A stretch of DNA of 64,000 bases from Nitrososphaerota archaeon. Its GTDB lineage: Archaea > Thermoproteota > Nitrososphaeria > Conexivisphaerales > UBA164. The position numbers and the translations under genes were made by a program. The stretch is taken from positions 392-64,391 of the forward strand of contig JAMCTX010000003.1 in NCBI GenBank assembly GCA_023381255.1. Direction: 5' to 3'. This document shows, piece after piece, positions 1 to 64,000 of the stretch (the stretch's first letter is position 1; each line of letters starts with the position of its first letter). The notes beneath the pieces are model-generated. The model had not been told where the DNA came from, did no database searches, and was given only the letters and a program-made list of their open reading frames with translations.

Positions 1-2
1 TG

Positions 3-257
3 AACATACCTATTGTATCGGGGAAAGCCGGACTCCCACCAAAACTGGGCTCGCCAGTCCCAGAAAAGTCCGGTATGGCAGGAAGGGAAGTGCTGCTGGA
101 GCAGAGCTGCGGCTCGCATGACAGGCCAACAATTACGGGGATGCTGATTAGCGAGGACAGGGAATTCTACACAATCAGGGACGGGTTTCAGGTGCAGCTC
201 ACGTTGTCAAAGTCCAAGTGGAGGATAGTAGGATTGATCAAGGATGAGGTGTTCTAG
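3..257 (+). CDS. hypothetical protein, 5'-truncated by window edge
   Basis: Frame 3 is open from nt 3 to the TAG at 255-257, so the listed 75-257 ORF is only its Met-initiated tail. Overlaps the next ORF by 14 nt. No motif recognised. Confidence 0.3.
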   Translation, partial: NIPIVSGKAGLPPKLGSPVPEKSGMAGREVLLEQSCGSHDRPTITGMLISEDREFYTIRDGFQVQLTLSKSKWRIVGLIKDEVF

Positions 258-1035
258 GTTGCAGGAAGCGCAGGAAACCACTGGAATTGAGGAGCTCCTT
301 TCGCTTGCCAAGGAGCTAATTGCAAAGCACGGGAATAATGCAGGGGCAATAACCGCGCTCAAGAAGCTGGTTTCGGAGCAGTGCGACAGCAAAGTGATGT
401 ACGAGCTTGAGCACGGGGACTACGAAAGCGGGCAAAAGTTCGACGCCATATACGGGGAAAAGAGCACCTACGCCACTACAGTGATAATAGACAACCTCAA
501 GAGGAGGCTTCTGGAGCACGGATACACGGCCACCATCGCAGCGGAGGAAACATCTGAAGTTGGCAGGTACGACGTTGTCATAAGGTCAAACGGGAACGGG
601 AGCTGCTCAATATACAGCTCCGGGGCGGAAAAGGTCAGGCTTGAAATAAAGGCCGCGGAGGGGATGCCTCTGGAGCAGATAAGCAGGTACCTATTTGACA
701 GGTCGTCGCTTGTCGTGGTCAGGGTGCTTCTCGGGGATGTGTTTGTCCTTCGCTATGCCGATGTCAGGCAATACGTCAAGTTTTTGGTGGAGCTGGAGAC
801 CAGCAAGGTGAGGAGGCTGCTGGAGGGCAAGCCAGTCCTCGTTCCGGGATACCAGTGCTACGACTGTCCAAACACATCATGCACTTACAACAGGGTCAGG
901 GTCCGTTCAGTGCCGTTCATCAAGCCAAAGGACCTGGGCTGGGACCTGAGCGTATTCTTCAACAACCTGCCTGGCGTTTCTGAAAGGACGGCGGAGCTTG
1001 TGATAAAGGAGCTGGAGAGGCAGGATGGCGCTTAA
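244..1035 (+). CDS. putative PD-(D/E)xK nuclease, RecB/Cas4-like with four Cys
   Basis: Ordered motifs: N-terminal Cys (SEQCDS), GRYDVVI (D), RLEIKAA (ExK), EQISRY (QxxxY), C-terminal CYDCPNTSC (CxxCx4C). Stop overlaps the start of the downstream transposase ORF. Confidence 0.45.
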   Translation: MRCSRLQEAQETTGIEELLSLAKELIAKHGNNAGAITALKKLVSEQCDSKVMYELEHGDYESGQKFDAIYGEKSTYATTVIIDNLKRRLLEHGYTATIAAEETSEVGRYDVVIRSNGNGSCSIYSSGAEKVRLEIKAAEGMPLEQISRYLFDRSSLVVVRVLLGDVFVLRYADVRQYVKFLVELETSKVRRLLEGKPVLVPGYQCYDCPNTSCTYNRVRVRSVPFIKPKDLGWDLSVFFNNLPGVSERTAELVIKELERQDGA

Positions 1036-2104
1036 GAACAGGGAACAGCGGGGAATAGAGCTGCTAAGGGCTGGAGCAGTCAGCGAAATTTCCCAGTCGG
1101 AATACATAGTCAAGTCTCAGTCAGCTGACACAAAATACAGCGTAGCCTGGAAGGGCAACAGGTGGACTTGCACCTGTGAGGATTTTGTCAAAAGCGGGAA
1201 AAAGTGCAAGCACATTTACGCCGTGCTGTATTTCAAGACAATGAAGGGCGTTGTGCTTGAGCAGAATCACCCAGAAGGCGACGCCAAATGCCCGAGCTGC
1301 AGGTCAGCTGATGCCGTCGTGAAAAAAGGTTTCAGGTACGGCAAAGGCAATCCTGTGCAGGTGTATTTTTGCAAAAGCTGCGGAAGGAAGTTTTCAAGGC
1401 CGGGCGTTGACGAGAAGGCAGGTTATATTGTCATGAACGCTCTTGACCTTTATTTCAGGGGGCTCAGCCTGCGCCAGACCGCGGAGCACCTTGAATCTGC
1501 ATTCAGGGTGGAAGTATCCCCTTCAACGATCTTAAGGTGGATCAGGAAGTATACCGAAATAGCCGACGCTTACATGAACGGGGAAAGGGGGGAAGGAGAA
1601 AGATGGGGTGCCGACGAAACTGTGGTAAAGCTGAACGGCAGGAAGGTCCTGTTCTGGACGCTGCTTGACGAGGATAAGAGGTTCCTCATAGCCGTCAAAG
1701 TGTCGCAAAAGAGGGATGCCGTGGAAGCTGCTGAACTGTTCAGGGATGGACTTAAGACTGCTAAGCAGCCCATGGAGGTGGTAACAGACGGTACCCCCTT
1801 TTACCCAGAAGCTGTATCCGAGGTTCTGGGCGGAGAAGAGCTGGTACACATAAGCGGACCTGGCCTGACATCAATGGTAAACAACAACAAAGTGGAAAGG
1901 CTCAATGGCACGTTCAAGAAAAGGGTGCGCCCGATGGGGGCGTTCAGGAGCTATGAAACAGCAAGTGCATTTGCAAAGGACTTCAGGCTATACTACAATT
2001 ACATAAAGCCCCACCGTTACCTGAAAGGCATGACGCCAGCTCAGGCATCCGGATTCAGCAGGAGGAAACTTGGCTGGAAGGACTTGCTGCCGCACAATTA
2101 TTAA
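1025..2104 (+). CDS. IS6-family-like DDE transposase with N-terminal SWIM zinc finger and zinc ribbon
   Basis: SWIM CxCxnCxH (WTCTCEDFVKSGKKCKH). Zn ribbon CPSC...CKSC. IS6-type DDE signature WGADETVVK...VVTDGTPFYPEAV...NNNKVERLNGTFKKR. Confidence 0.75.
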   Translation: MALKNREQRGIELLRAGAVSEISQSEYIVKSQSADTKYSVAWKGNRWTCTCEDFVKSGKKCKHIYAVLYFKTMKGVVLEQNHPEGDAKCPSCRSADAVVKKGFRYGKGNPVQVYFCKSCGRKFSRPGVDEKAGYIVMNALDLYFRGLSLRQTAEHLESAFRVEVSPSTILRWIRKYTEIADAYMNGERGEGERWGADETVVKLNGRKVLFWTLLDEDKRFLIAVKVSQKRDAVEAAELFRDGLKTAKQPMEVVTDGTPFYPEAVSEVLGGEELVHISGPGLTSMVNNNKVERLNGTFKKRVRPMGAFRSYETASAFAKDFRLYYNYIKPHRYLKGMTPAQASGFSRRKLGWKDLLPHNY

Positions 2105-3230
2105 CAAAGTTTTCTAAAGTGACGGTCTTTTTCTGCCTTCCTTTTTGCCTTTCTGTGGGTATGGGTGCGTATATCTCTGCATTTTCAATCAGCTGCCCCC
2201 AGCTTTCAAATTTAACGCCAAATGCAGATTCCATGGGGTTTTTTCCGCCAATCGAGTCGAGCTCCATGAAAAAGTTGTAGTAAACGCGCACCAGGCTCAG
2301 AAATGTTTTGAAAATATCCAGCGAATAGGATTTATGCTTGTTCAGAGACTCACGTAATGTTCTGTTCAGGCGCTCTATCCTGTTTATGTGTGACATATCT
2401 TTCTTTTTGGATTTTGACCACAGCCTAACCCTGAATTTATCTTTTGCCACTTCGTATGCAGGCAGTCCGTCAGTTCTTAATATTTTTCCCTTGATTGTGG
2501 TGGTGTGTTTCTCAACAATTTTAAACACCTCAGTTATTGTGTTCTCATTTCTATCTTTGCTTACATAGGTTGCAATAATAACATATGTAACTGGATCGTA
2601 TACAACAAATGTCCACACGTGTGGCTTTTCCCTGCCATGGTCAACTGGGTCATCCTTTTTTAAAATTGGCTGGTACTGCTCACCCGCCTCCAACTCTGTA
2701 ATATCTATTCTGAGTTTTCCGCTGTTATATTCAAAATTATCTAGAAGTTGTGCAATGTACTTTAAGATAAATATGGCCTTTGATCTGGACAATTCAACCC
2801 CAGTGGATCCCTTTACATCCTTTATTGCCCTCCTTAAATTACCAGAGTTGATGAAAGATTTTAACAGCGTCTCAACAGCATCCCTATTATAATTATAAAA
2901 CAAATTGAAAACCGAAAATTTATGGCCCTTTTCGCACTCATAGATTTGTACTTTGCCATGTTTTGTTTTCCTAAAGCCTCGCAATTTTTTGATTTCTGCA
3001 TTGCAAATTTGGCCATTAGACAAAACAACAGTGCAATGAGGAGTTACATGCAGCAGGTCTCGAATTGGCACAAATTTTTTGTGTTTGCCATTAAGCCTCG
3101 AATTTTTAACTCTACCGTCGCCGGTTGAGCTGCAACTTAGAGGCCTCATTGCCCTGTTGCTCATCGGGGGCATGAACTCGAACAGGTTTGTTTGATTTTC
3201 GAGACCTAGCTCCATATTTATCGCCTCCAT
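2055..3230 (-). CDS. divergent IS6-like transposase homologue (first catalytic Asp apparently replaced)
   Basis: ILRTDGLPAYEVA and HINRIERLNRTLRE align to the IS6 D and E motifs. The position of ADET reads AGEQ. The 3' end overlaps the convergent transposase gene by 50 nt. Confidence 0.55.
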   Translation of the reverse strand: MEAINMELGLENQTNLFEFMPPMSNRAMRPLSCSSTGDGRVKNSRLNGKHKKFVPIRDLLHVTPHCTVVLSNGQICNAEIKKLRGFRKTKHGKVQIYECEKGHKFSVFNLFYNYNRDAVETLLKSFINSGNLRRAIKDVKGSTGVELSRSKAIFILKYIAQLLDNFEYNSGKLRIDITELEAGEQYQPILKKDDPVDHGREKPHVWTFVVYDPVTYVIIATYVSKDRNENTITEVFKIVEKHTTTIKGKILRTDGLPAYEVAKDKFRVRLWSKSKKKDMSHINRIERLNRTLRESLNKHKSYSLDIFKTFLSLVRVYYNFFMELDSIGGKNPMESAFGVKFESWGQLIENAEIYAPIPTERQKGRQKKTVTLENFVNNCAAASPSSQVSSC

Positions 3231-4000
3231 AAAATTATCGTGCCGTCGTTCTGTTGTTTAGATTCCCTGCTTAGAATTGCTAGCCATGTGCCTACCTTCG
3301 CCACATATTCTGCCGGCTCCATAAAGTCGGGTTCTGCGAGGATAACTGCCAGGAACAGGGAGTCCGCGGGCAGGACGTCCCTGGCCTTTTGCTTTAACGG
3401 TGTTAGATTGATTATATGCATAACATAGCTTCTTTACTTAGCTACATATCCGGATTTATGCCGAATTAATGCCCAAAAAACCCGAATCGTGCCGAATTTC
3501 CGGCTCAAAAACCCAAAATTACCTAAACATTTTTTAGTCACGCACCAACTTATCTTTGTAGCGCCATTCTCTGTTTTGGTGTTGCATATTATTATACTAT
3601 ACACAACCACGCCGAACTCAATGCCTCTAATTTAATCACTCCTATACCGCTAAACATTTGTTCTGTAACATTTTTTACTCTCTAAATTGTGCTGCATTGA
3701 ATAATACTCATAGAAGAGTCAAATCCCCCTGCGACTCGCGCCAATCTAGCCGCGGCAGTTTACACGGGGATGGTTTGGAGCTGGATTATTCAGCACAGCA
3801 TAAGGGAGCATGTTAGAGCACTTATGTCAAACGGTATAGTGTCTTTATTCATCGTCAACAATTACTCGCGGCAAGCTTTTTTGAGATTATAAATGCGTGA
3901 TCTTCAACGCCAGTTATTGAATGATGCCAATTGCCGCATAGTTGAAAAACTCAATTTAGCGTGAAAAATTTATAAATAATACGGCATATTAAATTTATTA

Positions 4001-5413
4001 TTGGAACCCGAGAATGTAGACGCAGATACCCAAGAAAGAATAATTAAAGTTTTGGCTGAAGATCCTGAAATAAAGCGCGCTGTCATAGCTCTTAAAATAG
4101 GCAGATCCGCCTCTACAGTATCATCAAATATTAAAAAAATGATAAAAAATGAAAGGATCTTTAAATATAAATACAAAAACGAAGATGGTGCTGTGCGAAA
4201 AATATATGTCCCATCTGAAGTTCTGGCTAAACCATTAGAAACTGGTACACTAAAAATCAATAACATGAAGATTTGGAGCGGCGGTCCTTGGATTTTTCTT
4301 CAAGTTGAATCTAAAGATGTATATGAAAAATGCGACATTACTTTAAATATTTCATCTAAAGGGGGCTACATAGGGAAACAGGTGTCATGGGAATGGGGGA
4401 AACCAACCCCAGAAAAGGAATCGTATACAAATGTAATTGAAGACATAAAGCTGATAGATATCAATTTAAAAAGGATAACGACAGGCGAAGGAAAATTTCT
4501 TCCGTTGAATACCCTTTTGTCAGGCAAATTTATAATAAATATTTCACTAAGTAAGTTAACAAGAGAAGGCATGACAGAATATAAATCAATAAACTACTAT
4601 GGCATTGAAGACGAAAAATTTTACACTTTAATTCCCATAGCTGAAACGGAAGAAGAGTTGAAAGGTATCTTAACTTCTGTTAAAGTTTTCAAAATACCCT
4701 ATGAATATCATTTCCTTAAAATTATTGCATCAAACGCTGATAATTTAAATATGCTAAGTTTAGCAGATCAACTAAAAAATGACATGCTGGAATATTTACA
4801 AGATAAAAAATATATAACAATAGACCCTTTCAAGTTAACAGATGAAGGTGAAAAACGTTTAGAAGAAGGGGAGAGACTTGATGTATTTAAAACCATAGAA
4901 ATAAATGCGGATTCGGTAAAAAAAATTGGCAGGGGCTGCCATAAGGACGTTAATCCCGTGCCTTCTTGGATAGCTAGCCTGAAAGCACCTTTTATTGCGG
5001 ATCTGGTGTATTTTATTAATTTTATGTGGCCTAATTCAAAATATAAAAAATATTACGAATTCCTGTACAGGGTCTTTTTTAATAGTTGCATCAACGCAAA
5101 TGTTTTAAAAGATGCCATGGAGAAATGGAGATATGTCCAAAAATGCAAGGAATTGTCTTTTGATTATAACTTGGCAGTTGACTTTGAACTATCAACGGAA
5201 ATAGCGAACAAGAATAAGGATTGGATTCAAATTATTAAAAAAAATCATTTCGATTCATTAAAAAAGGATGCACAGAAAGTTTCATCAAACACTTTTAGTG
5301 ATGCGCAGCTTCTTAAACTCGCTATATGGCTTAGTTTAAAAAATTATGCTATGGGAAATGTTGAACAGATGTCGATGGAATCATTAAATGAAGGTGTAAA
5401 CTGTTTAAAATAA
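4001..5413 (+). CDS. hypothetical protein with N-terminal and internal winged-helix-like segments
   Basis: Long AT-rich ORF with K/N/I-rich product. HTH-like IALKIGRSASTVSSNIKKMI near the N-terminus and a MarR-like stretch LEYLQDKKYITIDPFKLTDEGEKRLEEG. Start codon uncertain (TTG at 4001). Confidence 0.45.
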   Translation: MEPENVDADTQERIIKVLAEDPEIKRAVIALKIGRSASTVSSNIKKMIKNERIFKYKYKNEDGAVRKIYVPSEVLAKPLETGTLKINNMKIWSGGPWIFLQVESKDVYEKCDITLNISSKGGYIGKQVSWEWGKPTPEKESYTNVIEDIKLIDINLKRITTGEGKFLPLNTLLSGKFIINISLSKLTREGMTEYKSINYYGIEDEKFYTLIPIAETEEELKGILTSVKVFKIPYEYHFLKIIASNADNLNMLSLADQLKNDMLEYLQDKKYITIDPFKLTDEGEKRLEEGERLDVFKTIEINADSVKKIGRGCHKDVNPVPSWIASLKAPFIADLVYFINFMWPNSKYKKYYEFLYRVFFNSCINANVLKDAMEKWRYVQKCKELSFDYNLAVDFELSTEIANKNKDWIQIIKKNHFDSLKKDAQKVSSNTFSDAQLLKLAIWLSLKNYAMGNVEQMSMESLNEGVNCLK

Positions 5414-5472
5414 TTGGTAAGGAGACAAAATTCACATTAAAAAGTGCTCAAATATAGCTGCAACAGTAATTA

Positions 5473-6747
5473 TTACAATGGCCCCTTCACTATTGCTTCA
5501 TCATTGGGCAATGCTGCTACAAATTCGAACCCCTTTGAAAGATATGCCTTGATCTCCTCAACGGGTATAACAACCTGCCTGCTGGCAGAGGCCCCAAACA
5601 GCTTTTCCCTTATCATCTTCTGGATGTCCTTGTCATTCATGTTAGAGATGTCAAGTGCATCAATCTCTTCATCTGTGTACCCAGAGATCTTTAACAACTG
5701 CCTCTTTAGTTCTGCTTCAACCTGCGCCTGGTCGAGAGCCTCCTTCTTGAAAGTCTGCAGGAGGTCGCTGGACTTCCTGAAGCTCTCCCTCATTTCTTCA
5801 ATCAATTCCTCGGGCAGCCTGTGCTTGTTCGTTGTGTACCTGTTCTCTATGTCTCCTTTGTGCCCCATGAAGAACGACCTGTAATCCCTGAGCATGTACC
5901 CCCTGGATTCGGCTATCATGAGCTGGGTGTCAAAGTAAGACCTCAGAACATAGGGTCTCAAATTAAAGCCAGCGGTTTTTATTGCCTTCCTGACCATCCT
6001 GCTTATGTTTGTGGTTGTTATGTGGAACCCGCCATTTTCCCTGCCTGCATCCTTCTTCGCCATTATTACAGGCGTGTCTTTGCCTATACTTTCCCCCTCC
6101 CGCATCCTTGATTCCAGGTACTCGCTTACGTACTGGCAGCCCTCCTCCGTAAGGAATGTAAAAAACTCATGCCCTGCCTTGCTGAGGGAGCTCCTCACCC
6201 TGACAATTGCGGGAATTTTGCTGAACGTAACTTTCTGCGAATCGATCACGATCTCCGGCAGGTCTCCTACCTTAAGGCCGTCAGTCCCGTCATAGTTGCC
6301 AAGAACCTCCGGCCTCAACCCTGAATGAGCCATAAACACGCAAGCGGTGCGCTGCCTGAGGTCGGCAGAAAGAAATATCCTCCTCAGCTCCTCCCTTGTG
6401 GGCACCTTTTCCTCCTTAAGCGTAGGCGTTTCCTGCGCCCCCCTTATCTTTATTTTTCTGTTTACCTGAATGTCGTTGTACGAAAGCCAGGATTTTATTG
6501 CCTTTAATGAGGAGCTTATGTATCCACCAGCCTTTCCCTGCTTCTCCATTTCAGTTACCATGTCAAGCAGCAAATCGTATATCCGCTTTGATTCTAGCGA
6601 AGCAAGCTCCCTGGGGGTTATCTTGCTTGACCTGCAGAATGCAGCCAGCCTGCGCAGGTAAACATCAGCCGTTATTTTGGACCCCCTGGCAACGTTGTCG
6701 TGCCACCTCCTGACATTCTGGTCGTTAAGGAGTTCGCTTGAGCTCAT
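5473..6747 (-). CDS. tyrosine recombinase / integrase
   Basis: Catalytic-type motifs AHSGLRPEV (R), LRSYF (xxR), GHKGDIENRY (H...Y). Located next to the tRNA 3' end. Confidence 0.85.
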   Translation of the reverse strand: MSSSELLNDQNVRRWHDNVARGSKITADVYLRRLAAFCRSSKITPRELASLESKRIYDLLLDMVTEMEKQGKAGGYISSSLKAIKSWLSYNDIQVNRKIKIRGAQETPTLKEEKVPTREELRRIFLSADLRQRTACVFMAHSGLRPEVLGNYDGTDGLKVGDLPEIVIDSQKVTFSKIPAIVRVRSSLSKAGHEFFTFLTEEGCQYVSEYLESRMREGESIGKDTPVIMAKKDAGRENGGFHITTTNISRMVRKAIKTAGFNLRPYVLRSYFDTQLMIAESRGYMLRDYRSFFMGHKGDIENRYTTNKHRLPEELIEEMRESFRKSSDLLQTFKKEALDQAQVEAELKRQLLKISGYTDEEIDALDISNMNDKDIQKMIREKLFGASASRQVVIPVEEIKAYLSKGFEFVAALPNDEAIVKGPL

Positions 6748-6799
6748 TAATGCCGTTTAGGCATTAGCGGTATATATAGGTTTCGAATAATAATAAGAG

Positions 6800-6886
6800 C
6801 GGGCCCGGTGGGATTCGGACCCACGACCCTCGGGTTAAAAGCCCGATGCTTTAGGCCTAATGACTGCCTGCCTGAGCTACGGGCCC
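6800..6886 (-). tRNA. tRNA-Lys (anticodon UUU) with a 13-nt insert in the D-arm (candidate non-canonical intron)
   Basis: Hand fold: acceptor GGGCCCG/CGGGCCC, D-stem GCTC, anticodon arm TCGGG-CTTTTAA-CCCGA, T-arm GTGGG-TCCGAAT-CCCAC, discriminator G. It is 87 nt long and becomes 74 nt if TCATTAGGCCTAA (6851-6863) is removed, which also restores the GAGC D-stem strand. Confidence 0.75.
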
Positions 6887-6910
6887 GCTTTGAAAGTTTT
6901 CAAGTAGGAC

Positions 6911-6922
6911 ACATTTAACCTT
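6911..6922 (-). promoter_or_regulatory. candidate TATA box for the tRNA-Lys gene
   Basis: The minus strand reads GGTTAAATGT about 27-32 nt upstream of tRNA position 1. Confidence 0.35.
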
Positions 6923-7094
6923 GTCGGTTTTAATGATTCCTAAATGTGAGGGATAAGCCGCAATTTTCCAATGCTTATATGGTTTCCGTTTGATATGATT
7001 TTCTACCAGCTGTTTAGCATAGTTCATATTTAACATATATTTGTAGTAAATTTTCTTTAAGCTGATAAAAAATATATTGCACAAAAAATTCCAT

Positions 7095-7433
7095 TTAAAA
7101 TGTAATTACTTCGTACCCAGAATTGACAAAATGAGCCAGCCTTTCGCCTGTGGGCACAAGGTTAACTCCCATAGTGGTAAGCTGTTCCTTGATGTTTTTT
7201 GCATTAGCCACAGCTATGCATGCTGAATCTACGCTTCCAGAATCATGAAGGGTTTTGAAGTTGTCCAGATCCATACCTGTTATCTTTGTAAGGTGCTCTT
7301 CAGCAGGACCAAAAAAGAGCACTTTGAGGTCATCATATCTTTTATTGGTGACTGACCTTGCGGCTATCGTGAGACCAACTGAAAATCTCTCTGGGCAATC
7401 ATCTCCGGCAACTATAAAGAATAGTGTTTTCAT
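7095..7433 (-). CDS. DsrE/DsrF-like family protein
   Basis: About 112 aa starting MKTLFFIVAGDD, an alpha/beta DsrE-like pattern. An upstream in-frame extension to 7505 seems unlikely. Confidence 0.55.
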   Translation of the reverse strand: MKTLFFIVAGDDCPERFSVGLTIAARSVTNKRYDDLKVLFFGPAEEHLTKITGMDLDNFKTLHDSGSVDSACIAVANAKNIKEQLTTMGVNLVPTGERLAHFVNSGYEVITF

Positions 7434-7515
7434 TTCAAATAATTTAATGAAACTGGTTAAAAATGTTTTTATCTTTTTTTTGGAAATACATTGCAGTTTC
7501 AGCATGCATTGATCA

Positions 7516-8721
7516 TTAGCTCATGGCTTCTTTTATGCTGTTTTCGGTTAATTTGAAGAGCCTTTTTATAGTAGAGTACGTGGGAACCGATGAAATTGTA
7601 AGGAGGCCAGCTATAAGCAACAATATGATCGGAATAGGGAAAATTTGCGACAGTAAACCATAAACAACTGCCATGACAGGCGATGCACCGGCCATGAATA
7701 TGGTAGTCACCGAGTTAACGCGGCCCAGCACTTCATTAGGGATAATTTTAACTAAATATGACATTAGCGGTATATTTGTCAGTGAATTTACAGTTCCCAG
7801 CGGCACCATAACCAGGATGTCTCCATATGGGACCCGGCTTACAGACAGAACAAAGAATGACAGCCCAAAAAATGCTATGGCCGATGCAATAAATGTAGGG
7901 TTTTCTAGGCGTTTGCTTATCCTTACGCCAAGCAACCCGCCCATCAGTCCGCCAATGGAAAAACTGAGCACAAAAAGGGTGTAATATGAAGGGCCAACAT
8001 GCAGTACCTTGTAAAATAAGCCAGAGGCATAAACCTCAAGAGAAATAAATAATCCGTTAATCAGCAATCCAATCAGTAAAAATGGCAAGATCATTTTTAT
8101 TGCTTTAAATACATGTGAAAATCCGTATTTTATTTTGGGCTTTTTCATGCCATGCTCAATTCTGGGGATGCTGAAAATTACAGAAGCGGCACTCACCATT
8201 ACCACGAGAGGCACAAATTTGTCCGTAAGTAATATTATTGACATGCCTCCAAGCGCTATTCCAGCTATTTCTGAAATTCCCCTCCCGGCTTCGACAAGCG
8301 ACATTCCCCTGCCCATGGAAGATGAATTCACTGTATCTTTCATCAAGGTAAAAAAGGCATCAGAGGTTATGCTGGAAAAAACCGATGACGTCATGGCGGC
8401 CGCATATACCCACAGGAGCGCCTGCGAAAAAAATAATGATATATATACTGCCATGATAGCCAGGGAACTGATGAACATAACCATTTGCCTGGGAAACCTG
8501 TCAAGTATGTAGCCCTCCGGTAGCAGCACCAGCAAGTATCCTGCTAGGGAAAGCGTAGGTATGAGGCTGACCAGAAACACGGAATTATATTTTACCATCA
8601 GAATCCACATATAGTAAATGTAAAACATAATTGATGTAAGCCTGACGAGGTTGCGGCTCATAAAGAACCTTAAAAAGGAAGCTCCCAAATTGTTGTGCAT
8701 ATTATCATCCGGATTATACAT
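7516..8721 (-). CDS. MFS transporter
   Basis: Very hydrophobic 401-aa product with multiple TM-like segments. MFS motif-A-like loop GYILDRFPRQ. Confidence 0.7.
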   Translation of the reverse strand: MYNPDDNMHNNLGASFLRFFMSRNLVRLTSIMFYIYYMWILMVKYNSVFLVSLIPTLSLAGYLLVLLPEGYILDRFPRQMVMFISSLAIMAVYISLFFSQALLWVYAAAMTSSVFSSITSDAFFTLMKDTVNSSSMGRGMSLVEAGRGISEIAGIALGGMSIILLTDKFVPLVVMVSAASVIFSIPRIEHGMKKPKIKYGFSHVFKAIKMILPFLLIGLLINGLFISLEVYASGLFYKVLHVGPSYYTLFVLSFSIGGLMGGLLGVRISKRLENPTFIASAIAFFGLSFFVLSVSRVPYGDILVMVPLGTVNSLTNIPLMSYLVKIIPNEVLGRVNSVTTIFMAGASPVMAVVYGLLSQIFPIPIILLLIAGLLTISSVPTYSTIKRLFKLTENSIKEAMS

Positions 8722-8775
8722 GTAATTATCGCTTATACATAAGCTTTATTATTATATATAGTTTATCATTAAAAC

Positions 8776-9357
8776 ATGACAAACGAGCCTTCTGGAGTTC
8801 TCTTAAAAGCATTTAAGAATCCAACGAAGCTGGCAATAATAGCGTTGCTAATGAAGAATGGGCAGATGACGGTAACACAGCTTTCAAAGTTAACAAACAC
8901 AACAAGGCCAAACCTTTACAGGTCAATTAAAGAACTGGTAAAAGACGGTGTAATTCTTAAGCCCCGCATAAAAGTCAAGAAAAATTACGTAGAAAAGTAC
9001 TATGAACTTAACCTGAAAATATTTGACAGCGTGAAAACAAGCCATATGATGAAAGCAATAGGCAGGGCACCCGCCTCTGACTTAAGGGAACTCATGATAT
9101 CATTTCTGTTTATGAATTCTCTTCTTTCAGGCGTTTTTGCTGAGCAAATAAAAATGGCTTCAGATGATGAAGTGGAAAGCTACAGGCAAAAAATACTCGA
9201 TGAATCAATACTGATGTCTTACTCGACGCTTTCTGTAAATGAGATAAAAACATTTTCAAAATATTTTGATCAATTTATAAACCAGCTGGAAAATAAGGAA
9301 AAAACCAATGAAAAAGAGGAGCATATGCTTGTAGTGCTTTCCCTTCCGCTTCACTGA
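8776..9357 (+). CDS. ArsR-like winged-helix transcriptional regulator with C-terminal extension
   Basis: N-terminal KLAIIALLMKNGQMTVTQLSKLTNTTRPNLYRSIKELVKDGVI is a typical ArsR/wHTH stretch. Divergent from the MFS gene. Confidence 0.6.
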   Translation: MTNEPSGVLLKAFKNPTKLAIIALLMKNGQMTVTQLSKLTNTTRPNLYRSIKELVKDGVILKPRIKVKKNYVEKYYELNLKIFDSVKTSHMMKAIGRAPASDLRELMISFLFMNSLLSGVFAEQIKMASDDEVESYRQKILDESILMSYSTLSVNEIKTFSKYFDQFINQLENKEKTNEKEEHMLVVLSLPLH

Positions 9358-10121
9358 GCCGTATAGCCGCCGTCAACGACAACCTCTGAGCCCGTCATAA
9401 ATGATGAATCGTCCGAAAGAAGAAATATTATTACGCTAGCTATTTCCTCGGGCTTCCCAAGCCTCCCCAACGGGTGCAGCTTTTTAAGTGCTTCATAAGT
9501 AGCTTCCCTGTTTCCGGTGCTTTCAGCAAAACCTGAGACCATGGGCGTATCTATGAAACCCGGATGAACAGAATTAACCCTGACATTGTATTTCGCATAA
9601 AATAGCGCGTCGGTCTTTGTCATCAACCTAACCGCACCCTTTGATGCGTGATAGGGCGGAGCATCCTGTGCCCCGACAAGCCCGTATATTGATGAAAGGT
9701 TAACTATACTTCCGCTTTGGTTCCTGATCATTGATGGTACGGCATACTTCGTGCACAAGAACACGCCGTTCACGTTTATACTTATTACTTTATTCCACTC
9801 TTCAAGTGTTATTTCATGAGTTTGCTTGCTTACCCCTGCAATGCCTGCATTATTGACAAGGCCATATATATCGCCAAGCTCTTTTTCTATTCTGCTGAAC
9901 GCTTCCTTTATTTGGGATTCATTTGAAACATCCAGTGAGTAAAATTCTGCCTTTCCGCCTGACCCTTTGACCTCGTCAACTGTTTTTCTACCCTCAACCT
10001 CATTTATGTCGCACACTGCAACAATCGCACCTTCCTTTGCAGCCGCCACCGCGGTTGCCTTGCCTATGCCCATGGCTGCGCCAGTTACTATGACGACCTT
10101 CCCGGCCAGTTTTCCGCTCAT
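9351..10121 (-). CDS. short-chain dehydrogenase/reductase (SDR)
   Basis: TGAAMGIGKA (TGxxxGxG), NNAG, YHASKGA (YxxxK). Confidence 0.85.
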   Translation of the reverse strand: MSGKLAGKVVIVTGAAMGIGKATAVAAAKEGAIVAVCDINEVEGRKTVDEVKGSGGKAEFYSLDVSNESQIKEAFSRIEKELGDIYGLVNNAGIAGVSKQTHEITLEEWNKVISINVNGVFLCTKYAVPSMIRNQSGSIVNLSSIYGLVGAQDAPPYHASKGAVRLMTKTDALFYAKYNVRVNSVHPGFIDTPMVSGFAESTGNREATYEALKKLHPLGRLGKPEEIASVIIFLLSDDSSFMTGSEVVVDGGYTAQ

Positions 10122-10172
10122 ACGGTTAATTGTGCAGAGCTATTACATACGCATTTCCTTAATTGTAATAAA

Positions 10173-11360
10173 TTACGAATTGAGCCTTTCACCAGAAGCT
10201 TCGAAAACTCCTCTTCCCTTGCCGGTTTCTGTTCCCCATTTTAGCCAGCTAAGTGCAGCAAATGAACCACAGATCCAGGTGCCAAAGGCTACATCCATAT
10301 ATACTCCAAATCCTAGCCTGGGCAACAAAAGCTCCATCGGGACCAGAGCGCCTATAGTTATTGAAGATACAAGTGCTGTATATGTTGCCCTTATGCTGGT
10401 TGGCCACAATTCGCCGTTAAGGGTGTTTACGGACATATACAGCACCGATATAAAGCCATTGTATAATATAAAAGGAACCAGAAGCGAGCTGATGTTATGA
10501 ACCCAAAGTGAGGAGGTAAGGTAAATAAAGGCAAAGGTTGCAGTTCCTCCAATTGATGCCATTGAGAGCACAATCCTCCTTGAAAACTTGTCAAGGAAAA
10601 TCGCAGATATGCCGACTGTTGCCTCTGTTGCGTTGCCTAAAAAAATGAGGAGAGAGGTATAATGCGGGAAAAAATACGGCCCCAATGCGCTTACCATCAG
10701 GTTGAACCCGACCACCTCAGCTAGGCTTATTACTATAACCACAGCCAGCCTGAACCTTATAGAAGGCCCCCTCATTGTAGACCCATGGTCCTTGACCGCC
10801 TTCCAGATCTTTGACTCTTTAACTGAAGGTCTGCTAGCCAGAACCGACATCAGCATCACGGTCATTATTAAAACTACAGATTCCCTTTGTATTAAAACCG
10901 GGCTGTTACCTATTATTAACAACAAAAGCGCGGCTATTGCACCGCCAACATTTATAAAATTTAGTTCAAGCAGCATTACAGTGCCTCTGAAAGGCGATTC
11001 AAAAATTTCATGCGTAGATGACATTATGGATGAATATTCACCACCGGCACCAATAATGAGAAATGCCAGCGCAACAAATATTGCATCAACGCTGCCAGAA
11101 CTAGCAAATATTATATCCCCTACCGTAAGGAAAGCGAGGTTAAAATAATAAGATTTCCTCCTGCCCATCACATCAGATACCCTTGCGCTGCTAAACGCGC
11201 CGATGGTCATCCAAAGTGGAGCCCACGCCACCATCAGCGTTAGGTAGTTTATGCCAAGCCTGAACCACTGTGTGACTAATGGTGATAGAGTAAATATAAA
11301 AGAAGTGAGCATCATGCCCATGCTGAAAGTCAAAAAATGGGTTCTGTTTTTTGCTCGCAT
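10173..11360 (-). CDS. MFS transporter
   Basis: Hydrophobic 395-aa product. Motif-A-like SDVMGRRKS. Confidence 0.65.
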   Translation of the reverse strand: MRAKNRTHFLTFSMGMMLTSFIFTLSPLVTQWFRLGINYLTLMVAWAPLWMTIGAFSSARVSDVMGRRKSYYFNLAFLTVGDIIFASSGSVDAIFVALAFLIIGAGGEYSSIMSSTHEIFESPFRGTVMLLELNFINVGGAIAALLLLIIGNSPVLIQRESVVLIMTVMLMSVLASRPSVKESKIWKAVKDHGSTMRGPSIRFRLAVVIVISLAEVVGFNLMVSALGPYFFPHYTSLLIFLGNATEATVGISAIFLDKFSRRIVLSMASIGGTATFAFIYLTSSLWVHNISSLLVPFILYNGFISVLYMSVNTLNGELWPTSIRATYTALVSSITIGALVPMELLLPRLGFGVYMDVAFGTWICGSFAALSWLKWGTETGKGRGVFEASGERLNS

Positions 11361-11428
11361 GCAAATTTTTAACCCAAGATGTATATAGCGTTATAGATAG
11401 TTATTGTGGTTATATCTGGCGTATGTAA

Positions 11429-11734
11429 TTAAAGTTGCCCTTCCAGTACGCGTTTAACCTTGTATTCCATGGTTTCATCCTTGTCCCTCCTGTCGTCTAT
11501 CCTGACAGTAGTAACAATCCTCTTAACGCCAGCTTTGTAAACTGCATCGTGCACCGCAGTTATTACACGGCCAAGCTCATCTGTATTTTCAAGTTCAATG
11601 CACGTCCCCATTGGGCAAACTTGAAATTTCACGCCCATATTTTTTATGGTCTTTACTGCTTCAACTATTATGTTTCCAGCTTCCGTAGATGATGTCCCAA
11701 TTGGATCTACAGCTATTTCAACTATTACTGTCAT
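11429..11734 (-). CDS. MTH1187/YkoF (UPF0045) family small protein
   Basis: 101 aa. Pattern IAVDPIGT...VCPMGTCIE...RIDDRRD is typical of this family. Confidence 0.65.
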   Translation of the reverse strand: MTVIVEIAVDPIGTSSTEAGNIIVEAVKTIKNMGVKFQVCPMGTCIELENTDELGRVITAVHDAVYKAGVKRIVTTVRIDDRRDKDETMEYKVKRVLEGQL

Positions 11735-11884
11735 AAATTTGCTTTTACTAGGCCGATATTTAAATCAGCTGATTAATATTTTTGCATTATAAAGAAAATC
11801 CAGAATGTGGAAGCCCGTTTGAATGAGGCATTAAAATGCATGTATAAGCTTATATATGAGAATTTGGATGTACATTCGAGGAAA

Positions 11885-12187
11885 ATGGATGATTTCGAAC
11901 CATTTGCGTATACAAATGAACTGATACCTGAAGAAATAAACAAAGAAACCGTAAAGATCTTGGTTAAGCTTGAAAAGAGAAAGTATAACAAGCCAACCAC
12001 CATTGTGCAGTTCAATGATACGCAGGGAATCAATATAGTGGACGTTGCTAAGAACCTGAAGAGAAAGTTAGCTTGTGGCGGTGCAGCAAAAGGCGACAGC
12101 GTGATCCTGCAGGGCGATCACAGGGATAAGGTTGTAAAGGACCTCATAGATTTGGGGTTCAAGCAGGAGAACGTAGTTGTGGAATGA
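11885..12187 (+). CDS. sui1: translation initiation factor aSUI1 / eIF1
   Basis: C-terminal KLACGGAAKGDSVILQGDHRDKVVKDLIDLGF is the SUI1 signature. The ORF opens at 11807, and the Met at 11885 gives the usual length of about 100 aa. Confidence 0.8.
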   Translation: MDDFEPFAYTNELIPEEINKETVKILVKLEKRKYNKPTTIVQFNDTQGINIVDVAKNLKRKLACGGAAKGDSVILQGDHRDKVVKDLIDLGFKQENVVVE

Positions 12188-12381
12188 AATTCAGCTGGAA
12201 ATCGCCGCTGGAAATTAAAAAACGGTTATGTCCTGTCTGCGGAGCTGAGCTCAAGCCCATAACCTCGCTAGGTGCTGCAACTACACCCCAGTACTTTTAT
12301 TGTGAAAGATGCGGTTATAAGGGCGTTGTGTATATAGAGTTGCATAATGGATCCAATGGAACTGATACGGAAAGCAGTTAA
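12184..12381 (+). CDS. small zinc-ribbon protein
   Basis: CPVCG...CERCG four-Cys ribbon. ATGA overlap with the SUI1 stop. Confidence 0.45.
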   Translation: MKFSWKSPLEIKKRLCPVCGAELKPITSLGAATTPQYFYCERCGYKGVVYIELHNGSNGTDTESS

Positions 12382-13015
12382 TGATGGGAAGATACCAGAA
12401 GAATACGAAAAAAAGGCAGAGCTTGGCGTATCAAAGGTCACAGATGCTATAGGCAAGGTTGAAAAATCGTCAGGAGCCAAGTATCCGGTATGGTTTGTAT
12501 CCCCATATGCTGTAGTTATGAAGGGAGGAAATCTGTATTCTGAAGCCATAGTATATTCCAGATTTATGCCGCTAAGCGATGGCACAAACCTCATACTAAC
12601 TGTCGAGTTGACCGCGCCACTTGTAGCTTTTGGCTCCAAGGATACAATTGCTTCAGCCGTGGCTCACGAATTCCTGCATTACCTTAATTTTTTAGCACTC
12701 TTGAGGGATAGGACCATTAGAAGTTCCAGCATAACTGACCAGGTAATAGAAGCGCTTGGCATTGACGAGGGCGAACTCTACACAGCCGATTTGGTCTATT
12801 CAAAAAGCAAATACCTAATCAGGGTTCTCGATGAAAAATTTAGGGACGGGCTTAACGACGATGCGCTTAACAAAAAATCCATTGTTAAATGGATAAATGC
12901 AGGCCTCCCCACCGTTATTATGTCACCTTCGGAAAATCAAGTAAAGCTGCCCATGGTTGCCATAATGAATTATATTCCAGAAGAAAGGGTCAGGCGCCTA
13001 TTAAAATGGACATAG
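12347..13015 (+). CDS. hypothetical protein with HExxH motif (possible metallopeptidase)
   Basis: AVAHEFLHY contains HExxH. Overlaps both neighbouring genes (35 nt and 10 nt). Confidence 0.4.
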   Translation: MDPMELIRKAVNDGKIPEEYEKKAELGVSKVTDAIGKVEKSSGAKYPVWFVSPYAVVMKGGNLYSEAIVYSRFMPLSDGTNLILTVELTAPLVAFGSKDTIASAVAHEFLHYLNFLALLRDRTIRSSSITDQVIEALGIDEGELYTADLVYSKSKYLIRVLDEKFRDGLNDDALNKKSIVKWINAGLPTVIMSPSENQVKLPMVAIMNYIPEERVRRLLKWT

Positions 13016-14586
13016 AGGCTACCCGCAAGGATATAAGCGGCATACTAGAAGGCGTAATACCGGAGGCAATTGCGCTTTACGGGAGTCAGGTGGCTGGATA
13101 TGCCAAGCCGGACAGTGATTATGATGTGCTTGCTCTGGTCAATGGCCTGAACGGCAAGCTCAGGTATATATATCAAAAGGGGCAAGCCGCCGAGTTTTCG
13201 GTTCTTCTTGTGGATGTCAACGAAGCATTAAAGGATGCCGACCAGGCATCAATGGGCGAATTTGTGGCAGGAAGGTTGCTTAACCCGTTCATTCCGATTT
13301 ATGGAGAAAATACTGTGAAAGACTTGGAGGTAAGGTACAAGGAAAGGGTGATCAGAGAAGAGTCCTCTGAGCTTTTTTCCCAGTACGGATACTTTACCTA
13401 TCATCTAAACATCCCTTTACACTACTTCCTATTCTCAAGGCTTAAAAAAAGATACAGAATTTACCCTCCGGCCCTTTACAGTTATGCAATGACCTATTCT
13501 GAAGAAAGGATGGGCAAAAATTTAGAGATGTCGATTCCAGGCTTCAGGCAAGCTGCTTCAAGAATTGATTATCTTGAGTTAAAGGGCGATGCAGTCAGGA
13601 TAAAGGATGGTTCTAAAATAAATGCGATGCCCCTTAGGGACGATTTTGAACTTTTTGAAAGGGCAGTCAAGCAGTACATATTTCACGGCATAAGCGGCAA
13701 GGTTGGACCAGATGTTGTAGTGTCAGAAGCGTTGTCAAAGATAAAGAGAAGGAGAACGATTAAAGCGGTGAACCCTTACCTGAAAAAACCTGAGCTTATG
13801 CTTGTGATTGAAGGTGTCCACCTGCTTTATAGTGGTTCACCTGAGCGCGAATTCTTTGGTTCAGGCGCACTCAGCAGCGGGATAAGGCAGTCAGTGGGGT
13901 TAAAGGTGGGCACCCTAAACGGTAAAAAATATGTCATAAAAAGGTTCACTGGCTCCAAGCACTTAAAGTGGTACTTTTTAGGCATGATCGGGCGCCCAAT
14001 AAAACCATTTGATGTTTCACCGCTCCAGAGGATGTACAATGAATATTGCGGAACCATGGAGCTTGAGCGGATGGGGTTCAGAGTCCCAAGAATAGAAGCA
14101 GTTTCCGTTAAAAGGCCTACAATAATAAAAGAATACGTTGAGGGAGAAACAGTGTTACATGGGATAAAGGCCTTTTTCAGGTCGGGGTCTGATGGCGAAA
14201 TAATAACCGGAACAGGGGAACTTTTGCGACGGCTGCATGATAGGGGGGTTGTGCTGGGTGATTCAAAGCCGGAGAACTTTTTGGTCAATAAAGAAGGCAT
14301 ACACCTGATAGACCTTGAGCAGAGCAAGATCAACGCCTCAGTACAGGACAAAGGGTGGGATGTTGCCGAATTCCTTTATTATTCGCTTTCATTTTCAGCA
14401 AAGAAGGAGATGGCAATCAGATTTTATGAACTTTTTTTCAAGGGTTATGGAAATGATAGAAGCGTGTTTCAGGAAGCTGTAGCTCAGAAATATTCCGTCC
14501 CGTTTCTGCTGATTACGAGGGCAGACATGCTCAGCTATTACAGGGATACACTGTTGAAATTCTTAAATGCCAAAGGAGAGCAGTAG
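13006..14586 (+). CDS. fusion protein: N-terminal nucleotidyltransferase-fold domain + C-terminal ePK/RIO-like protein kinase domain
   Basis: NTase motif LYGSQVAGYAKPDSDYDVLALV (GS...DxD). Kinase catalytic loop LGDSKPENFLV and IHLIDLEQS (DFG-like). The ORF opens at 12889, and the Met at 13006 is the likely start. Confidence 0.6.
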   Translation: MDIEATRKDISGILEGVIPEAIALYGSQVAGYAKPDSDYDVLALVNGLNGKLRYIYQKGQAAEFSVLLVDVNEALKDADQASMGEFVAGRLLNPFIPIYGENTVKDLEVRYKERVIREESSELFSQYGYFTYHLNIPLHYFLFSRLKKRYRIYPPALYSYAMTYSEERMGKNLEMSIPGFRQAASRIDYLELKGDAVRIKDGSKINAMPLRDDFELFERAVKQYIFHGISGKVGPDVVVSEALSKIKRRRTIKAVNPYLKKPELMLVIEGVHLLYSGSPEREFFGSGALSSGIRQSVGLKVGTLNGKKYVIKRFTGSKHLKWYFLGMIGRPIKPFDVSPLQRMYNEYCGTMELERMGFRVPRIEAVSVKRPTIIKEYVEGETVLHGIKAFFRSGSDGEIITGTGELLRRLHDRGVVLGDSKPENFLVNKEGIHLIDLEQSKINASVQDKGWDVAEFLYYSLSFSAKKEMAIRFYELFFKGYGNDRSVFQEAVAQKYSVPFLLITRADMLSYYRDTLLKFLNAKGEQ

Positions 14587-14646
14587 CTAAGCTTAAAAAT
14601 GAGCCTGATGATGGTAGTTTGCATGAGGCAGGTTTATAATCCTCTA

Positions 14647-14952
14647 ATGAAGCGCATAGAGATTGAATATCTATTTAATAATATGAACGGCAAGCTAAGC
14701 AGAAAGCAAGCAGTAGAACAGGTATCAAAGGAGCTTGGCAAGCCAGCCGACAGGGTTTTTCCCATAAAACTTGAGGGTAAATTTGGGTCAACGGATGTTA
14801 ATGGGTTGTTTTATGCCTATGATGACCTTTCAGTATCAAAGTTGCAGTTAAAGAAATACCATTTGTTGAGGCTGCTTCCAAAGGAAGAAAGGAAGAAAAT
14901 ACAAGAAGAGAAGAGGAAAAAGAAAAGCGAAAAGAAGGTTGAGCACAAATGA
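14647..14952 (+). CDS. rps24e: ribosomal protein S24e (eS24)
   Basis: About 101 aa, with the basic tail [15 protein letters not shown], in the conserved S24e-S27ae gene pair. Confidence 0.75.
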
Positions 14953-15113
14953 GGGGTAAGCCCGTTCAGGTCTATAAGCTGTACAGTGTAGAGGGGAGCG
15001 TGGTCAAGAGATTAAGGAAACCATGCCCCAAGTGTGGCAACGGCACCTTTTTAGCACAGCACAAAAACAGGCTTACATGTGGCAAGTGCGGATATACAGA
15101 ATATCTTTCATAA
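14949..15113 (+). CDS. rps27ae: ribosomal protein S27ae (eS31)
   Basis: 54-aa ORF missing from the track (<60 aa): [12 protein letters not shown]...[31 protein letters not shown] overlap with S24e. Confidence 0.8.
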
Positions 15114-15119
15114 CGCGCG

Positions 15120-15365
15120 TGCGAGCCACTTCTCAGCTGAAGACTTGGGGCTTTTTCCCATAACTGCCTATATCTGCTTTTAGTGATATAATCAATACAG
15201 GCTCGAAGTGGCAATCTCTTGGCATAGATTCGGAAAGCCCTATTTTCATCATGTCGAACTATGTTTATGGTAGCATTCAGGTCCCTGTTTGGGCGCACAC
15301 GTCACAATGGTATATCCGATCCGACAGTTTCAGGCAATACGGCAGAAATAAAATATAACCGTTAT
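15120..15365 (-). pseudogene. C-terminal remnant of an IS200/IS605-family TnpB gene plus right-end region
   Basis: The minus strand encodes ...LKLSDRIYHCDVC (15295-15327), then after a frameshift NRDLNATINI (15260-15289). This is the TnpB Zn-finger / DRDxNAAxNI terminus. No upstream RuvC part remains. Confidence 0.5.
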
Positions 15366-15432
15366 TGTTTAGTTTTGCAATATTTGAACGATTAACGATT
15401 AGCTTTTATACAAGATAGTGGCAGTTTACAGC

Positions 15433-16278
15433 ATGTCATCCAAAGAAATATCTGAAATATTTAAGGTTGGGCAGGAATTGCTTTCAAGGGGAGAACCCTT
15501 TGCAATAGTTTCCGTTACTGAATATAAGGGGCACAGTTCAAGGCATGAAGGCGCTATGATGCTAGTTAGGAAAGACGGCACAATAGCTGGAACTGTTGGC
15601 GGGTCTGTGCTTGAAAAATATTCAATAGAAAAGGCGCTTGAATACATGAAAAGCGGAAAAAACGGCATAATTTCCATTGAATCAACAAGTGAGCTGGGCA
15701 TGCTCTGCGGGGGGGCCGTTACCCTGTACATAAAGTCAATTCCAGTTCCCGATACACTGATAATATTTGGAGCAGGGCACGTAGCTTATCAGTTGAGCAA
15801 ACTCGCGTCTCAGGTAGGGTTCAGGATAATAGTCGTGGATGACAGGCCAGAATGGGCCAGCAGGGAGAGGTTCCCTGAAGCTTCGGAGATAGTTGTGGAA
15901 AAACCATCTGCCGCCGTCCAGAAGCTGCCCAGCGGAGATAACACCTATGTTACAATAATGAGTTATTCTGGCGACATAGAAAAGGAGGCACTTAAGTCGA
16001 TTCTTGATAAAGAATACAGGTACATAGGATTGATAGCAAGTCCTGTAAAGGCTATACAGTTTCTTGATTACCTTTCCGCATATTATAGCCTTGAAAAGTT
16101 ATCCAGGATAATATCACCTATGGGGCTTGATATAGGAGGCGGGGAAGAGCCTGTTGATGTTGCAATGAGCATCGTCGCCGAACTGCAGATGATAAGGCAT
16201 GGTGCTACCGGCAGGCAACTGAACAGGGTGCCCGAACTTATTGCAAAACTAAATACAAAGCAGCAACTTAAAGCCTAG
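15433..16278 (+). CDS. XdhC/CoxI family accessory protein
   Basis: FAIVSVTEYKGHSSRHEGAMMLV...GTVGGS in the N-domain. Rossmann-like LIIFGAGHVAYQLSKLA...VVDDRPEWA. Confidence 0.75.
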   Translation: MSSKEISEIFKVGQELLSRGEPFAIVSVTEYKGHSSRHEGAMMLVRKDGTIAGTVGGSVLEKYSIEKALEYMKSGKNGIISIESTSELGMLCGGAVTLYIKSIPVPDTLIIFGAGHVAYQLSKLASQVGFRIIVVDDRPEWASRERFPEASEIVVEKPSAAVQKLPSGDNTYVTIMSYSGDIEKEALKSILDKEYRYIGLIASPVKAIQFLDYLSAYYSLEKLSRIISPMGLDIGGGEEPVDVAMSIVAELQMIRHGATGRQLNRVPELIAKLNTKQQLKA

Positions 16279-17251
16279 AAATTTCATCAGCCGGTGGCTC
16301 AATAAATCTGGAAACTGACGGGCCGGATTTTAGAGTGAGGCCTACATTCCCACTTTTAAATTTACCAATTATTGAAGCCCTTTTTCTAAACTTATCCTTT
16401 ATAACTTCGGCCTTGTCACTGCTGGCACTTACAAGCAGAGCCCCGCTTGATAAGAGGGCCAGCGGGTTGAGCCCAAGTACGGAGCATATTTCTGATGTTT
16501 CCTTCCTGATTCTGATCATAGAAGGATCTGCTTCAATTTCCAGCCCAGATGCCAGCGCCATTTCCACCATGGCTCCAATAACTCCCCCTTCAGTTGGGTC
16601 ATGCATTGCGTCAGCACCAAGTTCGGCAGCTGTAAGAGCGTCATCAATTATACTTATTTTATCAATGAGCATGGTCGATTTTTCAACAGTTGCCATGCTA
16701 ACGCCATGCTTTACAAGTTGTTGCTCCCTGTCAAGGGCAAGCACAGCCGTCCCTTCAATTGCAGCTTCGTTAATCATTATCAGCACATTGCCAGGCTTTG
16801 ATGAAGATATGTCTACAGGTTTACCGCCCCTCTTTATTCCAATTTGTGTGATAGATATAATAGGCCTGTTTATCATACTGGTATATTCTGTATGCCCGCC
16901 AGCAATGGCTATGCCTAGCCTTCTTGAAGTTAAATCAACTTCAGAAGTGAGTTCGTCCAGTTCATTTTCGCTAAAATTGGTAGGCAAAAGGAAAGTAACT
17001 AGCGACCATGCGGGCCTTGCCCCCTTTACGGCTATATCATTTGAAGAAACTTGAACTGCAAGTTTGCCTGCAAATTTAACGGCGTCGGTTATTGGGTCGG
17101 TGTGAGTTATCAGGTAACCTGAATCGTCCAATTTTATGACCGCCGCATCTTCGCCTATTCCACTCCCCTTGACCAGGTATGGTGACATAGCACCAGTCCT
17201 AGAAAAAATGTACTTTTTTTGAAATTCTAATGGGAGTTTTACCACAGCCAA
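16268..17251 (-). CDS. AIR synthase-related protein (PurM/ThiL/HypE superfamily)
   Basis: GEDAAVIKL...THTDPIT N-domain and DPTEGGV C-domain motifs. Convergent with XdhC, 11-nt overlap. Confidence 0.7.
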   Translation of the reverse strand: MAVVKLPLEFQKKYIFSRTGAMSPYLVKGSGIGEDAAVIKLDDSGYLITHTDPITDAVKFAGKLAVQVSSNDIAVKGARPAWSLVTFLLPTNFSENELDELTSEVDLTSRRLGIAIAGGHTEYTSMINRPIISITQIGIKRGGKPVDISSSKPGNVLIMINEAAIEGTAVLALDREQQLVKHGVSMATVEKSTMLIDKISIIDDALTAAELGADAMHDPTEGGVIGAMVEMALASGLEIEADPSMIRIRKETSEICSVLGLNPLALLSSGALLVSASSDKAEVIKDKFRKRASIIGKFKSGNVGLTLKSGPSVSRFIEPPADEISRL

Positions 17252-17304
17252 GTTTTTGCCTTATTGATAATAAACCTTTGCGCAGAATCATCTGTCGAAT
17301 TGGA

Positions 17305-17334
17305 AAAGTATAAATTTATCAATTTAGGAGGTGA
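17305..17334 (+). promoter_or_regulatory. TATA-like element and Shine-Dalgarno (GGAGGTGA) upstream of the eL38-like ORF
   Basis: AAGTATAAATTT at 17307-17318. GGAGGTGA at 17327-17334 ends 3 nt before the ATG at 17338. Confidence 0.35.
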
Positions 17335-17337
17335 ACT

Positions 17338-17538
17338 ATGCCAAAGCAAATATTTGATGCGCAGACAATTTTAAGCATGCTTGACAAAGCAGAGAAGGTG
17401 GTAGTTGTCAAGAGGAAGGAGTCCGCAAAGTTAAAGTTAAGAGTGGGGAAATACCTTTATACATATGCAGCAGCTCCGGACGAAGTCGATAAGCTGGTAT
17501 CAAGTGTAAAGGATAAAAGCAGGGTAGTTAATTATTAA
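17338..17538 (+). CDS. rpl38e: ribosomal protein L38e (eL38)-like
   Basis: MPKQI...VVVKRKESAKLKLRVGKYLYTY...DEVDKLVSSV aligns by eye with eukaryotic eL38 (MPRKI...VKFKVRCSRYLYTL...EKAEKLKQSL). Confidence 0.6.
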   Translation: MPKQIFDAQTILSMLDKAEKVVVVKRKESAKLKLRVGKYLYTYAAAPDEVDKLVSSVKDKSRVVNY

Positions 17539-17543
17539 CGGAA

Positions 17544-18335
17544 ATGATACTGATCAGCAATGATGATGGGCCTGCAAGCCCGGGGTTAAAGAGCCTCATA
17601 AGGGCACTTAGCAAAATAGATGAAGTTACGTTTTTCATTCCGGAAGGGCCAAGGAGCGGTAGCAGCATGAGCCTAACGTTTCATAAGCCATTAAGGGTAA
17701 GAGAAATAGAAGTTGAAGGCACAAAGGGGCACATTGCTTCCGGTAGCCCCGCTGACGCCGTATTGCTTGCCAATATAATGCTTGACAAAAAGCCGTCTGT
17801 TGTTGCCACAGGAATAAATCTGGGTGACAATTCCGGGCTTCAGGATATATATACAAGCGGGACAGTAGCGGGAGCTGTTCAGGGTGCGTTGCTGGGCTAT
17901 CCTGCTGTTGCCTTTTCTAAAATGACAAGCGATGAAAATATACTTTTTCCATGGACAGAAAGTGCAGAATTTCAGGAGGCCGCAAGCACGGCTGCAAAAA
18001 TAGTTAAGTTTGTGCTTGATAGGGGTTTGCCGAACAACGTGCATTTGTTGAACGTTAACTTTCCGGTTAAAGTTACGCCGTCAACAAAGGCAAGCATCAC
18101 CAGGGCATCGTTTGCAAAGTACAAGCATTATATTGACAGGAGGCTGGACCCACGCGGCAGGGAGTACCTGTGGCTGTGGGGGAACAGAACAGGAAGCTAC
18201 CCAGATGGCACTGACGCGCATGCGCTTTATGATGAAAACCAAATCTCCATAACTCCCATGACTATAGATATGAGCAGCGTCATGGTACATGGGGACATGT
18301 CGTCTTGGATTAAGGACCTTATTGAAAGGGTTTAG
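17544..18335 (+). CDS. surE: 5'/3'-nucleotidase SurE
   Basis: N-terminal ILISNDDG motif, about 260 aa, GINLGDN, YSGTV-like TSGTVAGA. Confidence 0.9.
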   Translation: MILISNDDGPASPGLKSLIRALSKIDEVTFFIPEGPRSGSSMSLTFHKPLRVREIEVEGTKGHIASGSPADAVLLANIMLDKKPSVVATGINLGDNSGLQDIYTSGTVAGAVQGALLGYPAVAFSKMTSDENILFPWTESAEFQEAASTAAKIVKFVLDRGLPNNVHLLNVNFPVKVTPSTKASITRASFAKYKHYIDRRLDPRGREYLWLWGNRTGSYPDGTDAHALYDENQISITPMTIDMSSVMVHGDMSSWIKDLIERV

Positions 18336-18467
18336 CAAAATACAGAAAAAGGTTAATAACAGTGAAATTAAAGTTAAAAGAGGGATGAGGTGTGTATCCG
18401 CTCCAGACCGAGCCAAAAGGCGATGAGGACCTCGCGACGATCCGACCCCAATTTGTGATATGAGCTT

Positions 18468-20234
18468 ATGAAAGGATTAAAGGTAGCAATAATTGATAGG
18501 GAGATATGCAGGTTTGACAAATGCAGCCATGAATGTCAGAGGTTTTGTCCCCCCCAGATATCTGGAGAAAAGGTTGTGGAATTTGGGGAGGATGGCTACC
18601 CCACAATAAACGAGACCCTTTGTATAGGGTGCGGAATATGCGAAAAAAAGTGCCCTTTTTCTGCTATAAGGATAGTTAACCTGCCATCTGAGCTCGGAAG
18701 GGACAGGGTGCATCAGTATGGGGTTAATGCGTTCAGGCTGTACAGGCTGCCTTTGCTCAAAAAGGGCTATGTAGTTGGTCTTGTGGGTATGAACGGCATA
18801 GGAAAGAGCACTGCGCTCAAAATTCTTTCGGGAACAATGCAGCCCAATCTTGGCAGTGAAAGCAGCATTACTTGGGATGACGTGATAAAGCGTTATAAAG
18901 GAACAACCTATGCCGCCTACTTTAAAGCGCTGATAGCCGGAGAGCTGAAAGTCTCTGTTAAGCCGCAGGCTGTATATGAAATACCTAGGGCATACAGTGG
19001 CACAGTGCAAGGGCTTATTGACAGCCTGGGGGCCGGTGAAAACGGACGCATAATTGAGGAGCTTGGGATTAAAGATCTGCTGAACAAGAACCTTTCAGAG
19101 CTGAGCGGGGGCGAACTGCAATCAATTGCAATATCAGCTTCTCTGTCCAAGAAAGCTGATTTTTACTTTCTGGATGAACCAAGTTCTTATTTAGATGTCT
19201 ATAACAGGCACCGCGTCGCAAGGGTGGTGAGGGAACTGGTTGAAGAAGGCGCCGGTGTTTTGCTGGTTGAGCACGACCTGACGTTTCTTGATTATGCAAG
19301 CGATTATGTTCATATTCTTTATGGCGAACCAGCGGTGTACGGGATTGTATCCAATCCGATGACAAACAGCGAAGGCGTCAATTCCCTTATAGCAGGAGAA
19401 ATAAGGGAAGAAAATGTGAGAATAAGAAACTACCTGATAAAGTTCCGGGAACCATCTATTCAGGCGGAAACCACCGGGCAGGTTATGTTTTCAATTCCGA
19501 AGTTTGCAAGGACATATCCAGGATTCAGGCTGGATGTTGATGGCAAGGATGTCAGAGAAGGTGAAATAATTGGGGTTCTGGGTCCCAACGGCATAGGAAA
19601 AACTACATTCCTCAGGATAATCGCAGGCATGGACCGCGACGATTCAGGCACGGTTCAGCTGGGAATCAAAATTGCATACAAGCCGCAGTACTTGGAGGTT
19701 AAGGAGGATAAAACTGTCGAACAGGCTCTTTCAGGGCTGGAATGGAATAGTTATGAAAACATGAACCTGCTAATGACGCCTCTTAGAGTTGATCGCCTGA
19801 TGAACAAGAACCTTTCAGAGCTGAGCGGGGGCGAACTGCAAAAGGTAGCCATTGCCGTGACACTGCTGCAGGATGCAATGCTCTATGCGCTGGATGAACC
19901 GTCTGCATTTACAGATGTTGAAGACAGAATTGCACTAGCAAAGATACTTTCAAATTACATGAAAAGAAGGGGAAGGTCGGGCATAGTAATTGACCACGAC
20001 CTGATGATTATAGACCTGATTTCAGATTCAATAATCGTGTTTTCTGGCACTCCAAATATCCATGGCACAGCCATTGGACCGTTACCAAAGAGGGACGCGA
20101 TGAATATGTTTCTGAGGGGCATGGACATAACATACAGAAGGGATGAAGTAACAAGTAGGCCAAGGGTCAACAAGCCAGGCAGCAGGCTCGACAGGGAGCA
20201 GAAGTCAACTGGTGAATATTATTATTCAAGGTGA
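18468..20234 (+). CDS. abcE1: ABCE1 / RNase L inhibitor-type ribosome recycling ATPase
   Basis: N-terminal Fe-S domain (CSHECQRFCP, CIGCGICEKKCP). Two Walker A motifs (GMNGIGKST, GPNGIGKTT). Two LSGGELQ signatures. Confidence 0.9.
   Translation: MKGLKVAIIDREICRFDKCSHECQRFCPPQISGEKVVEFGEDGYPTINETLCIGCGICEKKCPFSAIRIVNLPSELGRDRVHQYGVNAFRLYRLPLLKKGYVVGLVGMNGIGKSTALKILSGTMQPNLGSESSITWDDVIKRYKGTTYAAYFKALIAGELKVSVKPQAVYEIPRAYSGTVQGLIDSLGAGENGRIIEELGIKDLLNKNLSELSGGELQSIAISASLSKKADFYFLDEPSSYLDVYNRHRVARVVRELVEEGAGVLLVEHDLTFLDYASDYVHILYGEPAVYGIVSNPMTNSEGVNSLIAGEIREENVRIRNYLIKFREPSIQAETTGQVMFSIPKFARTYPGFRLDVDGKDVREGEIIGVLGPNGIGKTTFLRIIAGMDRDDSGTVQLGIKIAYKPQYLEVKEDKTVEQALSGLEWNSYENMNLLMTPLRVDRLMNKNLSELSGGELQKVAIAVTLLQDAMLYALDEPSAFTDVEDRIALAKILSNYMKRRGRSGIVIDHDLMIIDLISDSIIVFSGTPNIHGTAIGPLPKRDAMNMFLRGMDITYRRDEVTSRPRVNKPGSRLDREQKSTGEYYYSR
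19081..19121 (+). repeat. 41-nt perfect intragenic direct repeat, copy 1 (ABC signature region of NBD1)
   Basis: Identical to 19801-19841, exactly 720 nt downstream. Confidence 0.9.
19801..19841 (+). repeat. 41-nt perfect intragenic direct repeat, copy 2 (ABC signature region of NBD2)
   Basis: Identical to 19081-19121. Confidence 0.9.
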
Positions 20235-20274
20235 GCATTGCAAAACATTTATTCGTGTTAAATTGGTATATAAG

Positions 20275-20343
20275 GTGCGGCAGTGAATTGCTCTGGGGTA
20301 TCTGAACTGTGATGATCCCGTTTTAACATATTATGAGCCGCAC
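20275..20343 (+). ncRNA. candidate C/D box sRNA
   Basis: 7-bp terminal stem GTGCGGC/GCCGCAC. C-like GUGAAUU (20283-20289), 12-nt spacer, D' CUGA (20302-20305), 3-nt loop, perfect C' GUGAUGA (20309-20315), 17-nt spacer, D-like AUGA (20333-20336). Confidence 0.45.
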
Positions 20344-20543
20344 TTCGATGGTTGCCAGATAAAAAAATCCGCATTGTTTTTTCAGGATTAACCGTTTCAA
20401 TTTTGTGATAAAAAAGGTAAGTTTTTAAGATAACCATGGATTATAATATTGGGAGAAAAAAATGAAAATTAAATCAGCCCCCAGCCTGCCAAACATTATA
20501 ATTACAAATACGTTCACTCAAATTTTTAGAAGGATGGTCATAA

Positions 20544-21833
20544 ATGGCTGAAATTCCTGATAAATTTGATGCGATAGTGATAGGTGCAGGCCCAGCCGGC
20601 TCCGCCTCGGCATATTATCTTGCAACAAAGGGATTTAAAGTCCTGGTTCTGGAAAGGGGCAGGTCCCCCGGTTCTAAAAATGTATTTGGGGGAAGGGTAT
20701 ATGTTGCCCCGTTAAAAGAAATATTTCCTGATTTTGAAAAGTCGGCACCAATTCACAGATGGGTTACTAGGGAAAGGATGTCATTTATGCACGGAAATGA
20801 GCTTGTGTCCTTGGATTATGAGGGGAATGATCACAAGAGTTTTACAACTTACCTGTCACAGCTGGCCGCATGGATGGCACTGAAGGCGGAAAGCGCAGGA
20901 GCGTCAATAGTAAGCGATATAACTGTAACAGGCCTTCTTAAAGAAGGCGATAAGGTTATAGGCATAAAGGCTGGCAATGAATCTGTAAAGGCGGATGTCG
21001 TAATAGACGCCGAGGGGGTAAACAGGCTTGTCCTGGAAAGCACAGGCTTGGTGCAGGCATTGAAACCTTCCCAGGTTGCTCTGGGCGTTAAGGAAGTTGT
21101 GAAGGTTAACCCAGAGGTTTTGGCGAACGAATTTGGATTAGGAGAAGGTGAGGGCATGGCATGGTCGCTTATGGGCGATGTAACATCGGGTTTGCCGGGA
21201 GGAGGTTTCATATATACCAATAAGGACTCCGTCAGCATTGGCCTTGTGATGCTGCTTGACAGTGCAATATCAGGTGCAAATGACGAGGTCTACAAGTATG
21301 TGGAAAGGCTAAAGACTCATCCAAAACTCAGCAAGTACTTCAAGGATTCAAGGATAATGGAGTATTCTGCGCACCTCATTCCAGAAGATGTATCGAGTTT
21401 AATGCCCCCAAGGCTTGCTTATGATGGACTTTTGATATCAGGGGATGCAGCCGGATTCCTGCTGAACCTTGGCTACACGTACAGGGGAGTGGATTTTGCG
21501 GCATATTCAGGTTATCTTGCGGGAAAGGCAATAGAGCAGGCTCATGGGCTCGGCGGGATGTCGGCAGCAAACCTTTTAGTTTACACAAAGCTGCTGGACC
21601 AGAGCTTTATCATGAAAAACCTAAAAAGGTTCAGCGGGACACATAAACTCATGCGAAACCGCAGGCTTTTTACAGCATACCCTGCAATGATGGCATCCTT
21701 GATGAGGCACATTTACTCTCTTGACTATGAATCGCAGAAGATGTTCAACACTGTCCTTGGGTCTGCAAAGGAAAATGGCATGGGACCGTTTACCCTGCTT
21801 ACAGATGGCATTGAGGTGATGAGGTACCTATGA
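20544..21833 (+). CDS. fixC: FixC-type FAD-dependent ETF:quinone oxidoreductase
   Basis: AIVIGAGPAGSASAYYLA dinucleotide-binding motif. Followed by the ferredoxin-like FixX and EtfBA genes. Confidence 0.8.
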   Translation: MAEIPDKFDAIVIGAGPAGSASAYYLATKGFKVLVLERGRSPGSKNVFGGRVYVAPLKEIFPDFEKSAPIHRWVTRERMSFMHGNELVSLDYEGNDHKSFTTYLSQLAAWMALKAESAGASIVSDITVTGLLKEGDKVIGIKAGNESVKADVVIDAEGVNRLVLESTGLVQALKPSQVALGVKEVVKVNPEVLANEFGLGEGEGMAWSLMGDVTSGLPGGGFIYTNKDSVSIGLVMLLDSAISGANDEVYKYVERLKTHPKLSKYFKDSRIMEYSAHLIPEDVSSLMPPRLAYDGLLISGDAAGFLLNLGYTYRGVDFAAYSGYLAGKAIEQAHGLGGMSAANLLVYTKLLDQSFIMKNLKRFSGTHKLMRNRRLFTAYPAMMASLMRHIYSLDYESQKMFNTVLGSAKENGMGPFTLLTDGIEVMRYL

Positions 21834-22114
21834 GTGCAACTGAGCAAAGGCTGGAAGACATTCTGAACAACGATATATGGGACGTTGATTCTAACCCTCA
21901 CATAACAGTTGATAGCGAGAAGTGTAAGAACTGCAATACGAAGCCATGCATAAGGCTCTGCCCTGCCGGATGCTATACAATGAGCGAAAAGACTCTGGTA
22001 TTCAGCTATGAGGGATGCGTTGAATGTGGAACCTGCAGGGTGGTCTGCCCACTGGAAGCAATACACTGGGAATTTCCAAAGAGCGGAAGAGGAATCTACT
22101 TCAGGTTCAGCTGA
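21830..22114 (+). CDS. fixX: FixX ferredoxin-like protein
   Basis: 94 aa. CKNCNTKPCIRLCP and CVECGTCRVVCP. 4-nt overlap with fixC. Confidence 0.8.
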   Translation: MSATEQRLEDILNNDIWDVDSNPHITVDSEKCKNCNTKPCIRLCPAGCYTMSEKTLVFSYEGCVECGTCRVVCPLEAIHWEFPKSGRGIYFRFS

Positions 22115-22122
22115 GGTGAATC

Positions 22123-22926
22123 ATGATGGGGCTAAATATTGTTCTGCTTTTCAAATACGTTCCAAATACCAATACTGTCAACGTTGATCCAAACACTGGA
22201 ACGCTGGTAAGGGAGGGAGTTCCAAGCGTTGTAAATCCGCACGATCTTGACGCCGCCGAATTCGCGCTGGAACTGAGGGAAAAGTACGGCGGAAAAATAA
22301 CTGCCATGATAATGGCTCCACCCAATGCCACGAAGGGTATAGAATTTCTTTTGGGCATGGGCGTTGATGATGGAGTGCTCATTACAGACAGGGCATATGG
22401 TGGCGCAGATACACTTGCAACATCGTACGTGCTGGCTGCCGGAATAAAAACATTGGAACATTATGACCTGATAATAACGGGCCAGGAAACGCTAGATAGC
22501 TCAACAGCTCACATAGGCGCTCAGCTTGCCTCATGGCTTAAGATACCATATGTATATTATGTCACTGAAGCAAGTTTAGACAATGGTGCTCTTGTTGTAA
22601 ATAGGCAGCTTGAATCATGTACTGAAAAATACAAAGTTAAATTACCAGCCTTGATCACTGTATTGATGCATTCCCATCCCCCGAGGCCAATTACTCTCGA
22701 AAATAAACTAAGGGCCGTAATTAAAAAGCCAGTAATGATGTTAACCAATAATGAACTCAAGTTGAACATACAGTGTACCGGCCTGAGAGGGTCTCCTACG
22801 GTAGTTGCAAAAACTGAATTCGTAAGTAAGATACCCAGGAAGAAAGAAATCATCAAGGATAAAAGCCCGCAAGAAGCCGCCGCGTGGCTTATTTCGAAAC
22901 TCAAGGATGAGGGGTTTTTAAATTGA
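22123..22926 (+). CDS. etfB: electron transfer flavoprotein beta subunit (FixA-type)
   Basis: ETF-beta layout and length. Operon position between fixX and the etfA-like gene. Confidence 0.8.
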   Translation: MMGLNIVLLFKYVPNTNTVNVDPNTGTLVREGVPSVVNPHDLDAAEFALELREKYGGKITAMIMAPPNATKGIEFLLGMGVDDGVLITDRAYGGADTLATSYVLAAGIKTLEHYDLIITGQETLDSSTAHIGAQLASWLKIPYVYYVTEASLDNGALVVNRQLESCTEKYKVKLPALITVLMHSHPPRPITLENKLRAVIKKPVMMLTNNELKLNIQCTGLRGSPTVVAKTEFVSKIPRKKEIIKDKSPQEAAAWLISKLKDEGFLN

Positions 22927-23972
22927 GCATAAGCGGTCAATGCCCTGATTGGATACCGGTAAACGTTAATGAACACAAGAACGTTTGGGTGTATGTTGAG
23001 ATTGAAAACGGGCAAATACATGAAGCAAGCATACAGTTGCTTGGGAAGGCTAAAGAAGTAGCAAGTAAGGTAAACAGCAAGTTAGTTGCAATAATGATAG
23101 GCAGCAATCTTGGAAAGCTTATCGATGAGCCAGGAATGTATGGGGCAGATGAAGTGATATACGTTGATGACAGCAGATTTGAAACATATTACGCGATAAT
23201 GAGTGGAGAAGCCATGGTGCAGCTGGCTATGAAATATAAACCAGAAGCCTTCCTTGTAGCTGGAACAATGAGGGGCAGGGAGCTTGCACCTTATGTAGCC
23301 AATCACCTTAGGACAGGCATAACTGCGGATCTTACAATGATAGAGGTTGATGAAAAAACAAAAGAAATAATACTTATTAGGCCGCCGTTTGGGGCTTGGC
23401 AGCTTGCCCACATAAGAACCCTTAGGAGGAGACCAGTAATGGGAAGCGTAAGACCCAATGTATTTCCCATGCCCCCCAAAGAAGAAAACAGGAAAGCAAT
23501 AATTACAAAGGAAACGGTCGATGAATTATATGAACCAGGGCTTGAACTTATTGAAAGAGTTGAAATAAAGAGCTCTGAAGAAAAGCCTATAGAAAAGGCC
23601 GAGGTCATAGTATCAGGGGGTAAGGGACTGGGGTCAAAGGATGGATTTGAAATCGTAAAGAGGCTTGCAGAACTGTTAAACGGAACTTACGCAGGTAGCA
23701 GAAAAGCGGTTGACATGGGCTGGATTCAGCATGACAGGCAGGTTGGCCAAACCGGTAAAACGGTCAGGCCAAACCTATATGTAGCTGTTGCAATAAGCGG
23801 CGCGGCTCAGCATGTGTTCGGGATAAGGGAGGCTAAGAGGGTTATTGCAATAAACAATGATCCCAATGCTCCCATATTTGAGAGTGCAGATTATGGCGTG
23901 GTCGGTGATTACAAGCAGGTCATCCCTGAGCTGATAAAGCTGCTGGATGGAATCAAAAATGGAAAAAAATAA
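22923..23972 (+). CDS. etfA: electron transfer flavoprotein alpha subunit (FixB-type)
   Basis: C-terminal FAD signature YVAVAISGAAQHVFGIREAKRVIAINNDPNAPIF...DYGVVGDY. TTG start overlapping the etfB stop. Confidence 0.85.
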   Translation: MSISGQCPDWIPVNVNEHKNVWVYVEIENGQIHEASIQLLGKAKEVASKVNSKLVAIMIGSNLGKLIDEPGMYGADEVIYVDDSRFETYYAIMSGEAMVQLAMKYKPEAFLVAGTMRGRELAPYVANHLRTGITADLTMIEVDEKTKEIILIRPPFGAWQLAHIRTLRRRPVMGSVRPNVFPMPPKEENRKAIITKETVDELYEPGLELIERVEIKSSEEKPIEKAEVIVSGGKGLGSKDGFEIVKRLAELLNGTYAGSRKAVDMGWIQHDRQVGQTGKTVRPNLYVAVAISGAAQHVFGIREAKRVIAINNDPNAPIFESADYGVVGDYKQVIPELIKLLDGIKNGKK

Positions 23973-24765
23973 ACAAAGAACACTAATTGTCGGGGCCGGC
24001 GGGATGGGAAGGTGGATGGCAAAGTGGATGGTTAGACACCTTCAGTCAGATTACGATGTATGGATAACAGACATAAATAAAAAAGCAGCAAATAAAATGG
24101 GGAAGCCGCTAAGTGAAAAATTTGTCAAAAACCCTCTATATAACAATTATGAAATGGTGATAAGTGCTGTTAACCTGTCGTCAGCCGTCGATCTAATCAG
24201 GAAGCTTAAAGCGGTAAAATACGCCGGCACGGTAATTGATATGAGCAGTATCAAGCAAAAAGTAAATGCAGAGATGGTGGACCTTGTCGCCAACAGCGTT
24301 TCCGTTCATCCCCTTTTCGGTCCTGGGGCCAGAAGGCTTGAAGGCAAAACGGTTCTTCTGGTACCAGTTAAGGACAGGGAAATTGAGGCTAAAATTTCAT
24401 CTTCGATTTTTCCAGGTGCAAAGATTGTCGAAATTGCAGAGGTAGCACATGACGACCTTGTAACGCACACCATTCAGCTTGCCCAGCTTCTGTCAATAAT
24501 ATCGAACAGGCTCATGGTGCATGACAGGGACCTAATGGGCACAAGCTCCCGCATGATGCAGTATGTTGAGGCTGCTTCACTATACAGTTCTTCACGGCTC
24601 ATTGGCGAGATCCTTAACGCAAACCCAATGTCAGCAAGACTAGTTACTGAAATCAGGGAGGTATTAGATGAGCTGGAGCATGGCAGCATAAAGATCAATG
24701 AAACTTATTACATGAAGGAGCTTTATGATCGGCTTTATGACGCAATGGATAAAGGATGCATTTAG
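23959..24765 (+). CDS. prephenate/arogenate dehydrogenase family protein
   Basis: LIVGAGGMG Rossmann motif, DMSSIKQ, VHPLFGPG, AHDDLVTHTIQLAQLL. Overlaps the etfA 3' end. Confidence 0.55.
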   Translation: MEKNKQRTLIVGAGGMGRWMAKWMVRHLQSDYDVWITDINKKAANKMGKPLSEKFVKNPLYNNYEMVISAVNLSSAVDLIRKLKAVKYAGTVIDMSSIKQKVNAEMVDLVANSVSVHPLFGPGARRLEGKTVLLVPVKDREIEAKISSSIFPGAKIVEIAEVAHDDLVTHTIQLAQLLSIISNRLMVHDRDLMGTSSRMMQYVEAASLYSSSRLIGEILNANPMSARLVTEIREVLDELEHGSIKINETYYMKELYDRLYDAMDKGCI

Positions 24766-25928
24766 CTCACTTCTGCAGTTATTTTTTCCATCGATGTAAT
24801 GTCCCTTCTCATTAGCACAAAGAGGAAAAGCACAAATGGCACCAGGAGCGCAAAAACATTCTTTAGCCCAACTGCCTGGGCAAGCAGTCCTGTAAGCGGC
24901 ATGACAGCTATGGTGACCATCGTCATGAATGCATAGAACTGGCTGTTTGCCACGTTCCTTTCTTCTGATTTGAATGACCTAGATATAGAAATCAGCGATA
25001 CCGGGTAGGTCAGGCCATGAGGAACGCCAAGTATTAAAAGTGAAGCCATGAAAAGCATCAAGTTCTTTGTCAGCGTCGCCATCAGTAGCCCCAGTGCTGT
25101 AAGCAATATGGAAAATGCCGTGATCGTTCGTATCTTTTCAACAGGCCTTATTGATAGAAACAGCCTTGAAATAAACGATGTTGTGTAAAAAAGGGAATAT
25201 AACCCGGTGGCAACGGCAAAGCTGACGTTAAATTGGGTCTTGGCATAGATTCCCGCAAATACCACTATAAAGGCAAACGGTATGCTGTACGCCGTATTGT
25301 TGTAAATCGCAACTCTAAAGCCGGGATTGTGGTACACCCTGACCTTTACGGGGGTTTTGCGCTCGTCCGGGAACTTGAGTAAAAAAGAGAGGATTGCGGC
25401 TATTATGCCAAACGGGGCGAACAGCAGAAATACCCATGGGATGGTTACGGTAGATAGCATCGCTGTCTCTATCAGGGGGCCAAGTATCAGGCTGAGGCTC
25501 AACGCAGTGGTGTATATTGCAAGTATCCTTTCCCTTGACTTTTTGTCATTTACAAGCCCAGCGGCGGTTATTATGTTTGGCATTATCAGCCCAAGTGACA
25601 ACCCCGACAGGGCTGAAAGCGCCCAGATAGTCACAGGGCCTGCCAGATAATAAGTCGGAAGAATTACCGCATAAGCCAGTGATGAACCTATAAATGCCCT
25701 CCTTCTTGTTACAGCATTTAGCCTTGAATTTAATAATCCGCTGGCAATCAATGAACCCAAGGATGATAGCGCAGATAACAATCCCACTTCGGCGCTGTTA
25801 AAGTTAAAATAGTACTTGACAAGGAGGGGAACGGTTGTTGCCAGCATGTTGTTTGAAGCCCTGATGGCGAATGTTATCGGTACAATTACTGATATGGCAT
25901 AAAGGAAGGTTATGCTCTTTTGATGCAT
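24762..25928 (-). CDS. MFS transporter
   Basis: Hydrophobic 388-aa product with about 12 TM-like segments. Confidence 0.65.
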   Translation of the reverse strand: MHQKSITFLYAISVIVPITFAIRASNNMLATTVPLLVKYYFNFNSAEVGLLSALSSLGSLIASGLLNSRLNAVTRRRAFIGSSLAYAVILPTYYLAGPVTIWALSALSGLSLGLIMPNIITAAGLVNDKKSRERILAIYTTALSLSLILGPLIETAMLSTVTIPWVFLLFAPFGIIAAILSFLLKFPDERKTPVKVRVYHNPGFRVAIYNNTAYSIPFAFIVVFAGIYAKTQFNVSFAVATGLYSLFYTTSFISRLFLSIRPVEKIRTITAFSILLTALGLLMATLTKNLMLFMASLLILGVPHGLTYPVSLISISRSFKSEERNVANSQFYAFMTMVTIAVMPLTGLLAQAVGLKNVFALLVPFVLFLFVLMRRDITSMEKITAEVS

Positions 25929-26006
25929 GGAAATACGATTTAAATTTAGTTAATAAGCTTAATTTTAAAACCGTGATGCGCAGGAGGGAAATGGATATTT
26001 AATCTC

Positions 26007-26405
26007 TTGGTACTTAATGATAGCATGAACTCCCCTAAACCACGAGTTGCAATAGCTATATCGCTTGCCGGTTTAGTATTCCAGTTATCCGCGCTGCTGC
26101 TGGAAATAGCAGTATTTGCTTTAGCAGCGTTTGCACCGTCTGGACGCGCGGTTACGCTTGGACCTTTCATATTTTTCTGGTCAGTGCCATTTATTATGTT
26201 GGGGCTGATATTTATTGCGCTTGGTCTAGCAGGGATAGCATTTCTTAACACGGGTAAAAGGGCGAGAGTCACAGCTGGAGGCATGCTGTTGATAATTTCT
26301 TCCATATTCGCCTTTCCCACACTATTCGGATTTTTCATAGGGTCAGCGCTGATGTTCGTGGGTGGCATTTTAGCTATAATCTGGGCTCCAGCTAAAGGGA
26401 TTTAA
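26007..26405 (+). CDS. small integral membrane protein
   Basis: About 4 hydrophobic segments. No motif recognised. Start uncertain. Confidence 0.4.
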   Translation: MVLNDSMNSPKPRVAIAISLAGLVFQLSALLLEIAVFALAAFAPSGRAVTLGPFIFFWSVPFIMLGLIFIALGLAGIAFLNTGKRARVTAGGMLLIISSIFAFPTLFGFFIGSALMFVGGILAIIWAPAKGI

Positions 26406-26415
26406 GCACTGGTAA

Positions 26416-27249
26416 TCACCTTTCAACTATTGACCTTAAAACCAGATACAGGTTGCTTGCCTCCCTGAGCCTCCTCGAAGCATAATCGACCCATCTGGTG
26501 CCATAAGGCACATATATGGAACACCTGAAACCTGACCGGGCAAGTTCATAGGCATATCTGTTTCTTATTCCAAGAAGCATCGCTACCGTAACGTTTCTGT
26601 TATATATCCTGTTTAAATTTATGGCATCCCTTATAAGTTCAAGGTCGTGAGTTGCTATTGTGAACTCGGAAGATTTTTCAAACAGATAATTCATTAGACT
26701 CCTGAAATTCTGCGTTCTCTCTTTCCACTCCGTATAAGCTATTTCCGGATTCTCTTTGTACGCTCCCTTAACGAGCCTGACCACGCCGCCTTCATCTGCC
26801 AACCGTTTGACATCATCAATGGACCTTTTAAGGTATGATTGTATTGCTATTCCAACATTCCCATTTTTTACCTGTGATTCATAAATTTTTATGGTGCTGC
26901 AAACTGTATTCGAGGACTCCATGTCAAGCCACACAAACACGCCTTTCTGCCTGGCATATTCCACAATTTTACTGTAATTTGCAATAGCCATTTCCTCGCT
27001 TACAGCAAGCCCAATCTGCGTTGCCTTAACAGATATATCGGCCTTCAGCGAGTTGGCTCTTATTGCATCAATAAGGCGAATATACTGTTCGACAGTTTCA
27101 TCTATTTCAGCTTTGCTGGCAAGGTCTTCGCCAAGGTAGTTCGCAATTGCCCGGCATCCGTTGCCGTTGATCGTGTTTATTCTGCCCACAGCATTATCTA
27201 TTTTAGGTCCAGCTATCCATTTCCCTGCGAAAAGCGCCTCAATGGACAT
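26416..27249 (-). CDS. proline dehydrogenase
   Basis: Monofunctional PRODH length. VRLVKGAYKE motif. Divergent from a P5C-dehydrogenase-type ALDH gene. Confidence 0.75.
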   Translation of the reverse strand: MSIEALFAGKWIAGPKIDNAVGRINTINGNGCRAIANYLGEDLASKAEIDETVEQYIRLIDAIRANSLKADISVKATQIGLAVSEEMAIANYSKIVEYARQKGVFVWLDMESSNTVCSTIKIYESQVKNGNVGIAIQSYLKRSIDDVKRLADEGGVVRLVKGAYKENPEIAYTEWKERTQNFRSLMNYLFEKSSEFTIATHDLELIRDAINLNRIYNRNVTVAMLLGIRNRYAYELARSGFRCSIYVPYGTRWVDYASRRLREASNLYLVLRSIVER

Positions 27250-27375
27250 AATTATATATTGTAATTTCCTGAATAAAAATGTTTTAGTTTTTGCAATTAT
27301 TATAAATGTTAGTTCAATATTGTCAAGTTTATATGCAGAAAATGTTTATTTATTAAAATATATTAATATGCAATC

Positions 27376-28998
27376 ATGGCAGAATTTAGGAACGAATTTA
27401 CGTTCAGGAAATTTTCTGAAGAGGGGCGAGAAAACGAATTTAACTCAAGTTTTGAGCAGGCAGTAGTTGAGGCTGAAAGGGAATGGATTGGCAAAGAATA
27501 CCCTTTGTATGTTGGAGACAGGGAAATTACGCTCGATAGCAAGCTCATAGAAAGGTCTCCAATAGACGGAAGGGTTATCTGCACCTGTCAGAAGGCCGAC
27601 AGGGAAGAAACAAGATTAGCAGTGGAATCGGCGCTCAGGGCCTTTGAAGGATGGCGCGACATGGGCTACATAAAGCGGTCAAGGGTCATGATGAAGGCGG
27701 CAGACCTATTTTCAAAAAACAAGTTCGTGCTTTCCGCGGTTCTTAGCATAGAAAACGGGAAAAACAGGTTCGAGTCAATGGGCGAGGTGGATGAGGCAAT
27801 TGACTTTCTGAGGTACTATGCATCGCAAATGATTAAAAATAAAGGCTATAGCGAAACCGTATACCTGCACGGGTCCAGGGTGAAAGTAAAGCTTGGCTTT
27901 CATGGATCCCCAGGGAGGGGTGAGAGGGTGTCACATTTGATGAAGCCATATGGCGTTTTTGGCGTAATTGCCCCATTTAACTTTCCAGTATCTATATCAA
28001 CAGGCATGAGCTCCGGGGCTATGATCACAGGAAACACGGTAGTATTCAAGCCCTCCTCTACCGGCAACATGTCCATGCTGACTGGGGTATTGCTATACCA
28101 TCTTTTCAGGGATGCCGGCATTCCTCCGGGCGTATTTAACTATGTATCCGGGCCTGGGTCGGTGGTTGGTGATGAGCTTGCCATAAGCAATTCAGTGAGC
28201 GGAATTGTGTTCACGGGCTCGATGGAAGTTGGGATGGGCATGATCAAAAAATCGTACAATCTTGGCCAGAACAAGGCGTTCATAGTTGAGATGGGGGGAA
28301 AGAATTCAACCATAGTTTCAGAAAGCGCGGATTTGGAAGGCGCAGCCGCGGGAGTGGCTGCCGCGGCATTCGGGTTCGGAGGGCAAAAATGCAGTGCGCT
28401 ATCAAGGGTTTACGTTCAAAATGACGTTAGTGAAAGATTCTTGGAGCTGTTGGCTCAGAGGGCCAGAAGCATAAGGGTCGGGAACCCGCTTCAAAAGGAT
28501 GTATATATGGGGCCGCTGATAAGCCGTGAGGCCTATGAGCGGTTTGAATGGGCGGTTGGTCTCGCAGCAAGGGATGGCAAAATAATCTGGGGCGGTAGAG
28601 CGCTTAAAATGGGGCTTGATGGATACTACGTGGAACCAACAATAGCAAGGCTCAGCCACGGTCATGAACTTTATCGGAAGGAGCTGTTCCTGCCCTTCCT
28701 ACTTGTGGACAGTTACCAAAGCTTTGAAGACGCCCTCAGAATGGCAAACGATTCACAATACGGTCTTACTGCAGGGCTGTATTCAAAGAAAAAAAACGAG
28801 ATAACGATGTTCAAAAATACAATCAGCGCGGGGGTAGTTTACATAAACAGATATTCCAGTGCAACTACGGGGGCAATAGTGGGCTTTCACCCGTTTGTGG
28901 GATGGAGGGGAAGCGGAACATCTGGAAAGGGAACCGGGGGAAGGTACTACCTCCTGCAGTTTTTGAGGGAGCAGAGCATTTCAGAAAGTGCAGCTTAA
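27376..28998 (+). CDS. 1-pyrroline-5-carboxylate dehydrogenase (aldehyde dehydrogenase family)
   Basis: ALDH motifs FTGSMEVG, EMGGKN (catalytic Glu), GQKCSA (catalytic Cys). Confidence 0.8.
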   Translation: MAEFRNEFTFRKFSEEGRENEFNSSFEQAVVEAEREWIGKEYPLYVGDREITLDSKLIERSPIDGRVICTCQKADREETRLAVESALRAFEGWRDMGYIKRSRVMMKAADLFSKNKFVLSAVLSIENGKNRFESMGEVDEAIDFLRYYASQMIKNKGYSETVYLHGSRVKVKLGFHGSPGRGERVSHLMKPYGVFGVIAPFNFPVSISTGMSSGAMITGNTVVFKPSSTGNMSMLTGVLLYHLFRDAGIPPGVFNYVSGPGSVVGDELAISNSVSGIVFTGSMEVGMGMIKKSYNLGQNKAFIVEMGGKNSTIVSESADLEGAAAGVAAAAFGFGGQKCSALSRVYVQNDVSERFLELLAQRARSIRVGNPLQKDVYMGPLISREAYERFEWAVGLAARDGKIIWGGRALKMGLDGYYVEPTIARLSHGHELYRKELFLPFLLVDSYQSFEDALRMANDSQYGLTAGLYSKKKNEITMFKNTISAGVVYINRYSSATTGAIVGFHPFVGWRGSGTSGKGTGGRYYLLQFLREQSISESAA

Positions 28999-30602
28999 CT
29001 GCCGGAAAAGGCTCTTTTCAGTTCCTTTTTATCAACCTTGTTTGTGCTAGTCCTTGGCATGGTCTCTATGAAAACAATCCTGTCTGGAATCCACCATTTT
29101 TGAATGCGTCCTATCTGCACATATTTGTCAAGATGGTTGTATATTTCCCTTTCACCTACCTCGCCCTTTTTAGTGATAAAAGCAACCGGTCGTTCGCCCC
29201 ACTTTTCATCGGGTATTCCCACCACCGCTACTTCGTTCACTCCATTTACTTCGCTTAACACGTTTTCCACTATTAGCGTGGGTATGAACTCCCCGCCGCT
29301 CTTTACCGCATCCTTTTCCCGGTCCACTATATGAATATATCCGAGTTTGTCAATTACGGCAAGATCCCCGGTGTGAAGCCAGCCGCCCCTCCATAGCTCT
29401 TGGGATTTTTCAGGGTCAAGGTAATACCCCTGGGTCAACCATGGCGCCCTTGCAACTACCTCACCAACTGTGCTGCTGTCCCATGGAACTTCTTTTCCAG
29501 AACTGTCGATCACCTTTACGTTAGCCATAGGCACTGGCAGTCCTGCGCTTGTAAGATAGTCCATAACTTCGTCTTCAGAAAGCCTTATTGCCTGGTCGTT
29601 TTTAACGGCTATGGTCAGTACTGGGCATGTTTCAGACAAACCATATCCTCCGATTGCCATTATGCCAAATTTTTTCGCCTTTTCAGCAAGGCCCCTTGGC
29701 AATGCAGCACCTCCTATTATAACCTTCCACCCCTGGAGATAATCCCTGAACTCCTCAACGTTAGGCGCATTTAAAATCATATAAAGTATCGAAGGAACCA
29801 TCGTGGAAAATGTTACCTTTTCTTTTTTCAAGAGGCCCAGCAGCACTTGAGGCTCATACTTTCCCGGCAGAACGTACTTGTTTCCATTGAGCAGAGCCAC
29901 GTATGGCATTCCCCAGGAATGAACGTGAAACATTGGAACAAGAGACATAAATGCATCAGTGTCAGTAAGTGACAGCGGCGGGTATTTCATGAATGCAACC
30001 AGCGAAAGCGTATGGAGAAACAGGTTCCTGTGGGTAAAAGTAACGCCCTTTGGCATTCCGGTCGTGCCTGAAGTGTAAAACACTGTAGCCTGAGAGTTTT
30101 CATCAACATCAGGTGGTTCGCATTTAGTACTCTTAACAAGATCGTCATAATCATAATGCGGCGAAAGCAAGGTCTGCACCTTTTTTGTTACATCTGAGTA
30201 GGTTATCCAGCCCTTAATAAAATCAAATAGTGGGGCACTTTTTTCGAGAATCGGGACAAATTCATCCCTCACAATAACATATTTGTCACCAGCATGGTTC
30301 ATTGTGAGATATATCAGCTCTGGCGGATACCTGATATTGACCGTGTGCATCACAGCTCCAGACATGGGTATGGCAAAATATGATTCCATATATGTGGTTG
30401 TGTCCCAGTCAAGAACACCAATCACATCACCCTTTTTTACACCAATTTCTTGCAGGCCTGCACAAAGGCCATTTACCCTGTCCAAAAATTCGGAATAGGT
30501 GTACCTCTTGATATCCCTGTAGACAATTTCCTTAGACCCAAACAGTCTTTTTGTGTTTGAGAAAAGGTTTTTCAAATTAAGCTGATAATTATAGGTTTCC
30601 AT
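28995..30602 (-). CDS. fatty-acid--CoA ligase (AMP-binding enzyme)
   Basis: FYTSGTTGMPKGV AMP-binding motif, GYGLSET, TGD. Confidence 0.85.
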   Translation of the reverse strand: METYNYQLNLKNLFSNTKRLFGSKEIVYRDIKRYTYSEFLDRVNGLCAGLQEIGVKKGDVIGVLDWDTTTYMESYFAIPMSGAVMHTVNIRYPPELIYLTMNHAGDKYVIVRDEFVPILEKSAPLFDFIKGWITYSDVTKKVQTLLSPHYDYDDLVKSTKCEPPDVDENSQATVFYTSGTTGMPKGVTFTHRNLFLHTLSLVAFMKYPPLSLTDTDAFMSLVPMFHVHSWGMPYVALLNGNKYVLPGKYEPQVLLGLLKKEKVTFSTMVPSILYMILNAPNVEEFRDYLQGWKVIIGGAALPRGLAEKAKKFGIMAIGGYGLSETCPVLTIAVKNDQAIRLSEDEVMDYLTSAGLPVPMANVKVIDSSGKEVPWDSSTVGEVVARAPWLTQGYYLDPEKSQELWRGGWLHTGDLAVIDKLGYIHIVDREKDAVKSGGEFIPTLIVENVLSEVNGVNEVAVVGIPDEKWGERPVAFITKKGEVGEREIYNHLDKYVQIGRIQKWWIPDRIVFIETMPRTSTNKVDKKELKRAFSGS

Positions 30603-30652
30603 ATTAGTTAATTATAAACTACCACAATTTAAATTTTACCAATGAGCACTCG

Positions 30653-30789
30653 GGTGATGCCGATATGTTAATGTATTTTCTTTTGGCTTTGGCTTGCGAG
30701 CCTCATAATTGTGATATGGCATTCAAGCGTATTAACTATAAATCCAATATTTTCTAAAATGTTGTCTAAATTACCGCATCGGCATCACC
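30653..30789. repeat. 12-bp perfect inverted repeat enclosing 113 nt in a 424-bp intergenic region
   Basis: GGTGATGCCGAT (30653-30664) and ATCGGCATCACC (30778-30789). Confidence 0.8.
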
Positions 30790-31026
30790 TTCTAGGCATG
30801 GCGGCTTTGCGCTTTAGCAAGCGGCGGCAGTTAAAGTGATTCTGCGTACTTTAGGCGGTTGTATTTTTTTCGCTTAAAACATGATTCTCATCAACATAGC
30901 CGGCAATTAACCCTTGCAGCTAGATTTATATTTTTGTAATGTTTAACTATATTTTAAATTGGTCATAAATCCTGGTTTGCAAACTAGTATGAAAAATTTA
31001 AACCAGTGTAACAGGGCGAACATAGA

Positions 31027-32868
31027 TTGAGCTTTTTGATGTATGTTACTTTTTACTTTACATATGCGCTGGTCCTGTTCAGCGTCATTTCAATATTATA
31101 TACATTTGCGCTTTGGAGCAAAAGGTATTCCGTGGTTATTGGCATCAATAGAATATGGAAACTAGGAGTCGAGGAGATAAACAGGTTAATTAGGGGCGAT
31201 TCCATCGACAGAATGCACTTTGCAATAGTTGTTGGGCTTTTGCTATCCATTGCATTTGCCCTGCTGGGGCCAGTGCTTGATTACCTCTGGCCGCTACTTT
31301 ACTTAATGCTGGTCCTGTCTCTGCCGGCCATTGCCGGATTGCTGTGGTCACTCTCATGGAGACTGCAATTGCTCGGAAGAAGTGACAAGCTCAACAGGAA
31401 ACTCGGAGGGAGCAAAGATATGATTTTCAACTCAAAAAAGCTTCAGATCATCCTGATAATCGTTATATCTTTCACAATAGCCCAGCTCATAGTTGAATGG
31501 ATCAGCGGATTAGGATGGCTTGCAAACCTGCTCGATGCAGCAAAGAACCTCTTTATAGCGTTTTATTACGTCAGGCCATCAATCAACCTGATCAAGAACT
31601 TTGACAGGCCTGTTAACAGGATGCAGATTCCATTTGAGTTGAAAAAAATACAATCAGGAGAGGTAGATGCGGCGCAGGTAAAAATGGGTGTTGATAAAAT
31701 AGGGGAACTGAACAAAGATACAATAGCATCCTGTGATTCGTGTGTAGAAATAGGGGCCTGCGAGGCAGCGTGTCCCGCAACGGCTACTGGTAGAATATTA
31801 TCACCAAGGGTTCTTGTAAGGAAGGTTAGTGTGCTCAAGTCATCTGGAGGCTCGAGCGCAGACCCTTTTAATGTTATTTCTGATGACGAGGTTTGGTCAT
31901 GCACAACCTGCGGCGCCTGTGTTTATTCCTGCCCGGTTGGAGTTGACCATCTGGGGCTGATTTATTCCCTTAGGAGGACCATGGTGGAAAAGAACAGGCT
32001 GGACCAGAAAAAATCATCTCTGCTGATGAATTTAATGCAAGGTGGAAATTCAATTGGAATGCCAAACTACGGAAGAAATTCCTGGATAAAGGAGGAATTT
32101 GGGATAAGCGAAGCCAGGGATGGGAAGCCGTTTGAGTACCTTCTCTGGGTTGGCTGTATGCCAAGCTTTGACGAAAGATCGAGAGAAAGCGTAAAGTCGC
32201 TGCTTAAAATTATCAAGGAAGCCGGGCTTTCCGATAAGCTGGCATACCTGGGAGAGGAGGAAACGTGCTGCGGCGATCCTGCGCGCAGGCTTGGAGAGGA
32301 GGGAACGTTCCAGAATTATGCACTTACAAACATTGAAATATTCAAAAAATACGGCGTAAAAAAGCTGGTTGTGCTCTGCGCACACGGATACAATTCTTTT
32401 ACAAACGATTACACCAGCATTGATTCATCAATGAACGGGATAAAGGTGTACCATGAATCACAGCTGATCGAGGAACTTATTGAAAAAGGGAGCATCAAGC
32501 TCAAAAAGGTTGAAGAGGACATAACCCTGCATGATCCATGCTACCTTGCCAGGTACAACGGCGTTGTTGAGCCGCAGAGGCTTATACTTTCCAGAACCGC
32601 AAATCTGAAGGAGCCCAAATTGAGCGGCGAGAGGACATTTTGCTGCGGGGCGGGTGGCGCAAATTACTGGTATGACGTCCCCGAGGAAAAGAGGATCAGC
32701 CATGAAAGGATAGATCAGCTCTCAGCCACGGGGGCAAAGGTTACGGTCACGCTGTGCCCATTTTGCAATGCAATGCTGAATGACGCTTCAAGTGTTAAGC
32801 TGGGCGGGTCCATGAAGGTAATTGACCTTTCGCAGTATGTTGAAGAACATATGAATAAAGGCAGCTAA
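31027..32868 (+). CDS. membrane-anchored Fe-S oxidoreductase with CCG domains (HdrD/GlpC/DUF224-like, ETF-linked)
   Basis: N-terminal TM segments. CDSCVEIGACEAACP and CTTCGACVYSCP ferredoxin motifs. Two CCG motifs (EETCCGDP, TFCCGAGG). Adjacent to etfA/etfB. Confidence 0.75.
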   Translation: MSFLMYVTFYFTYALVLFSVISILYTFALWSKRYSVVIGINRIWKLGVEEINRLIRGDSIDRMHFAIVVGLLLSIAFALLGPVLDYLWPLLYLMLVLSLPAIAGLLWSLSWRLQLLGRSDKLNRKLGGSKDMIFNSKKLQIILIIVISFTIAQLIVEWISGLGWLANLLDAAKNLFIAFYYVRPSINLIKNFDRPVNRMQIPFELKKIQSGEVDAAQVKMGVDKIGELNKDTIASCDSCVEIGACEAACPATATGRILSPRVLVRKVSVLKSSGGSSADPFNVISDDEVWSCTTCGACVYSCPVGVDHLGLIYSLRRTMVEKNRLDQKKSSLLMNLMQGGNSIGMPNYGRNSWIKEEFGISEARDGKPFEYLLWVGCMPSFDERSRESVKSLLKIIKEAGLSDKLAYLGEEETCCGDPARRLGEEGTFQNYALTNIEIFKKYGVKKLVVLCAHGYNSFTNDYTSIDSSMNGIKVYHESQLIEELIEKGSIKLKKVEEDITLHDPCYLARYNGVVEPQRLILSRTANLKEPKLSGERTFCCGAGGANYWYDVPEEKRISHERIDQLSATGAKVTVTLCPFCNAMLNDASSVKLGGSMKVIDLSQYVEEHMNKGS

Positions 32869-32899
32869 AGTTTATAACAACGCGCATCAAATTAATTTT

Positions 32900-33793
32900 A
32901 TGAAGAGTTTAATATTTTCAGAAAGCGCAGAAATCATAAAGGAGATGCTGAACTTTCTTAACGGAAAAATGGAGGCAGATGTTGCTTTTGCCGGGGAAAC
33001 GAGCGAAGCTCCGCTTTTTGCTGCAAAAAAGGTATTTATTATAGACAGTTATCCCTATGATCCCCAGACGGTAGCCCTTGCCCTTGAAGGCATTGTGGGT
33101 GGTTACGACTACTTTTTTGTGGGGGCTACAACGGTAGGGAGAGAGGTGGCCGCAATGGTATCGCAGGACATGAACATGCCAATGGAATCAGAAATAATGT
33201 CATTTGGGCTGGAGAATGGTCAGGCTAAGGTTTCCAGGTTCTATTATGGCGGGAAGACTGTGATGGAAAAGATAACTTCCGCCAGGGTATTTACTGTAAT
33301 GGCTGGCATTTCTGACCAACTGGTTCCTGATAAGCCATATGAACAGGAGGTAATCATGGTCCATGTCCAGAGCGGCGGCATAAACCTCATTTCAAGGGAG
33401 GAAAAACAGAAAGGCTCTGTTGACTTGACAAAAGCTGACATAATAGTTGCTGTGGGAAGAGGCATAGGCAAAAAGGAGGGACTGGAAGTGGCTGAGCAGC
33501 TGGCCTCTGCACTGGGAGCCGAACTTGCAGGCAGCAGACCAGTTTGTTCAGACCTGCACTGGCTGGGTGAAGAAAGGCAGGTTGGCCTGTCTGGGAAGAG
33601 GGTAAAGCCGAAGGTTTATATTGCGCTTGGAATATCTGGTCAGATCCAGCATATAGTTGGGATGAGAGATTCAAAAACTGTTATAGCAATCAACAGGGAC
33701 AAAAGCGCCCCGATATTCAATGAATGCGATTACGGGCTGGTCGGCGATTTGTATGCCATAGTGCCCAAACTTGTCCAGGCCATCAGGTCCTAG
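32900..33793 (+). CDS. etfA: electron transfer flavoprotein alpha subunit
   Basis: YIALGISGQIQHIVGMRDSKTVIAINRDKSAPIF...DYGLVGDL. Confidence 0.85.
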   Translation: MKSLIFSESAEIIKEMLNFLNGKMEADVAFAGETSEAPLFAAKKVFIIDSYPYDPQTVALALEGIVGGYDYFFVGATTVGREVAAMVSQDMNMPMESEIMSFGLENGQAKVSRFYYGGKTVMEKITSARVFTVMAGISDQLVPDKPYEQEVIMVHVQSGGINLISREEKQKGSVDLTKADIIVAVGRGIGKKEGLEVAEQLASALGAELAGSRPVCSDLHWLGEERQVGLSGKRVKPKVYIALGISGQIQHIVGMRDSKTVIAINRDKSAPIFNECDYGLVGDLYAIVPKLVQAIRS

Positions 33794-34521
33794 CCCTTTA
33801 GAACCCTTGATATTTCTTCAACCCCTTTTGCTATATCTTCATAAACGATCCTTTTTCTAGCAGATTGGGGCGCAATGTTGCTAACCACTTTATAGTCATC
33901 CGGGTAATTTATTGAGGGGGTTTCAACCTTAAGCGGCTTTCTTGATGCAGCCATAATCTGCAACAGTGTGGGTATTCTCGGAACGTTGATTTCCTGGGCA
34001 ACAGATACAACAACCGGCAGCTCGCCCTCTACTAAAGCATTAAATTCTTCAAGCTCAAGGGTGGCTCTTGCCTTGCGCTCGTTTAACTCGAGCTTAATGG
34101 CGTTTCCCATGAGCGGCCTGTTCAATAACCTGGCAATCCTAGGTGGCAATTGTGCTGTATAGCTATCTGCAGAGGAGTATCCCATAAGAATCAGGTCCCA
34201 TGTGGTTTCCTGCAGCTTTTTAGAAATTATTTGGGCCGTGATTCGAGGGTCGTTTTCCCTGTACCCCTTGATCATGAATCCTTCGTCCAGTCCCATGGCC
34301 AGCGCCTCCTTGATGACGATGCCTGCATAATCATCCCCAAATATAATGCCCGAGGCTTTTCCTCCGTGCTTTTCCTTAATTCTTACAGCTTCCTCAACAG
34401 CGTTCCTGCTTATGTCATCCATTTTATACTTGGCCCCGGCAACCGAAGGCTCCCCTGTTTTTGGGTCTATTCTTACGTCATCAACAACCGCCTTGATCAG
34501 AACAAAGGTGTTATAACTCAT
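33790..34521 (-). CDS. etfB: electron transfer flavoprotein beta subunit
   Basis: ETF-beta length and pattern. Convergent with etfA, 4-nt overlap. Confidence 0.8.
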   Translation of the reverse strand: MSYNTFVLIKAVVDDVRIDPKTGEPSVAGAKYKMDDISRNAVEEAVRIKEKHGGKASGIIFGDDYAGIVIKEALAMGLDEGFMIKGYRENDPRITAQIISKKLQETTWDLILMGYSSADSYTAQLPPRIARLLNRPLMGNAIKLELNERKARATLELEEFNALVEGELPVVVSVAQEINVPRIPTLLQIMAASRKPLKVETPSINYPDDYKVVSNIAPQSARKRIVYEDIAKGVEEISRVLKG

Positions 34522-34649
34522 TTAAAATTAAATTATAGCTTGATGGATATTAAATTTTCTGTTTTTTTGGCATATTCTGTACATTCAACCATTTGTGAAT
34601 CGCTTTTTGAAAATGTTTATAAGAAACCATTGCATATTAAAACACGAAA

Positions 34650-34991
34650 ATGACCTCCTACGAAGTTTTGGAAATGGTTGTGAACAAGTTGAATATGAAT
34701 TCTTCGCTCAAAGAGGAGCTCAAGCAGTTTGCCGGGAAGACATTTCAATTTAAGCCCAACAACGGCCCAGAGTATTATGCAAGTTTTGGTGCAGATGGCA
34801 CGGCCCAGATTTCTCAGGGAAATAGCCAGAAGCCTGATACAGTTATTTCAGCTGACGACCAGGTTCTAAGTGATGTGATAACTGGCAAGACAGACGCCGT
34901 GCGGGCATTCTTTATGGGGAAGCTGAAGGTTTCTGGGGACGTGTTCCTTTCACAGAAGCTTGTTTCAGTTGTGAAGAAAGCTACTCAGTGA
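34650..34991 (+). CDS. SCP2 sterol-carrier-like domain protein
   Basis: 113 aa. C-terminal AFFMGKLKVSGD is typical of SCP2 domains. Confidence 0.65.
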   Translation: MTSYEVLEMVVNKLNMNSSLKEELKQFAGKTFQFKPNNGPEYYASFGADGTAQISQGNSQKPDTVISADDQVLSDVITGKTDAVRAFFMGKLKVSGDVFLSQKLVSVVKKATQ

Positions 34992-34997
34992 AATAAA

Positions 34998-36971
34998 TTG
35001 GAAATTAATAAGGTTGCAATAATAGGCGCGGGTGAAATGGGCCACGGGATAGCTGAGCTTTTTGCCATGAGCGGCTATTCCGTGAATTTGATAGACGTAA
35101 GTCAGGATGCGCTTCAAAAAGCCCTGCAGGGCATAAGGGAAAGCCTTGAAAGATTTGTCAAGAGGGGAACGATGACTGAAGATAGTGCGCAGGGTATAGT
35201 ATCCGGCATAAGGACTTTTACCAAAATAAGCGAGGGAGTGAGCGAAGCAGACTTGATCATTGAAGCTGTGCCTGAAAAGCTGGAAATAAAGGATGCAGTG
35301 TTCAGGGAAATAAGCTCATATGCTAGGGTCGATGCCATTATAGGTTCAAACACCTCCAACATCAGAATAACTGAGCTTTCAAAGAGCGTAACCAATCCAG
35401 CCAGGTTTCTGGGGGTGCACTTCTTTAACCCGCCAGTGATCATGAAGCTTGTAGAGGTAATCAGGGGGGAGGACACAAGCGAAGACGTGGTAAACACTGT
35501 ATATGAGGCTATGAAAAGGCTTGGCAAGGTTCCAGTTAAAGTAAAAAAGGATGTGGCTGGCTTTATAGTAAACCGCATATCAGCTCCTGAAATGCTCTAC
35601 TTTTGCTTGATACTCGACAAAGGAATGGCCAAACCAGAGGAAGTTGACCTGTTTGCCAAATCTCAGGGATTGCCAATGGGACCATATGAACTGATGGATT
35701 TTGTGGGTCTAGATGTGGTATATGATTCAATGGCTTACTATGCCAAGGAGATCTCTGAAGATTATGCAAAGTGCAGCACAATAAAGCAGATGGTGGAAAA
35801 GGGCATGCTTGGCAGAAAGGCTGGCAGGGGGTTCTACCAGTGGAGCTCCGGCAAGGCAATTATCGGTTCAGCCAGCCCCACTGATAAGGTAACTCTACTT
35901 GACGTTCTGGTGCTTGAAGTAAACGAAGCTGTCAAGCTGATAGAACTTGGCGTTGCTTCCCCGGATGACATCGAGACGGCTGTAAAGTTGGGGCTTAACA
36001 GGCCATTTGGCCCAATTTCCGTGGCACAGAGTATAACAAGTTCGGAAGCGAGGGAAAAACTTGATAAGATTTCAAAGGAATTTCAGTGTAGCGTTTTTGA
36101 GCCTGCTGCTAGCATAAGGGACGGGAAGCTCAGGGATGCCATAGAAGGCAAGCTTAAACCAGCTGAAGAAACTGTTCCTGCAGCACAGCAACCTGCCGGA
36201 TATAAGGTAATAAACGTGGAGAAAGTTGCTGACAGGATTGCCAAGATAAGCATTAACAGGCCAAAGCTAAATTTGCTTAGCGTTGACGTTATAAATGAGC
36301 TTGATAGGGCAATTGATGAACTGTGGAACGACCGGGAAACCTTTGTGATACTTATTACGGGGTCGGGGGCAAACTTTTCTGCAGGTGCCGACCTCAGCAC
36401 GTATTTCGCAGATGCAACATCGTTCATGGAGTTTTCAAGAAAGGGAGAGCGGGTGTTTCGCAAGTTAACGGAGATCCCAAAAGTAGTAATAGCTTCATTA
36501 AAGGGCTATGTGCTTGGGGGCGGGCTTGAGCTTGCCCTTGCGTGCGATATCAGGGTTTCAACCAGCAGTTCCACAATAGGGTTCCCGGAGGTTACGCTGG
36601 GGCTTGTTCCCGGCTGGGGGGGCACGCAGAGATTGACCAGGCTGGTTGGCGCATCAAGGGCCATGCGCATGATACTTACTGGCGAAAGGATCACTGGAAA
36701 GGACGCATATGATATGGGATTGGTGGCAAAGCTGTTTGACGGAGATATTGATGCGGAAGCGCTGAAATATGCTCAGGGGATAGCATCTTCGTCAGCCCCA
36801 ATAGCAGCCGCTCTGGCAAAGAAGCTCATAAACAAAGCAGCAGAGGTTCCAGAAGATGTGGGGCTCGATCTGGAATCAACAGCTATGGGTGTGCTGTATG
36901 GAACAGAAGACCTGAAGGAGGGTGTTTCAAGCCTGCTTTCGAAGACGAAGCCCGTCTACAGGGGGAAGTGA
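34998..36971 (+). CDS. bifunctional 3-hydroxyacyl-CoA dehydrogenase / enoyl-CoA hydratase
   Basis: N-terminal VAIIGAGEMGHGIA Rossmann motif. C-terminal crotonase motifs GSGANFSAGADL and GYVLGGGLELALACD. Confidence 0.9.
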   Translation: MEINKVAIIGAGEMGHGIAELFAMSGYSVNLIDVSQDALQKALQGIRESLERFVKRGTMTEDSAQGIVSGIRTFTKISEGVSEADLIIEAVPEKLEIKDAVFREISSYARVDAIIGSNTSNIRITELSKSVTNPARFLGVHFFNPPVIMKLVEVIRGEDTSEDVVNTVYEAMKRLGKVPVKVKKDVAGFIVNRISAPEMLYFCLILDKGMAKPEEVDLFAKSQGLPMGPYELMDFVGLDVVYDSMAYYAKEISEDYAKCSTIKQMVEKGMLGRKAGRGFYQWSSGKAIIGSASPTDKVTLLDVLVLEVNEAVKLIELGVASPDDIETAVKLGLNRPFGPISVAQSITSSEAREKLDKISKEFQCSVFEPAASIRDGKLRDAIEGKLKPAEETVPAAQQPAGYKVINVEKVADRIAKISINRPKLNLLSVDVINELDRAIDELWNDRETFVILITGSGANFSAGADLSTYFADATSFMEFSRKGERVFRKLTEIPKVVIASLKGYVLGGGLELALACDIRVSTSSSTIGFPEVTLGLVPGWGGTQRLTRLVGASRAMRMILTGERITGKDAYDMGLVAKLFDGDIDAEALKYAQGIASSSAPIAAALAKKLINKAAEVPEDVGLDLESTAMGVLYGTEDLKEGVSSLLSKTKPVYRGK

Positions 36972-36979
36972 AATAATTT

Positions 36980-38158
36980 TTGGAAGCATATATTGTCGAT
37001 TACTTGAGGTCACCATTCTCAAGGTCAAGGCCGAAGGAGCCAGAAAAGGATGTTTATAACGGGCTCAGGATGGACGAGGTTCTGGCATCGTTGATTAAAT
37101 CAACAGTCGAGAAGAACAAAATAGACCCAATGGATATAGGGGATGTTATAACCGGTTGCGCTTTTCAGGTGTCCGAAAACTGGCTGTATGGGGGAAGGCA
37201 TCCGGTTCTTCTGGCGGGCCTGCCAATCCAGGTTCCTGGCATGGCCATTGACAGGGCATGCTCCTCATCTCTTGCAGCAACGGTAACAGGCGCAATGGAG
37301 ATAGACACTGGAAATTCAGGCATAGTGCTTGCAGGGGGAATGGAGCACATGACTCATGTCCCGCTGGGCGACAACCCTCACATTACTCCTAGCTACAGGC
37401 TGCTGGTCAGGCCGGAATACATGAGATATAACATGAATGTTGGATACGTAATGGGCCTAACTGCAGAAAAGCTTGCCCAGGTGAGCGGGATAAAAAAGGA
37501 GGACATGGACCAGTGGTCTTTCCGCAGCCACAAGCTTGCGTCTGGCTCCATTGAATGGCTGTCCCATGAACTTATGCCAGTTACCGTGGAATATCAGGGC
37601 AAAAGCGTAACAGTTGACAGGGACCAGAGCATAAGGGCTGACACTTCAATAGAACAGATAAGAAGTCTGCCGGCATCATTCGTGCAGGGCGGGATCATAA
37701 CGGCAGGAAATTCTTCCCCCCTTAATGCTGGCGCTTCCCTGGTTATGCTTGCTTCGGAGAAAATGATCGAGAAGTACGGGTTAAAGCCGATGGCAAAGAT
37801 CAGGTCTGCTGGCTGGGCTGGAGTTGAGCCAGACCTGATGGGAAAGGGACCGGTGCCTGCCAGCAAAAGGGCGCTCGAAAGGGCTGGGCTAAAGGTGGAT
37901 GATATTGATTTCTGGGAGATCAATGAGGCATTTGCCGTGGTTACTCTTTATGCAATAAGGGAGCTAGGGATAGACCCTGAAAGGGTGAATGTGCACGGCG
38001 GGGCAGTTGCCATAGGTCATCCTCTCGGTGCTACCGGCGCGAGAATTGCAGGGACGCTGGCCAGGATCTTAAATGAAAGGCATGGAAAATATGGCGTGGC
38101 CACCCTGTGCGTTGGTGGCGGGCAGGGATATTCAGTGGTGCTTGAGAGGGTTGAATGA
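36980..38158 (+). CDS. acetyl-CoA C-acyltransferase (thiolase)
   Basis: DRACSSSL (active Cys), NEAFA, GHPLGATG, CVGGGQG. Confidence 0.9.
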   Translation: MEAYIVDYLRSPFSRSRPKEPEKDVYNGLRMDEVLASLIKSTVEKNKIDPMDIGDVITGCAFQVSENWLYGGRHPVLLAGLPIQVPGMAIDRACSSSLAATVTGAMEIDTGNSGIVLAGGMEHMTHVPLGDNPHITPSYRLLVRPEYMRYNMNVGYVMGLTAEKLAQVSGIKKEDMDQWSFRSHKLASGSIEWLSHELMPVTVEYQGKSVTVDRDQSIRADTSIEQIRSLPASFVQGGIITAGNSSPLNAGASLVMLASEKMIEKYGLKPMAKIRSAGWAGVEPDLMGKGPVPASKRALERAGLKVDDIDFWEINEAFAVVTLYAIRELGIDPERVNVHGGAVAIGHPLGATGARIAGTLARILNERHGKYGVATLCVGGGQGYSVVLERVE

Positions 38159-39285
38159 GATTGGATTTTAATTTGCCTGAAGATGTAGAAGAAGTAAAGC
38201 AAAAGGCAAGAAAATTTGCAATAGAAGAATTTAATGATAAAACAGCTTCAAGGCACGACCTGGAAGAGCTTTATCCATATGAACTGCGAAAAAAGGCATT
38301 CGAAGCGGGGCTGGTCAGGATAGACAATCCATGGGGCGTGCTGCTAACGATGGAAGAGTTCTGCAGGGTGGACCCCGGGCTAGGGCTATCCATACTTGCT
38401 TCAGTTTTCGGTTCGGAACTCCTTCTGTTGTACGGGACTGACGAGCAAAGGCAAAAATATATGGAACCTGTATTAAATGGCAGCAAGATCAGCGCGGTAG
38501 CAGTGACTGAGCCCGGTGCTGGCAGCGATGTTGCAGGAATAAGCAGTAAACTCGAGAAATCAGATGATGGATTCCTGCTCGATGGCCAGAAGATGTTCAT
38601 AACAAATGGCACAATAACGGATTTCTTCTACGTGCTTGCCCGTACCTCACCTCCGCCTTCAAAGGAAAAGCGTCATCATGGGATGAGCGTTGCAATCGTT
38701 GATAGGTACTGGCCCGGCGTTTCTGTTAACAAGCTAAAGGGAAAGCTTGGAATGAGGGCTACAGATACTGCAGAAATCAAGTTTGAAGGAGTGAAAGTCC
38801 CAAATGAAAACATAATTGGGGAAATTGGAAAGGGGTTCTACTATATTATGACCTTTTTTAATATAAGCAGGGTGTATGTGGCAGCCCAGTCGGTGGGGAT
38901 AGCGCAGGGTGCGCTCGATGAGCTGCTGAATTACGTTAAAAATTCTGGGTCAAATGAAGAGAGCCTGCAATTTATTCTCGCCGAATCCGCATCAAAGCTT
39001 GAGGCTGCGCGTTTGCTGACATACAAGGCGGCATCGCTTGTTTTCCAGTTCAACCCGGACCCGGCCCTCACAAGCATGGCTAAGTACTTTTCAGCCGAAG
39101 TTGCAAACTCGGTCACTGAAAGCGCCCTGGAATATATGGGACAAAAGGGCCTGCTTTCCAGGCTTGAAAGACTGTACAGGGACTCCAAGATAACTGAAAT
39201 ATGGGAGGGCACAAGCGAAATTGAAAAGCTGGTCATTGCGCGGACCCTTATAAAAAGAGCGATGCAGGGTGATCAAATTGCTTAA
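38155..39285 (+). CDS. acyl-CoA dehydrogenase (catalytically competent subunit)
   Basis: TEPGAGSD and C-terminal EIWEGTSEIE with the catalytic Glu. Confidence 0.9.
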   Translation: MRLDFNLPEDVEEVKQKARKFAIEEFNDKTASRHDLEELYPYELRKKAFEAGLVRIDNPWGVLLTMEEFCRVDPGLGLSILASVFGSELLLLYGTDEQRQKYMEPVLNGSKISAVAVTEPGAGSDVAGISSKLEKSDDGFLLDGQKMFITNGTITDFFYVLARTSPPPSKEKRHHGMSVAIVDRYWPGVSVNKLKGKLGMRATDTAEIKFEGVKVPNENIIGEIGKGFYYIMTFFNISRVYVAAQSVGIAQGALDELLNYVKNSGSNEESLQFILAESASKLEAARLLTYKAASLVFQFNPDPALTSMAKYFSAEVANSVTESALEYMGQKGLLSRLERLYRDSKITEIWEGTSEIEKLVIARTLIKRAMQGDQIA

Positions 39286-40333
39286 TGAAGAAATGCAGCT
39301 GTTAAAGCAGGTGGTAGAGGAGTTTTCGGTAAAGGAAATAGACCCTGTAGCACTTAAAATAGAAAGGGAGGGAGTAACGCAGGGAATTCTGAACAGCCTT
39401 GCTGAAAAAGGGTTCCTTGGCGCTCTGGCGCCAGTGGAATATGGGGGCGCGGGGTTGGATGAAAGGGGATATCTGGTGCTTCTTGAGGTGCTTGCAAAGC
39501 ATTCGCCTTCCGTTGGCATGTATGTTTTGCTCCAGAATTCGCTGTTTATCAGCCCGATTTTGAGGTATGGAACTAAGGAATTGGCCCAGGAAATTGTTCC
39601 TGGCATTGCATCAGGTAAGTCCTCTGGGACAATTGCAAATTATCTGTTAAGCGGTGGCAAGATATCAATTGAAGGCTCTTCTTTAAGTGGAACATCAGAC
39701 CTTGTCCCGAATTCCAGCGCTCAAATGTGCCTGGTGCTAGCAAAATCTGGAAACGACAGCCAGCTGGTGCTTGTGGATGGCGGTTTTAGCATTGTAAGCG
39801 ATTCAAGGAAGCTTGGGTTCAGGGGACTGAGGTACTCGACGGTGTCATTTGAAGGGGCAAAAGCCAAGTCAATTCTGTTAAGCGGTGGGGGCGAGAGGGA
39901 AGTGCAGAACCTTTACAACGATTCATCGTCCCACGTTTCAGCCATGGCACTGGGAATGAGCGAAGCAGCGCTTGACATGGCAGTGAGCTACGCTAAGGAT
40001 CGGCAGGCGTTTGATGCTCACCTGATAGAATTTCAGCCAATTGCCTTTTCAATTGCCAGGCTGGTATCAGAATTTAACGTATATGAAAAGTACCTGTACG
40101 GCATTTCAAGCGTTAAGGAGGGGATGATGCTCAAGGAGCTGGTGCTTGAATTTTCAAGAAGGGCTTCAAGGGCATCACTGCAGGTCCATGGAGGTTACGG
40201 CTACATTGAAGATTCCGGGGTTGAACGGTTTTACAGGGATACAATGGCTCTTGAACTTCTAACAGGCAACCGCATATCAGACATGTCAGAGCTTTCGAAA
40301 GAACTTCTTGGAGGGGAAAGTGCTAAATATTGA
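39269..40333 (+). CDS. acyl-CoA dehydrogenase-like protein lacking catalytic Glu and TEPxxGSD motif
   Basis: ACAD fold (HGGYGYIEDSGVERFYRD), but the aligned EGT position reads LLTGN and no TEPGAGSD equivalent is present. 17-nt overlap with the upstream ACAD gene. Confidence 0.7.
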   Translation: MIKLLNEEMQLLKQVVEEFSVKEIDPVALKIEREGVTQGILNSLAEKGFLGALAPVEYGGAGLDERGYLVLLEVLAKHSPSVGMYVLLQNSLFISPILRYGTKELAQEIVPGIASGKSSGTIANYLLSGGKISIEGSSLSGTSDLVPNSSAQMCLVLAKSGNDSQLVLVDGGFSIVSDSRKLGFRGLRYSTVSFEGAKAKSILLSGGGEREVQNLYNDSSSHVSAMALGMSEAALDMAVSYAKDRQAFDAHLIEFQPIAFSIARLVSEFNVYEKYLYGISSVKEGMMLKELVLEFSRRASRASLQVHGGYGYIEDSGVERFYRDTMALELLTGNRISDMSELSKELLGGESAKY

Positions 40334-40730
40334 ATTCATTCAGGTAAAAATACGTCCCCTTTGCTATGGCGCACAGGTTTCCCTTTCCGTCATATATATT
40401 TGTAATTGTATATGCAATGCTTTCTCCGCCCTTTACAACCGATGATTCTGCTGCTACCGGGCCCTCGGAAATCGGCCTTAAATAGGAGACATCCAGGTCC
40501 ACTGTGACTTCATTTTTGCCTAGATTATATGAAAGGGCAGCGCATCCGCCTGCTGCATCAGCCAGGGTAGCTGTCACCCCACCGTTCAGAATGTTGCCAA
40601 ACCTGGCAAGTTCGTCCCTGTAATGCAATGAGAGCCTGCAAGACCCAGCCTGTATTCTTTCTACCTTTACGCCCAGCAGTTTCAGAAACGGGTCATTCTC
40701 GATAATTTCCTTAAGCACGCCAACTTCCAT
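40323..40730 (-). CDS. PaaI-family hotdog-fold thioesterase
   Basis: 135 aa. NILNGGVTATLADAAGG motif. Confidence 0.7.
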   Translation of the reverse strand: MEVGVLKEIIENDPFLKLLGVKVERIQAGSCRLSLHYRDELARFGNILNGGVTATLADAAGGCAALSYNLGKNEVTVDLDVSYLRPISEGPVAAESSVVKGGESIAYTITNIYDGKGNLCAIAKGTYFYLNEFNI

Positions 40731-40872
40731 GCGAAAAGAATATATGTTATAATAATAAGCCTTTCTTTATAATCCTTGATTTTAGGCGTGCATTGCGGCA
40801 ATCAATGCAGCATATGGCTGAATCAATTTTTTAAGAAAACATTTATCAATAATAGTGCTGATTTGCCTTTTA

Positions 40873-41211
40873 ATGCGTGCCAGAAAAATCGACAATTTGG
40901 ACTGGGAAGAATTAATAACTGTGCTTAATAAAATTTCCAAAACCTGGACGTTTCCAATCGTTATTTTTCTGGCTAAGGAGAGACCCACCAGGTTCAATGA
41001 ATTAAAGCGCAGCGTAAAGGGCATATGTTCACGGTCTCTAAGTGAAAGGCTTGATGAGCTGGAAAATGAGGGAATAATAAAAAGGGAGGTCACAAGGGAT
41101 TCGCCACCCAAAGTGGAATATTCGCTAACCCAAAAGGGGGTCGAGCTTTCAGCCGTGCTTGAGCAGCTTATAAGCTGGGATTTAAAATGGAACGAGATAA
41201 ATAAAGTATAA
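40873..41211 (+). CDS. HxlR family transcriptional regulator
   Basis: KTWTFPIVIFLAKERPTRFNELKRSVKGICSRSLSERLDELENEGIIKREV. Confidence 0.75.
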   Translation: MRARKIDNLDWEELITVLNKISKTWTFPIVIFLAKERPTRFNELKRSVKGICSRSLSERLDELENEGIIKREVTRDSPPKVEYSLTQKGVELSAVLEQLISWDLKWNEINKV

Positions 41212-41257
41212 TTTTTGCACCAAGTTTAAATAATATACTTAATTTTCCTGTATTTGC

Positions 41258-41671
41258 ATGATAGAACTATATGTAATAGTGTTAACAGCATGGTTGCTGA
41301 TTTTCAGGGTTGTTATAGGAGGAACAATGATGATACACGGCTATCCTAAATTGAAAGATGGCTCAAGGCAAGCCGGGCAATGGATGAAAAGCATGGGCAT
41401 ACCGCCTTGGACAGCCACACTGGCAATGATACTGGAATTCTTTGGCGGAATATTGTTGATAGCAGGTTTTCTGACCAGGCTTGTATCCGCCTTTATGGCG
41501 CTTTTCATGATTTCAAATATTATAATGAAAAAGACAAAAATGAAAGCATCGTATGTGTCCCAGGATAAACCAAGCTATGAAGTTGACGTGCTTTATCTGC
41601 TGATTGCAGTTACGCTTGCTGTAATTGGCCCCGGCTTGTTGTCAATAGACCACCTCATAGGATTGGCATAA
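41258..41671 (+). CDS. DoxX family membrane protein
   Basis: Four TM segments. MMIHGYPKL and EFFGGILLIAGFLTR, a typical DoxX pattern. Confidence 0.75.
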   Translation: MIELYVIVLTAWLLIFRVVIGGTMMIHGYPKLKDGSRQAGQWMKSMGIPPWTATLAMILEFFGGILLIAGFLTRLVSAFMALFMISNIIMKKTKMKASYVSQDKPSYEVDVLYLLIAVTLAVIGPGLLSIDHLIGLA

Positions 41672-41694
41672 TTTTATTTTTTTGTTTATTTTTC
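41672..41694 (+). terminator. oligo-T tract after DoxX (archaeal-type terminator candidate)
   Basis: TTTTATTTTTTTGTTTATTTTT immediately after the TAA stop. Confidence 0.35.
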
Positions 41695-41818
41695 CAGCTT
41701 GTAACCTAATCTGCTTATACCATTTTCAGGTTTTTGCCTGTGCGGGTTATGAAGCACAGCAAACGTAAAAGTTCAGCAACGCATTTAGCTTCTATTGCCA
41801 TTTATCGGTTGAAAGTAC

Positions 41819-42253
41819 ATGAGCAGAGATATGACCGATTTTAATGCCCGTACCATTGCTGAGTTCCGAAGTAACCATGGAAGGGTAGGGGGTAATTTTG
41901 AGGGAGCCCCCATATTGCTTCTTCACCATACCGGAGCCCGCACGGGCAAGCCCAGGATCAACCCAATGATGTATCTCAAAGACAGAGATCGGTACATCGT
42001 TTTCGCATCCAAGGGAGGGGCTGATACAAATCCAGACTGGTACTATAACATAAAGGCACATCCGGAAGCCCAAATCGAGGTTGGCGATTATACGCTAGAT
42101 GTCTATGCGGAGGAGATCAAGGGTCCTGAGCGTGACAGGCTATATGCGTTGCAATCCTCACTGTATCCCAGCTTTGCCGACTACCAGCGCAGAACCAGCA
42201 GGAAAATTCCAGTGATTGCCCTGATACCTAGGGCTGGTCAAAAGTCGGCATGA
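41819..42253 (+). CDS. deazaflavin (F420H2)-dependent nitroreductase/quinone reductase family protein (Ddn-like)
   Basis: NARTIAEFRSNHGRVGGNFEG.PILLLHHTGARTGKPRINPMMY...GGADTNPDWYYN matches the PF04075-type pattern as I recall it. Confidence 0.65.
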   Translation: MSRDMTDFNARTIAEFRSNHGRVGGNFEGAPILLLHHTGARTGKPRINPMMYLKDRDRYIVFASKGGADTNPDWYYNIKAHPEAQIEVGDYTLDVYAEEIKGPERDRLYALQSSLYPSFADYQRRTSRKIPVIALIPRAGQKSA

Positions 42254-42454
42254 GGCTTGATTTCAAATTAACTGTGATGCGGCCAAATTCAAAAGGAAAA
42301 AGCTGACATGCGCAGAAATTTTTTGCTATTAAAAAGCCGACATCGCACAGAAGACCTTATTTTAATATGATAACAACTGGCTGGTTCAATAACCCGAGCT
42401 GACTTCTTCCAAAACATGCAGAAGTTTATTAGCCACTTCCTGCACTAAATATAC

Positions 42455-43348
42455 ATGAAGCTGGGAATTGCATTGGATAACTTTACAGTGCCAGGAAGTG
42501 CTGTTAACGTCAAATCCCTTGTCGAAAAGGCTAAACTGGCTGACTCCCTTGGATTTGAATCAATATGGCTGTGGGATCATTTGCTTCTTGGGTCCAAAAC
42601 GGTTTATCCAGTATTGGAACCGATAGCGCTGATATCTAATATAGCAGCCCACACTGATAAAATAAAACTCGGCACCCTTTACCTCTTTGGCCTGAGGGAC
42701 CCGCTGGTTCTTAGCAAATTGATATCGACGGTAAGCTACCTATCAAACGACAGGCTAATGCTTGGAGCTGTTGCTGGATGGTACAAAAAGGAATTTGATG
42801 TGGTTGGAGTAGATTTTGGCAATCGTGGAAAAACGCTATCAGAAAGAATAACACTGGTGAGATCGTTGCTCTATAGTCAAGACATTAATGTTAAAAATTA
42901 TTCTCATATAACGATAGAACCCAGGCCGTCTAAAAAAGTGCCCATTTTGATTGGAGGATACTTGGAGAATTCGCTTAAAAGAGCTGCCAGGATGGGCGAT
43001 GGCTGGATATCGTATTATTTCAAGCCTGATGATTTCAAGTGGGGTCTGGGTGTAATGGAAAAGTACAATAAAAATGCCCCAGCACTTGACAATACTGACA
43101 TGGTCCCAGTTTATGTGGGTGATAATGGTGAGGAAAGAGTCAGAAAATTTACAGACGAATTTATGGACTTGCCATCCTGGTCTAGGTGCAATGTAAGCAG
43201 TGGAATATGGGGTACTCCTGGCGAAGTTATTCAAAAGATAATTGAATACAGCGAAGCGGGTGTAAAAAGGCTGGTTTTTATACCGGCATATTATGAAAAG
43301 GAGCAAATTGAAATTTTGGGGCAAAAAGTGCTTTCAAAAATTCAGTGA
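42455..43348 (+). CDS. luciferase-like (LLM class) flavin/F420-dependent oxidoreductase
   Basis: KLGIALDNF...AKLADSLGFESIWLWDHL is a typical LLM N-terminus. About 300 aa. Confidence 0.7.
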   Translation: MKLGIALDNFTVPGSAVNVKSLVEKAKLADSLGFESIWLWDHLLLGSKTVYPVLEPIALISNIAAHTDKIKLGTLYLFGLRDPLVLSKLISTVSYLSNDRLMLGAVAGWYKKEFDVVGVDFGNRGKTLSERITLVRSLLYSQDINVKNYSHITIEPRPSKKVPILIGGYLENSLKRAARMGDGWISYYFKPDDFKWGLGVMEKYNKNAPALDNTDMVPVYVGDNGEERVRKFTDEFMDLPSWSRCNVSSGIWGTPGEVIQKIIEYSEAGVKRLVFIPAYYEKEQIEILGQKVLSKIQ

Positions 43349-43410
43349 TACTGCGCAAAATCTATGAGATGTGAAGCTTAATGGCAGGTCAAATTATTTC
43401 AATTGGATTG

Positions 43411-43992
43411 CTACTGTCCAAAAAAGGCCAGCGGGTTTTTTATCCCCGGCAATTCTTTTTCAGCATAGTTATATCCGGCATTTGCTATGTCTATATTGAG
43501 TTTTATGGCTTGATCTGTCTTGTCGCTAAGTATATTTGATATTGTATCATTAAGGTTGTCCCTGCCCAGCTGCATTATTTTGGCAAAAGCTCCAAGCATG
43601 GATACATTTGAAGTGACGCGGGGTTCCCTCATTTTATTTCTGGCAACCTTTTCCGCTATTTCAGTTGCAGGCACACGAATTGCCTCAGGCCATTTTCCAT
43701 CAACTAGGGAAGAATTAAAAAAGATTGTTCCATAAGGCATCAAATCCTTTATTCTGCCAAGCGCGGGCACGTCCATTGCTATCAGCATGTCGAACTTCGT
43801 GGGTATTGGATTTAACACGTGTTCATCCTGAATGACAACAATGCTTTCAACAAACCCTCCCCGTGTCTGGGGACCATATGTAGGAACAACGGTGGTGGAT
43901 AGGCCTTTGTTCATAAACAGATATGCAATCATGTTCCCCATTTCCACTACGCCAAGCCCTCCCCTTCCGGACACCAGTATCCTAGCTTTCAA
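43411..43992 (-). CDS. 2-oxoacid:ferredoxin oxidoreductase gamma subunit
   Basis: ILVSGRGGLGVVEMGNMIA...YGPQTRGG. Probable TTG start at 43992 overlapping the beta stop (the ORF opens at 44076). Confidence 0.75.
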   Translation of the reverse strand: MKARILVSGRGGLGVVEMGNMIAYLFMNKGLSTTVVPTYGPQTRGGFVESIVVIQDEHVLNPIPTKFDMLIAMDVPALGRIKDLMPYGTIFFNSSLVDGKWPEAIRVPATEIAEKVARNKMREPRVTSNVSMLGAFAKIMQLGRDNLNDTISNILSDKTDQAIKLNIDIANAGYNYAEKELPGIKNPLAFFGQ

Positions 43993-44770
43993 CTGAATCA
44001 ACCCCAAACCTGTCCCTGAATAGCCCCGGTGGATAAACTTTGGCGCTGACGTTGTGCGCATATTTTTTTGAATCAAGTATGCTCATCTTCCAGTTTACGT
44101 TGCATGTTCCCAGAAACTCAACATATGAAAACCCTCCCATCATCTGTGTCTTAAGCGCTGAAACCACAGCCTTATAGGATTCATTGGCTTCCTTAGAGGA
44201 GTACAGCACCCTGTCTTTCAGCTGAACGGGTTTTGGAGCTATAACCACCCTCCTGATATATGACGGCCTTGAAAGGCCAGAAAGCAATTCACATGAGTAT
44301 ATCGGTGGCCCACTCTTTTCCGTATTTCTGCCAAACGGGGTGGTCATTGTAACCATTCCTTCAGGCGTGGTTGGGGCCATCTGTCCGCCAGTCATTCCAA
44401 AAACCATGTTGTTGTACATAAAAACTGTGACAGGAATCCCCCTGTTTGCGGCGTAAATCAATTCCTGAAGCCCTATGGACAGCGCATCACCATCTCCCTG
44501 AACTGCAAATACAATTGCCTCCGGTTCCACTTCTTTTATTCCAGTCATTATTGCGGGGGCTCTCCCATGCGGCGCCTGAACATAATCTATGTTGAGAAAT
44601 TTAAATGCGAGTGTTGAGCACCCAACGGATCCCACCATTACAGCTTTTTCGGTTATTCCCAGTTCTTCAAGCGCCATGGCAATAAACTTCAATAAAAGGC
44701 CATGCTCGCAGCCAGGGCAATATGAATTCACCGCGTTCGGGAAAACCGCGCTCAGCTGTTTTATTTGCAC
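43982..44770 (-). CDS. 2-oxoacid:ferredoxin oxidoreductase beta subunit (TPP-binding)
   Basis: CPGCEHG and GDGDALSIG TPP motif. Confidence 0.85.
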   Translation of the reverse strand: MQIKQLSAVFPNAVNSYCPGCEHGLLLKFIAMALEELGITEKAVMVGSVGCSTLAFKFLNIDYVQAPHGRAPAIMTGIKEVEPEAIVFAVQGDGDALSIGLQELIYAANRGIPVTVFMYNNMVFGMTGGQMAPTTPEGMVTMTTPFGRNTEKSGPPIYSCELLSGLSRPSYIRRVVIAPKPVQLKDRVLYSSKEANESYKAVVSALKTQMMGGFSYVEFLGTCNVNWKMSILDSKKYAHNVSAKVYPPGLFRDRFGVDSVES

Positions 44771-45789
44771 TTTTCCAACACCTCTTCCGTGTCGGGATAA
44801 ATTCCCCCCATAAATGGAATCTGCTCCACATCCCTCCTAACCCAGTACTGAACGTCATGCACCATCTGCCCTTCATTCATTTCAATAACTACTATTCTCC
44901 TGCTGTTTCTGGCAGCATCCACAAGCATCTTCCCAGGGAAAGGATTTAATGTGATTGGTCTGAAAACGCCGGCCTTAATTCCCCTTCCCCTCAAATCAGT
45001 GGCAGCTTCCATCGCAATTCTGGCGCTTATGCCATAAGCTACAAACAGGGTTTCAGCATCGTCGCACATAAAGCATTCACTTAATGGTTCAACCGCCTTC
45101 CACTTTTCTTCAAGCTTGATTTTTATTTCCCTAAATTCGCTTGGTTCAAGGTAAATGCTGTTTATCAGGTGCCTAGCCCCGTTTTTCCTCCCCCGTGCGC
45201 TCCAGCTTGTTTCCACATTGACGGGGAACTGATGGTCCTGCTCGACGCTCTCTAGCATGTGTATTATTATTGCTTCAGTTAAAATTATTACGGGCATCCT
45301 GAACTTGAAGCTTAGCTCAAAGGCCATCCTGACCTGGCCCATGGCTTCCTGGATTGAGCTGGGCGCAAGCACTATGCCCTTACTGCCGCCATGCCCGAGG
45401 GATTTGGTTACAAAGAGGTAATCGCTCTGCTCTGGAGCCACGTTCCCAAGCCCAGGACCGCCCCTGTTGACATCAATTATTACCAGGGGTATTTCCGAAG
45501 TATAAGCATAGGATATGCCCTCTGCCATAAGGCTTAATCCCGGGCCTGACGTGGCAGTCATGGAAATATGACCTGCGGCACCTGCGCCCATGAGCAGGTT
45601 AATCGATTCAACCTCGCTTGCTGATTGAAAATAAACCTTGAATTTGTCGCTTCTGTGACGGGCATGCAGAATCGCAAGGTTCTCCATTATTTCGCTGCTG
45701 GGGGTTATCGGGTATCCAAAATATGCCTCTAGGCCAGCATCAACTGCTGCTTCCGCTATTGCCTCAGCTCCCATTAGCAGCCTCTTCAC
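44761..45789 (-). CDS. 2-oxoacid:ferredoxin oxidoreductase alpha subunit
   Basis: KRLLMGAEAIAEAAVDAGLEAYFGYPITPSSE. Probable GTG start at 45789 (the ORF opens at 45885, inside the delta gene). Confidence 0.85.
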   Translation of the reverse strand: MKRLLMGAEAIAEAAVDAGLEAYFGYPITPSSEIMENLAILHARHRSDKFKVYFQSASEVESINLLMGAGAAGHISMTATSGPGLSLMAEGISYAYTSEIPLVIIDVNRGGPGLGNVAPEQSDYLFVTKSLGHGGSKGIVLAPSSIQEAMGQVRMAFELSFKFRMPVIILTEAIIIHMLESVEQDHQFPVNVETSWSARGRKNGARHLINSIYLEPSEFREIKIKLEEKWKAVEPLSECFMCDDAETLFVAYGISARIAMEAATDLRGRGIKAGVFRPITLNPFPGKMLVDAARNSRRIVVIEMNEGQMVHDVQYWVRRDVEQIPFMGGIYPDTEEVLEKCK

Positions 45790-46027
45790 CTGAAACCACC
45801 TCAAGTATCGAATAATCCGGGCACACTGTATAGCATATGTTGCAACCGGTGCAATCACCCCTTTTACCGTGAAAGTTGAATTCAACGTAATGATAGCCCA
45901 GCCCGTTTATGCTCTTCGAAAGTTCAAGGTTCTGCTGGGGGCAGGCATTGACGCATATTTCACAGCCTTTGCACCTGTCGGCATCAATGATCACATCCCA
46001 TTTTTGCCTTAAAACCGGGTGATACAT
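45764..46027 (-). CDS. 2-oxoacid:ferredoxin oxidoreductase delta subunit (2x[4Fe-4S] ferredoxin)
   Basis: CKGCEICVNACP and CTGCNICYTVCP. Confidence 0.85.
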   Translation of the reverse strand: MYHPVLRQKWDVIIDADRCKGCEICVNACPQQNLELSKSINGLGYHYVEFNFHGKRGDCTGCNICYTVCPDYSILEVVSGEEAANGS

Positions 46028-46232
46028 GTTTATGATTTATATGATTTTGGCAATATTTATACATTTTTATAAATTTTTTTCGGAATTATTTATATAAATT
46101 ATAATTTTTTATTGTAATTTTTATAGAAATTAACATGCGGTATTTTTATTCATAATTGAAGGCAAGACCAAAAATAAGCAGCAAAACAAATTCTGGGTAA
46201 AAATCGGCGTTTAATTTAATTTTTTTGAACGA

Positions 46233-48281
46233 TCACGGTTCGACAATTGCACGCACATCTACTGCAAAGGAACCGGTATCATTAACGATCAAGGGGTTAA
46301 TCTCAATTTCCTTGAGCTTTTCGAATGATGCTGCCCATGCTGAAAGCGATGAAATTGAATTCGCAAGTGATCCCAAGTCTGCAGGAGCCCTTCCCCTGTA
46401 TCCCTTCAGAAGCGGGGCCGCTTTGAGCTCCTCAAGCATTTTTAATGCTTCGCCTGAAGAAACAGGGGCTATCCTTGTTCTGTGGTCCATTAAAAGCTCC
46501 GTCAGCACTCCGCCTGCCCCTATGTCAATGTACTTCCCGAATGCAGTGTCATTGGCAATGCCAATCCTCATCTCTGTGCCGACGATCATTTCTTGTGCGT
46601 ATATTTTTCCATCTGGAAACGCTTTGCGAAGATCTCTGAACGAAGCTGTAGCATCACCCTTATTGCCTATGTTTACCCTTACCGCCCCGGCTTCAGTTTT
46701 GTGAATAAGGAGCCCCGAAAAAACCTTAAGAGCAATGGGGTACCTGATTTTACCCAGGTCATCTTCGCCTTCCACCCAGGCCCATCTGGGGCTTTTAAAG
46801 CCGAACGTGCCAATGATATCGATTAACCCGGGCTCTGTGTGCACCCCTGGACCAAACGTTGCTTGGTTGTGCACGGCCACGGGGCCCCAGGCAGGCTCAA
46901 TTTCGTTTAGCATGTAAAGTAGCGAAAGAATGCGCGCCGCCTGCTGGGGCGAATCCACCGAAGGTATGCCATTCGCGTCGTAAATTTCCCTGATCCGATA
47001 TGACCAGGGGGACCTTCCAAGCTCCACAGCCACCGTCGGCTTTCTGATTTTACGTTGTATGCTTGCTATCATGGAGGGCAGGCGGTCAGTGATGCCGGGG
47101 GGATAATGAGTGCTTATGACCACAACAGAATTTATATCATCAAACTTCATCAAACTTTCATAAACTGCTTCAATGCTGCTGTCGTTTCCCGATGCGCTTA
47201 CGTCTATCGGGTTTTCGACGCTTGCTATGCCCGGCAGCGCCCCATTTTCCTTTAACCCCATGAGCCTGCTGTGCAGAGGAGGAACGTTCATTCCGCGAAG
47301 TGAAGCTTCATCCGCAGCAAGCACGCCTGCTCCCCCGCTGTTTGTTAGCACGGCAACTCCCTTTCCTTTTACAGTGCCCAGCATCTGATATGACTTGATA
47401 AGGGCAATAAAATCCCTGAAATCCATTACAGAAAGCGCTCCAGCCTGTTTTATCGCCGCAAGGTAAACGTCTGAGTTGCTTACGATTGAGCCGGTGTGGG
47501 AAGATGTTGCCCTTTTTCCAGCTTCACTGACCCCGGCAACCATGGCAACTACCTTTTTTTTAAGGGAGGCTTTGGATATAGCCCCCATGAGTTTTCTCCC
47601 ATCCTGAACCCCCTCCAGGTAAAGTGCAATCAGGTCCGTGAATCTGTCTTCCGAAAAATATTCAATGATTTCCGAAGAATCTATATCGTCAGAATTGCCA
47701 AGGCAAGTAAGTGACCTGATACCGATTCCAGAACTCAACAGTTCGTCATAAAGCGAAACGCTGATTCCTCCACTCTGCGCAATTATTGCAACGCGCCCCT
47801 TTATTGGGTCGGGAATTGACCTCAGGCTAACTCCGTCAGAGTTCATTTTATAGTCCGGTAAGAACAGGGTGTTTATGCCGCTGTATGGGTCAACAATGCC
47901 TATGGTGTTTGGGCCAAGCACCCTTGTCTTGTGTATAACCGGCCTGAGCGGCTTTCCTCCGCTTTCGCTAAAGCCTCCTGATATGATAATTGCAACGCCC
48001 ACACCCGCATCCTGTGCCTGCAAAAGGTAATCTACAACAAACTTTGTAGGGACTGCAATTATTGCAAGATCGGTGCTCCCTTCCAGCATTTTTTTGCATT
48101 TTACGCCTAGGCATTCGTCATAAAGCGGGTTTACAGCGTAAATGTTTGCGCTGAGCTTGCCGCCTCTGGCGGCAGAGAGCAGGTTGTTCAGAATCACCGT
48201 TGCCAGATTGCTGCTGTTTGGTGACGGGCCAACTACTGCAATTGTAGAAGGTTCATAAAGGCGCTTTAGGGAACCATCCAT
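46233..48281 (-). CDS. acetyl-CoA synthetase (ADP-forming), fused alpha-beta type
   Basis: 682 aa. N-terminal CoA-binding/succinyl-CoA-synthetase-like domains, C-terminal ATP-grasp. Confidence 0.8.
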   Translation of the reverse strand: MDGSLKRLYEPSTIAVVGPSPNSSNLATVILNNLLSAARGGKLSANIYAVNPLYDECLGVKCKKMLEGSTDLAIIAVPTKFVVDYLLQAQDAGVGVAIIISGGFSESGGKPLRPVIHKTRVLGPNTIGIVDPYSGINTLFLPDYKMNSDGVSLRSIPDPIKGRVAIIAQSGGISVSLYDELLSSGIGIRSLTCLGNSDDIDSSEIIEYFSEDRFTDLIALYLEGVQDGRKLMGAISKASLKKKVVAMVAGVSEAGKRATSSHTGSIVSNSDVYLAAIKQAGALSVMDFRDFIALIKSYQMLGTVKGKGVAVLTNSGGAGVLAADEASLRGMNVPPLHSRLMGLKENGALPGIASVENPIDVSASGNDSSIEAVYESLMKFDDINSVVVISTHYPPGITDRLPSMIASIQRKIRKPTVAVELGRSPWSYRIREIYDANGIPSVDSPQQAARILSLLYMLNEIEPAWGPVAVHNQATFGPGVHTEPGLIDIIGTFGFKSPRWAWVEGEDDLGKIRYPIALKVFSGLLIHKTEAGAVRVNIGNKGDATASFRDLRKAFPDGKIYAQEMIVGTEMRIGIANDTAFGKYIDIGAGGVLTELLMDHRTRIAPVSSGEALKMLEELKAAPLLKGYRGRAPADLGSLANSISSLSAWAASFEKLKEIEINPLIVNDTGSFAVDVRAIVEP

Positions 48282-48405
48282 GCTTATAATCTGTAATAAC
48301 CCATATAATAATTTAGATGTTTACCGTTTAAACGGCAATTAATTTTAATAAAATTTCGTGTATCGATTAAATATTTATTAAAGTCTTTTGAAAAATATTA
48401 ATATT

Positions 48406-48813
48406 ATGAGTGGGAAAAGAAGGATCAGGGTAATAATTGCCAAGCCGGGTCTGGACGGGCATGATCGGGGGGCCAAAGTGCTTGCCAGGTCCCTGATGGA
48501 AAGGGGATTTGACGTCGTGTACACTGGAATCAGGCAGACGCCTGATGACATTGTAAGAGCCGCCATCGAGGAGGACGCTGACGTGATCGGGTTGAGTGTC
48601 CTGTCAGGCGCTCACATGTACCAGTTCAGGAGGGTCGCTCGCCTTATGAAACAAAATAAAATTGAAGATGTACTGTTGATAGGCGGCGGGATAATACCCG
48701 AATCGGACAGGCCCAAGCTAGCAAGGATTGGCGTAAGCGCTGTATTTGGTCCTGGCTCAAGCATCGATGAAATATCCAGCTTTATAACCAGCAGGTGCAG
48801 GAGGTTAAAATGA
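48406..48813 (+). CDS. methylmalonyl-CoA mutase, B12-binding small subunit
   Basis: RVIIAKPGLDGHDRGAKV (DxHxxG cobalamin-binding motif). Confidence 0.85.
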   Translation: MSGKRRIRVIIAKPGLDGHDRGAKVLARSLMERGFDVVYTGIRQTPDDIVRAAIEEDADVIGLSVLSGAHMYQFRRVARLMKQNKIEDVLLIGGGIIPESDRPKLARIGVSAVFGPGSSIDEISSFITSRCRRLK

Positions 48814-49694
48814 TAGAAAGGGCGGCTTCGGGGGATAGGAAAGCCCTTGCAAGGGTCATGACAGAAATAGAGCTTGGCAATGATAGAATAAGCGAAAGCC
48901 TGTTGGACAAGCTGCACGGGTCGTTTGTAGTGGGCATAACCGGCTTTCCCGGCAGCGGAAAATCCACAATAATATCAGGTCTTGCGATGGAGTTGATAAA
49001 GATGGGCCAGAAGGTTGGCGTCCTGTGCGTTGATCCAACCTCTCCACTTTCCGGCGGCTCCATTCTTGGCGACAGAATCAGGATGCAGGAGCTGAGCAGG
49101 CAGACTGGCGCATTTATAAGAAGCGTTCCAACTGGCGGAAAAAAGGGCGGCCTCGGCTATTTTACAGTAGACCTGATAAATGCGCTGGATGCGGCTGGCT
49201 ACGAAAAAATATTCATAGAAACAGTAGGGGCAGGGCAGGATGAAACTGACATACATAATATAGCCGATGCGGTAGTGATGGTAACTGTCCCGAATCTTGG
49301 CGATGAGGTGCAGGCCATTAAGGCGGGCATCATGGAGATTGCAGATATCTTTGTTGTAAACAAAGCCGATACAGGACCAGCTGATGAAAAGGTGAAGGAA
49401 TTGCTTGCGCTGGGCACTGCAGGCCGCATGCCCGAGGTCATAAAGGTTGTAGCCACCAGGGGTGAGGGGATTGCCGGGCTTGCATCCGCAATTGAAAGGC
49501 GCCTTCAACAGAGCAGCATGAGCCGGCAGGAACGCATAAAGTCCAGGCTGAAACAGCTGGTGCGCTATCATGTAGAATACAGGCTTGACAGGTACCTTGC
49601 AAGCAGGGACTTTGACAGCATGGCAAACGAGCTTATGTCGGGCGGTGGGATTGCCCAAATCATTTCCAGAGCAGCAGGTGAGCTGGCCAAATGA
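48810..49694 (+). CDS. meaB: MeaB/ArgK methylmalonyl-CoA mutase-associated GTPase
   Basis: Walker A GFPGSGKST. NKxD as VVNKAD. ATGA overlap with the upstream gene. Confidence 0.85.
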   Translation: MIERAASGDRKALARVMTEIELGNDRISESLLDKLHGSFVVGITGFPGSGKSTIISGLAMELIKMGQKVGVLCVDPTSPLSGGSILGDRIRMQELSRQTGAFIRSVPTGGKKGGLGYFTVDLINALDAAGYEKIFIETVGAGQDETDIHNIADAVVMVTVPNLGDEVQAIKAGIMEIADIFVVNKADTGPADEKVKELLALGTAGRMPEVIKVVATRGEGIAGLASAIERRLQQSSMSRQERIKSRLKQLVRYHVEYRLDRYLASRDFDSMANELMSGGGIAQIISRAAGELAK

Positions 49695-51319
49695 GCAATA
49701 TCAGGAGGGCCCTGGATTCCTGGGAAAGGGGGAAGGAACGAGCACCCGACAGATTCACCAGGTCTGGCATTCCAGTCAAGGCTTTGTACACGCCGCTTGA
49801 TGTGGGGGGCGGCTATGTGGACAAGCTTGGATTTCCGGGGGAATACCCGTTCACCAGGGGGATACATGGTGAAATGTACAGGAAAAGGCTATGGACAATC
49901 AGGGAATTTTCCGGATACGGGGATGCAATCGAAACCAACAGGAGGTTAAAGTACCTGTTACAGCAGGGCGAAACAGGGCTGAGCATAGCCTTCGACTATC
50001 CGACGCTGCTTGGGCTTGATTCTGATGACGAGCTTTCGAGGGGGGAGTTTGGAAGGGCTGGGGTTGGGATCAGCACCCTTGACGATATGGAGCTTATGTT
50101 TCAGGACATACCGCTGGGCACCGTATCAACATCAATGACTATAAACGGTCCGGCCGCTGTCATATGGGCGTTTTATATTCTGGCAGCAGAGCATCAGGGG
50201 GTTTTGCCGGCGGGGCTGCGCGGTACCATTCAGAACGACATACTCAAGGAATACATGGCGCAAAAATCATACATATTTCCGCCGGAGCCTTCGCTCAAGC
50301 TTGTTGTAGACACTATAGAGTACAGCTCAAAAGCGCTGCCCCAGTGGAATCCGATAAGCATAAGCGGTTACCACATACGGGAAGCGGGAGCCACTGCTGT
50401 TCAGGAGCTTGCGTTCACCATTGCCAACGGGCTTACATACGTGGAAGAGGCGGTCGGGAGAGGGCTTGACATAGACGATTTTGCGCCCAGGTTGAGCTTC
50501 TTCTTTGACAGCTCAATTTACTTCTTTGAAGAGATAGCAAAGTTCAGGGCGGCAAGAAGGATTTGGGCAAGGGAAATCAGGAGCAGGCACAACCCAAAAA
50601 AGGAAAGGTCAATGTGGATGAGGTTTCACACGCAGACTTCTGGCGTGAGCCTGACGGCGCAGCAGCCTGAAAACAACATAGTGAGGACTGCAATCGAAGC
50701 AATGGCGGCCGTGCTTGGAGGAACCCAGAGCCTCCACACGAATGCCATGGATGAAGCGTGGGGGCTCCCCACTGAGCTTGCGGCTACCATAGCCCTGAGG
50801 ACTCAGCAGATAATAGCAGAAGAATCCGGGCTTCCTGACACGGTTGACCCTGCAGGTGGAAGCTATTATCTGGAGTGGCTAACCGATAAAATGGAGGAAG
50901 AAGCCTATGCCTATCTGGATAGGATAAACGCAATTGGGGGAGTGGTAAAGGGGATAAAGAGCGGGTTCTTCCAGAGGGAAATAGCCGAGTCGTCATACAA
51001 ATACCAGAAGGAGGTTGAAGAAAATAAGCGCATAATTGTCGGAGTGAACGCCCATATTCAGGGTAAAACAGCGGAAATTCCGGTCCTTAAAGTGTCGGAG
51101 AGGTACGAAAGGAGGCAGATAAGCAGGCTCAAGGAATACAGGAGGAACAGGGATGATCAGAAGGTTAGGCAGGCGCTGAACCATATACAGAAGGTTGCCT
51201 GGGAGGAAAACCTCATGCCAGGCATAATGAGCGCCGCAAAGGCAGGTGCCACGCTGGGCGAGATAATCGGCACAATGAAGGATGTCTGGGGGGAATACAG
51301 GGAACCGGTGATATTCTAG
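49691..51319 (+). CDS. methylmalonyl-CoA mutase, catalytic large subunit
   Basis: FTRGIHGEMYRKRLWTIREFSGYG and TIQNDILKEY motifs. 542 aa. Confidence 0.9.
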   Translation: MSNIRRALDSWERGKERAPDRFTRSGIPVKALYTPLDVGGGYVDKLGFPGEYPFTRGIHGEMYRKRLWTIREFSGYGDAIETNRRLKYLLQQGETGLSIAFDYPTLLGLDSDDELSRGEFGRAGVGISTLDDMELMFQDIPLGTVSTSMTINGPAAVIWAFYILAAEHQGVLPAGLRGTIQNDILKEYMAQKSYIFPPEPSLKLVVDTIEYSSKALPQWNPISISGYHIREAGATAVQELAFTIANGLTYVEEAVGRGLDIDDFAPRLSFFFDSSIYFFEEIAKFRAARRIWAREIRSRHNPKKERSMWMRFHTQTSGVSLTAQQPENNIVRTAIEAMAAVLGGTQSLHTNAMDEAWGLPTELAATIALRTQQIIAEESGLPDTVDPAGGSYYLEWLTDKMEEEAYAYLDRINAIGGVVKGIKSGFFQREIAESSYKYQKEVEENKRIIVGVNAHIQGKTAEIPVLKVSERYERRQISRLKEYRRNRDDQKVRQALNHIQKVAWEENLMPGIMSAAKAGATLGEIIGTMKDVWGEYREPVIF

Positions 51320-51880
51320 ATGGAAGTTGGTCTGGTGGAAGTTTATACCGGAAATGGAAAGGGCAAGACAACTGCTGCAGTGGGGCTTGCTGTCAGGGCA
51401 GCTGGCTGGGGCCTGAAGGTTGCGCTTGTGCACTTTATGAAAGTGGGCGGCTATGGTGAATCCAAAATACTGAAAAAGCAAAGCAACATAACTGAACGGT
51501 TTTACGGCATGAATTACTTTATAACCACAAACAAAGGCATCTCAGGCCTTCCAGTGGTGGTATATGAACCAGGCAAACCGCCAATTGATTATGTGGCAAA
51601 GGTCATGAGAGGTTTAAAGTGGGCTCGCAGAGCGCTGGTTTCTGGCAGATTTGACATGGTGGTGCTTGACGAGCTTGCTACGGCCGTGCATATGGGGCTG
51701 ATAGGGGAAAGCTATGTGCTGGATATGCTAAAGGAAAGGCCACGCGGTGTTGAGATCGTGATAACAGGGCGCTATGCAACCCAGGCCATGATTGATGCGG
51801 CTGACCTTGTAACAGAAATGAAGGAAATAAAGCACCCATATGGGAACGGCTTGGCTGCAAGAAAGGGAATTGAATTTTAG
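51320..51880 (+). CDS. cob(I)alamin adenosyltransferase (CobO/BtuR type)
   Basis: VEVYTGNGKGKTTAAVG P-loop and VLDEL motif. Start abuts the mutase stop. Confidence 0.8.
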   Translation: MEVGLVEVYTGNGKGKTTAAVGLAVRAAGWGLKVALVHFMKVGGYGESKILKKQSNITERFYGMNYFITTNKGISGLPVVVYEPGKPPIDYVAKVMRGLKWARRALVSGRFDMVVLDELATAVHMGLIGESYVLDMLKERPRGVEIVITGRYATQAMIDAADLVTEMKEIKHPYGNGLAARKGIEF

Positions 51881-53028
51881 GTTAGCTTGGTGCCGCTAAG
51901 CACGATTTCCTGCAACAGCGTGTCTGGCTCGTACTCATCCCATGATGTCATCTCCCTTAGCTTGTAAATAGCGCGCATTATGCGTTGCATTCCAATTTCA
52001 TTTCCGATTTCCAGGATCCCCTGCGGGTAGCCAAGGCCAAGCTTTGTAGCTTTATCAACATTTTGCGGCTCAGATACACCTTCCCTGACCAGCCAAATCG
52101 CTTCATTAACAGCGGGGGCAACCAGCATGGCTAGGTCAACCTGCGCCCCGGCATCGCGGCTTATGCTTGCCCTGTAGTATTTTCCAGCCGCGGGATACGT
52201 ATAAAAGCCTGAACCCGTCTTAAACCCCAGTTCTCCCCTTCCGTATTTTTCCTCAAACAGGCTGCATTGATGCATCACAAAACCCCTTTCCTTCATGGCC
52301 TGGAAAACAAGGTAAAAGACGTCAATGCCGCTGTAGTCAGCCAGCTCAAAAGCCCCCATCGGAAATCCAAGCCTGTATTTAAGAGCCGAATCCACCGATT
52401 CAATCGTTGCCACTCCAAAAGTTACAAGCGCACACGAAGTATTCAGAAGCCTTGCAAGCACCCTGTTTACGATAAACCCTGGCACATCCCTGTTTACCAG
52501 AACAGGCTCCTTTCCAAACTTCTTTGAAATATCAACCGCAGCTTTGACGTATCCATCGGATGTCTTCTGACCCCTTACAATTTCCACCAGAGGCATGAGC
52601 TGCGGTGGGTTAAAGAAGTGCATTCCGATTACGCGCTCGGGTTTTGGCACAACCTTCGCAATCTCAGATACGGGTATGCTGCTTGTATTTGTAGCAAGCA
52701 GTGCGTCATCTGGGGCCATTGCGCCTGCAATCTTGAACAGTTTCAGCTTAAGGTCAAGCATTTCTGGCGCTGCTTCAAACATGACTGATGCAGCGCTGAG
52801 AGCATCGTCCAGGGATTTCTCCGTGCTCAGCCTGGACATAATTGAATCGATGCTTTCTTTTAGCTTTCCGCCTTCATTCATCTTGCCGAGGCTCCACCTT
52901 ATTTTTTCAATGGCAGCATTCAGCATGTCGTCTGAGACGTCATTTAAGGTTACATTATAGCCTGCCATCGCGGCAAGCTGGGCTATGCCGTGTCCCATCG
53001 TGCCAGCTCCTATTACCGCAGCTTTCAC
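51877..53028 (-). CDS. 3-hydroxyacyl-CoA (3-hydroxybutyryl-CoA) dehydrogenase
   Basis: AAVIGAGTMGHGIAQLAA. HFFNPP motif. Confidence 0.85.
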   Translation of the reverse strand: MKAAVIGAGTMGHGIAQLAAMAGYNVTLNDVSDDMLNAAIEKIRWSLGKMNEGGKLKESIDSIMSRLSTEKSLDDALSAASVMFEAAPEMLDLKLKLFKIAGAMAPDDALLATNTSSIPVSEIAKVVPKPERVIGMHFFNPPQLMPLVEIVRGQKTSDGYVKAAVDISKKFGKEPVLVNRDVPGFIVNRVLARLLNTSCALVTFGVATIESVDSALKYRLGFPMGAFELADYSGIDVFYLVFQAMKERGFVMHQCSLFEEKYGRGELGFKTGSGFYTYPAAGKYYRASISRDAGAQVDLAMLVAPAVNEAIWLVREGVSEPQNVDKATKLGLGYPQGILEIGNEIGMQRIMRAIYKLREMTSWDEYEPDTLLQEIVLSGTKLT

Positions 53029-54231
53029 CTAAGACACCTCTAGGTTCTTTGAAATCATTCTGAGCAGGCTCCTGAATACAGTCAGCCTCTGTATATCGTT
53101 TGCCCCCTCATATATCGTGGTTATCACCGAATCCCTGAGGAGCCTTTCAACGCCAGTATCGCGGTCCACGCCGGCGCCGCCATGAATTTTGATTGTCAAT
53201 GACGCCATCTTTTCTGCGGTCTCAGTGGAGTATGTTTTGGCTATAGACGATGCCATATAAAACTCGGGCCGTTTAGAGTCAGCAAGGTAAGCCGCCCAGT
53301 ACGTCAAAAGTCTGGAGGCCTCAAGTTCCATAAGCATGTCAGATATCTTAAAAGCTATGCCTTCAAATGAGGCGAGGGGCTTTTCAAACGCCTTCCTCTG
53401 GGTTGAGTAATTGAATGCCATTTCAAAAGCTGCCTGAGCAATCCCCACTGCCTGTGCGGCTATCAGTATTCGTGAATAATCATACGTGGTCACGACAACC
53501 TTAAAGCCCTCGTCAAGCTTTCCCACCAGGTTTTCCTCCGGCACAGCCACATCATTAAATATGACTTCATTTGGCTGTTCACCCCTCAGGCCAATGACGT
53601 CAAACTTATGCCCTATTTCCACCCCACTGAACCCTTTTTCCACAATAAATGTAGACAGACCCTTCCATCTGGACTGCGGATTAGCGGGCGAAGTCCTGGC
53701 TGAGGCAATAAAGAAGTCAGCCCTGTCGGCATTTGTTATAAACGCCTTGCGGCCGTTTAGCACCCACCCAGATTCGGACTTTCTGGCCGTTGTGCTTATG
53801 CCGGCCACGTCGCTTCCGGCCCCGGGTTCAGTGCTTGCATGGGCAGCAAGAGCCTTTCCTGTAGCCACAGGAACAACATACTTTGATTTTTGATCTTCGG
53901 TTCCAAAAACAATCAGCGGATCCACGAAAAGATGGTTAACCAGAAGCATAGTTCCAAATGAGGGGAGAACCCTCGAAATCTCCTCCGACATTATCACCAG
54001 CATCCTCATGTCGCCTCCCTGCCCGCCATATTCCTGCGGTATGCCAATGCCAGTAAGACCCAGATTTTTTGCATCGTCAATCACATTCTGAGGTATATCG
54101 TTTGTCCGTTCAACCTCCATGATTATCGGACTCAGCTTATCTTCACAGAACTGCCTTATTGACTTCCGGAATAACTCGTGCTCCTGGTTCATTCCTATGT
54201 TAAAATCATTTACATCTCCAAACGGGAACAT
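53029..54231 (-). CDS. acyl-CoA dehydrogenase
   Basis: STEPGAGSD and TIYEGANDIQ (catalytic Glu present). Confidence 0.9.
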   Translation of the reverse strand: MFPFGDVNDFNIGMNQEHELFRKSIRQFCEDKLSPIIMEVERTNDIPQNVIDDAKNLGLTGIGIPQEYGGQGGDMRMLVIMSEEISRVLPSFGTMLLVNHLFVDPLIVFGTEDQKSKYVVPVATGKALAAHASTEPGAGSDVAGISTTARKSESGWVLNGRKAFITNADRADFFIASARTSPANPQSRWKGLSTFIVEKGFSGVEIGHKFDVIGLRGEQPNEVIFNDVAVPEENLVGKLDEGFKVVVTTYDYSRILIAAQAVGIAQAAFEMAFNYSTQRKAFEKPLASFEGIAFKISDMLMELEASRLLTYWAAYLADSKRPEFYMASSIAKTYSTETAEKMASLTIKIHGGAGVDRDTGVERLLRDSVITTIYEGANDIQRLTVFRSLLRMISKNLEVS

Positions 54232-54473
54232 TTTTTTTCAATTGTTAAACGTGTTTGATAATATATTAATTTTGTGATTCCCTGCAAAACGTCCGCTTGT
54301 TTAACCAGTTAAATATGGCGATGCTTTTATTTTACATGGTAACTGTGGCGCAACTTTCAGTTGGGGGAATCTTGGTCCATTAAGCTCTGTGTGTTTGCTG
54401 GCGACCCTTAAAACTCCAAATGAAAATGCTTATTGCGCAATTTTTATAAGATGTTTTGCTCATTTTTTTAAGC

Positions 54474-55073
54474 ATGGCAGACATAAAGGACGTAATCTTT
54501 TCCAGGCGAAGCATAAGGTGGTTTAAAAAGGAACCCGTGCCGGACAAAGATATAGATGATATTATATCAGCAGGAATTAGGGCACCCACTGCCAGTGCAG
54601 GTGAACAGTGGCACTTTGTATGCGTAACAAGCGAGGAAAATAGGAAGAAAATGCTTTCATTTATAAAAAAGGGCCAGATGGCATACCTTTCAAGGGCTTT
54701 GAGGAGCGCTCCTGCAAAAAACGAAATTGATAAATGGAATGAAATGTTTGTAAAGGGCATTTATGATGCCCCGGCGTACATAATAGGCCTGCTTGATTAC
54801 AGCACCAGGACCCTCAACGACGAGTACATAAATTATGAAAGGATGTGGGGAATTGAAAGCGTGACCCTGGCTTTGGGGAACATGATGCTGCTTGCCTGGT
54901 CGAAGGGCTATGGCACAGTTTTCATCGCGGTACCCAAGTTCTATGAAGAGGATCTGAAGGAATCTCTGGGATTACCTGCCAGGATGGAATATGCCGGCAT
55001 GCTAGCGCTTGGAAAGCCAGCTGAGATGCCTGAATTAAAGCCAAGAAAACCTCTAAAAATAACAAAAATATAA
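54474..55073 (+). CDS. nitroreductase family protein
   Basis: VIFSRRSIRWFKKEPVP and APTASAGEQWHF, a typical nitroreductase N-terminus. Confidence 0.75.
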   Translation: MADIKDVIFSRRSIRWFKKEPVPDKDIDDIISAGIRAPTASAGEQWHFVCVTSEENRKKMLSFIKKGQMAYLSRALRSAPAKNEIDKWNEMFVKGIYDAPAYIIGLLDYSTRTLNDEYINYERMWGIESVTLALGNMMLLAWSKGYGTVFIAVPKFYEEDLKESLGLPARMEYAGMLALGKPAEMPELKPRKPLKITKI

Positions 55074-55079
55074 AAAGCT

Positions 55080-55530
55080 TCACGCCGGATAGGATTCCAT
55101 GTGTTCCTTTTCATAATATTTGTACAATCTTGTTGAGAGGCTGGGGACAGGTTCCGACATGCTCCTGATATACTTCTGTTTAGCTTCTTCCTTGGGAAGG
55201 TACTTTATGGCCCCCGTTGGGCATACTCCCACGCAAAGCCCGCACCTCCTTTACCATCTTGGTGGAATCCTTTTTGTCAGTCTTTACCTGCGATTTCTTT
55301 CCAGACGAAGTTATCATGTGCACTGTGTACTTTGCTGACAGCATCCTTAACATCACCTTACCTGTAGTGCTTGCCTCTATTACAACCGTTGACCCTTCAG
55401 GCACCCTTTCCATGAATTCGTTTATTCCGTCCCTTGTCGTGCTGAATTCGAACGTCTCAAGTAAGTTATAGCTCTCGTCAAACGTGCTTGCTGTGCAGCT
55501 CCTTTTGTGCGCATCTACGCCAACTATCAT
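55080..55530 (-). pseudogene. IS110-family transposase, N-terminal fragment with frameshift
   Basis: MIVGVDAHKRSC...VVIEASTTG...KTDKKDS is the DEDD-type IS110 N-domain. The reading frame breaks near 55190 and continues in another frame as YLPKEEAKQKYIRS. The C-terminal domain is absent. Confidence 0.65.
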
Positions 55531-55850
55531 TTTTCTTTATTCACCTCTGGCTTGCCCATAAATCCGGGACCGACAAACTCCCGATCGTGCTCGTTTGGTC
55601 ACATGTGGGTCAGTCGTTCTTTGGAAAGAGGCAGCCACGCTGTTAAAAGTGCACAACGCACAAGTAGATCGCGGGCTGCCCGGACCTATGAGCGCGCCGA
55701 TGCTTAAATGGTTTTCACTGGCTATAAGATTTTCATACCCGCTGTTTAGGGCTTTTTTACTGACTTTTATATCAATAATCCAGGAAAGGCAGCAGCTTGC
55801 AAGAATAGCTGAAAAGGACAACTATTATCGTCTGTTGTTCCCGTGACAGG
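55531..55850 (-). ncRNA. GC-rich non-coding end upstream of the IS110 transposase remnant (bridge/seek-RNA-type region, speculative)
   Basis: Locally GC-rich and open in several frames on both strands. Complementary segments TCCGGG (55563-55568) / CCCGGA (55679-55684) and CCCGATC / GATCGCGGG. Confidence 0.3.
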
Positions 55851-55986
55851 AAAATCAACATAATTTTTCACAACATTCAAGTTGTGCAGTAACATTTAAA
55901 AATGAAATTATAGTAATACTGTTATGCAAAAAAATGCATATTATATATCAAATAACTACAATACAGTAAGCAAATTATCATATACT

Positions 55987-57078
55987 ATGTCAATTTATGA
56001 GGCAATTGACATGTTGAGAAGCTGCCAAACAGGCAAGCTCATGGATGCTGCGGCATCGATAAGGGATCATGAAAAAGGTAAAGTGATTACGTATTCACGA
56101 AAAATCTTCATTCCGGTTGTTAACCTGTGCAGGGACGAATGTAAATACTGCGGGTACAGGAAAGAGCCGGCACAGGGTGGTTCATTCATAAGCTTGCAGG
56201 AAATTGAAGGTTTGGTTAAGAAGGCCAGAGATGCACGCTGCACTGAAGCGCTTTTAGTTGCAGGCGACAGGCCGGAAGCCAGATATCCTGAGGCTAAACG
56301 GTTTCTGCATGATAACGGAGCTGGAAGCACAGCCGACTATCTTTTGAGAGCTGCAGAAACATCACTTGCAGGTGGCCTGCTGCCACATACCGATGCTGGC
56401 CTGCTCAGCATGAGTGAAATGGGGAAGCTCAAAAATTTTAACGCCAGCATGGGTGTGATGCTTGAATCAACCAGCAGGCTGTTGCTTGAACCCGGAATGG
56501 CCCACTGGAGGTCGCAGAGCAAGGTTCCTTCCCTCAGAATAATGATGCTGGAAAATGCCGGGAAGCTCAAAATACCCATGACAACGGGAATACTCCTGGG
56601 GATAGGCGAAACAATAGATGACATAGTGGAATCGCTGTTTGAGATCAAGAGGATCAATGACACTTATGGGAACATTCAGGAGGTGATCATTCAGGGATAC
56701 ACTTCAAACGAACACTCATCAATGGGCGTCTCCGTTGACCCAGAGAAGGTCAAGAGGGTGATTTCAATTGCCAGGCTGATTTTAGGGCCAGGCATGAACA
56801 TACAGTCGCCGCCGAACTTACTTGATTGCGAATCAATCATGGCGGCTGGCGCAAACGACCTTGGGGGCATTTCACCCCTGACCATTGATTACGTAAATCC
56901 GGAAAGGCCCTGGCCAAAAATAACCGAACTGGAAAAATCGTGTAACAGGATGGGGTTTAAGCTGAGGATTAGGCTACCTGTTTACCCGGAGTTTATTGAG
57001 CGCCCCGGATACGTTTCAGTGCGGGTAATGGAGCTCGTGGAAAAAATGGTGGACAAAAGCGGCCTGGTGATGGCGTAA
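55987..57078 (+). CDS. cofG: F0 synthase subunit CofG (radical SAM)
   Basis: CRDECKYCGY CxxxCxxC motif. Directly followed by a cofH-like gene. Confidence 0.8.
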   Translation: MSIYEAIDMLRSCQTGKLMDAAASIRDHEKGKVITYSRKIFIPVVNLCRDECKYCGYRKEPAQGGSFISLQEIEGLVKKARDARCTEALLVAGDRPEARYPEAKRFLHDNGAGSTADYLLRAAETSLAGGLLPHTDAGLLSMSEMGKLKNFNASMGVMLESTSRLLLEPGMAHWRSQSKVPSLRIMMLENAGKLKIPMTTGILLGIGETIDDIVESLFEIKRINDTYGNIQEVIIQGYTSNEHSSMGVSVDPEKVKRVISIARLILGPGMNIQSPPNLLDCESIMAAGANDLGGISPLTIDYVNPERPWPKITELEKSCNRMGFKLRIRLPVYPEFIERPGYVSVRVMELVEKMVDKSGLVMA

Positions 57079-58293
57079 ATGGAAGTCAAAAGCGTGGTTG
57101 ATAGGGCAGTGGCTGGGGAGGACCTTGATGAACAGGAAGTAACGTTTTTGCTTGGTCTGAGAGGCCCTGACCTGAATGCAGCTGCAGCTGCTGCTGACGC
57201 GCTGAGAAAGGAGCAAGTTGGCGATGTTGTAACGTATGTAGTTAACAGGAACATCAATTTCACAAACGCCTGCATACTCAGGTGCAAGTTCTGTGCCTTC
57301 AGCAGAAACTACAGGAACAGCGAGGCTTTCATGCTGCCGATAGAGGAGGTTGTGAGGCAGGCCGAGGAGGCCTGGAACCTTGGGGCAACCGAAGTCTGCA
57401 TACAGGCCGGCCTTGCCCCAGGCATGGACTGGAGGCTGTACCCAAAAATACTAGAACAAATCAAGGCAAGGGTTCCCAATATGCACATTCATGCATACTC
57501 ACCCGAGGAAATATGGTATGGGTCACGCCTTTCTGGAATGAATTACTCCGACTTTTTAAGAACGCTGATGGGGGCTGGCCTGGACAGCATGCCCGGGACA
57601 TCCGCCGAGATACTTGACGATAGCATAAGGAAAATCATTTCGCCGGGGAGGCTTCCTGTAAACGAATGGGTTAAGATTATCAAGGCTGCCCACAGCCTTG
57701 GAATACCGACTACAGCGACCATGATGTATGGCCATGTTGAAAACCTTGCCCAGAGAGCGGAGCATCTGCTGCTTCTCAGGGACATACAGAAGGAAACAGG
57801 TGGTTTCACAGAATTTGTACCGCTCAGCTTTGTGCCATACAGGACTGAGTTAAATTCATCCGGGGTGGTAAAATGGGCCCCAACCGCGTTTGAAACAGTT
57901 GCAATTTACGTTGCTGCACGGTTGGCACTTGGTTGGCACATTAAAAACCTGCAGGTGTCATGGGTCAAGGAGGGCCCTAGGCTGGCCCAAGCAATCCTGG
58001 CGGCAGGAGCAAATGACTTTGGGGGCACGCTGATCAACGAAAGCATATCAACAAGCGCAGGGTCAAGCCATGGCCAGTTCATGAACCCGAGGGAAATCAG
58101 GAGGCTCATCCTTGATGCGGGAAGAGTCCCTGCCCAGAGAAGCACAACTTATAAAATAATAAAACACTTCACAGAGGTTGAAGACGGAAACCCCATACCC
58201 CTCGAGGGTGCGGTTTACAGTGAAGAAAAATTTGGCAGCTTTAATGAACTAATTGCTGACAAAAAATTCAGGTTTAGCAGGCGGTCACCATGA
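57079..58293 (+). CDS. cofH: F0 synthase subunit CofH (radical SAM)
   Basis: CILRCKFCAF motif. Start abuts the cofG stop. Confidence 0.8.
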   Translation: MEVKSVVDRAVAGEDLDEQEVTFLLGLRGPDLNAAAAAADALRKEQVGDVVTYVVNRNINFTNACILRCKFCAFSRNYRNSEAFMLPIEEVVRQAEEAWNLGATEVCIQAGLAPGMDWRLYPKILEQIKARVPNMHIHAYSPEEIWYGSRLSGMNYSDFLRTLMGAGLDSMPGTSAEILDDSIRKIISPGRLPVNEWVKIIKAAHSLGIPTTATMMYGHVENLAQRAEHLLLLRDIQKETGGFTEFVPLSFVPYRTELNSSGVVKWAPTAFETVAIYVAARLALGWHIKNLQVSWVKEGPRLAQAILAAGANDFGGTLINESISTSAGSSHGQFMNPREIRRLILDAGRVPAQRSTTYKIIKHFTEVEDGNPIPLEGAVYSEEKFGSFNELIADKKFRFSRRSP

Positions 58294-58979
58294 ATGTCGG
58301 CGTCATCGAGTTGGTCCATTACGAGGAATGGATTCTTTCTCTTGGCGCCGACCGTGAATGGCGGGTTCAGGCAGGGCAGGCAAGGCTCATGCAAGAAGCT
58401 CATGCCGCGCTTGCAGATGCGGGCGCCTTCTTTGTCCCCTACACAGTGAATCAGGGAGTGGCAATATGCAACGGCATTTTGCGTGAAAAACTTGAGGCGG
58501 CAATTTACAGGATTGCACAGGCCTCGCCGGTGCCGTTCAGGTTCTCTTTCAGGAGCGCCCCAACTGTTACAAGCGCCCTGGAACTTGCATATTCAGCCAT
58601 GGAAAAGAACCTGCCTGAATGGGGAGGCGAAGACAACAGCGCTCTAATTGCAGCGCATTATGATTTGGACTCATATCTGGAAACAGTGCGCTCGAACGGC
58701 CTGCTTTATGCCAAAAAAAGGGTTGACGACCTTATAGGGCATGTAACACAGATTTCCAGCTGCATAGGCGGCTTAAGCATGTATCTTGGAGGGGACAACG
58801 TTATAATGTTTTCACACTTGGGTGCGCTGGAAAATATAGCTGGGTCTGTGCCTGATGGTGCCAAGGTGGGGATAGGGATAGGCCGTGTGCCCAGGCAGGC
58901 CGTTAAAAGGGCCGGCCTTGCCCTGACTGAAATAAGAAAGAGGAGGAACGTGAATGCGCTCGTCGTACAGGACGGCTGA
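58290..58979 (+). CDS. arfA: GTP cyclohydrolase III (ArfA-like)
   Basis: N-terminus VGVIELVHYEEWILSLGADREWRVQAGQARL resembles the MJ0145-type VIQIDNYGPWTVTP..RE.DLQ pattern. About 229 aa. Confidence 0.65.
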   Translation: MNVGVIELVHYEEWILSLGADREWRVQAGQARLMQEAHAALADAGAFFVPYTVNQGVAICNGILREKLEAAIYRIAQASPVPFRFSFRSAPTVTSALELAYSAMEKNLPEWGGEDNSALIAAHYDLDSYLETVRSNGLLYAKKRVDDLIGHVTQISSCIGGLSMYLGGDNVIMFSHLGALENIAGSVPDGAKVGIGIGRVPRQAVKRAGLALTEIRKRRNVNALVVQDG

Positions 58980-60033
58980 GCTGAACCTGCTCGGGGCTTT
59001 TATTGATGATGACCTGCACTATGAGCGCGGGGTTAGGATATACATTCAGGACAATGCAATAGTTGACATTGAAAAGGGCAGTGAAGGCCGGGCAGTGGCT
59101 GTCCCAGCAATATTTAACTCCCACGTTCACACTGGTGACTTTCTCTTTAATGAAGCGGGATACAGCCTTCCTCTTGAAAAGCTTGTTGCCCCGCCTGACG
59201 GATTAAAGCACAGATTGCTCGAAAATACAGACAAAAAATCCATGGTTTCTGCGAGGAAAAGGGCTATGAAGGGGATAATGTCAGGCGGCGTCATTGCTGT
59301 GGCGGATTTTGTGGAGGGTGGCGCTGCATTTGCCATGGAAGCAAAGAATTGCATGCCGCTTAGCCACCTGGTGTATGGAAGGCCGAAAAGGGAGGACTTC
59401 GAAAGTGAATTGCAGAAAATCAGGTTGTGGGCTGATGGTCTCGGGATACCTGATGCATTTTCATATTCAGAAGACGAAATGGAGAAAATGCGTTCATCAT
59501 TTCATGGAAGGATTTCTGTGCATGTATCTGAAACGGCAAAAAGCCACAGTTCCGGAGATTTCAGAACTGCAATGGACAGCCTTGACCCGTTCCTGCTTGT
59601 CCACGGCGTTCACTTTAACAAGAGGGAAATCAATGAAATAGCTGAAAAGGGGAAAAGCATAGCTGTCTGCATCAGGTCTAACATGTGGTTTTCAGTGGGG
59701 CTGCCGCCATTAAAGGAAATGGTTGAGACAGGCGCAAACGTTGTGCTGGGAACCGACAACGTGGGGTGGATCAAGCCGGACATATGGAGGGAAATGGAGG
59801 CAGCTATCACATTGATGAGAGGTGTAAAGGAAGCCGGGCGGGCCGTGCTAAAAATGGCAACTGTGTCGCCTTCAGCAGTTTTTAATTTTGGCGGTCCCAT
59901 AAAAAAGGGGGCTAAGGCCATTATGGTGCTGATGGATGGAAGGAGGATGGGTATGGACCTCACATACGAACCATATTATGCATTGATAAAGCGGGGCGGG
60001 CCAGAAATGGTGATGAGGACAATTGGGTACTGA
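58954..60033 (+). CDS. amidohydrolase superfamily protein, deaminase-type metal site
   Basis: Ordered ligand motifs NSHVH (HxH), VHVSE (HxxE), LVHGVH, GTDN. Overlaps arfA by 26 nt and arfC by 11 nt. Confidence 0.75.
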   Translation: MRSSYRTAELNLLGAFIDDDLHYERGVRIYIQDNAIVDIEKGSEGRAVAVPAIFNSHVHTGDFLFNEAGYSLPLEKLVAPPDGLKHRLLENTDKKSMVSARKRAMKGIMSGGVIAVADFVEGGAAFAMEAKNCMPLSHLVYGRPKREDFESELQKIRLWADGLGIPDAFSYSEDEMEKMRSSFHGRISVHVSETAKSHSSGDFRTAMDSLDPFLLVHGVHFNKREINEIAEKGKSIAVCIRSNMWFSVGLPPLKEMVETGANVVLGTDNVGWIKPDIWREMEAAITLMRGVKEAGRAVLKMATVSPSAVFNFGGPIKKGAKAIMVLMDGRRMGMDLTYEPYYALIKRGGPEMVMRTIGY

Positions 60034-60685
60034 TTTGCCATATGTAATAATCTATTCAACGATGACTGTAGACGGGCGGATAGCCAGCCAAACAGGATAT
60101 TCCAAGCTGAGCTGCCCGTGGGATTTAAAGAGGCTCCACGAACTCAGGGCCGCCAGCGACTGCGTCATGGTAGGCGCCGGGACTGTAATAGCTGATGATC
60201 CGTCTCTTAAACTGAAATATGCCAGCGGCATTGACCCATTGAGGGTTATAATAGACGGCAAGCTAAAGTCGCCCGCAAGCGCAAGGGTGTTCACCCAGGA
60301 ACCGTGGAAAACTGTGCTGATAACCAGCAGAAGAGGGCTGAAGGCAGAAGAGTTGGGCAAAAGGGGCGTAAGAGTGCTTGAGCTAAGCGGAAATAAAATT
60401 AAGATGAAGGAAGCCATGCGCGGGCTCTATGATTTGGGGTGCAAAAAAATAATGGTGGAGGGAGGAGGGAGGCTCAATTGGTCGCTAATGGAGGCAGGCG
60501 TGGTCAATGAACTTAGGGTTACTGTTTCTCCTTTCATATTTGGAGCTGGGAGGAGCCTGATTGACGGCACTGGCTTTCCAGACAGGGGTTCTGGCCCAAG
60601 GCTGGAGTTAAGGTCTGCCGAAGTATGTGAATGTGGCAAGGAAGTGCATATAATTTACGAGGTAAAGCCATCGCCAACAGTTTAA
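60023..60685 (+). CDS. arfC: 2,5-diamino-6-(ribosylamino)-4(3H)-pyrimidinone 5'-phosphate reductase (ArfC / RibD C-terminal-domain type)
   Basis: YVIIYSTMTVDGRIAS, VMVGAGTVIADDPSL, MVEGGGRLNWSL. Confidence 0.75.
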   Translation: MGTDLPYVIIYSTMTVDGRIASQTGYSKLSCPWDLKRLHELRAASDCVMVGAGTVIADDPSLKLKYASGIDPLRVIIDGKLKSPASARVFTQEPWKTVLITSRRGLKAEELGKRGVRVLELSGNKIKMKEAMRGLYDLGCKKIMVEGGGRLNWSLMEAGVVNELRVTVSPFIFGAGRSLIDGTGFPDRGSGPRLELRSAEVCECGKEVHIIYEVKPSPTV

Positions 60686-60877
60686 CGATAGATACATTTC
60701 AATCCTTGAAAGCGTACATTATTGATGCTAGATTAGCTTCAAAACTTCAAGACGGGGCGCGTAAACAAAGATCAAAAAGGAATAATATCTAAATGTATGT
60801 GGGTTAATGAGAGACAGGCAGCTTGACTTCAGGCTGAACGGCACCAAAAAGTTACTATTAAATTTATTCCTCAGGCA

Positions 60878-62029
60878 TCAATTTACTGTTTCAAATGCCA
60901 TTGCCGTTGCTCCACCTATGCCGTGGCATATGCTTGCTATGCCAGTTTTCGCGTGCAGCGCATTAAGGTAATCAAGCATCGTAACAACTATCCTTGCCCC
61001 GCTGGCTCCAATCGGGTGTCCAAGGGCAATTGCGCCGCCCCATGGATTAAGCCTGTCTTCAGTGATTTTAAATTCGTTCATAAATATATAGCTGCTTACA
61101 GCGAAGGCTTCATTGTTTTCAAAGTAATCTACATCACTGAGTTTCATCTTTGCACGTTCAAGCAGCTTTCTTACGGCAATTATCGGCGCTTCCGGGAACC
61201 TGTAACTTTCAACGCCTGCCCAGCTGTACCCCCTTATCCTTGCGATAGGCTTCACACCAGCCTGTTTAATGGCGAATTCGTCAGCAAGCACAAGTGCAGC
61301 CGCACCGTCAGATATCTGTGAAGAGCTTCCTGCCGTATGCAGCCCCCCAAAAGCCGGTTTTAGCTCTGACAGTTTTTCAATCGATGTATCCCTTCTTATC
61401 CCTTCATCCTTTTTGACTGCACCCTGCAATGGAACAATTTCCCGGTCAAAGTATCCTGAATCAGCTGCCCTGCCTGCCCTTATGTGACTTTCATATGAAA
61501 TGCGGTCCAGTTTTTCCCGGGAAGCTCCGTGTTCTTTCGCTATGATGTCAGCCTCCTCCCCCATCAGTTTCATGTTAAATGGATCGCGCAGGCCGTCGTA
61601 GAACATAGTATCCTTAAGGACTATTTCCGAACTTGCTCTGGCACCAGGCCTAATGGCAGCCGCAAACTGCGCTTGGCTCATGCTTTCAGTGCCCCCGGCT
61701 ACTACAACGTGAGCATCTCCTGCACTGATCATCTGAACGGCGTTTATGATGCTGATCATTCCGCTCGCGCACACCATGTCAACGCTGTATGCGTCGACAT
61801 TATTTGGTATGCCGGCCCTTATGGCGCATTGCCTTGAAATATCCTGTCCTTGGCCTGCCCTGAGCACGTTTCCCATTATCACCATTCCTATTTCACTGGC
61901 AGGCATTTTTGACCGCTTTACTGCTTCAGTTATCGCAATGGAGCCCATTTCAACAGCGCTAAAGTCCTTTAAAGCGCCCCCTAGCTTACCCAGGGGTGTC
62001 CTGACTGCTGAAACAACATAGACGCTCAT
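60878..62029 (-). CDS. acetyl-CoA acetyltransferase (thiolase)
   Basis: VDMVCASGM (active Cys), NEAFA, GHPIGASG, CHGIGGA. Confidence 0.9.
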   Translation of the reverse strand: MSVYVVSAVRTPLGKLGGALKDFSAVEMGSIAITEAVKRSKMPASEIGMVIMGNVLRAGQGQDISRQCAIRAGIPNNVDAYSVDMVCASGMISIINAVQMISAGDAHVVVAGGTESMSQAQFAAAIRPGARASSEIVLKDTMFYDGLRDPFNMKLMGEEADIIAKEHGASREKLDRISYESHIRAGRAADSGYFDREIVPLQGAVKKDEGIRRDTSIEKLSELKPAFGGLHTAGSSSQISDGAAALVLADEFAIKQAGVKPIARIRGYSWAGVESYRFPEAPIIAVRKLLERAKMKLSDVDYFENNEAFAVSSYIFMNEFKITEDRLNPWGGAIALGHPIGASGARIVVTMLDYLNALHAKTGIASICHGIGGATAMAFETVN

Positions 62030-62105
62030 AACTTATAATTGTACATCAGGCTAATTAAGCAGTTCTGTCAGCTGACTTTTTAAGCCTGCAGGCAAACCAC
62101 AGCGT

Positions 62106-62936
62106 ATGATAGTGGACTTGGGAACCATGGGAATTGAGCCCATACTGAACGGCTACCTCATCATTTCAGAGGGGGAGGCTGCAATTGTTGAGACTGGGCC
62201 GTCAAGCGTTATAGACGAATACATAAAAAGGGCGTCAAAGCACGTTGATCCAAGCAGGATATCATATGCGCTGGTTTCTCACATACACGTTGACCACAGC
62301 GGCGGTGCATGGAAGCTTGCTGACAAGCTTCCCAACGTAAAAATTGTCGTATATGAGAAGGGGGCCAGGCACCTGATTGACCCGTCAAAACTGATTGATG
62401 CCTCGGCAAAAACGCTGGGGGGCATATATGCGGTTTGGGGAGAGGTCAGGCCGGTCAGCGCAGACAGGGTAATGGCGGTGAATGATGGCAGCGCCATCAA
62501 GATCGGCAACTATGAGCTTGAACTCGTAGCCGCGCCGGGTCACGCGTCTCACAGTTCTGCATGGTACCTGAAAAATGAGAAGGTGCTGTTTCCAGGGGAT
62601 TCAATGGGCATGCTGTTTAACTACAGTATTTGGCCAGCGGCGCCACCTCCTTTTAACATGGCGATGTTCGAGCAGTCAGTAAAAAGGCTAAGCCAGCTGA
62701 ACCCAGAAAGGATATGCTTTCCTCACTTTGGATGTACGGACTCCGGCATTTTTGATTCAGTGGTCAGCGCTTACCGGGAAATTAATGAAATAGTAAAAGT
62801 TCATTGCAAGGCAAGCGATGACCAGATACTTCACGATATATTATCTATTGATAAATTCAGGAACATGCCGAAGAGCGATTATTTCAGGGACTTTCTGGAA
62901 ATGAACTTGAGAGGCTTGCCGGATTATCACGCATAA
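62106..62936 (+). CDS. MBL-fold metallo-hydrolase
   Basis: SHIHVDHSGG (HxHxDH) motif. Confidence 0.75.
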   Translation: MIVDLGTMGIEPILNGYLIISEGEAAIVETGPSSVIDEYIKRASKHVDPSRISYALVSHIHVDHSGGAWKLADKLPNVKIVVYEKGARHLIDPSKLIDASAKTLGGIYAVWGEVRPVSADRVMAVNDGSAIKIGNYELELVAAPGHASHSSAWYLKNEKVLFPGDSMGMLFNYSIWPAAPPPFNMAMFEQSVKRLSQLNPERICFPHFGCTDSGIFDSVVSAYREINEIVKVHCKASDDQILHDILSIDKFRNMPKSDYFRDFLEMNLRGLPDYHA

Positions 62937-62972
62937 CGCAAAGGTTATTGAACCGGAGTTTAAAATCAGTGT

Positions 62973-64000
62973 GTGAGCCTGCAGACGGACGTTTTGATCA
63001 TCGGAGCCGGGGCGCTTGGTGCTTCCCTAGCCTATGAAATGTCTTCAATAACAGACATTAACATCACCGTTGTTGACGCGGAAAGCGGCCCAGCATTTCA
63101 TTCAAGCTCTCGCAATACCGGCGTGGTTCATAGGCCTTTTTACCTGGACCCTGTAAGCAAAAAGGTATACGCCAAGAGCGCAACGGAATCATATGAACCA
63201 TGGAGGGAAGTCACTTTGAAAGCAAACCTGCCATGGGTTCAGAGGGGGGTCATGGAACTTGCATTAAATGAGAGGGATATAAAAGTGATAGAGAAGTACG
63301 GCAAATGGGCCATTCAGAATGGCATGGATGAAAAAGAATTCAGCCTGCTTGACGGGCAGGGCATAAGAAATTTGGAGTCCAGGGTTGTAGCAACTGGTGC
63401 CATTCTCAGCAACCTTGATTCAAACGTGAACTATGGGCCAATGGTTGGCTTCGTAATGGGGCTAGCCGAAAACAACGGCGTCAGGGCACTGTGGAGGACA
63501 AAGGCAGAGCGGATAATTGAAGCTGACAGTCCCACCGTAGTCTGCAAATCAGCAGACGGACAGGTGAACATAAAATCCAGGTTGGTCATAAATGTGTCAG
63601 GCGGAGGTGCATACAGCATCTCCAGGTCGCTTGGGCTGGCTTCTGAATACTCTGAGCTTCATTTCAGGGGGGATTACTGGAAAATAAAGGGGTTTGATGG
63701 GGTAAGCAGGAACATTTATACAGTTCCAAGAAATCCGGGCTATCCCTTTCTTGACCCGCATTTTATAATAAGGCCGGACGGTGAAACCGAAATAGGCCCC
63801 AACGCGTTTCTTGTATCAGGACCCTATGCCTACACGGGAACAATATCCGAGATTTTAAAATCAATAGCTGCTGCAAGCGAATGGAAGGCAATTAGTATGG
63901 TCCTAGACAGGGAAATGCTGAAGCTTGTGTGGAATGACTGGGAAATGAGCGTTTCAAGATCGCTTATGCTAAGGAGGGTCAGGAGGTTCATACCAGATTT
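62973..64000 (+). CDS. FAD-dependent oxidoreductase (L-2-hydroxyglutarate oxidase-like), 3'-truncated by window edge
   Basis: Not in the ORF track (no stop in the window). GTG start, then VLIIGAGALGASLAYE dinucleotide motif and SSRNTGVVH. I translated the first ~170 nt by hand; no stop noticed on reading to nt 64000. Confidence 0.65.
   Translation, partial: MSLQTDVLIIGAGALGASLAYEMSSITDINITVVDAESGPAFHSSSRNTGVVHRPFYLDPVSKKVYAKSATESYEPWREVTLKANLPWVQRGVMELALNERDIKVIEKYGKWAIQNGMDEKEFSLLDGQGIRNLESRVVATGAILSNLDSNVNYGPMVGFVMGLAENNGVRALWRTKAERIIEADSPTVVCKSADGQVNIKSRLVINVSGGGAYSISRSLGLASEYSELHFRGDYWKIKGFDGVSRNIYTVPRNPGYPFLDPHFIIRPDGETEIGPNAFLVSGPYAYTGTISEILKSIAAASEWKAISMVLDREMLKLVWNDWEMSVSRSLMLRRVRRFIPD

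Follow-up and report, generated by a model that had tools for sequence, protein, structure and literature searches.

The window, by which we mean the whole 64,000-nt stretch of DNA that was analysed, begins with a cluster of overlapping genes, followed by an integrase gene and a tRNA gene. These features, by position in the window, are as follows.

1..257, plus strand: ORF0, an orphan small protein of 85 aa whose ATG lies at contig position 391, one base left of the window
244..1035, plus strand: ORF1, 263 aa, a predicted Cas4/RecB-like PD-(D/E)xK nuclease
1014..1020, plus strand: Shine-Dalgarno-like GGAGAGG within the 3' end of ORF1, 4 nt before the ATG of ORF2 (L001 1405-1411)
1025..2104, plus strand: ORF2, 359 aa, with SWIM, Zn-ribbon, HTH and IS6-type DDE domains
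2055..3230, minus strand: ORF3, 391 aa, an IS6-like DDE paralogue with Zn ribbon and DDE domain and no SWIM finger
3218..3421, minus strand: ORF of 67 aa whose stop overlaps the start of ORF3; also called in other assemblies
3458..3520, no strand assigned: tandem repeat with degenerate 31-bp units, 5' of the minus-strand operon
5473..6747, minus strand: tyrosine-recombinase integrase (weak Phage_integrase match; phrog_1 integrase, 6.5e-9)
6799..6886, minus strand: tRNA gene found by ARAGORN (L003 12541-12628), adjoining the integrase gene

The first-pass annotation had called two reading frames, 244-1035 and 1025-2104, with the stop of the first overlapping the start of the second. Both proved to lie where it had placed them, and they share 11 nt. 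Judged from the sequence, the position of GGAGAGG fits translational coupling of ORF1 and ORF2, and homologous pairs also overlap or nearly abut (L014, 4 nt; L057, 20 nt; L060, 26 nt; L065, 4 nt overlap). The segment had further been described as richer in GC than its surroundings. This too holds: ORF0 to ORF2 have a GC content of 51-54% compared to 31% in the left flank and 45.7% in the whole window; ORF3 has 40%. Two genes lie beyond those first described, ORF0, whose stop overlaps the ATG of ORF1 by 14 nt, and the convergent DDE gene at 2055-3230, which overlaps the 3' end of ORF2 by 50 nt. Four assemblies include ORF0 as a called gene of 85 aa, for which Pfam, NCBIfam and PADLOC gave no match; the 67-aa ORF at 3218..3421 matched no family and no PADLOC model. 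We rejected the idea that ORF0 is a decayed SWIM protein, as it has no similarity to the SWIM mini-protein that occupies the same position in L014, and an ORF0-like repeat found 5' of an IS5-like gene in L003 was set aside as coincidence.

By its sequence, ORF1 is a divergent RecB/Cas4-type PD-(D/E)xK nuclease, with four cysteines as in iron-staple (4Fe-4S) nucleases. A RecB/Cas4 motif series had been read in this protein at first pass, and in an alignment of 50 family members all of the motifs then named are invariant or at least 90% conserved. C47, D67, E101, D110, E134, K136, R160, C208, and C213 are invariant, and Q145, R148, Y149, and C205 reach at least 90%. A chance motif series is ruled out because the motifs are conserved across the family alignment. 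The motifs predict D110, E134, and K136 as catalytic residues, with QxxxY at 145-149. The four-cysteine set (C47, C205, C208, and C213) has the iron-staple-nuclease arrangement, with a C-terminal spacing of C205xxC208x4C213; the C-terminal triad is absent from two distant family members (L057 and L064). One gene caller started ORF1 at an alternative codon, a TTG at 259.

The ORF1 family comprises 113 cluster representatives and had no match among Pfam, NCBIfam, and PDB sequences. It constitutes a new protein family of at least 113 clusters, annotated today as 'hypothetical'. The curated Cas4 and RecB models PF01930 and PF12705 did not match ORF1 at E <= 1, and PDDEXK_1 was matched by one of 50 family members (E 0.018). 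The PDB, searched with ORF1 by sequence and by profile, yielded nothing, a scan of viral contigs found no relative, a plasmid search gave no match, and the TnsA domains PF08721 and PF08722 were not matched. PF01930 also had no match in the window's own genome, and no cas family was matched by the six ORFs scanned across window positions 1-6747 (3-257, 244-1035, 1025-2104, 2055-3230, 4001-5413, and 5473-6747).

It was profile-profile comparison, and not the curated family models, that linked ORF1 to the Cas4/RecB family. Aligned by hhalign to 24 Cas4 sequences, the ORF1 family had its catalytic motifs in register with theirs (Prob 70.7, P 3.8e-5), while every control (DDE, reversed, and 20 column-shuffled alignments) scored 16.8 or less; the PD-(D/E)xK fold presumed at first pass thus has profile support. 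An AF2 model built from the alignment reached pLDDT 80, compared to 37 for a single-sequence model, which was useless. In the former, the order of strands and helices puts D110, E134-K136, and Q145-Y149 at the positions expected for a PD-(D/E)xK core. Foldseek searches with this model listed mostly PD-(D/E)xK, Cas4, Exo5, and Dna2 entries, none with E < 1e-3. The top matches were an HsdR nuclease domain, Cas4 (8d3q_J), Exo5 (7lw9), RecU, and viral Cas4-like proteins, the last with probabilities up to 0.96; TM-scores of the top matches were 0.2-0.4, all with E > 1e-3. Relative to Cas4 and its kin, ORF1 has in addition a helical N-terminal region of ~90 residues, in which F66-D67 is invariant, and its C-terminal helix is long.

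ORF1 resembles Cas4 (PF01930/COG1468), AddB, Exo5, and Dna2 in the order of its N-terminal Cys, D, ExK, QxxxY, and C-terminal Cys triad. Like Cas4, of which solo and mobile-element-borne forms have been surveyed (PMC5704561), it adjoins an integrase- or transposase-type enzyme. It differs from Cas4 in its cysteine spacing (CxxCx4C versus CxxCx5C), in scoring below every Pfam and NCBIfam threshold, and in its setting: no cas genes lie nearby, and Cas1-Cas2 gives way to a DDE transposase, TniQ, or a SWIM protein as partner.

The first-pass description of ORF2 as a protein joining a SWIM finger, a Zn ribbon, and an IS6-type DDE domain agrees with its family matches: PF04434 (SWIM, 5.5e-8), PF13610 (DDE_Tnp_IS240, 1.2e-21), and NF033587 (transpos_IS6, 127.7 bits, above the cut-off of 125). 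The SWIM finger spans residues 40-69, the CxxC...CxxC Zn ribbon ~88-124, and the HTH ~135-185. The DDE domain carries D197, D255, E291, and K298, with the triad conserved in the alignment. At least 403 homologues are labelled IS6 family transposase by their sources, and the nearest plasmid relatives are long clostridial IS6 transposases such as ISCpe7, with which ORF2 shares 32% identity, counted from residue 88. ORF3 shares 26% identity with ORF2 and matches the Pfam and NCBIfam DDE models weakly. Its first catalytic Asp is replaced by Gly (LEAGEQ); 13 of 14 aligned DDE sequences have this Asp, and the ORF3 of the window is the sole exception. The second DDE paralogue has an intact catalytic triad in six of seven copies, and ORF3-like convergent genes occur in L018, L014, L055, L056, L057, L060, L064, and L068.

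The pair recurs well beyond the window. Sampling from the transposase side, we found a member of the ORF1 family directly upstream in six of seven ORF2-homologue loci (HMM E-values from 8e-14 to 2e-70); conservation of the pair elsewhere, on which the first-pass proposal hung, was therefore seen. The hosts of the sampled loci are Nitrososphaeria-related archaea, Bathyarchaeales (Bathyarchaeia), Ignisphaera, Archaeoglobus, and Asgard Jordarchaeaceae. In the seventh locus the nuclease slot holds DUF2130, which has been given as a PD-(D/E)XK family (PMC3424549). From the sequences, a non-orthologous nuclease of the same superfamily has taken the place of the ORF1 family there. Three to five genes over ~3.2-3.8 kb make up the conserved unit, which often includes a small divergent AbrB/MazE-like regulator. 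Synteny persists where protein identity has fallen to 24-54%, or to 15-27% between the most divergent nucleases, in a sporadic distribution that covers 7 of 401 genomes of the class. Thirteen independent loci sampled from the nuclease side were more varied: four SWIM-DDE, two SWIM-Zn-ribbon only, three TniQ, one Zn-ribbon HNH, and three other or none. We rejected the idea that nuclease and transposase have strictly co-evolved; the two are not strictly co-inherited, because their distances are incongruent (Mantel r -0.28).

The reading of ORF1 and ORF2 as a two-gene mobile module is thus supported, with corrections: the pair is widespread, but the unit is larger, usually with a second DDE paralogue. 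The same annotation had supposed that such a module would be unusual, and this too needs correcting. The SWIM-IS6 transposases are a large archaeal clade in which an upstream nuclease is the rule and not an oddity of the window locus, and the nuclease family is also found with TniQ, SWIM-only, and HNH partners.

We looked for the ends of the element. The first-pass annotation had pointed to terminal inverted repeats and 8-bp duplications as the thing to look for; at the window locus none rose above chance. A repeat search of the window locus, and local alignments in six loci of left flanks with the regions after ORF2 and beyond ORF3, found neither terminal inverted repeats nor target duplications, and a scan for IS26-type end motifs found nothing. 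The best inverted repeats (10/10, and 15/16 with a gap) were both at chance level. No ends that would exclude ORF1 from the element were accordingly found, nor any other ends, and mobility of the window copy is putative. Left of the window, contig positions 138-153 match the outer copy of the tandem 31-bp repeat in inverted orientation, weakly, at 15/16. This inverted repeat is a candidate operator or element end, at a level not above chance; it has no flanking target duplication, and comparable scores were obtained at every locus tested. The pattern of this candidate outer repeat, ATTYKGG(N)GTTTTT, has only these two sites in the genome, but it was derived from them and the argument is circular.

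The genome that carries the window has one copy of the module, and contigs with identical proteins all show one context, so that no boundaries could be read from them and no copy was caught moving. The module lies within an island integrated beside a tRNA gene, and the tRNA gene at 6799..6886 is the likely attachment site; the adjoining integrase has a paralogue of 49% identity on contig 18. Because the window copy is single, has no detectable ends, and carries an ORF3 without the first catalytic Asp, it has probably lost the ability to move by itself.

The recurrence of the pairing across distant archaea suggests a transposition module of several genes, so far undescribed, rather than genes that are neighbours by chance. 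With somewhat better than even confidence, we propose that the nuclease and the SWIM-Zn-ribbon-HTH-DDE transposase, usually joined by the convergent ORF3, form a conserved archaeal transposition module in which the nuclease serves as a subunit. By the usual view, IS6-type transposases act alone and produce cointegrates only. In the module proposed here, the DDE enzymes would bind the element ends, cleave the 3' ends, and carry out strand transfer, and processing of the other strand, or of donor DNA at the flanks, would fall to the nuclease. This added step could convert a chemistry limited to cointegrates into complete excision or clean insertion. By analogy, the arrangement may parallel TnsA with TnsB in Tn7 and Cas4 with the Cas1-Cas2 integrase.

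IS6 elements have terminal inverted repeats of 15-20 bp, usually starting with GG, and 8-bp target duplications. In the window unit we detected no terminal repeats of the GG type, no 8-bp duplications, and no further copies, and it comprises at least three genes in ~3.2-3.8 kb compared to one transposase ORF in ~0.7-1.8 kb. ORF2 itself shares the HTH-DDE-K/R core and the N-terminal Zn ribbon with the long clostridial ISCpe7-type transposases (clade h of PMC7986276) but has an additional SWIM finger; reviews of IS6 mention neither SWIM nor a coupled nuclease (PMC7986276, PMC6807381). The archaeal casposons with Cas4-like nucleases (PMC6563490) are similar in being mobile elements with a Cas4-family nuclease beside the integrating enzyme, and differ in that their integrase is Cas1, with PolB, where here we find DDE transposases.

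Closest in principle is Tn7, in which, as in ORF1-ORF2, the gene for a PD-(D/E)xK nuclease (TnsA) stands directly beside that for a DDE transposase (TnsB). To our knowledge, Tn7 is the sole well-studied case of such a combination. The proteins differ: ORF1 is of Cas4/RecB type with Cys ligands and is no TnsA homologue, ORF2 is of IS6 type and not of Mu/TnsB type, and the window module has no TnsC ATPase, the TnsAB/TniB/TniQ set being present only in the related locus L022. Functional equivalence to TnsA and TnsB is something we infer purely by analogy. If the pairing in Thermoproteota, Archaeoglobi, and Asgard archaea is truly functional, second-strand processing would have been solved a second time, independently; a 'solo Cas4-like' family would gain a function, and there would be a connection with CRISPR adaptation, which builds on the partnership of Cas4 and Cas1. 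A bolder version is possible, and we hold it only tentatively: widespread, undescribed heteromeric DDE transposons in which a Cas4-like Fe-S nuclease is an obligatory catalytic subunit with a SWIM-IS6 and a second DDE protein, the TnsA/TnsB principle having been reinvented independently of Tn7 and the nuclease module exchanged between IS6-like and TniQ-linked Tn7-like systems.

The varied partners of the nuclease could also mean that it is a backbone gene of islands, indifferent to the neighbouring recombinase and serving end processing in replication or recombination, or anti-defence, outside transposition chemistry. We give this roughly one chance in four. It would account for a nuclease that sits next to SWIM-DDE, TniQ, SWIM-only, or HNH genes or faces a tyrosine recombinase, for the integrase-bearing islands that hold the window, L014, L015, L064, and L071 loci, for the incongruent trees, and for the missing IS ends. 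It does not sit easily with a linkage that is nearly obligate from the transposase side, where six of seven loci have the ORF1 family and the seventh another PD-(D/E)xK nuclease, or with overlapping frames in most loci. Moreover, nearly all of the partners share Zn-finger DNA-binding modules of the transposition type (SWIM, Zn ribbon, TniQ), which points to a specific protein partnership over mere co-residence.

Less probable still, and in our view improbable, is that the three genes constitute a domesticated system without mobility, such as one of defence or DNA repair, that islands carry passively. A single-copy unit with no detectable ends, a sporadic distribution, and synteny that persists at low protein identity would suit such a system, as would the GC contents of ORF1-ORF2 on the one hand and ORF3 on the other, which stay apart within the genus, unlike those of a recently spreading IS. 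Yet PADLOC defence models matched none of the three proteins (nor ORF0 or the 67-aa ORF), the DDE paralogues retain their triads, in the second paralogue as counted above, together with DNA-binding domains typical of active transposases, and the same nuclease family occurs inside a bona fide Tn7-like gene set. Passenger genes differ between related elements. It is very improbable that ORF1 is just such a passenger in an IS6-like 'transporter IS', its function having nothing to do with the transposase, because the overlapping upstream slot is held by the ORF1 family or a nuclease of the same superfamily across archaeal phyla, even though ORF1 has no annotated function and IS6 reviews offer a precedent in ISDsp3, the one element recorded as carrying a passenger (PMC7986276).

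Finally, the nuclease-side loci connect the transposition module that we favour to Tn7-like elements. In three loci the ORF1-family gene overlaps tniQ. One of these, L022, from a Nitrososphaerota MAG, also encodes a TnsAB fusion (PDB TnsB match, 1.9e-38) and TniB (5e-46), and with its tnsAB-fusion, tniB/tnsC, and tniQ genes it resembles the described archaeal Tn7-family transposons (bioRxiv 10.1101/2025.07.27.667033). Because L022 already has a TnsA-like N-terminal domain (weak match), a simple role as 'TnsA substitute' misfits some contexts. The words 'Cas4', 'nuclease', and 'endonuclease' did not turn up when that preprint was searched for them, whereas the overlap of an ORF1-family gene with tniQ suggests that the family is an unrecognised accessory component of archaeal Tn7-like elements, systems that are of interest as programmable insertion tools.

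The nuclease and transposase genes lie near the left end of the window; the window itself begins after the first 391 bases of contig 3 in an archaeal MAG of 1.28 Mb (85% complete). The ORF table agreed with the first-pass annotation in placing the ORF1 stop across the ORF2 ATG (the frames share 11 nt), and a GGAGAGG stretch can be read 4 nt upstream of that ATG. ORF0 and ORF3 had been left undescribed as part of the finding.

Features of the module and of the island that carries it (window coordinates unless contig positions are named)
Contig 176-352, minus strand: small AbrB/MazE-fold gene, divergent, just left of the window
Start one base left of the window: ORF0, 85 aa, stop overlapping the ORF1 ATG
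244-1035, plus strand: ORF1, Cas4/RecB-like nuclease gene, 263 aa
1025-2104, plus strand: ORF2, SWIM-IS6 transposase gene, 359 aa
2055-3230, minus strand: ORF3, second DDE transposase gene, 391 aa, convergent on ORF2 with a 50-nt overlap
3218-3421: 67-aa ORF that precedes and overlaps ORF3
3458-3520: degenerate 31-bp tandem repeat, upstream of the minus-strand operon
5473-6747: tyrosine integrase of the island
6799-6886, minus strand: tRNA gene beside the integrase

As had been proposed, the segment is richer in GC than its surroundings (51-54% in ORF0-ORF2, compared with 31% in the left flank and 45.7% in the whole window; ORF3 has 40%). Three distant loci, the window contig and comparison loci L055 (2453-2629) and L063 (2185-2337; L-numbers denote loci from other archaeal records), have an AbrB/MazE-fold gene of 50-59 aa in divergent orientation ahead of the nuclease operon, and this gene may encode a regulator of the module.

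ORF1 had no sequence match in Pfam, NCBIfam, PADLOC, PHROG or PDB, and an exhaustive HMMER search gathered a family of 113 cluster representatives. In a 50-sequence alignment, C47, D67, E101, D110, E134, K136, R160, C208 and C213 were invariant and F66, G107, Q145, R148, Y149, R191, G202 and C205 were at least 90% conserved, indicating that every ORF1 motif in the first-pass annotation (Cys, D, ExK, QxxxY and CxxCx4C) is a family-wide feature. When the family profile was compared by hhalign with a Cas4 alignment (24 PF01930 genes from genomes of the same phylum), D110, E134-K136, Q145-Y149 and the CxxC motif lined up in register (Prob 70.7, P 3.8e-5, score 40.2), while none of the controls (a DDE alignment, reversed Cas4 and 20 column-shuffled Cas4 alignments) scored above 16.8 or exceeded a probability of 0.2. 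The RecB/Cas4-type PD-(D/E)xK reading suggested earlier thus gained profile support. In an AF2 model built from 12 sequences (pLDDT 80, pTM 0.75), D110 precedes a strand, the long strand that comes next carries E134-K136, and the helix after that carries Q145-Y149. Foldseek returned no match to this model at E < 1e-3 in the PDB and viral lists; PD-(D/E)xK nucleases dominated the top of both, among them the EcoR124I HsdR nuclease domain, Cas4 8d3q_J, human Exo5, RecU, PA endonucleases and Dna2 in PDB, and viral entries named 'PD-(D/E)XK nuclease' and 'Cas4-like exonuclease' (probability up to 0.96). These comparisons establish a new, conserved family of predicted Cas4-like nucleases, and ORF1 very probably encodes a diverged member of the RecB/Cas4-type nucleases, its four Cys residues set out as in the iron-staple enzymes. 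It falls below PF01930's own threshold and so is not a member of that family. A nuclease subgroup (L057 2729-3514 and L064 3192-3989) has the D, ExK and Q...Y helix and lacks the C-terminal Cys triad, in which case predicted Fe-S binding would not extend to every family member.

The SWIM finger, Zn ribbon and complete IS6-type DDE domain ascribed to ORF2 were all borne out. ORF2 matched the SWIM finger PF04434 (5.5e-8) and DDE_Tnp_IS240 (1.2e-21) in Pfam and passed the NCBIfam IS6 model just over its 125-bit cut-off (127.7 bits). A CxxC...CxxC Zn ribbon follows the SWIM finger and precedes the HTH, and the catalytic residues D197, D255, E291 and K298 are intact. Its closest plasmid relatives are the ISCpe7-type long IS6 elements of clostridia, which it resembles at 32% identity from residue 88 on. 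At least 403 homologues were found at E ≤ 1e-10; those in Nitrososphaeria, Conexivisphaerales, Bathyarchaeia, Archaeoglobus, Ignisphaera and Jordarchaeaceae are named 'IS6 family transposase' by their sources.

We surveyed the association of the two genes from both sides. At 13 independent loci, the partner directly downstream of an ORF1-family gene was a SWIM-DDE transposase at four (window, L018, L014/L023 and L019), a SWIM and Zn-ribbon protein without DDE at L021 and L070, TniQ (PF06527) at L002, L020 and L022, a Zn-ribbon HNH-HTH protein at L016, and another gene or none at L015, L017 and L071. The alternative partners are Zn-finger proteins from transposition systems. This survey agrees with the main rival explanation, that the nuclease is an island-backbone enzyme indifferent to the adjoining recombinase. 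Sampling from the transposase side, however, argues for a tighter functional link. Among eight ORF2 homologues at 36-48% identity, upstream DNA was available for seven, and six of these had a member of the ORF1 family as the next gene upstream, in most cases with overlapping frames: L055, L057, L060 (Archaeoglobus), L063 (Bathyarchaeales), L064 (Jordarchaeaceae) and L065 (Ignisphaera), with HMM E-values of 8e-14 to 2e-70. The gene pair thus recurs in other archaea, and across archaeal phyla the placement of this family upstream of, and overlapping, SWIM-IS6 transposases is near-obligate. At the seventh locus, L068, the upstream slot holds a DUF2130 protein (2.9e-8), and DUF2130 is listed as a PD-(D/E)XK family (Steczkiewicz et al. 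2012, PMC3424549). This replacement by another nuclease of the same superfamily also speaks against an indifferent backbone enzyme and is strong evidence that a nuclease is functionally required in this slot. Pairwise distances of nuclease and transposase were incongruent (Mantel r -0.28).

Several of these loci had further features. The L068 DUF2130 protein (2784-3995, 403 aa) belongs to a different PD-(D/E)XK family from that of ORF1, and, 2-3 kb downstream, the locus has genes for Cas6 and a Cas3-like protein. The L055 ORF1 homologue (2796-3766) is seemingly split into overlapping frames (2796-3284 and 3101-3766), which points to a frameshift or assembly error, and a SWIM-only 200-aa gene lies between it and the transposase. 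The L016 partner (9277-10356, 359 aa) follows a distant ORF1 homologue with a 4-nt overlap and combines an HNH motif with multiple CxxC ribbons and, at the C-terminus, an HTH.

A convergent second DDE paralogue is a frequent addition to the pair. At 26% identity to ORF2, ORF3 is a remote paralogue of it; Zn-ribbon, HTH and DDE regions are present and a SWIM finger is absent. At L018, L055, L056, L057, L060, L064 and L068 the SWIM-DDE gene has an ORF3-like convergent gene as its immediate downstream neighbour; at L014 one gene comes between them, and none was found at L019, L063 or L065. In a 14-sequence alignment D255 and E291 were invariant and D197 was present in 13, the sole exception being the window's own ORF3, which reads LEAGEQ, with Gly for the first catalytic Asp, where all six ORF3 homologues read VDE. 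Catalysis by the second transposase is thus probably impaired in the window copy; the rest of the 391-aa frame is intact, and ORF3 is probably a non-catalytic or decaying partner.

The two-gene mobile module proposed earlier stood as a recurrent pairing, within a larger unit, and searches for signs of mobility came back negative. Six loci were searched and gave no convincing terminal inverted repeat and no convincing target duplication, the anticipated 8-bp duplications included; a motif scan detected no IS26-type end, and the module is single-copy in its genome. The best candidate bracketing the whole 3.8-kb block, a gapped 15/16 inverted match between contig positions 138-153 (just after a 712-aa gene) and 3898-3912 (the outer copy of the degenerate tandem repeat), is at chance level and had no target duplication alongside. 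Contigs with identical proteins all share one context. A domesticated, non-mobile system is a less likely explanation than the island-backbone enzyme.

Integrases also lie near the module in L014, L015, L064 and L071. A second integrase in the window's own genome (contig C18, 11748-12995), 49% identical to that of the island, suggests another related island. ARAGORN called the tRNA gene at 6799-6886, beside the window's integrase, as an 88-nt tRNA-Ala(GGC) of odd geometry. Left of the window, the sister assembly L003 carries further cargo of the same island: an AT-rich 712-aa protein (3353-5491; PADLOC PDC-S05 match, 6.5e-6) and, ahead of it, a frameshifted IS5-like DDE_Tnp_1 gene (2118-2845).

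We infer that the nuclease would act as a working subunit of the transposition machinery, processing the second strand or flanking DNA in parallel with TnsA for TnsB in Tn7 and Cas4 for Cas1-Cas2. Two IS6 reviews (PMC7986276, PMC6807381) portray these elements as single-ORF, apart from one that carries a passenger gene, ISDsp3; that the nuclease is a mere passenger gene is likewise less likely. SWIM and a coupled nuclease go unmentioned in both reviews, the terms 'transposase', 'SWIM' and 'IS6' were absent from the searched text of a Cas4 phylogenomics paper (PMC5704561), and a full-text literature search for archaeal SWIM-bearing IS6 transposases returned nothing relevant. The module would be a form, absent from the IS6 and Cas4 literature searched, of a known kind of element, the DDE transposon that carries a PD-(D/E)xK nuclease as an accessory.

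When ORF1 homologues were placed in a tree, the three linked to TniQ grouped with the SWIM-DDE-linked L014 member (support 0.92-0.95), and linkage to SWIM-DDE marked the deep branches. This pattern suggests that the association with TniQ is derived, and at least one partner switch took place. Benler et al. 2021 (PMC8649781) did not find Tn7-like elements in archaea; such elements, including tnsAB fusions, were reported in a 2025 preprint (bioRxiv 10.1101/2025.07.27.667033), in whose searched text 'Cas4', 'nuclease' and 'endonuclease' do not occur. At L022, on a 398-kb contig of a Nitrososphaerota MAG (CAWFZY010000007.1), the ORF1 homologue overlaps tniQ within a Tn7-like gene set (7878-15513). 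About 2-3 kb downstream are a TniB ATPase (5.3e-46) and a protein of 888 aa; the core of the latter matches solved structures of TnsB and TnsAB (1.9e-38), and its N-terminus has a weak TnsA-like match. The order after tniQ is a DUF5678 protein, a DTGA-motif (aspartic-protease-like) pair, the TnsAB-like fusion and TniB. By eye, the TnsA-like N-terminus reads D-I-L at the ExK position, so this domain may be inactive.

Follow-up and report, generated by a model that had tools for sequence, protein, structure and literature searches.

In the 64-kb stretch of Nitrososphaerota DNA that was analysed (the window), the fourth gene of a five-gene cluster (58954 to 60033, + strand) encodes a 359-aa protein of the amidohydrolase superfamily and of family NF005552, which, judging from profile matches, a structural model and gene context, is probably a 2,5-diamino-6-ribitylamino-4(3H)-pyrimidinone 5'-phosphate deaminase. 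The earlier note on this DNA had placed the protein at the pyrimidine deamination step, and this reading is the one best supported by the fold, the catalytic residues and the genomic contexts, with a substrate that we infer; it is, however, not a new idea. The deaminase role was proposed in 2010 for the family, a known candidate for this step, and the gene described here adds a new, divergent member to it.

The open reading frames of the window include five on the + strand at 55924 to 60685, in the order cofG, cofH, a divergent arfA, the amidohydrolase gene and arfC. The cofG gene (55924 to 57078) encodes a radical SAM subunit of FO (7,8-didemethyl-8-hydroxy-5-deazariboflavin) synthase and matches TIGR03550 with 380 bits (cutoff 213) and NF004884 with 378 bits in the NCBIfam profile search; an alternative start lies at 55987 and was the one used in the earlier note. 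The cofH gene (57079 to 58293, +) encodes 5-amino-6-(D-ribitylamino)uracil--L-tyrosine 4-hydroxyphenyl transferase (TIGR03551, 462 bits, cutoff 374; Pfam Radical_SAM and CofH_C), an enzyme whose substrate is the product of the pyrimidine branch after dephosphorylation. The third gene (58290 to 58979, +) encodes a divergent, ArfA-like GTP cyclohydrolase III, and the last one, arfC (60023 to 60685, +), the archaeal 2,5-diamino-6-(ribosylamino)-4(3H)-pyrimidinone 5'-phosphate reductase (TIGR01508, 198 bits, cutoff 186; Pfam RibD_C, 164 bits). The TAA stop codon of cofG is followed directly by the ATG of cofH, cofH and arfA have an ATGA in common (a 4-nt overlap), arfA overlaps the amidohydrolase gene by 26 nt with a GAGGAGG preceding the ATG of the latter, and the amidohydrolase gene overlaps arfC, which starts with TTG, by 11 nt. 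All five genes and their junctions were found as previously described, abutting or overlapping on one strand, and this tight packing is consistent with predicted translational coupling. Upstream, a TATA-like box, TTTAAAAA (55895 to 55902, +), about 25 nt from the ATG at 55924, may be the promoter of a leaderless operon transcript, and no RbkR operator (TTAC-N10-GTAA) was found upstream of the operon. The five-gene arrangement is not due to chance, because the same order is kept at approximately 40% protein identity in two other Nitrososphaeria ('Thaumarchaeota') MAG contigs (L001 and L002).

The amidohydrolase matches Pfam Amidohydro_1 with 83 bits, and the four motifs noted before, NSHVH at residue 55, VHVSE at 189, LVHGVH at 215 and GTDN at 266, are all present. 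They hold, in order, the HxH of strand 1 (H57 and H59), the HxxE of strand 5 (H190 and E193), the histidine of strand 6 (H217) and the aspartate of strand 8 (D268). These six residues are 100% conserved in 150 representatives with less than 50% mutual identity, the HxH, HxxE, H and D set is invariant in an alignment of 61 homologues, and the catalytic residues align with those of TM0936; H57, H59, H190 and D268 are the putative metal ligands, and E193 and H217 the putative catalytic residues. Structure prediction, which had been suggested as a check, gave an AlphaFold model (pLDDT 95.4, pTM 0.93) with a (beta/alpha)8 barrel and an accessory beta-sandwich. A Foldseek search with this model returned 4dzh, 8is4, 1j6p, 2i9u and others at a TM-score of about 0.8 (E-values down to 4e-18), and the nearest solved folds were COG0402 deaminases, including the isocytosine deaminase Vcz and guanine deaminases, at 14-19% identity. 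Vcz and the guanine deaminases act on a 2-amino-4-oxo ring, as is proposed for the amidohydrolase. The guanine deaminases (2uz9, 2i9u, 6ohb) and Vcz / 8-oxoguanine deaminase (7ww2, 8is4) share with it the (beta/alpha)8 fold, the N/C-terminal beta-sandwich and the HxH/HxxE/H/D set, and guanine and isocytosine deaminases perform the chemistry that it would need, the hydrolytic loss of a 2-amino group beside a 4-oxo group; in contrast, the amidohydrolase is about 80 residues shorter, has other pocket loops and has a predicted substrate that bears a ribityl phosphate side chain. Taken together, the fold and the residues show that it is a genuine metal-dependent, deaminase-type enzyme of the amidohydrolase superfamily (COG0402-type, subtype III).

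The profile search that had also been suggested gave NF005552 (PRK07213, 'chlorohydrolase') as the best NCBIfam match, with 173.3 bits versus at most 48 for the next model, a margin of more than 120 bits. This score is below the curated cutoff of 294 bits, while other family members score 287-295 bits. NF005552 is likewise the top match for the homologues P0108 and P0028, and of all models it alone was matched by each of the 15 diverse homologues in alignment A1, where its E-value was the best. P0108, from Methanosarcina horonobensis, scores 295 bits against the cutoff of 294 and has 'Pyrimidine deaminase archaeal predicted' as its SEED name. The family-specific residues D62, K85, E121, C239, R241, N269, E280 and R347, each at least 95% conserved in the 150 diverse representatives and seen again in alignment A3, are all present in the amidohydrolase. 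It shares with the family the motifs NxHxHxxD, PPDGLKH, DFxEGG, HxxE, C(P/I)RSN and GTDN as well as E280 and R347, a similar length (about 340-400 aa) and the synteny with arfA and arfC; it differs in its sub-cutoff score, in the clade-specific changes DFVEGG for DFREGG and CIRSN for CPRSN, and in its place inside a cofGH operon. Its sequence therefore places it in the archaeal family NF005552, which is itself of predicted function only, as a divergent representative from a Nitrososphaeria clade.

The earlier note had regarded the archaeal deaminase gene as being without an assignment, but a candidate was already in the literature. As cited in PMC5397151, Osterman, Overbeek and Rodionov had used clustering and co-occurrence in 2010 to propose the family for the archaeal pyrimidine deaminase, under the name 'PyrD'. 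The 2017 paper itself (PMC5397151) restated the family as a candidate that co-occurs with pathway genes and described RibD-type deaminase orthologues as apparently missing in Archaea, and in 2021 HVO_2483/MJ0699 was listed as 'RIB2 candidate', still as a prediction only (PMC8305020). The tie of our protein to MJ0699/HVO_2483 is made through the SEED name of P0108 and through this literature. In the papers that could be found, no family member had been characterised by biochemistry or genetics.

The gene is also linked to this pathway elsewhere in archaea. In a Thermoproteota locus (L003), the order is ribB-ribC-ribH-arfA-amidohydrolase-arfC (ribC, TIGR01506, 226 bits); five Methanosarcinales loci have amidohydrolase-usp-CBS-arfC, nine Methanomicrobiales-type loci have cofE (PF01996, 256 bits) followed by the amidohydrolase gene, and one further locus (L087) has cofG-cofH-amidohydrolase. 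In Undinarchaeales, a creatininase domain of the ArfB fold (PF02633, 135 bits) is fused to the amidohydrolase in one polypeptide, and this fusion was found in two protein clusters from several assemblies. Many family members lie away from riboflavin genes, including those of most haloarchaeal loci, of a Sulfolobales locus (L081) and of L082-L084 and L085/L086. The pathway-linked context in five lineages supports the published deaminase prediction.

The formamide hydrolysis step offers a different role for the protein. In lineages without an operonic ArfB, the amidohydrolase could replace this enzyme and hydrolyse the formamide of the ArfA product, 2-amino-5-formylamino-6-ribosylaminopyrimidin-4(3H)-one 5'-phosphate, a possibility raised by the earlier note that we consider unlikely. 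As that note had stated, the window yielded no ArfB-type gene, neither in a tblastn search of the window with a creatininase domain as query nor in a Pfam scan of ten selected window ORFs. Nor did 86 of 87 related loci show a creatininase-fold gene, and no ArfB gene was found in the operons of the window and of L001-L003, of which the riboflavin operon of L003 is otherwise complete. Since both the window operon and the L003 operon are without ArfB, clustering alone cannot tell a deaminase from a deformylase in these two lineages. Moreover, amide hydrolases are numerous in the amidohydrolase superfamily, and the arfA of the clade is divergent, so that the early steps of the pathway may be remodelled. 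The arfA product matches Pfam GCH_III over its full length (73 bits, cutoff 21.3) and retains the GGDN and GIGIGR motifs in an alignment with L001, L002 and L003, but it scores only 40 bits on the GTP cyclohydrolase IIa model NF002587 (cutoff 306) and matches PDB 2qv6 with an E-value of 0.0075. IELVHYEEWI stands in place of the canonical N-terminal QxDNYGPWT, and the canonical Asp is lost; the gene called arfA before is thus of the GCH_III family but belongs to a divergent GTP cyclohydrolase III subfamily and is not of the canonical type. Against the replacement of ArfB, the Undinarchaeales fusion joins both activities in one protein, and because the two domains are fused there, the creatininase and the amidohydrolase coexist and are not interchangeable, which argues for distinct functions that are consecutive in the pathway. 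ArfB (creatininase fold, PF02633) is also a hydrolytic metal enzyme of this pathway, but its fold differs, and the amidohydrolase has no PF02633 match. In addition, M. jannaschii and Haloferax are both listed in the literature with an ArfB or ArfB candidate as well as a member of the amidohydrolase family (PMC5397151, PMC8305020), and the invariant HxxE/H/D set and the nearest folds belong to deaminases, deiminases and dechlorinases rather than to formamidases. We give similarly little weight to the idea that the divergent ArfA and the amidohydrolase together make ArfB unneeded in the Nitrososphaeria clade, for example through an amidohydrolase that both deformylates and deaminates; if this were true, cofG-cofH-arfA-amidohydrolase-arfC would make up a pyrimidine supply route from GTP to FO that is complete in itself.

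It is very unlikely that the protein acts as the deaminase of a different 2-amino-4-oxo heterocycle (guanine, pterin, isocytosine or 8-oxoguanine), or that it is the missing 5-amino-6-ribitylaminouracil 5'-phosphate phosphatase, with a riboflavin link that is salvage-related or coincidental. Guanine, isocytosine and 8-oxoguanine deaminases are among its structural neighbours, the many family members outside riboflavin clusters fit such a role, and the archaeal phosphatase step likewise has no assigned gene (PMC8305020). However, the protein falls short of the cutoffs of both the guanine deaminase model TIGR02967 (40.4 bits, cutoff 375) and the 8-oxoguanine deaminase model NF006055 (42.7 bits, cutoff 532), its HxxE catalytic set is of the deaminase and not of the phosphatase type, and coincidence is hard to square with linkage to different genes of one pathway in five separate lineages.

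Least probable of all is the DadD-like option of the earlier note, a DadD/MtaD-like deaminase that clears 5'-deoxyadenosine (or MTA/SAH), by-product of the radical SAM enzymes CofG and CofH: the gene adjoins cofG/cofH in the window, L001, L002 and L087, the best single-sequence PDB matches are MTA/SAH deaminases (C-terminal half only, E=3e-6) and TM0936 is the best full-length PDB profile match (E about 1e-34), but the scores on the 5'-deoxyadenosine deaminase model NF005557 (40.7 bits, cutoff 522) and on the MTA/SAH deaminase model NF012037 (23.3 bits, cutoff 779) come from the C-terminal part only, the substrate-pocket region after the HxH (VAPPDGLKHRLL) is family-specific and unlike that of TM0936, the context is riboflavin/F420 biosynthesis and not methionine salvage, and the gene is also part of riboflavin clusters that have no radical SAM gene, in L003 and in Methanosarcinales, and its product is found fused to an ArfB-fold domain. 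K85 of the amidohydrolase aligns with Glu84 of TM0936, which Hermann et al. in 2007 reportedly found to contact the substrate ribose. As a substrate-contact position, this alignment was counted in favour of the deaminase reading.

For the preferred role as pyrimidine deaminase, a mechanism can be proposed from the family. As a hydrolytic deaminase of the COG0402 branch, the protein would use a single metal ion (Zn2+ or Fe2+), which the four putative ligands would hold together with its water, and H217 and D268 would activate this water. The resulting hydroxide would attack the 2-amino-4-oxopyrimidine ring at C2, the position that guanine and isocytosine deaminases also attack, and E193 would donate protons to the ring nitrogen and to the departing ammonia. 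D62, K85, R241, N269 and R347 may contribute to binding of the 5-amino/4-oxo edge, of the ribityl chain and of the phosphate. The ArfC product would thereby lose its 2-amino group to give 5-amino-6-ribitylaminouracil 5'-phosphate, which, once dephosphorylated, would supply lumazine synthase (riboflavin) and CofH/CofG (FO, and hence F420); the state in which the substrate is taken (reduced or unreduced, phosphorylated or not) we infer as well. The N-terminal domain of RibD and the fungal Rib2 carry out the reaction that is proposed here for the amidohydrolase, which, like Rib2, would follow the reductase. In contrast, RibD and Rib2 have a cytidine-deaminase (CDA) fold that is unrelated to the TIM barrel of the amidohydrolase, which lacks HAE/PCxxC and has no CDA Pfam match, and no CDA zinc motif ((H/C)AE ... 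PCxxC) was found in the six frames of the window. If confirmed, the amidohydrolase would be a non-homologous replacement of the CDA-fold deaminase, and the operon would tie FO synthase to a pyrimidine supply of its own.

Five + strand ORFs of the window lie in one tight cluster, as the earlier note had read it, and both the ORF calls and the profile searches bore out the arrangement. They are cofG at 55924 (or 55987)-57078 (TIGR03550, 380 bits), cofH at 57079-58293 (TIGR03551, 462 bits), an arfA-like gene for a GTP cyclohydrolase III homologue at 58290-58979 (Pfam GCH_III, 73 bits; NF002587, 40 bits vs a cutoff of 306), a gene for a 359-aa amidohydrolase at 58954-60033 (Amidohydro_1, 83 bits) and an archaeal arfC at 60023-60685 (TIGR01508, 198 bits, over its cutoff). 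The junctions could be confirmed from the sequence: the TAA of cofG is followed directly by the ATG of cofH, cofH and arfA share ATGA, arfA and the amidohydrolase gene overlap by 26 nt with GAGGAGG preceding the amidohydrolase ATG, and the amidohydrolase gene overlaps by 11 nt with arfC, which starts with TTG. The cluster is closed by a convergent thiolase gene (60878-62029, by Pfam).

On the 5′ side of cofG, an AT-rich stretch contains TTTAAAAA roughly 25 nt before the ATG at 55924. With one mismatch allowed, the window was also scanned for TTAC-N10-GTAA, the consensus of thaumarchaeal RbkR operators (PMC5397151). There was no match at 55.7-56.0 kb, upstream of cofG, and the 20 matches in the window were close to the 18 expected, so control of the operon by RbkR found no support. 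About 350 nt directly 5′ of cofG (55537-55900) are apparently non-coding, and upstream of cofG there is also a truncated, 116-aa N-terminal fragment of an IS110-type transposase (55180-55530, - strand; PF01548, 28.9 bits), which together suggest a past insertion beside the operon promoter.

All of the amidohydrolase motifs noticed earlier, NSHVH (55), VHVSE (189), LVHGVH (215) and GTDN (266), were found in the protein. Searched as a single sequence against the PDB, it matched MTA/SAH and guanine deaminases only weakly and only in its C-terminal part (E=3e-6). In the profile search that had been proposed as a check, the top NCBIfam model was NF005552 (PRK07213, 'chlorohydrolase'; 173 bits, under the curated cutoff of 294), and the models of characterised subfamilies, including 5′-deoxyadenosine, MTA/SAH, guanine, 8-oxoguanine, aminofutalosine and adenosine deaminases, SsnA and HutF, all gave 48 bits or less vs cutoffs of 216-779. 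NF005552 was matched by all 15 diverse homologues tested and was the top match for the two scanned individually (P0108 and P0028); P0108, from Methanosarcina horonobensis, bears the SEED name 'Pyrimidine deaminase archaeal predicted' and scores 295 bits, barely over the cutoff. A protein identical to that of the window is encoded on a contig, up to 136 kb long, of a 'Thaumarchaeota archaeon' MAG. MAGs of Nitrososphaeria and Conexivisphaerales encode relatives that are 38-49% identical, and hundreds of archaeal proteins with a length of about 340-400 aa are 30-35% identical; their sources are Halobacteria, Methanosarcinales, Methanomicrobiales, Methanocella, Sulfolobales, Desulfurococcales, Undinarchaeota and others. 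An exhaustive profile search yielded 904 clusters (50% identity) at E<=1e-30, and two longer members of the family (P0356 and P0287) contain amidohydrolase domains and nothing else. In 150 mutually distant representatives, P51, N55, H57, H59, D62, K85, G112, E121, G162, H190, E193, H217, C239, R241, G266, T267, D268, N269, E280 and R347 are at least 95% conserved, and the window protein carries every one of these residues.

The structure prediction, likewise a check proposed earlier, gave a very confident AlphaFold model (61 sequences; pLDDT 95.4, pTM 0.93), whose nearest solved structures are COG0402 deaminases, with a TM of about 0.8 at 14-19% identity. These neighbours include MTA/SAH/adenosine deaminase homologues, the isocytosine deaminase Vcz, guanine deaminases, TM0936 and AtzA/TrzN. 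The family profile aligned with TM0936 over its full length (E about 1e-34) with the catalytic residues superposed; the stretch that follows HxH (VAPPDGLKHRLL) differs from TM0936 and is peculiar to the amidohydrolase family. By analogy, the metal would be bound by H57, H59, H190 and D268, and E193 and H217 would serve in acid/base catalysis. N269, next after the metal-binding Asp, occupies the site of the second Asp in adenosine/cytosine deaminases. In the profile alignment K85 falls on TM0936 Glu84, which reportedly contacts the substrate ribose (Hermann et al. 2007), and the invariant basic residues K85, R241 and R347 are candidates for binding the phosphate and ribityl chain. Because of its profile placement, conserved residues and structure, the amidohydrolase is a true COG0402-type mononuclear-metal deaminase-like enzyme of a distinct archaeal subfamily. 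We class the window protein as a divergent member of a known, predicted family, and its link to the family of MJ0699 and HVO_2483 draws on the SEED name and on published work.

The genomic context of the family was surveyed with one genome per species, using the profile of an 8-sequence alignment, as the 15-sequence one was too diverse; at least 592 relatives were found, and the best 80 loci were examined, with neighbours identified by tblastn and neighbour clustering with profile checks. The five-gene feature is genuine, and conservation of the operon shows in two other Nitrososphaeria/Thaumarchaeota MAG loci (L001 and L002), where the order cofG-cofH-arfA-amidohydrolase-arfC is intact. A Thermoproteota MAG (L003:7525-11765; JAPDJY010000022.1) has a full riboflavin operon without cofG/cofH, a compact ribB-ribC-ribH-arfA-amidohydrolase-arfC (ribB, PF00926, 172 bits; ribC, TIGR01506, 226 bits; ribH, PF00885, 139 bits; near-canonical arfA, NF002587, 291 bits; amidohydrolase, NF005552, 287 bits), and within it neither an ArfB nor a phosphatase gene was found. 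In five Methanosarcinales loci the order is amidohydrolase-usp-CBS-arfC, in nine Methanomicrobiales-type loci cofE (PF01996, 256 bits) lies directly 5′ of the amidohydrolase gene, and a metagenomic contig (L087) carries cofG-cofH-amidohydrolase. In Undinarchaeales, a single protein of 542-583 aa combines the amidohydrolase (NF005552, 222 bits) with a creatininase domain, which has the ArfB fold (PF02633, 135 bits); this fusion forms two protein clusters (P0121 and P0122) from several assemblies, as at L042:9308-11050 in the Undinarchaeota MAG CAZFHY010000015.1, and no mention of it was found in the literature consulted. No riboflavin neighbours were seen at L081 (Sulfolobales), L082, L083/L084 and L085/L086 (Conexivisphaerales), nor at most haloarchaeal loci in the set examined; dispersed pathway genes are common in archaea. 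Since the family is tied to different genes of one pathway in five separate lineages, there is strong guilt-by-association evidence that it acts in the GTP-derived pyrimidine branch common to riboflavin and FO/F420. In six Methanomicrobiales loci (L004, L006, L014, L044, L049 and L052, at about 9000-15000) we also observed the order cofE-amidohydrolase-universal stress protein-CBS-domain protein-proteasome beta subunit-ORF of about 630 aa; the amidohydrolase-usp-CBS core is common to Methanomicrobiales and Methanosarcinales, and in the latter arfC comes next.

We consider with good confidence that the amidohydrolase is most likely the archaeal riboflavin/FO pyrimidine deaminase. The substrate is likely 2,5-diamino-6-ribitylamino-4(3H)-pyrimidinone 5′-phosphate, because reduction precedes deamination in archaea according to Graupner et al. 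2002, as cited in PMC5397151. Guanine and isocytosine deaminases, which are among the structural neighbours, act on a 2-amino-4-oxo ring with the chemistry that this step demands. The zinc motif of the CDA-fold deaminases is absent from the whole window.

The earlier note had also proposed that the protein replaces ArfB, a role that is less easily dismissed for this lineage. Consistent with this, neither the window operon nor that of L003 carries ArfB, and a creatininase search detected none in the window, as had been noted, nor in any locus except the L042 fusion. However, the Undinarchaeales fusion places the ArfB-fold domain and the amidohydrolase side by side, the literature puts ArfB (or a candidate) together with this family in M. 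jannaschii and Haloferax, and both the invariant HxxE/H/D set and the closest folds speak for deamination rather than formamide hydrolysis, which makes the replacement improbable. That the protein is a DadD-like nucleoside deaminase, the other option raised, is very hard to credit, as it fails on orthology (41 bits vs 522 and 23 vs 779 with the NCBIfam models) and on gene context, with the gene in riboflavin clusters that lack radical SAM genes and the family joined to an ArfB-fold domain in Undinarchaeales. A role as phosphatase was rejected because the HxxE catalytic set is of the deaminase type.

The GTP cyclohydrolase III homologues of the window (58290-58979), L001:9282-9995 and L002:3135-3848 form a divergent subfamily. 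The canonical N-terminal motif, QxDNYGPWT, reads LVQLDNYGPWT in the L003 arfA and IQIDNYGPWT in 2qv6; instead, the divergent proteins have VIELVHYEEWI or VIELLNYEEWI, of the general form IEL(V/L)(H/N)YEEWI, in which Val or Leu stands in place of the Asp, with a new Glu two positions upstream, and they retain GGDN and GIGxGR. Since the canonical motif is replaced and the Asp lost, the activity appears less certain than the arfA label implies, so that there is some slight room for the early pathway of this clade to have been rewired.

Elsewhere in the window, a low-GC stretch at 1025-6886 (0.37-0.41 at 2-6 kb vs about 0.45-0.50 elsewhere) may represent an element that integrated at a tRNA gene. 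It includes an IS240-type DDE transposase (1025-2104) and a wHTH protein (4001-5413), and a 424-aa ORF without a Pfam match (5473-6747, - strand) adjoins an 88-nt tRNA-Ala(GGC) (6799-6886, - strand). An F420H2-dependent quinone reductase family protein (41819-42253; PF04075, 141 bits), a luciferase-like oxidoreductase (42455-43348; PF00296) and a nitroreductase-family protein encoded shortly before the operon (54456-55073) are likely F420 users, which fits an F420-making organism. ORFs resembling fatty-acid/acyl-CoA metabolism are abundant (20544-24000, 32900-40400, 46233-54231 and 60878-62029), including electron-transfer flavoprotein, acyl-CoA and 3-hydroxyacyl-CoA dehydrogenases, thiolases, methylmalonyl-CoA mutase parts and 2-oxoacid:ferredoxin oxidoreductase, all but the Pfam-matched thiolase being judged by eye from translations. 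Their abundance would indicate that the host is a heterotrophic, non-ammonia-oxidising relative of Nitrososphaeria.

According to Rodionova et al. 2017 (PMC5397151), Archaea apparently lack orthologues of the RibD-type deaminase, and HVO_2483, 34% identical to MJ0699, is listed as 'PyrD'/'RIB2 candidate', still a prediction (Pfeiffer and Dyall-Smith 2021, PMC8305020). The literature searched yielded no experiments that characterise MJ0699, HVO_2483 or an amidohydrolase-type riboflavin deaminase from any archaeon, and no archaeal deaminase is named in a 2026 review of riboflavin enzymology. The deaminase step suggested by the earlier note therefore matches the standing prediction and is the most likely function, but it is not original: a candidate has stood in SEED and the literature since 2010, and the hypothesis is a rediscovery of a published, unvalidated prediction for the same family. 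The contribution of the window is thus corroboration rather than a new hypothesis, and what is added is the cofGH-linked operon in Nitrososphaeria-related archaea and, from related loci, a complete rib operon including the amidohydrolase gene and the ArfB-fold fusion, which helps to tell a deaminase from a deformylase role. The pyrimidine deaminase and the phosphatase are the last archaeal riboflavin/F420 precursor enzymes without experimental assignment. If confirmed, the amidohydrolase would correct widespread 'chlorohydrolase / cytosine deaminase-related' annotations and would represent a third, non-homologous solution for the deamination, with a TIM-barrel amidohydrolase in contrast to the CDA fold of RibD/Rib2.
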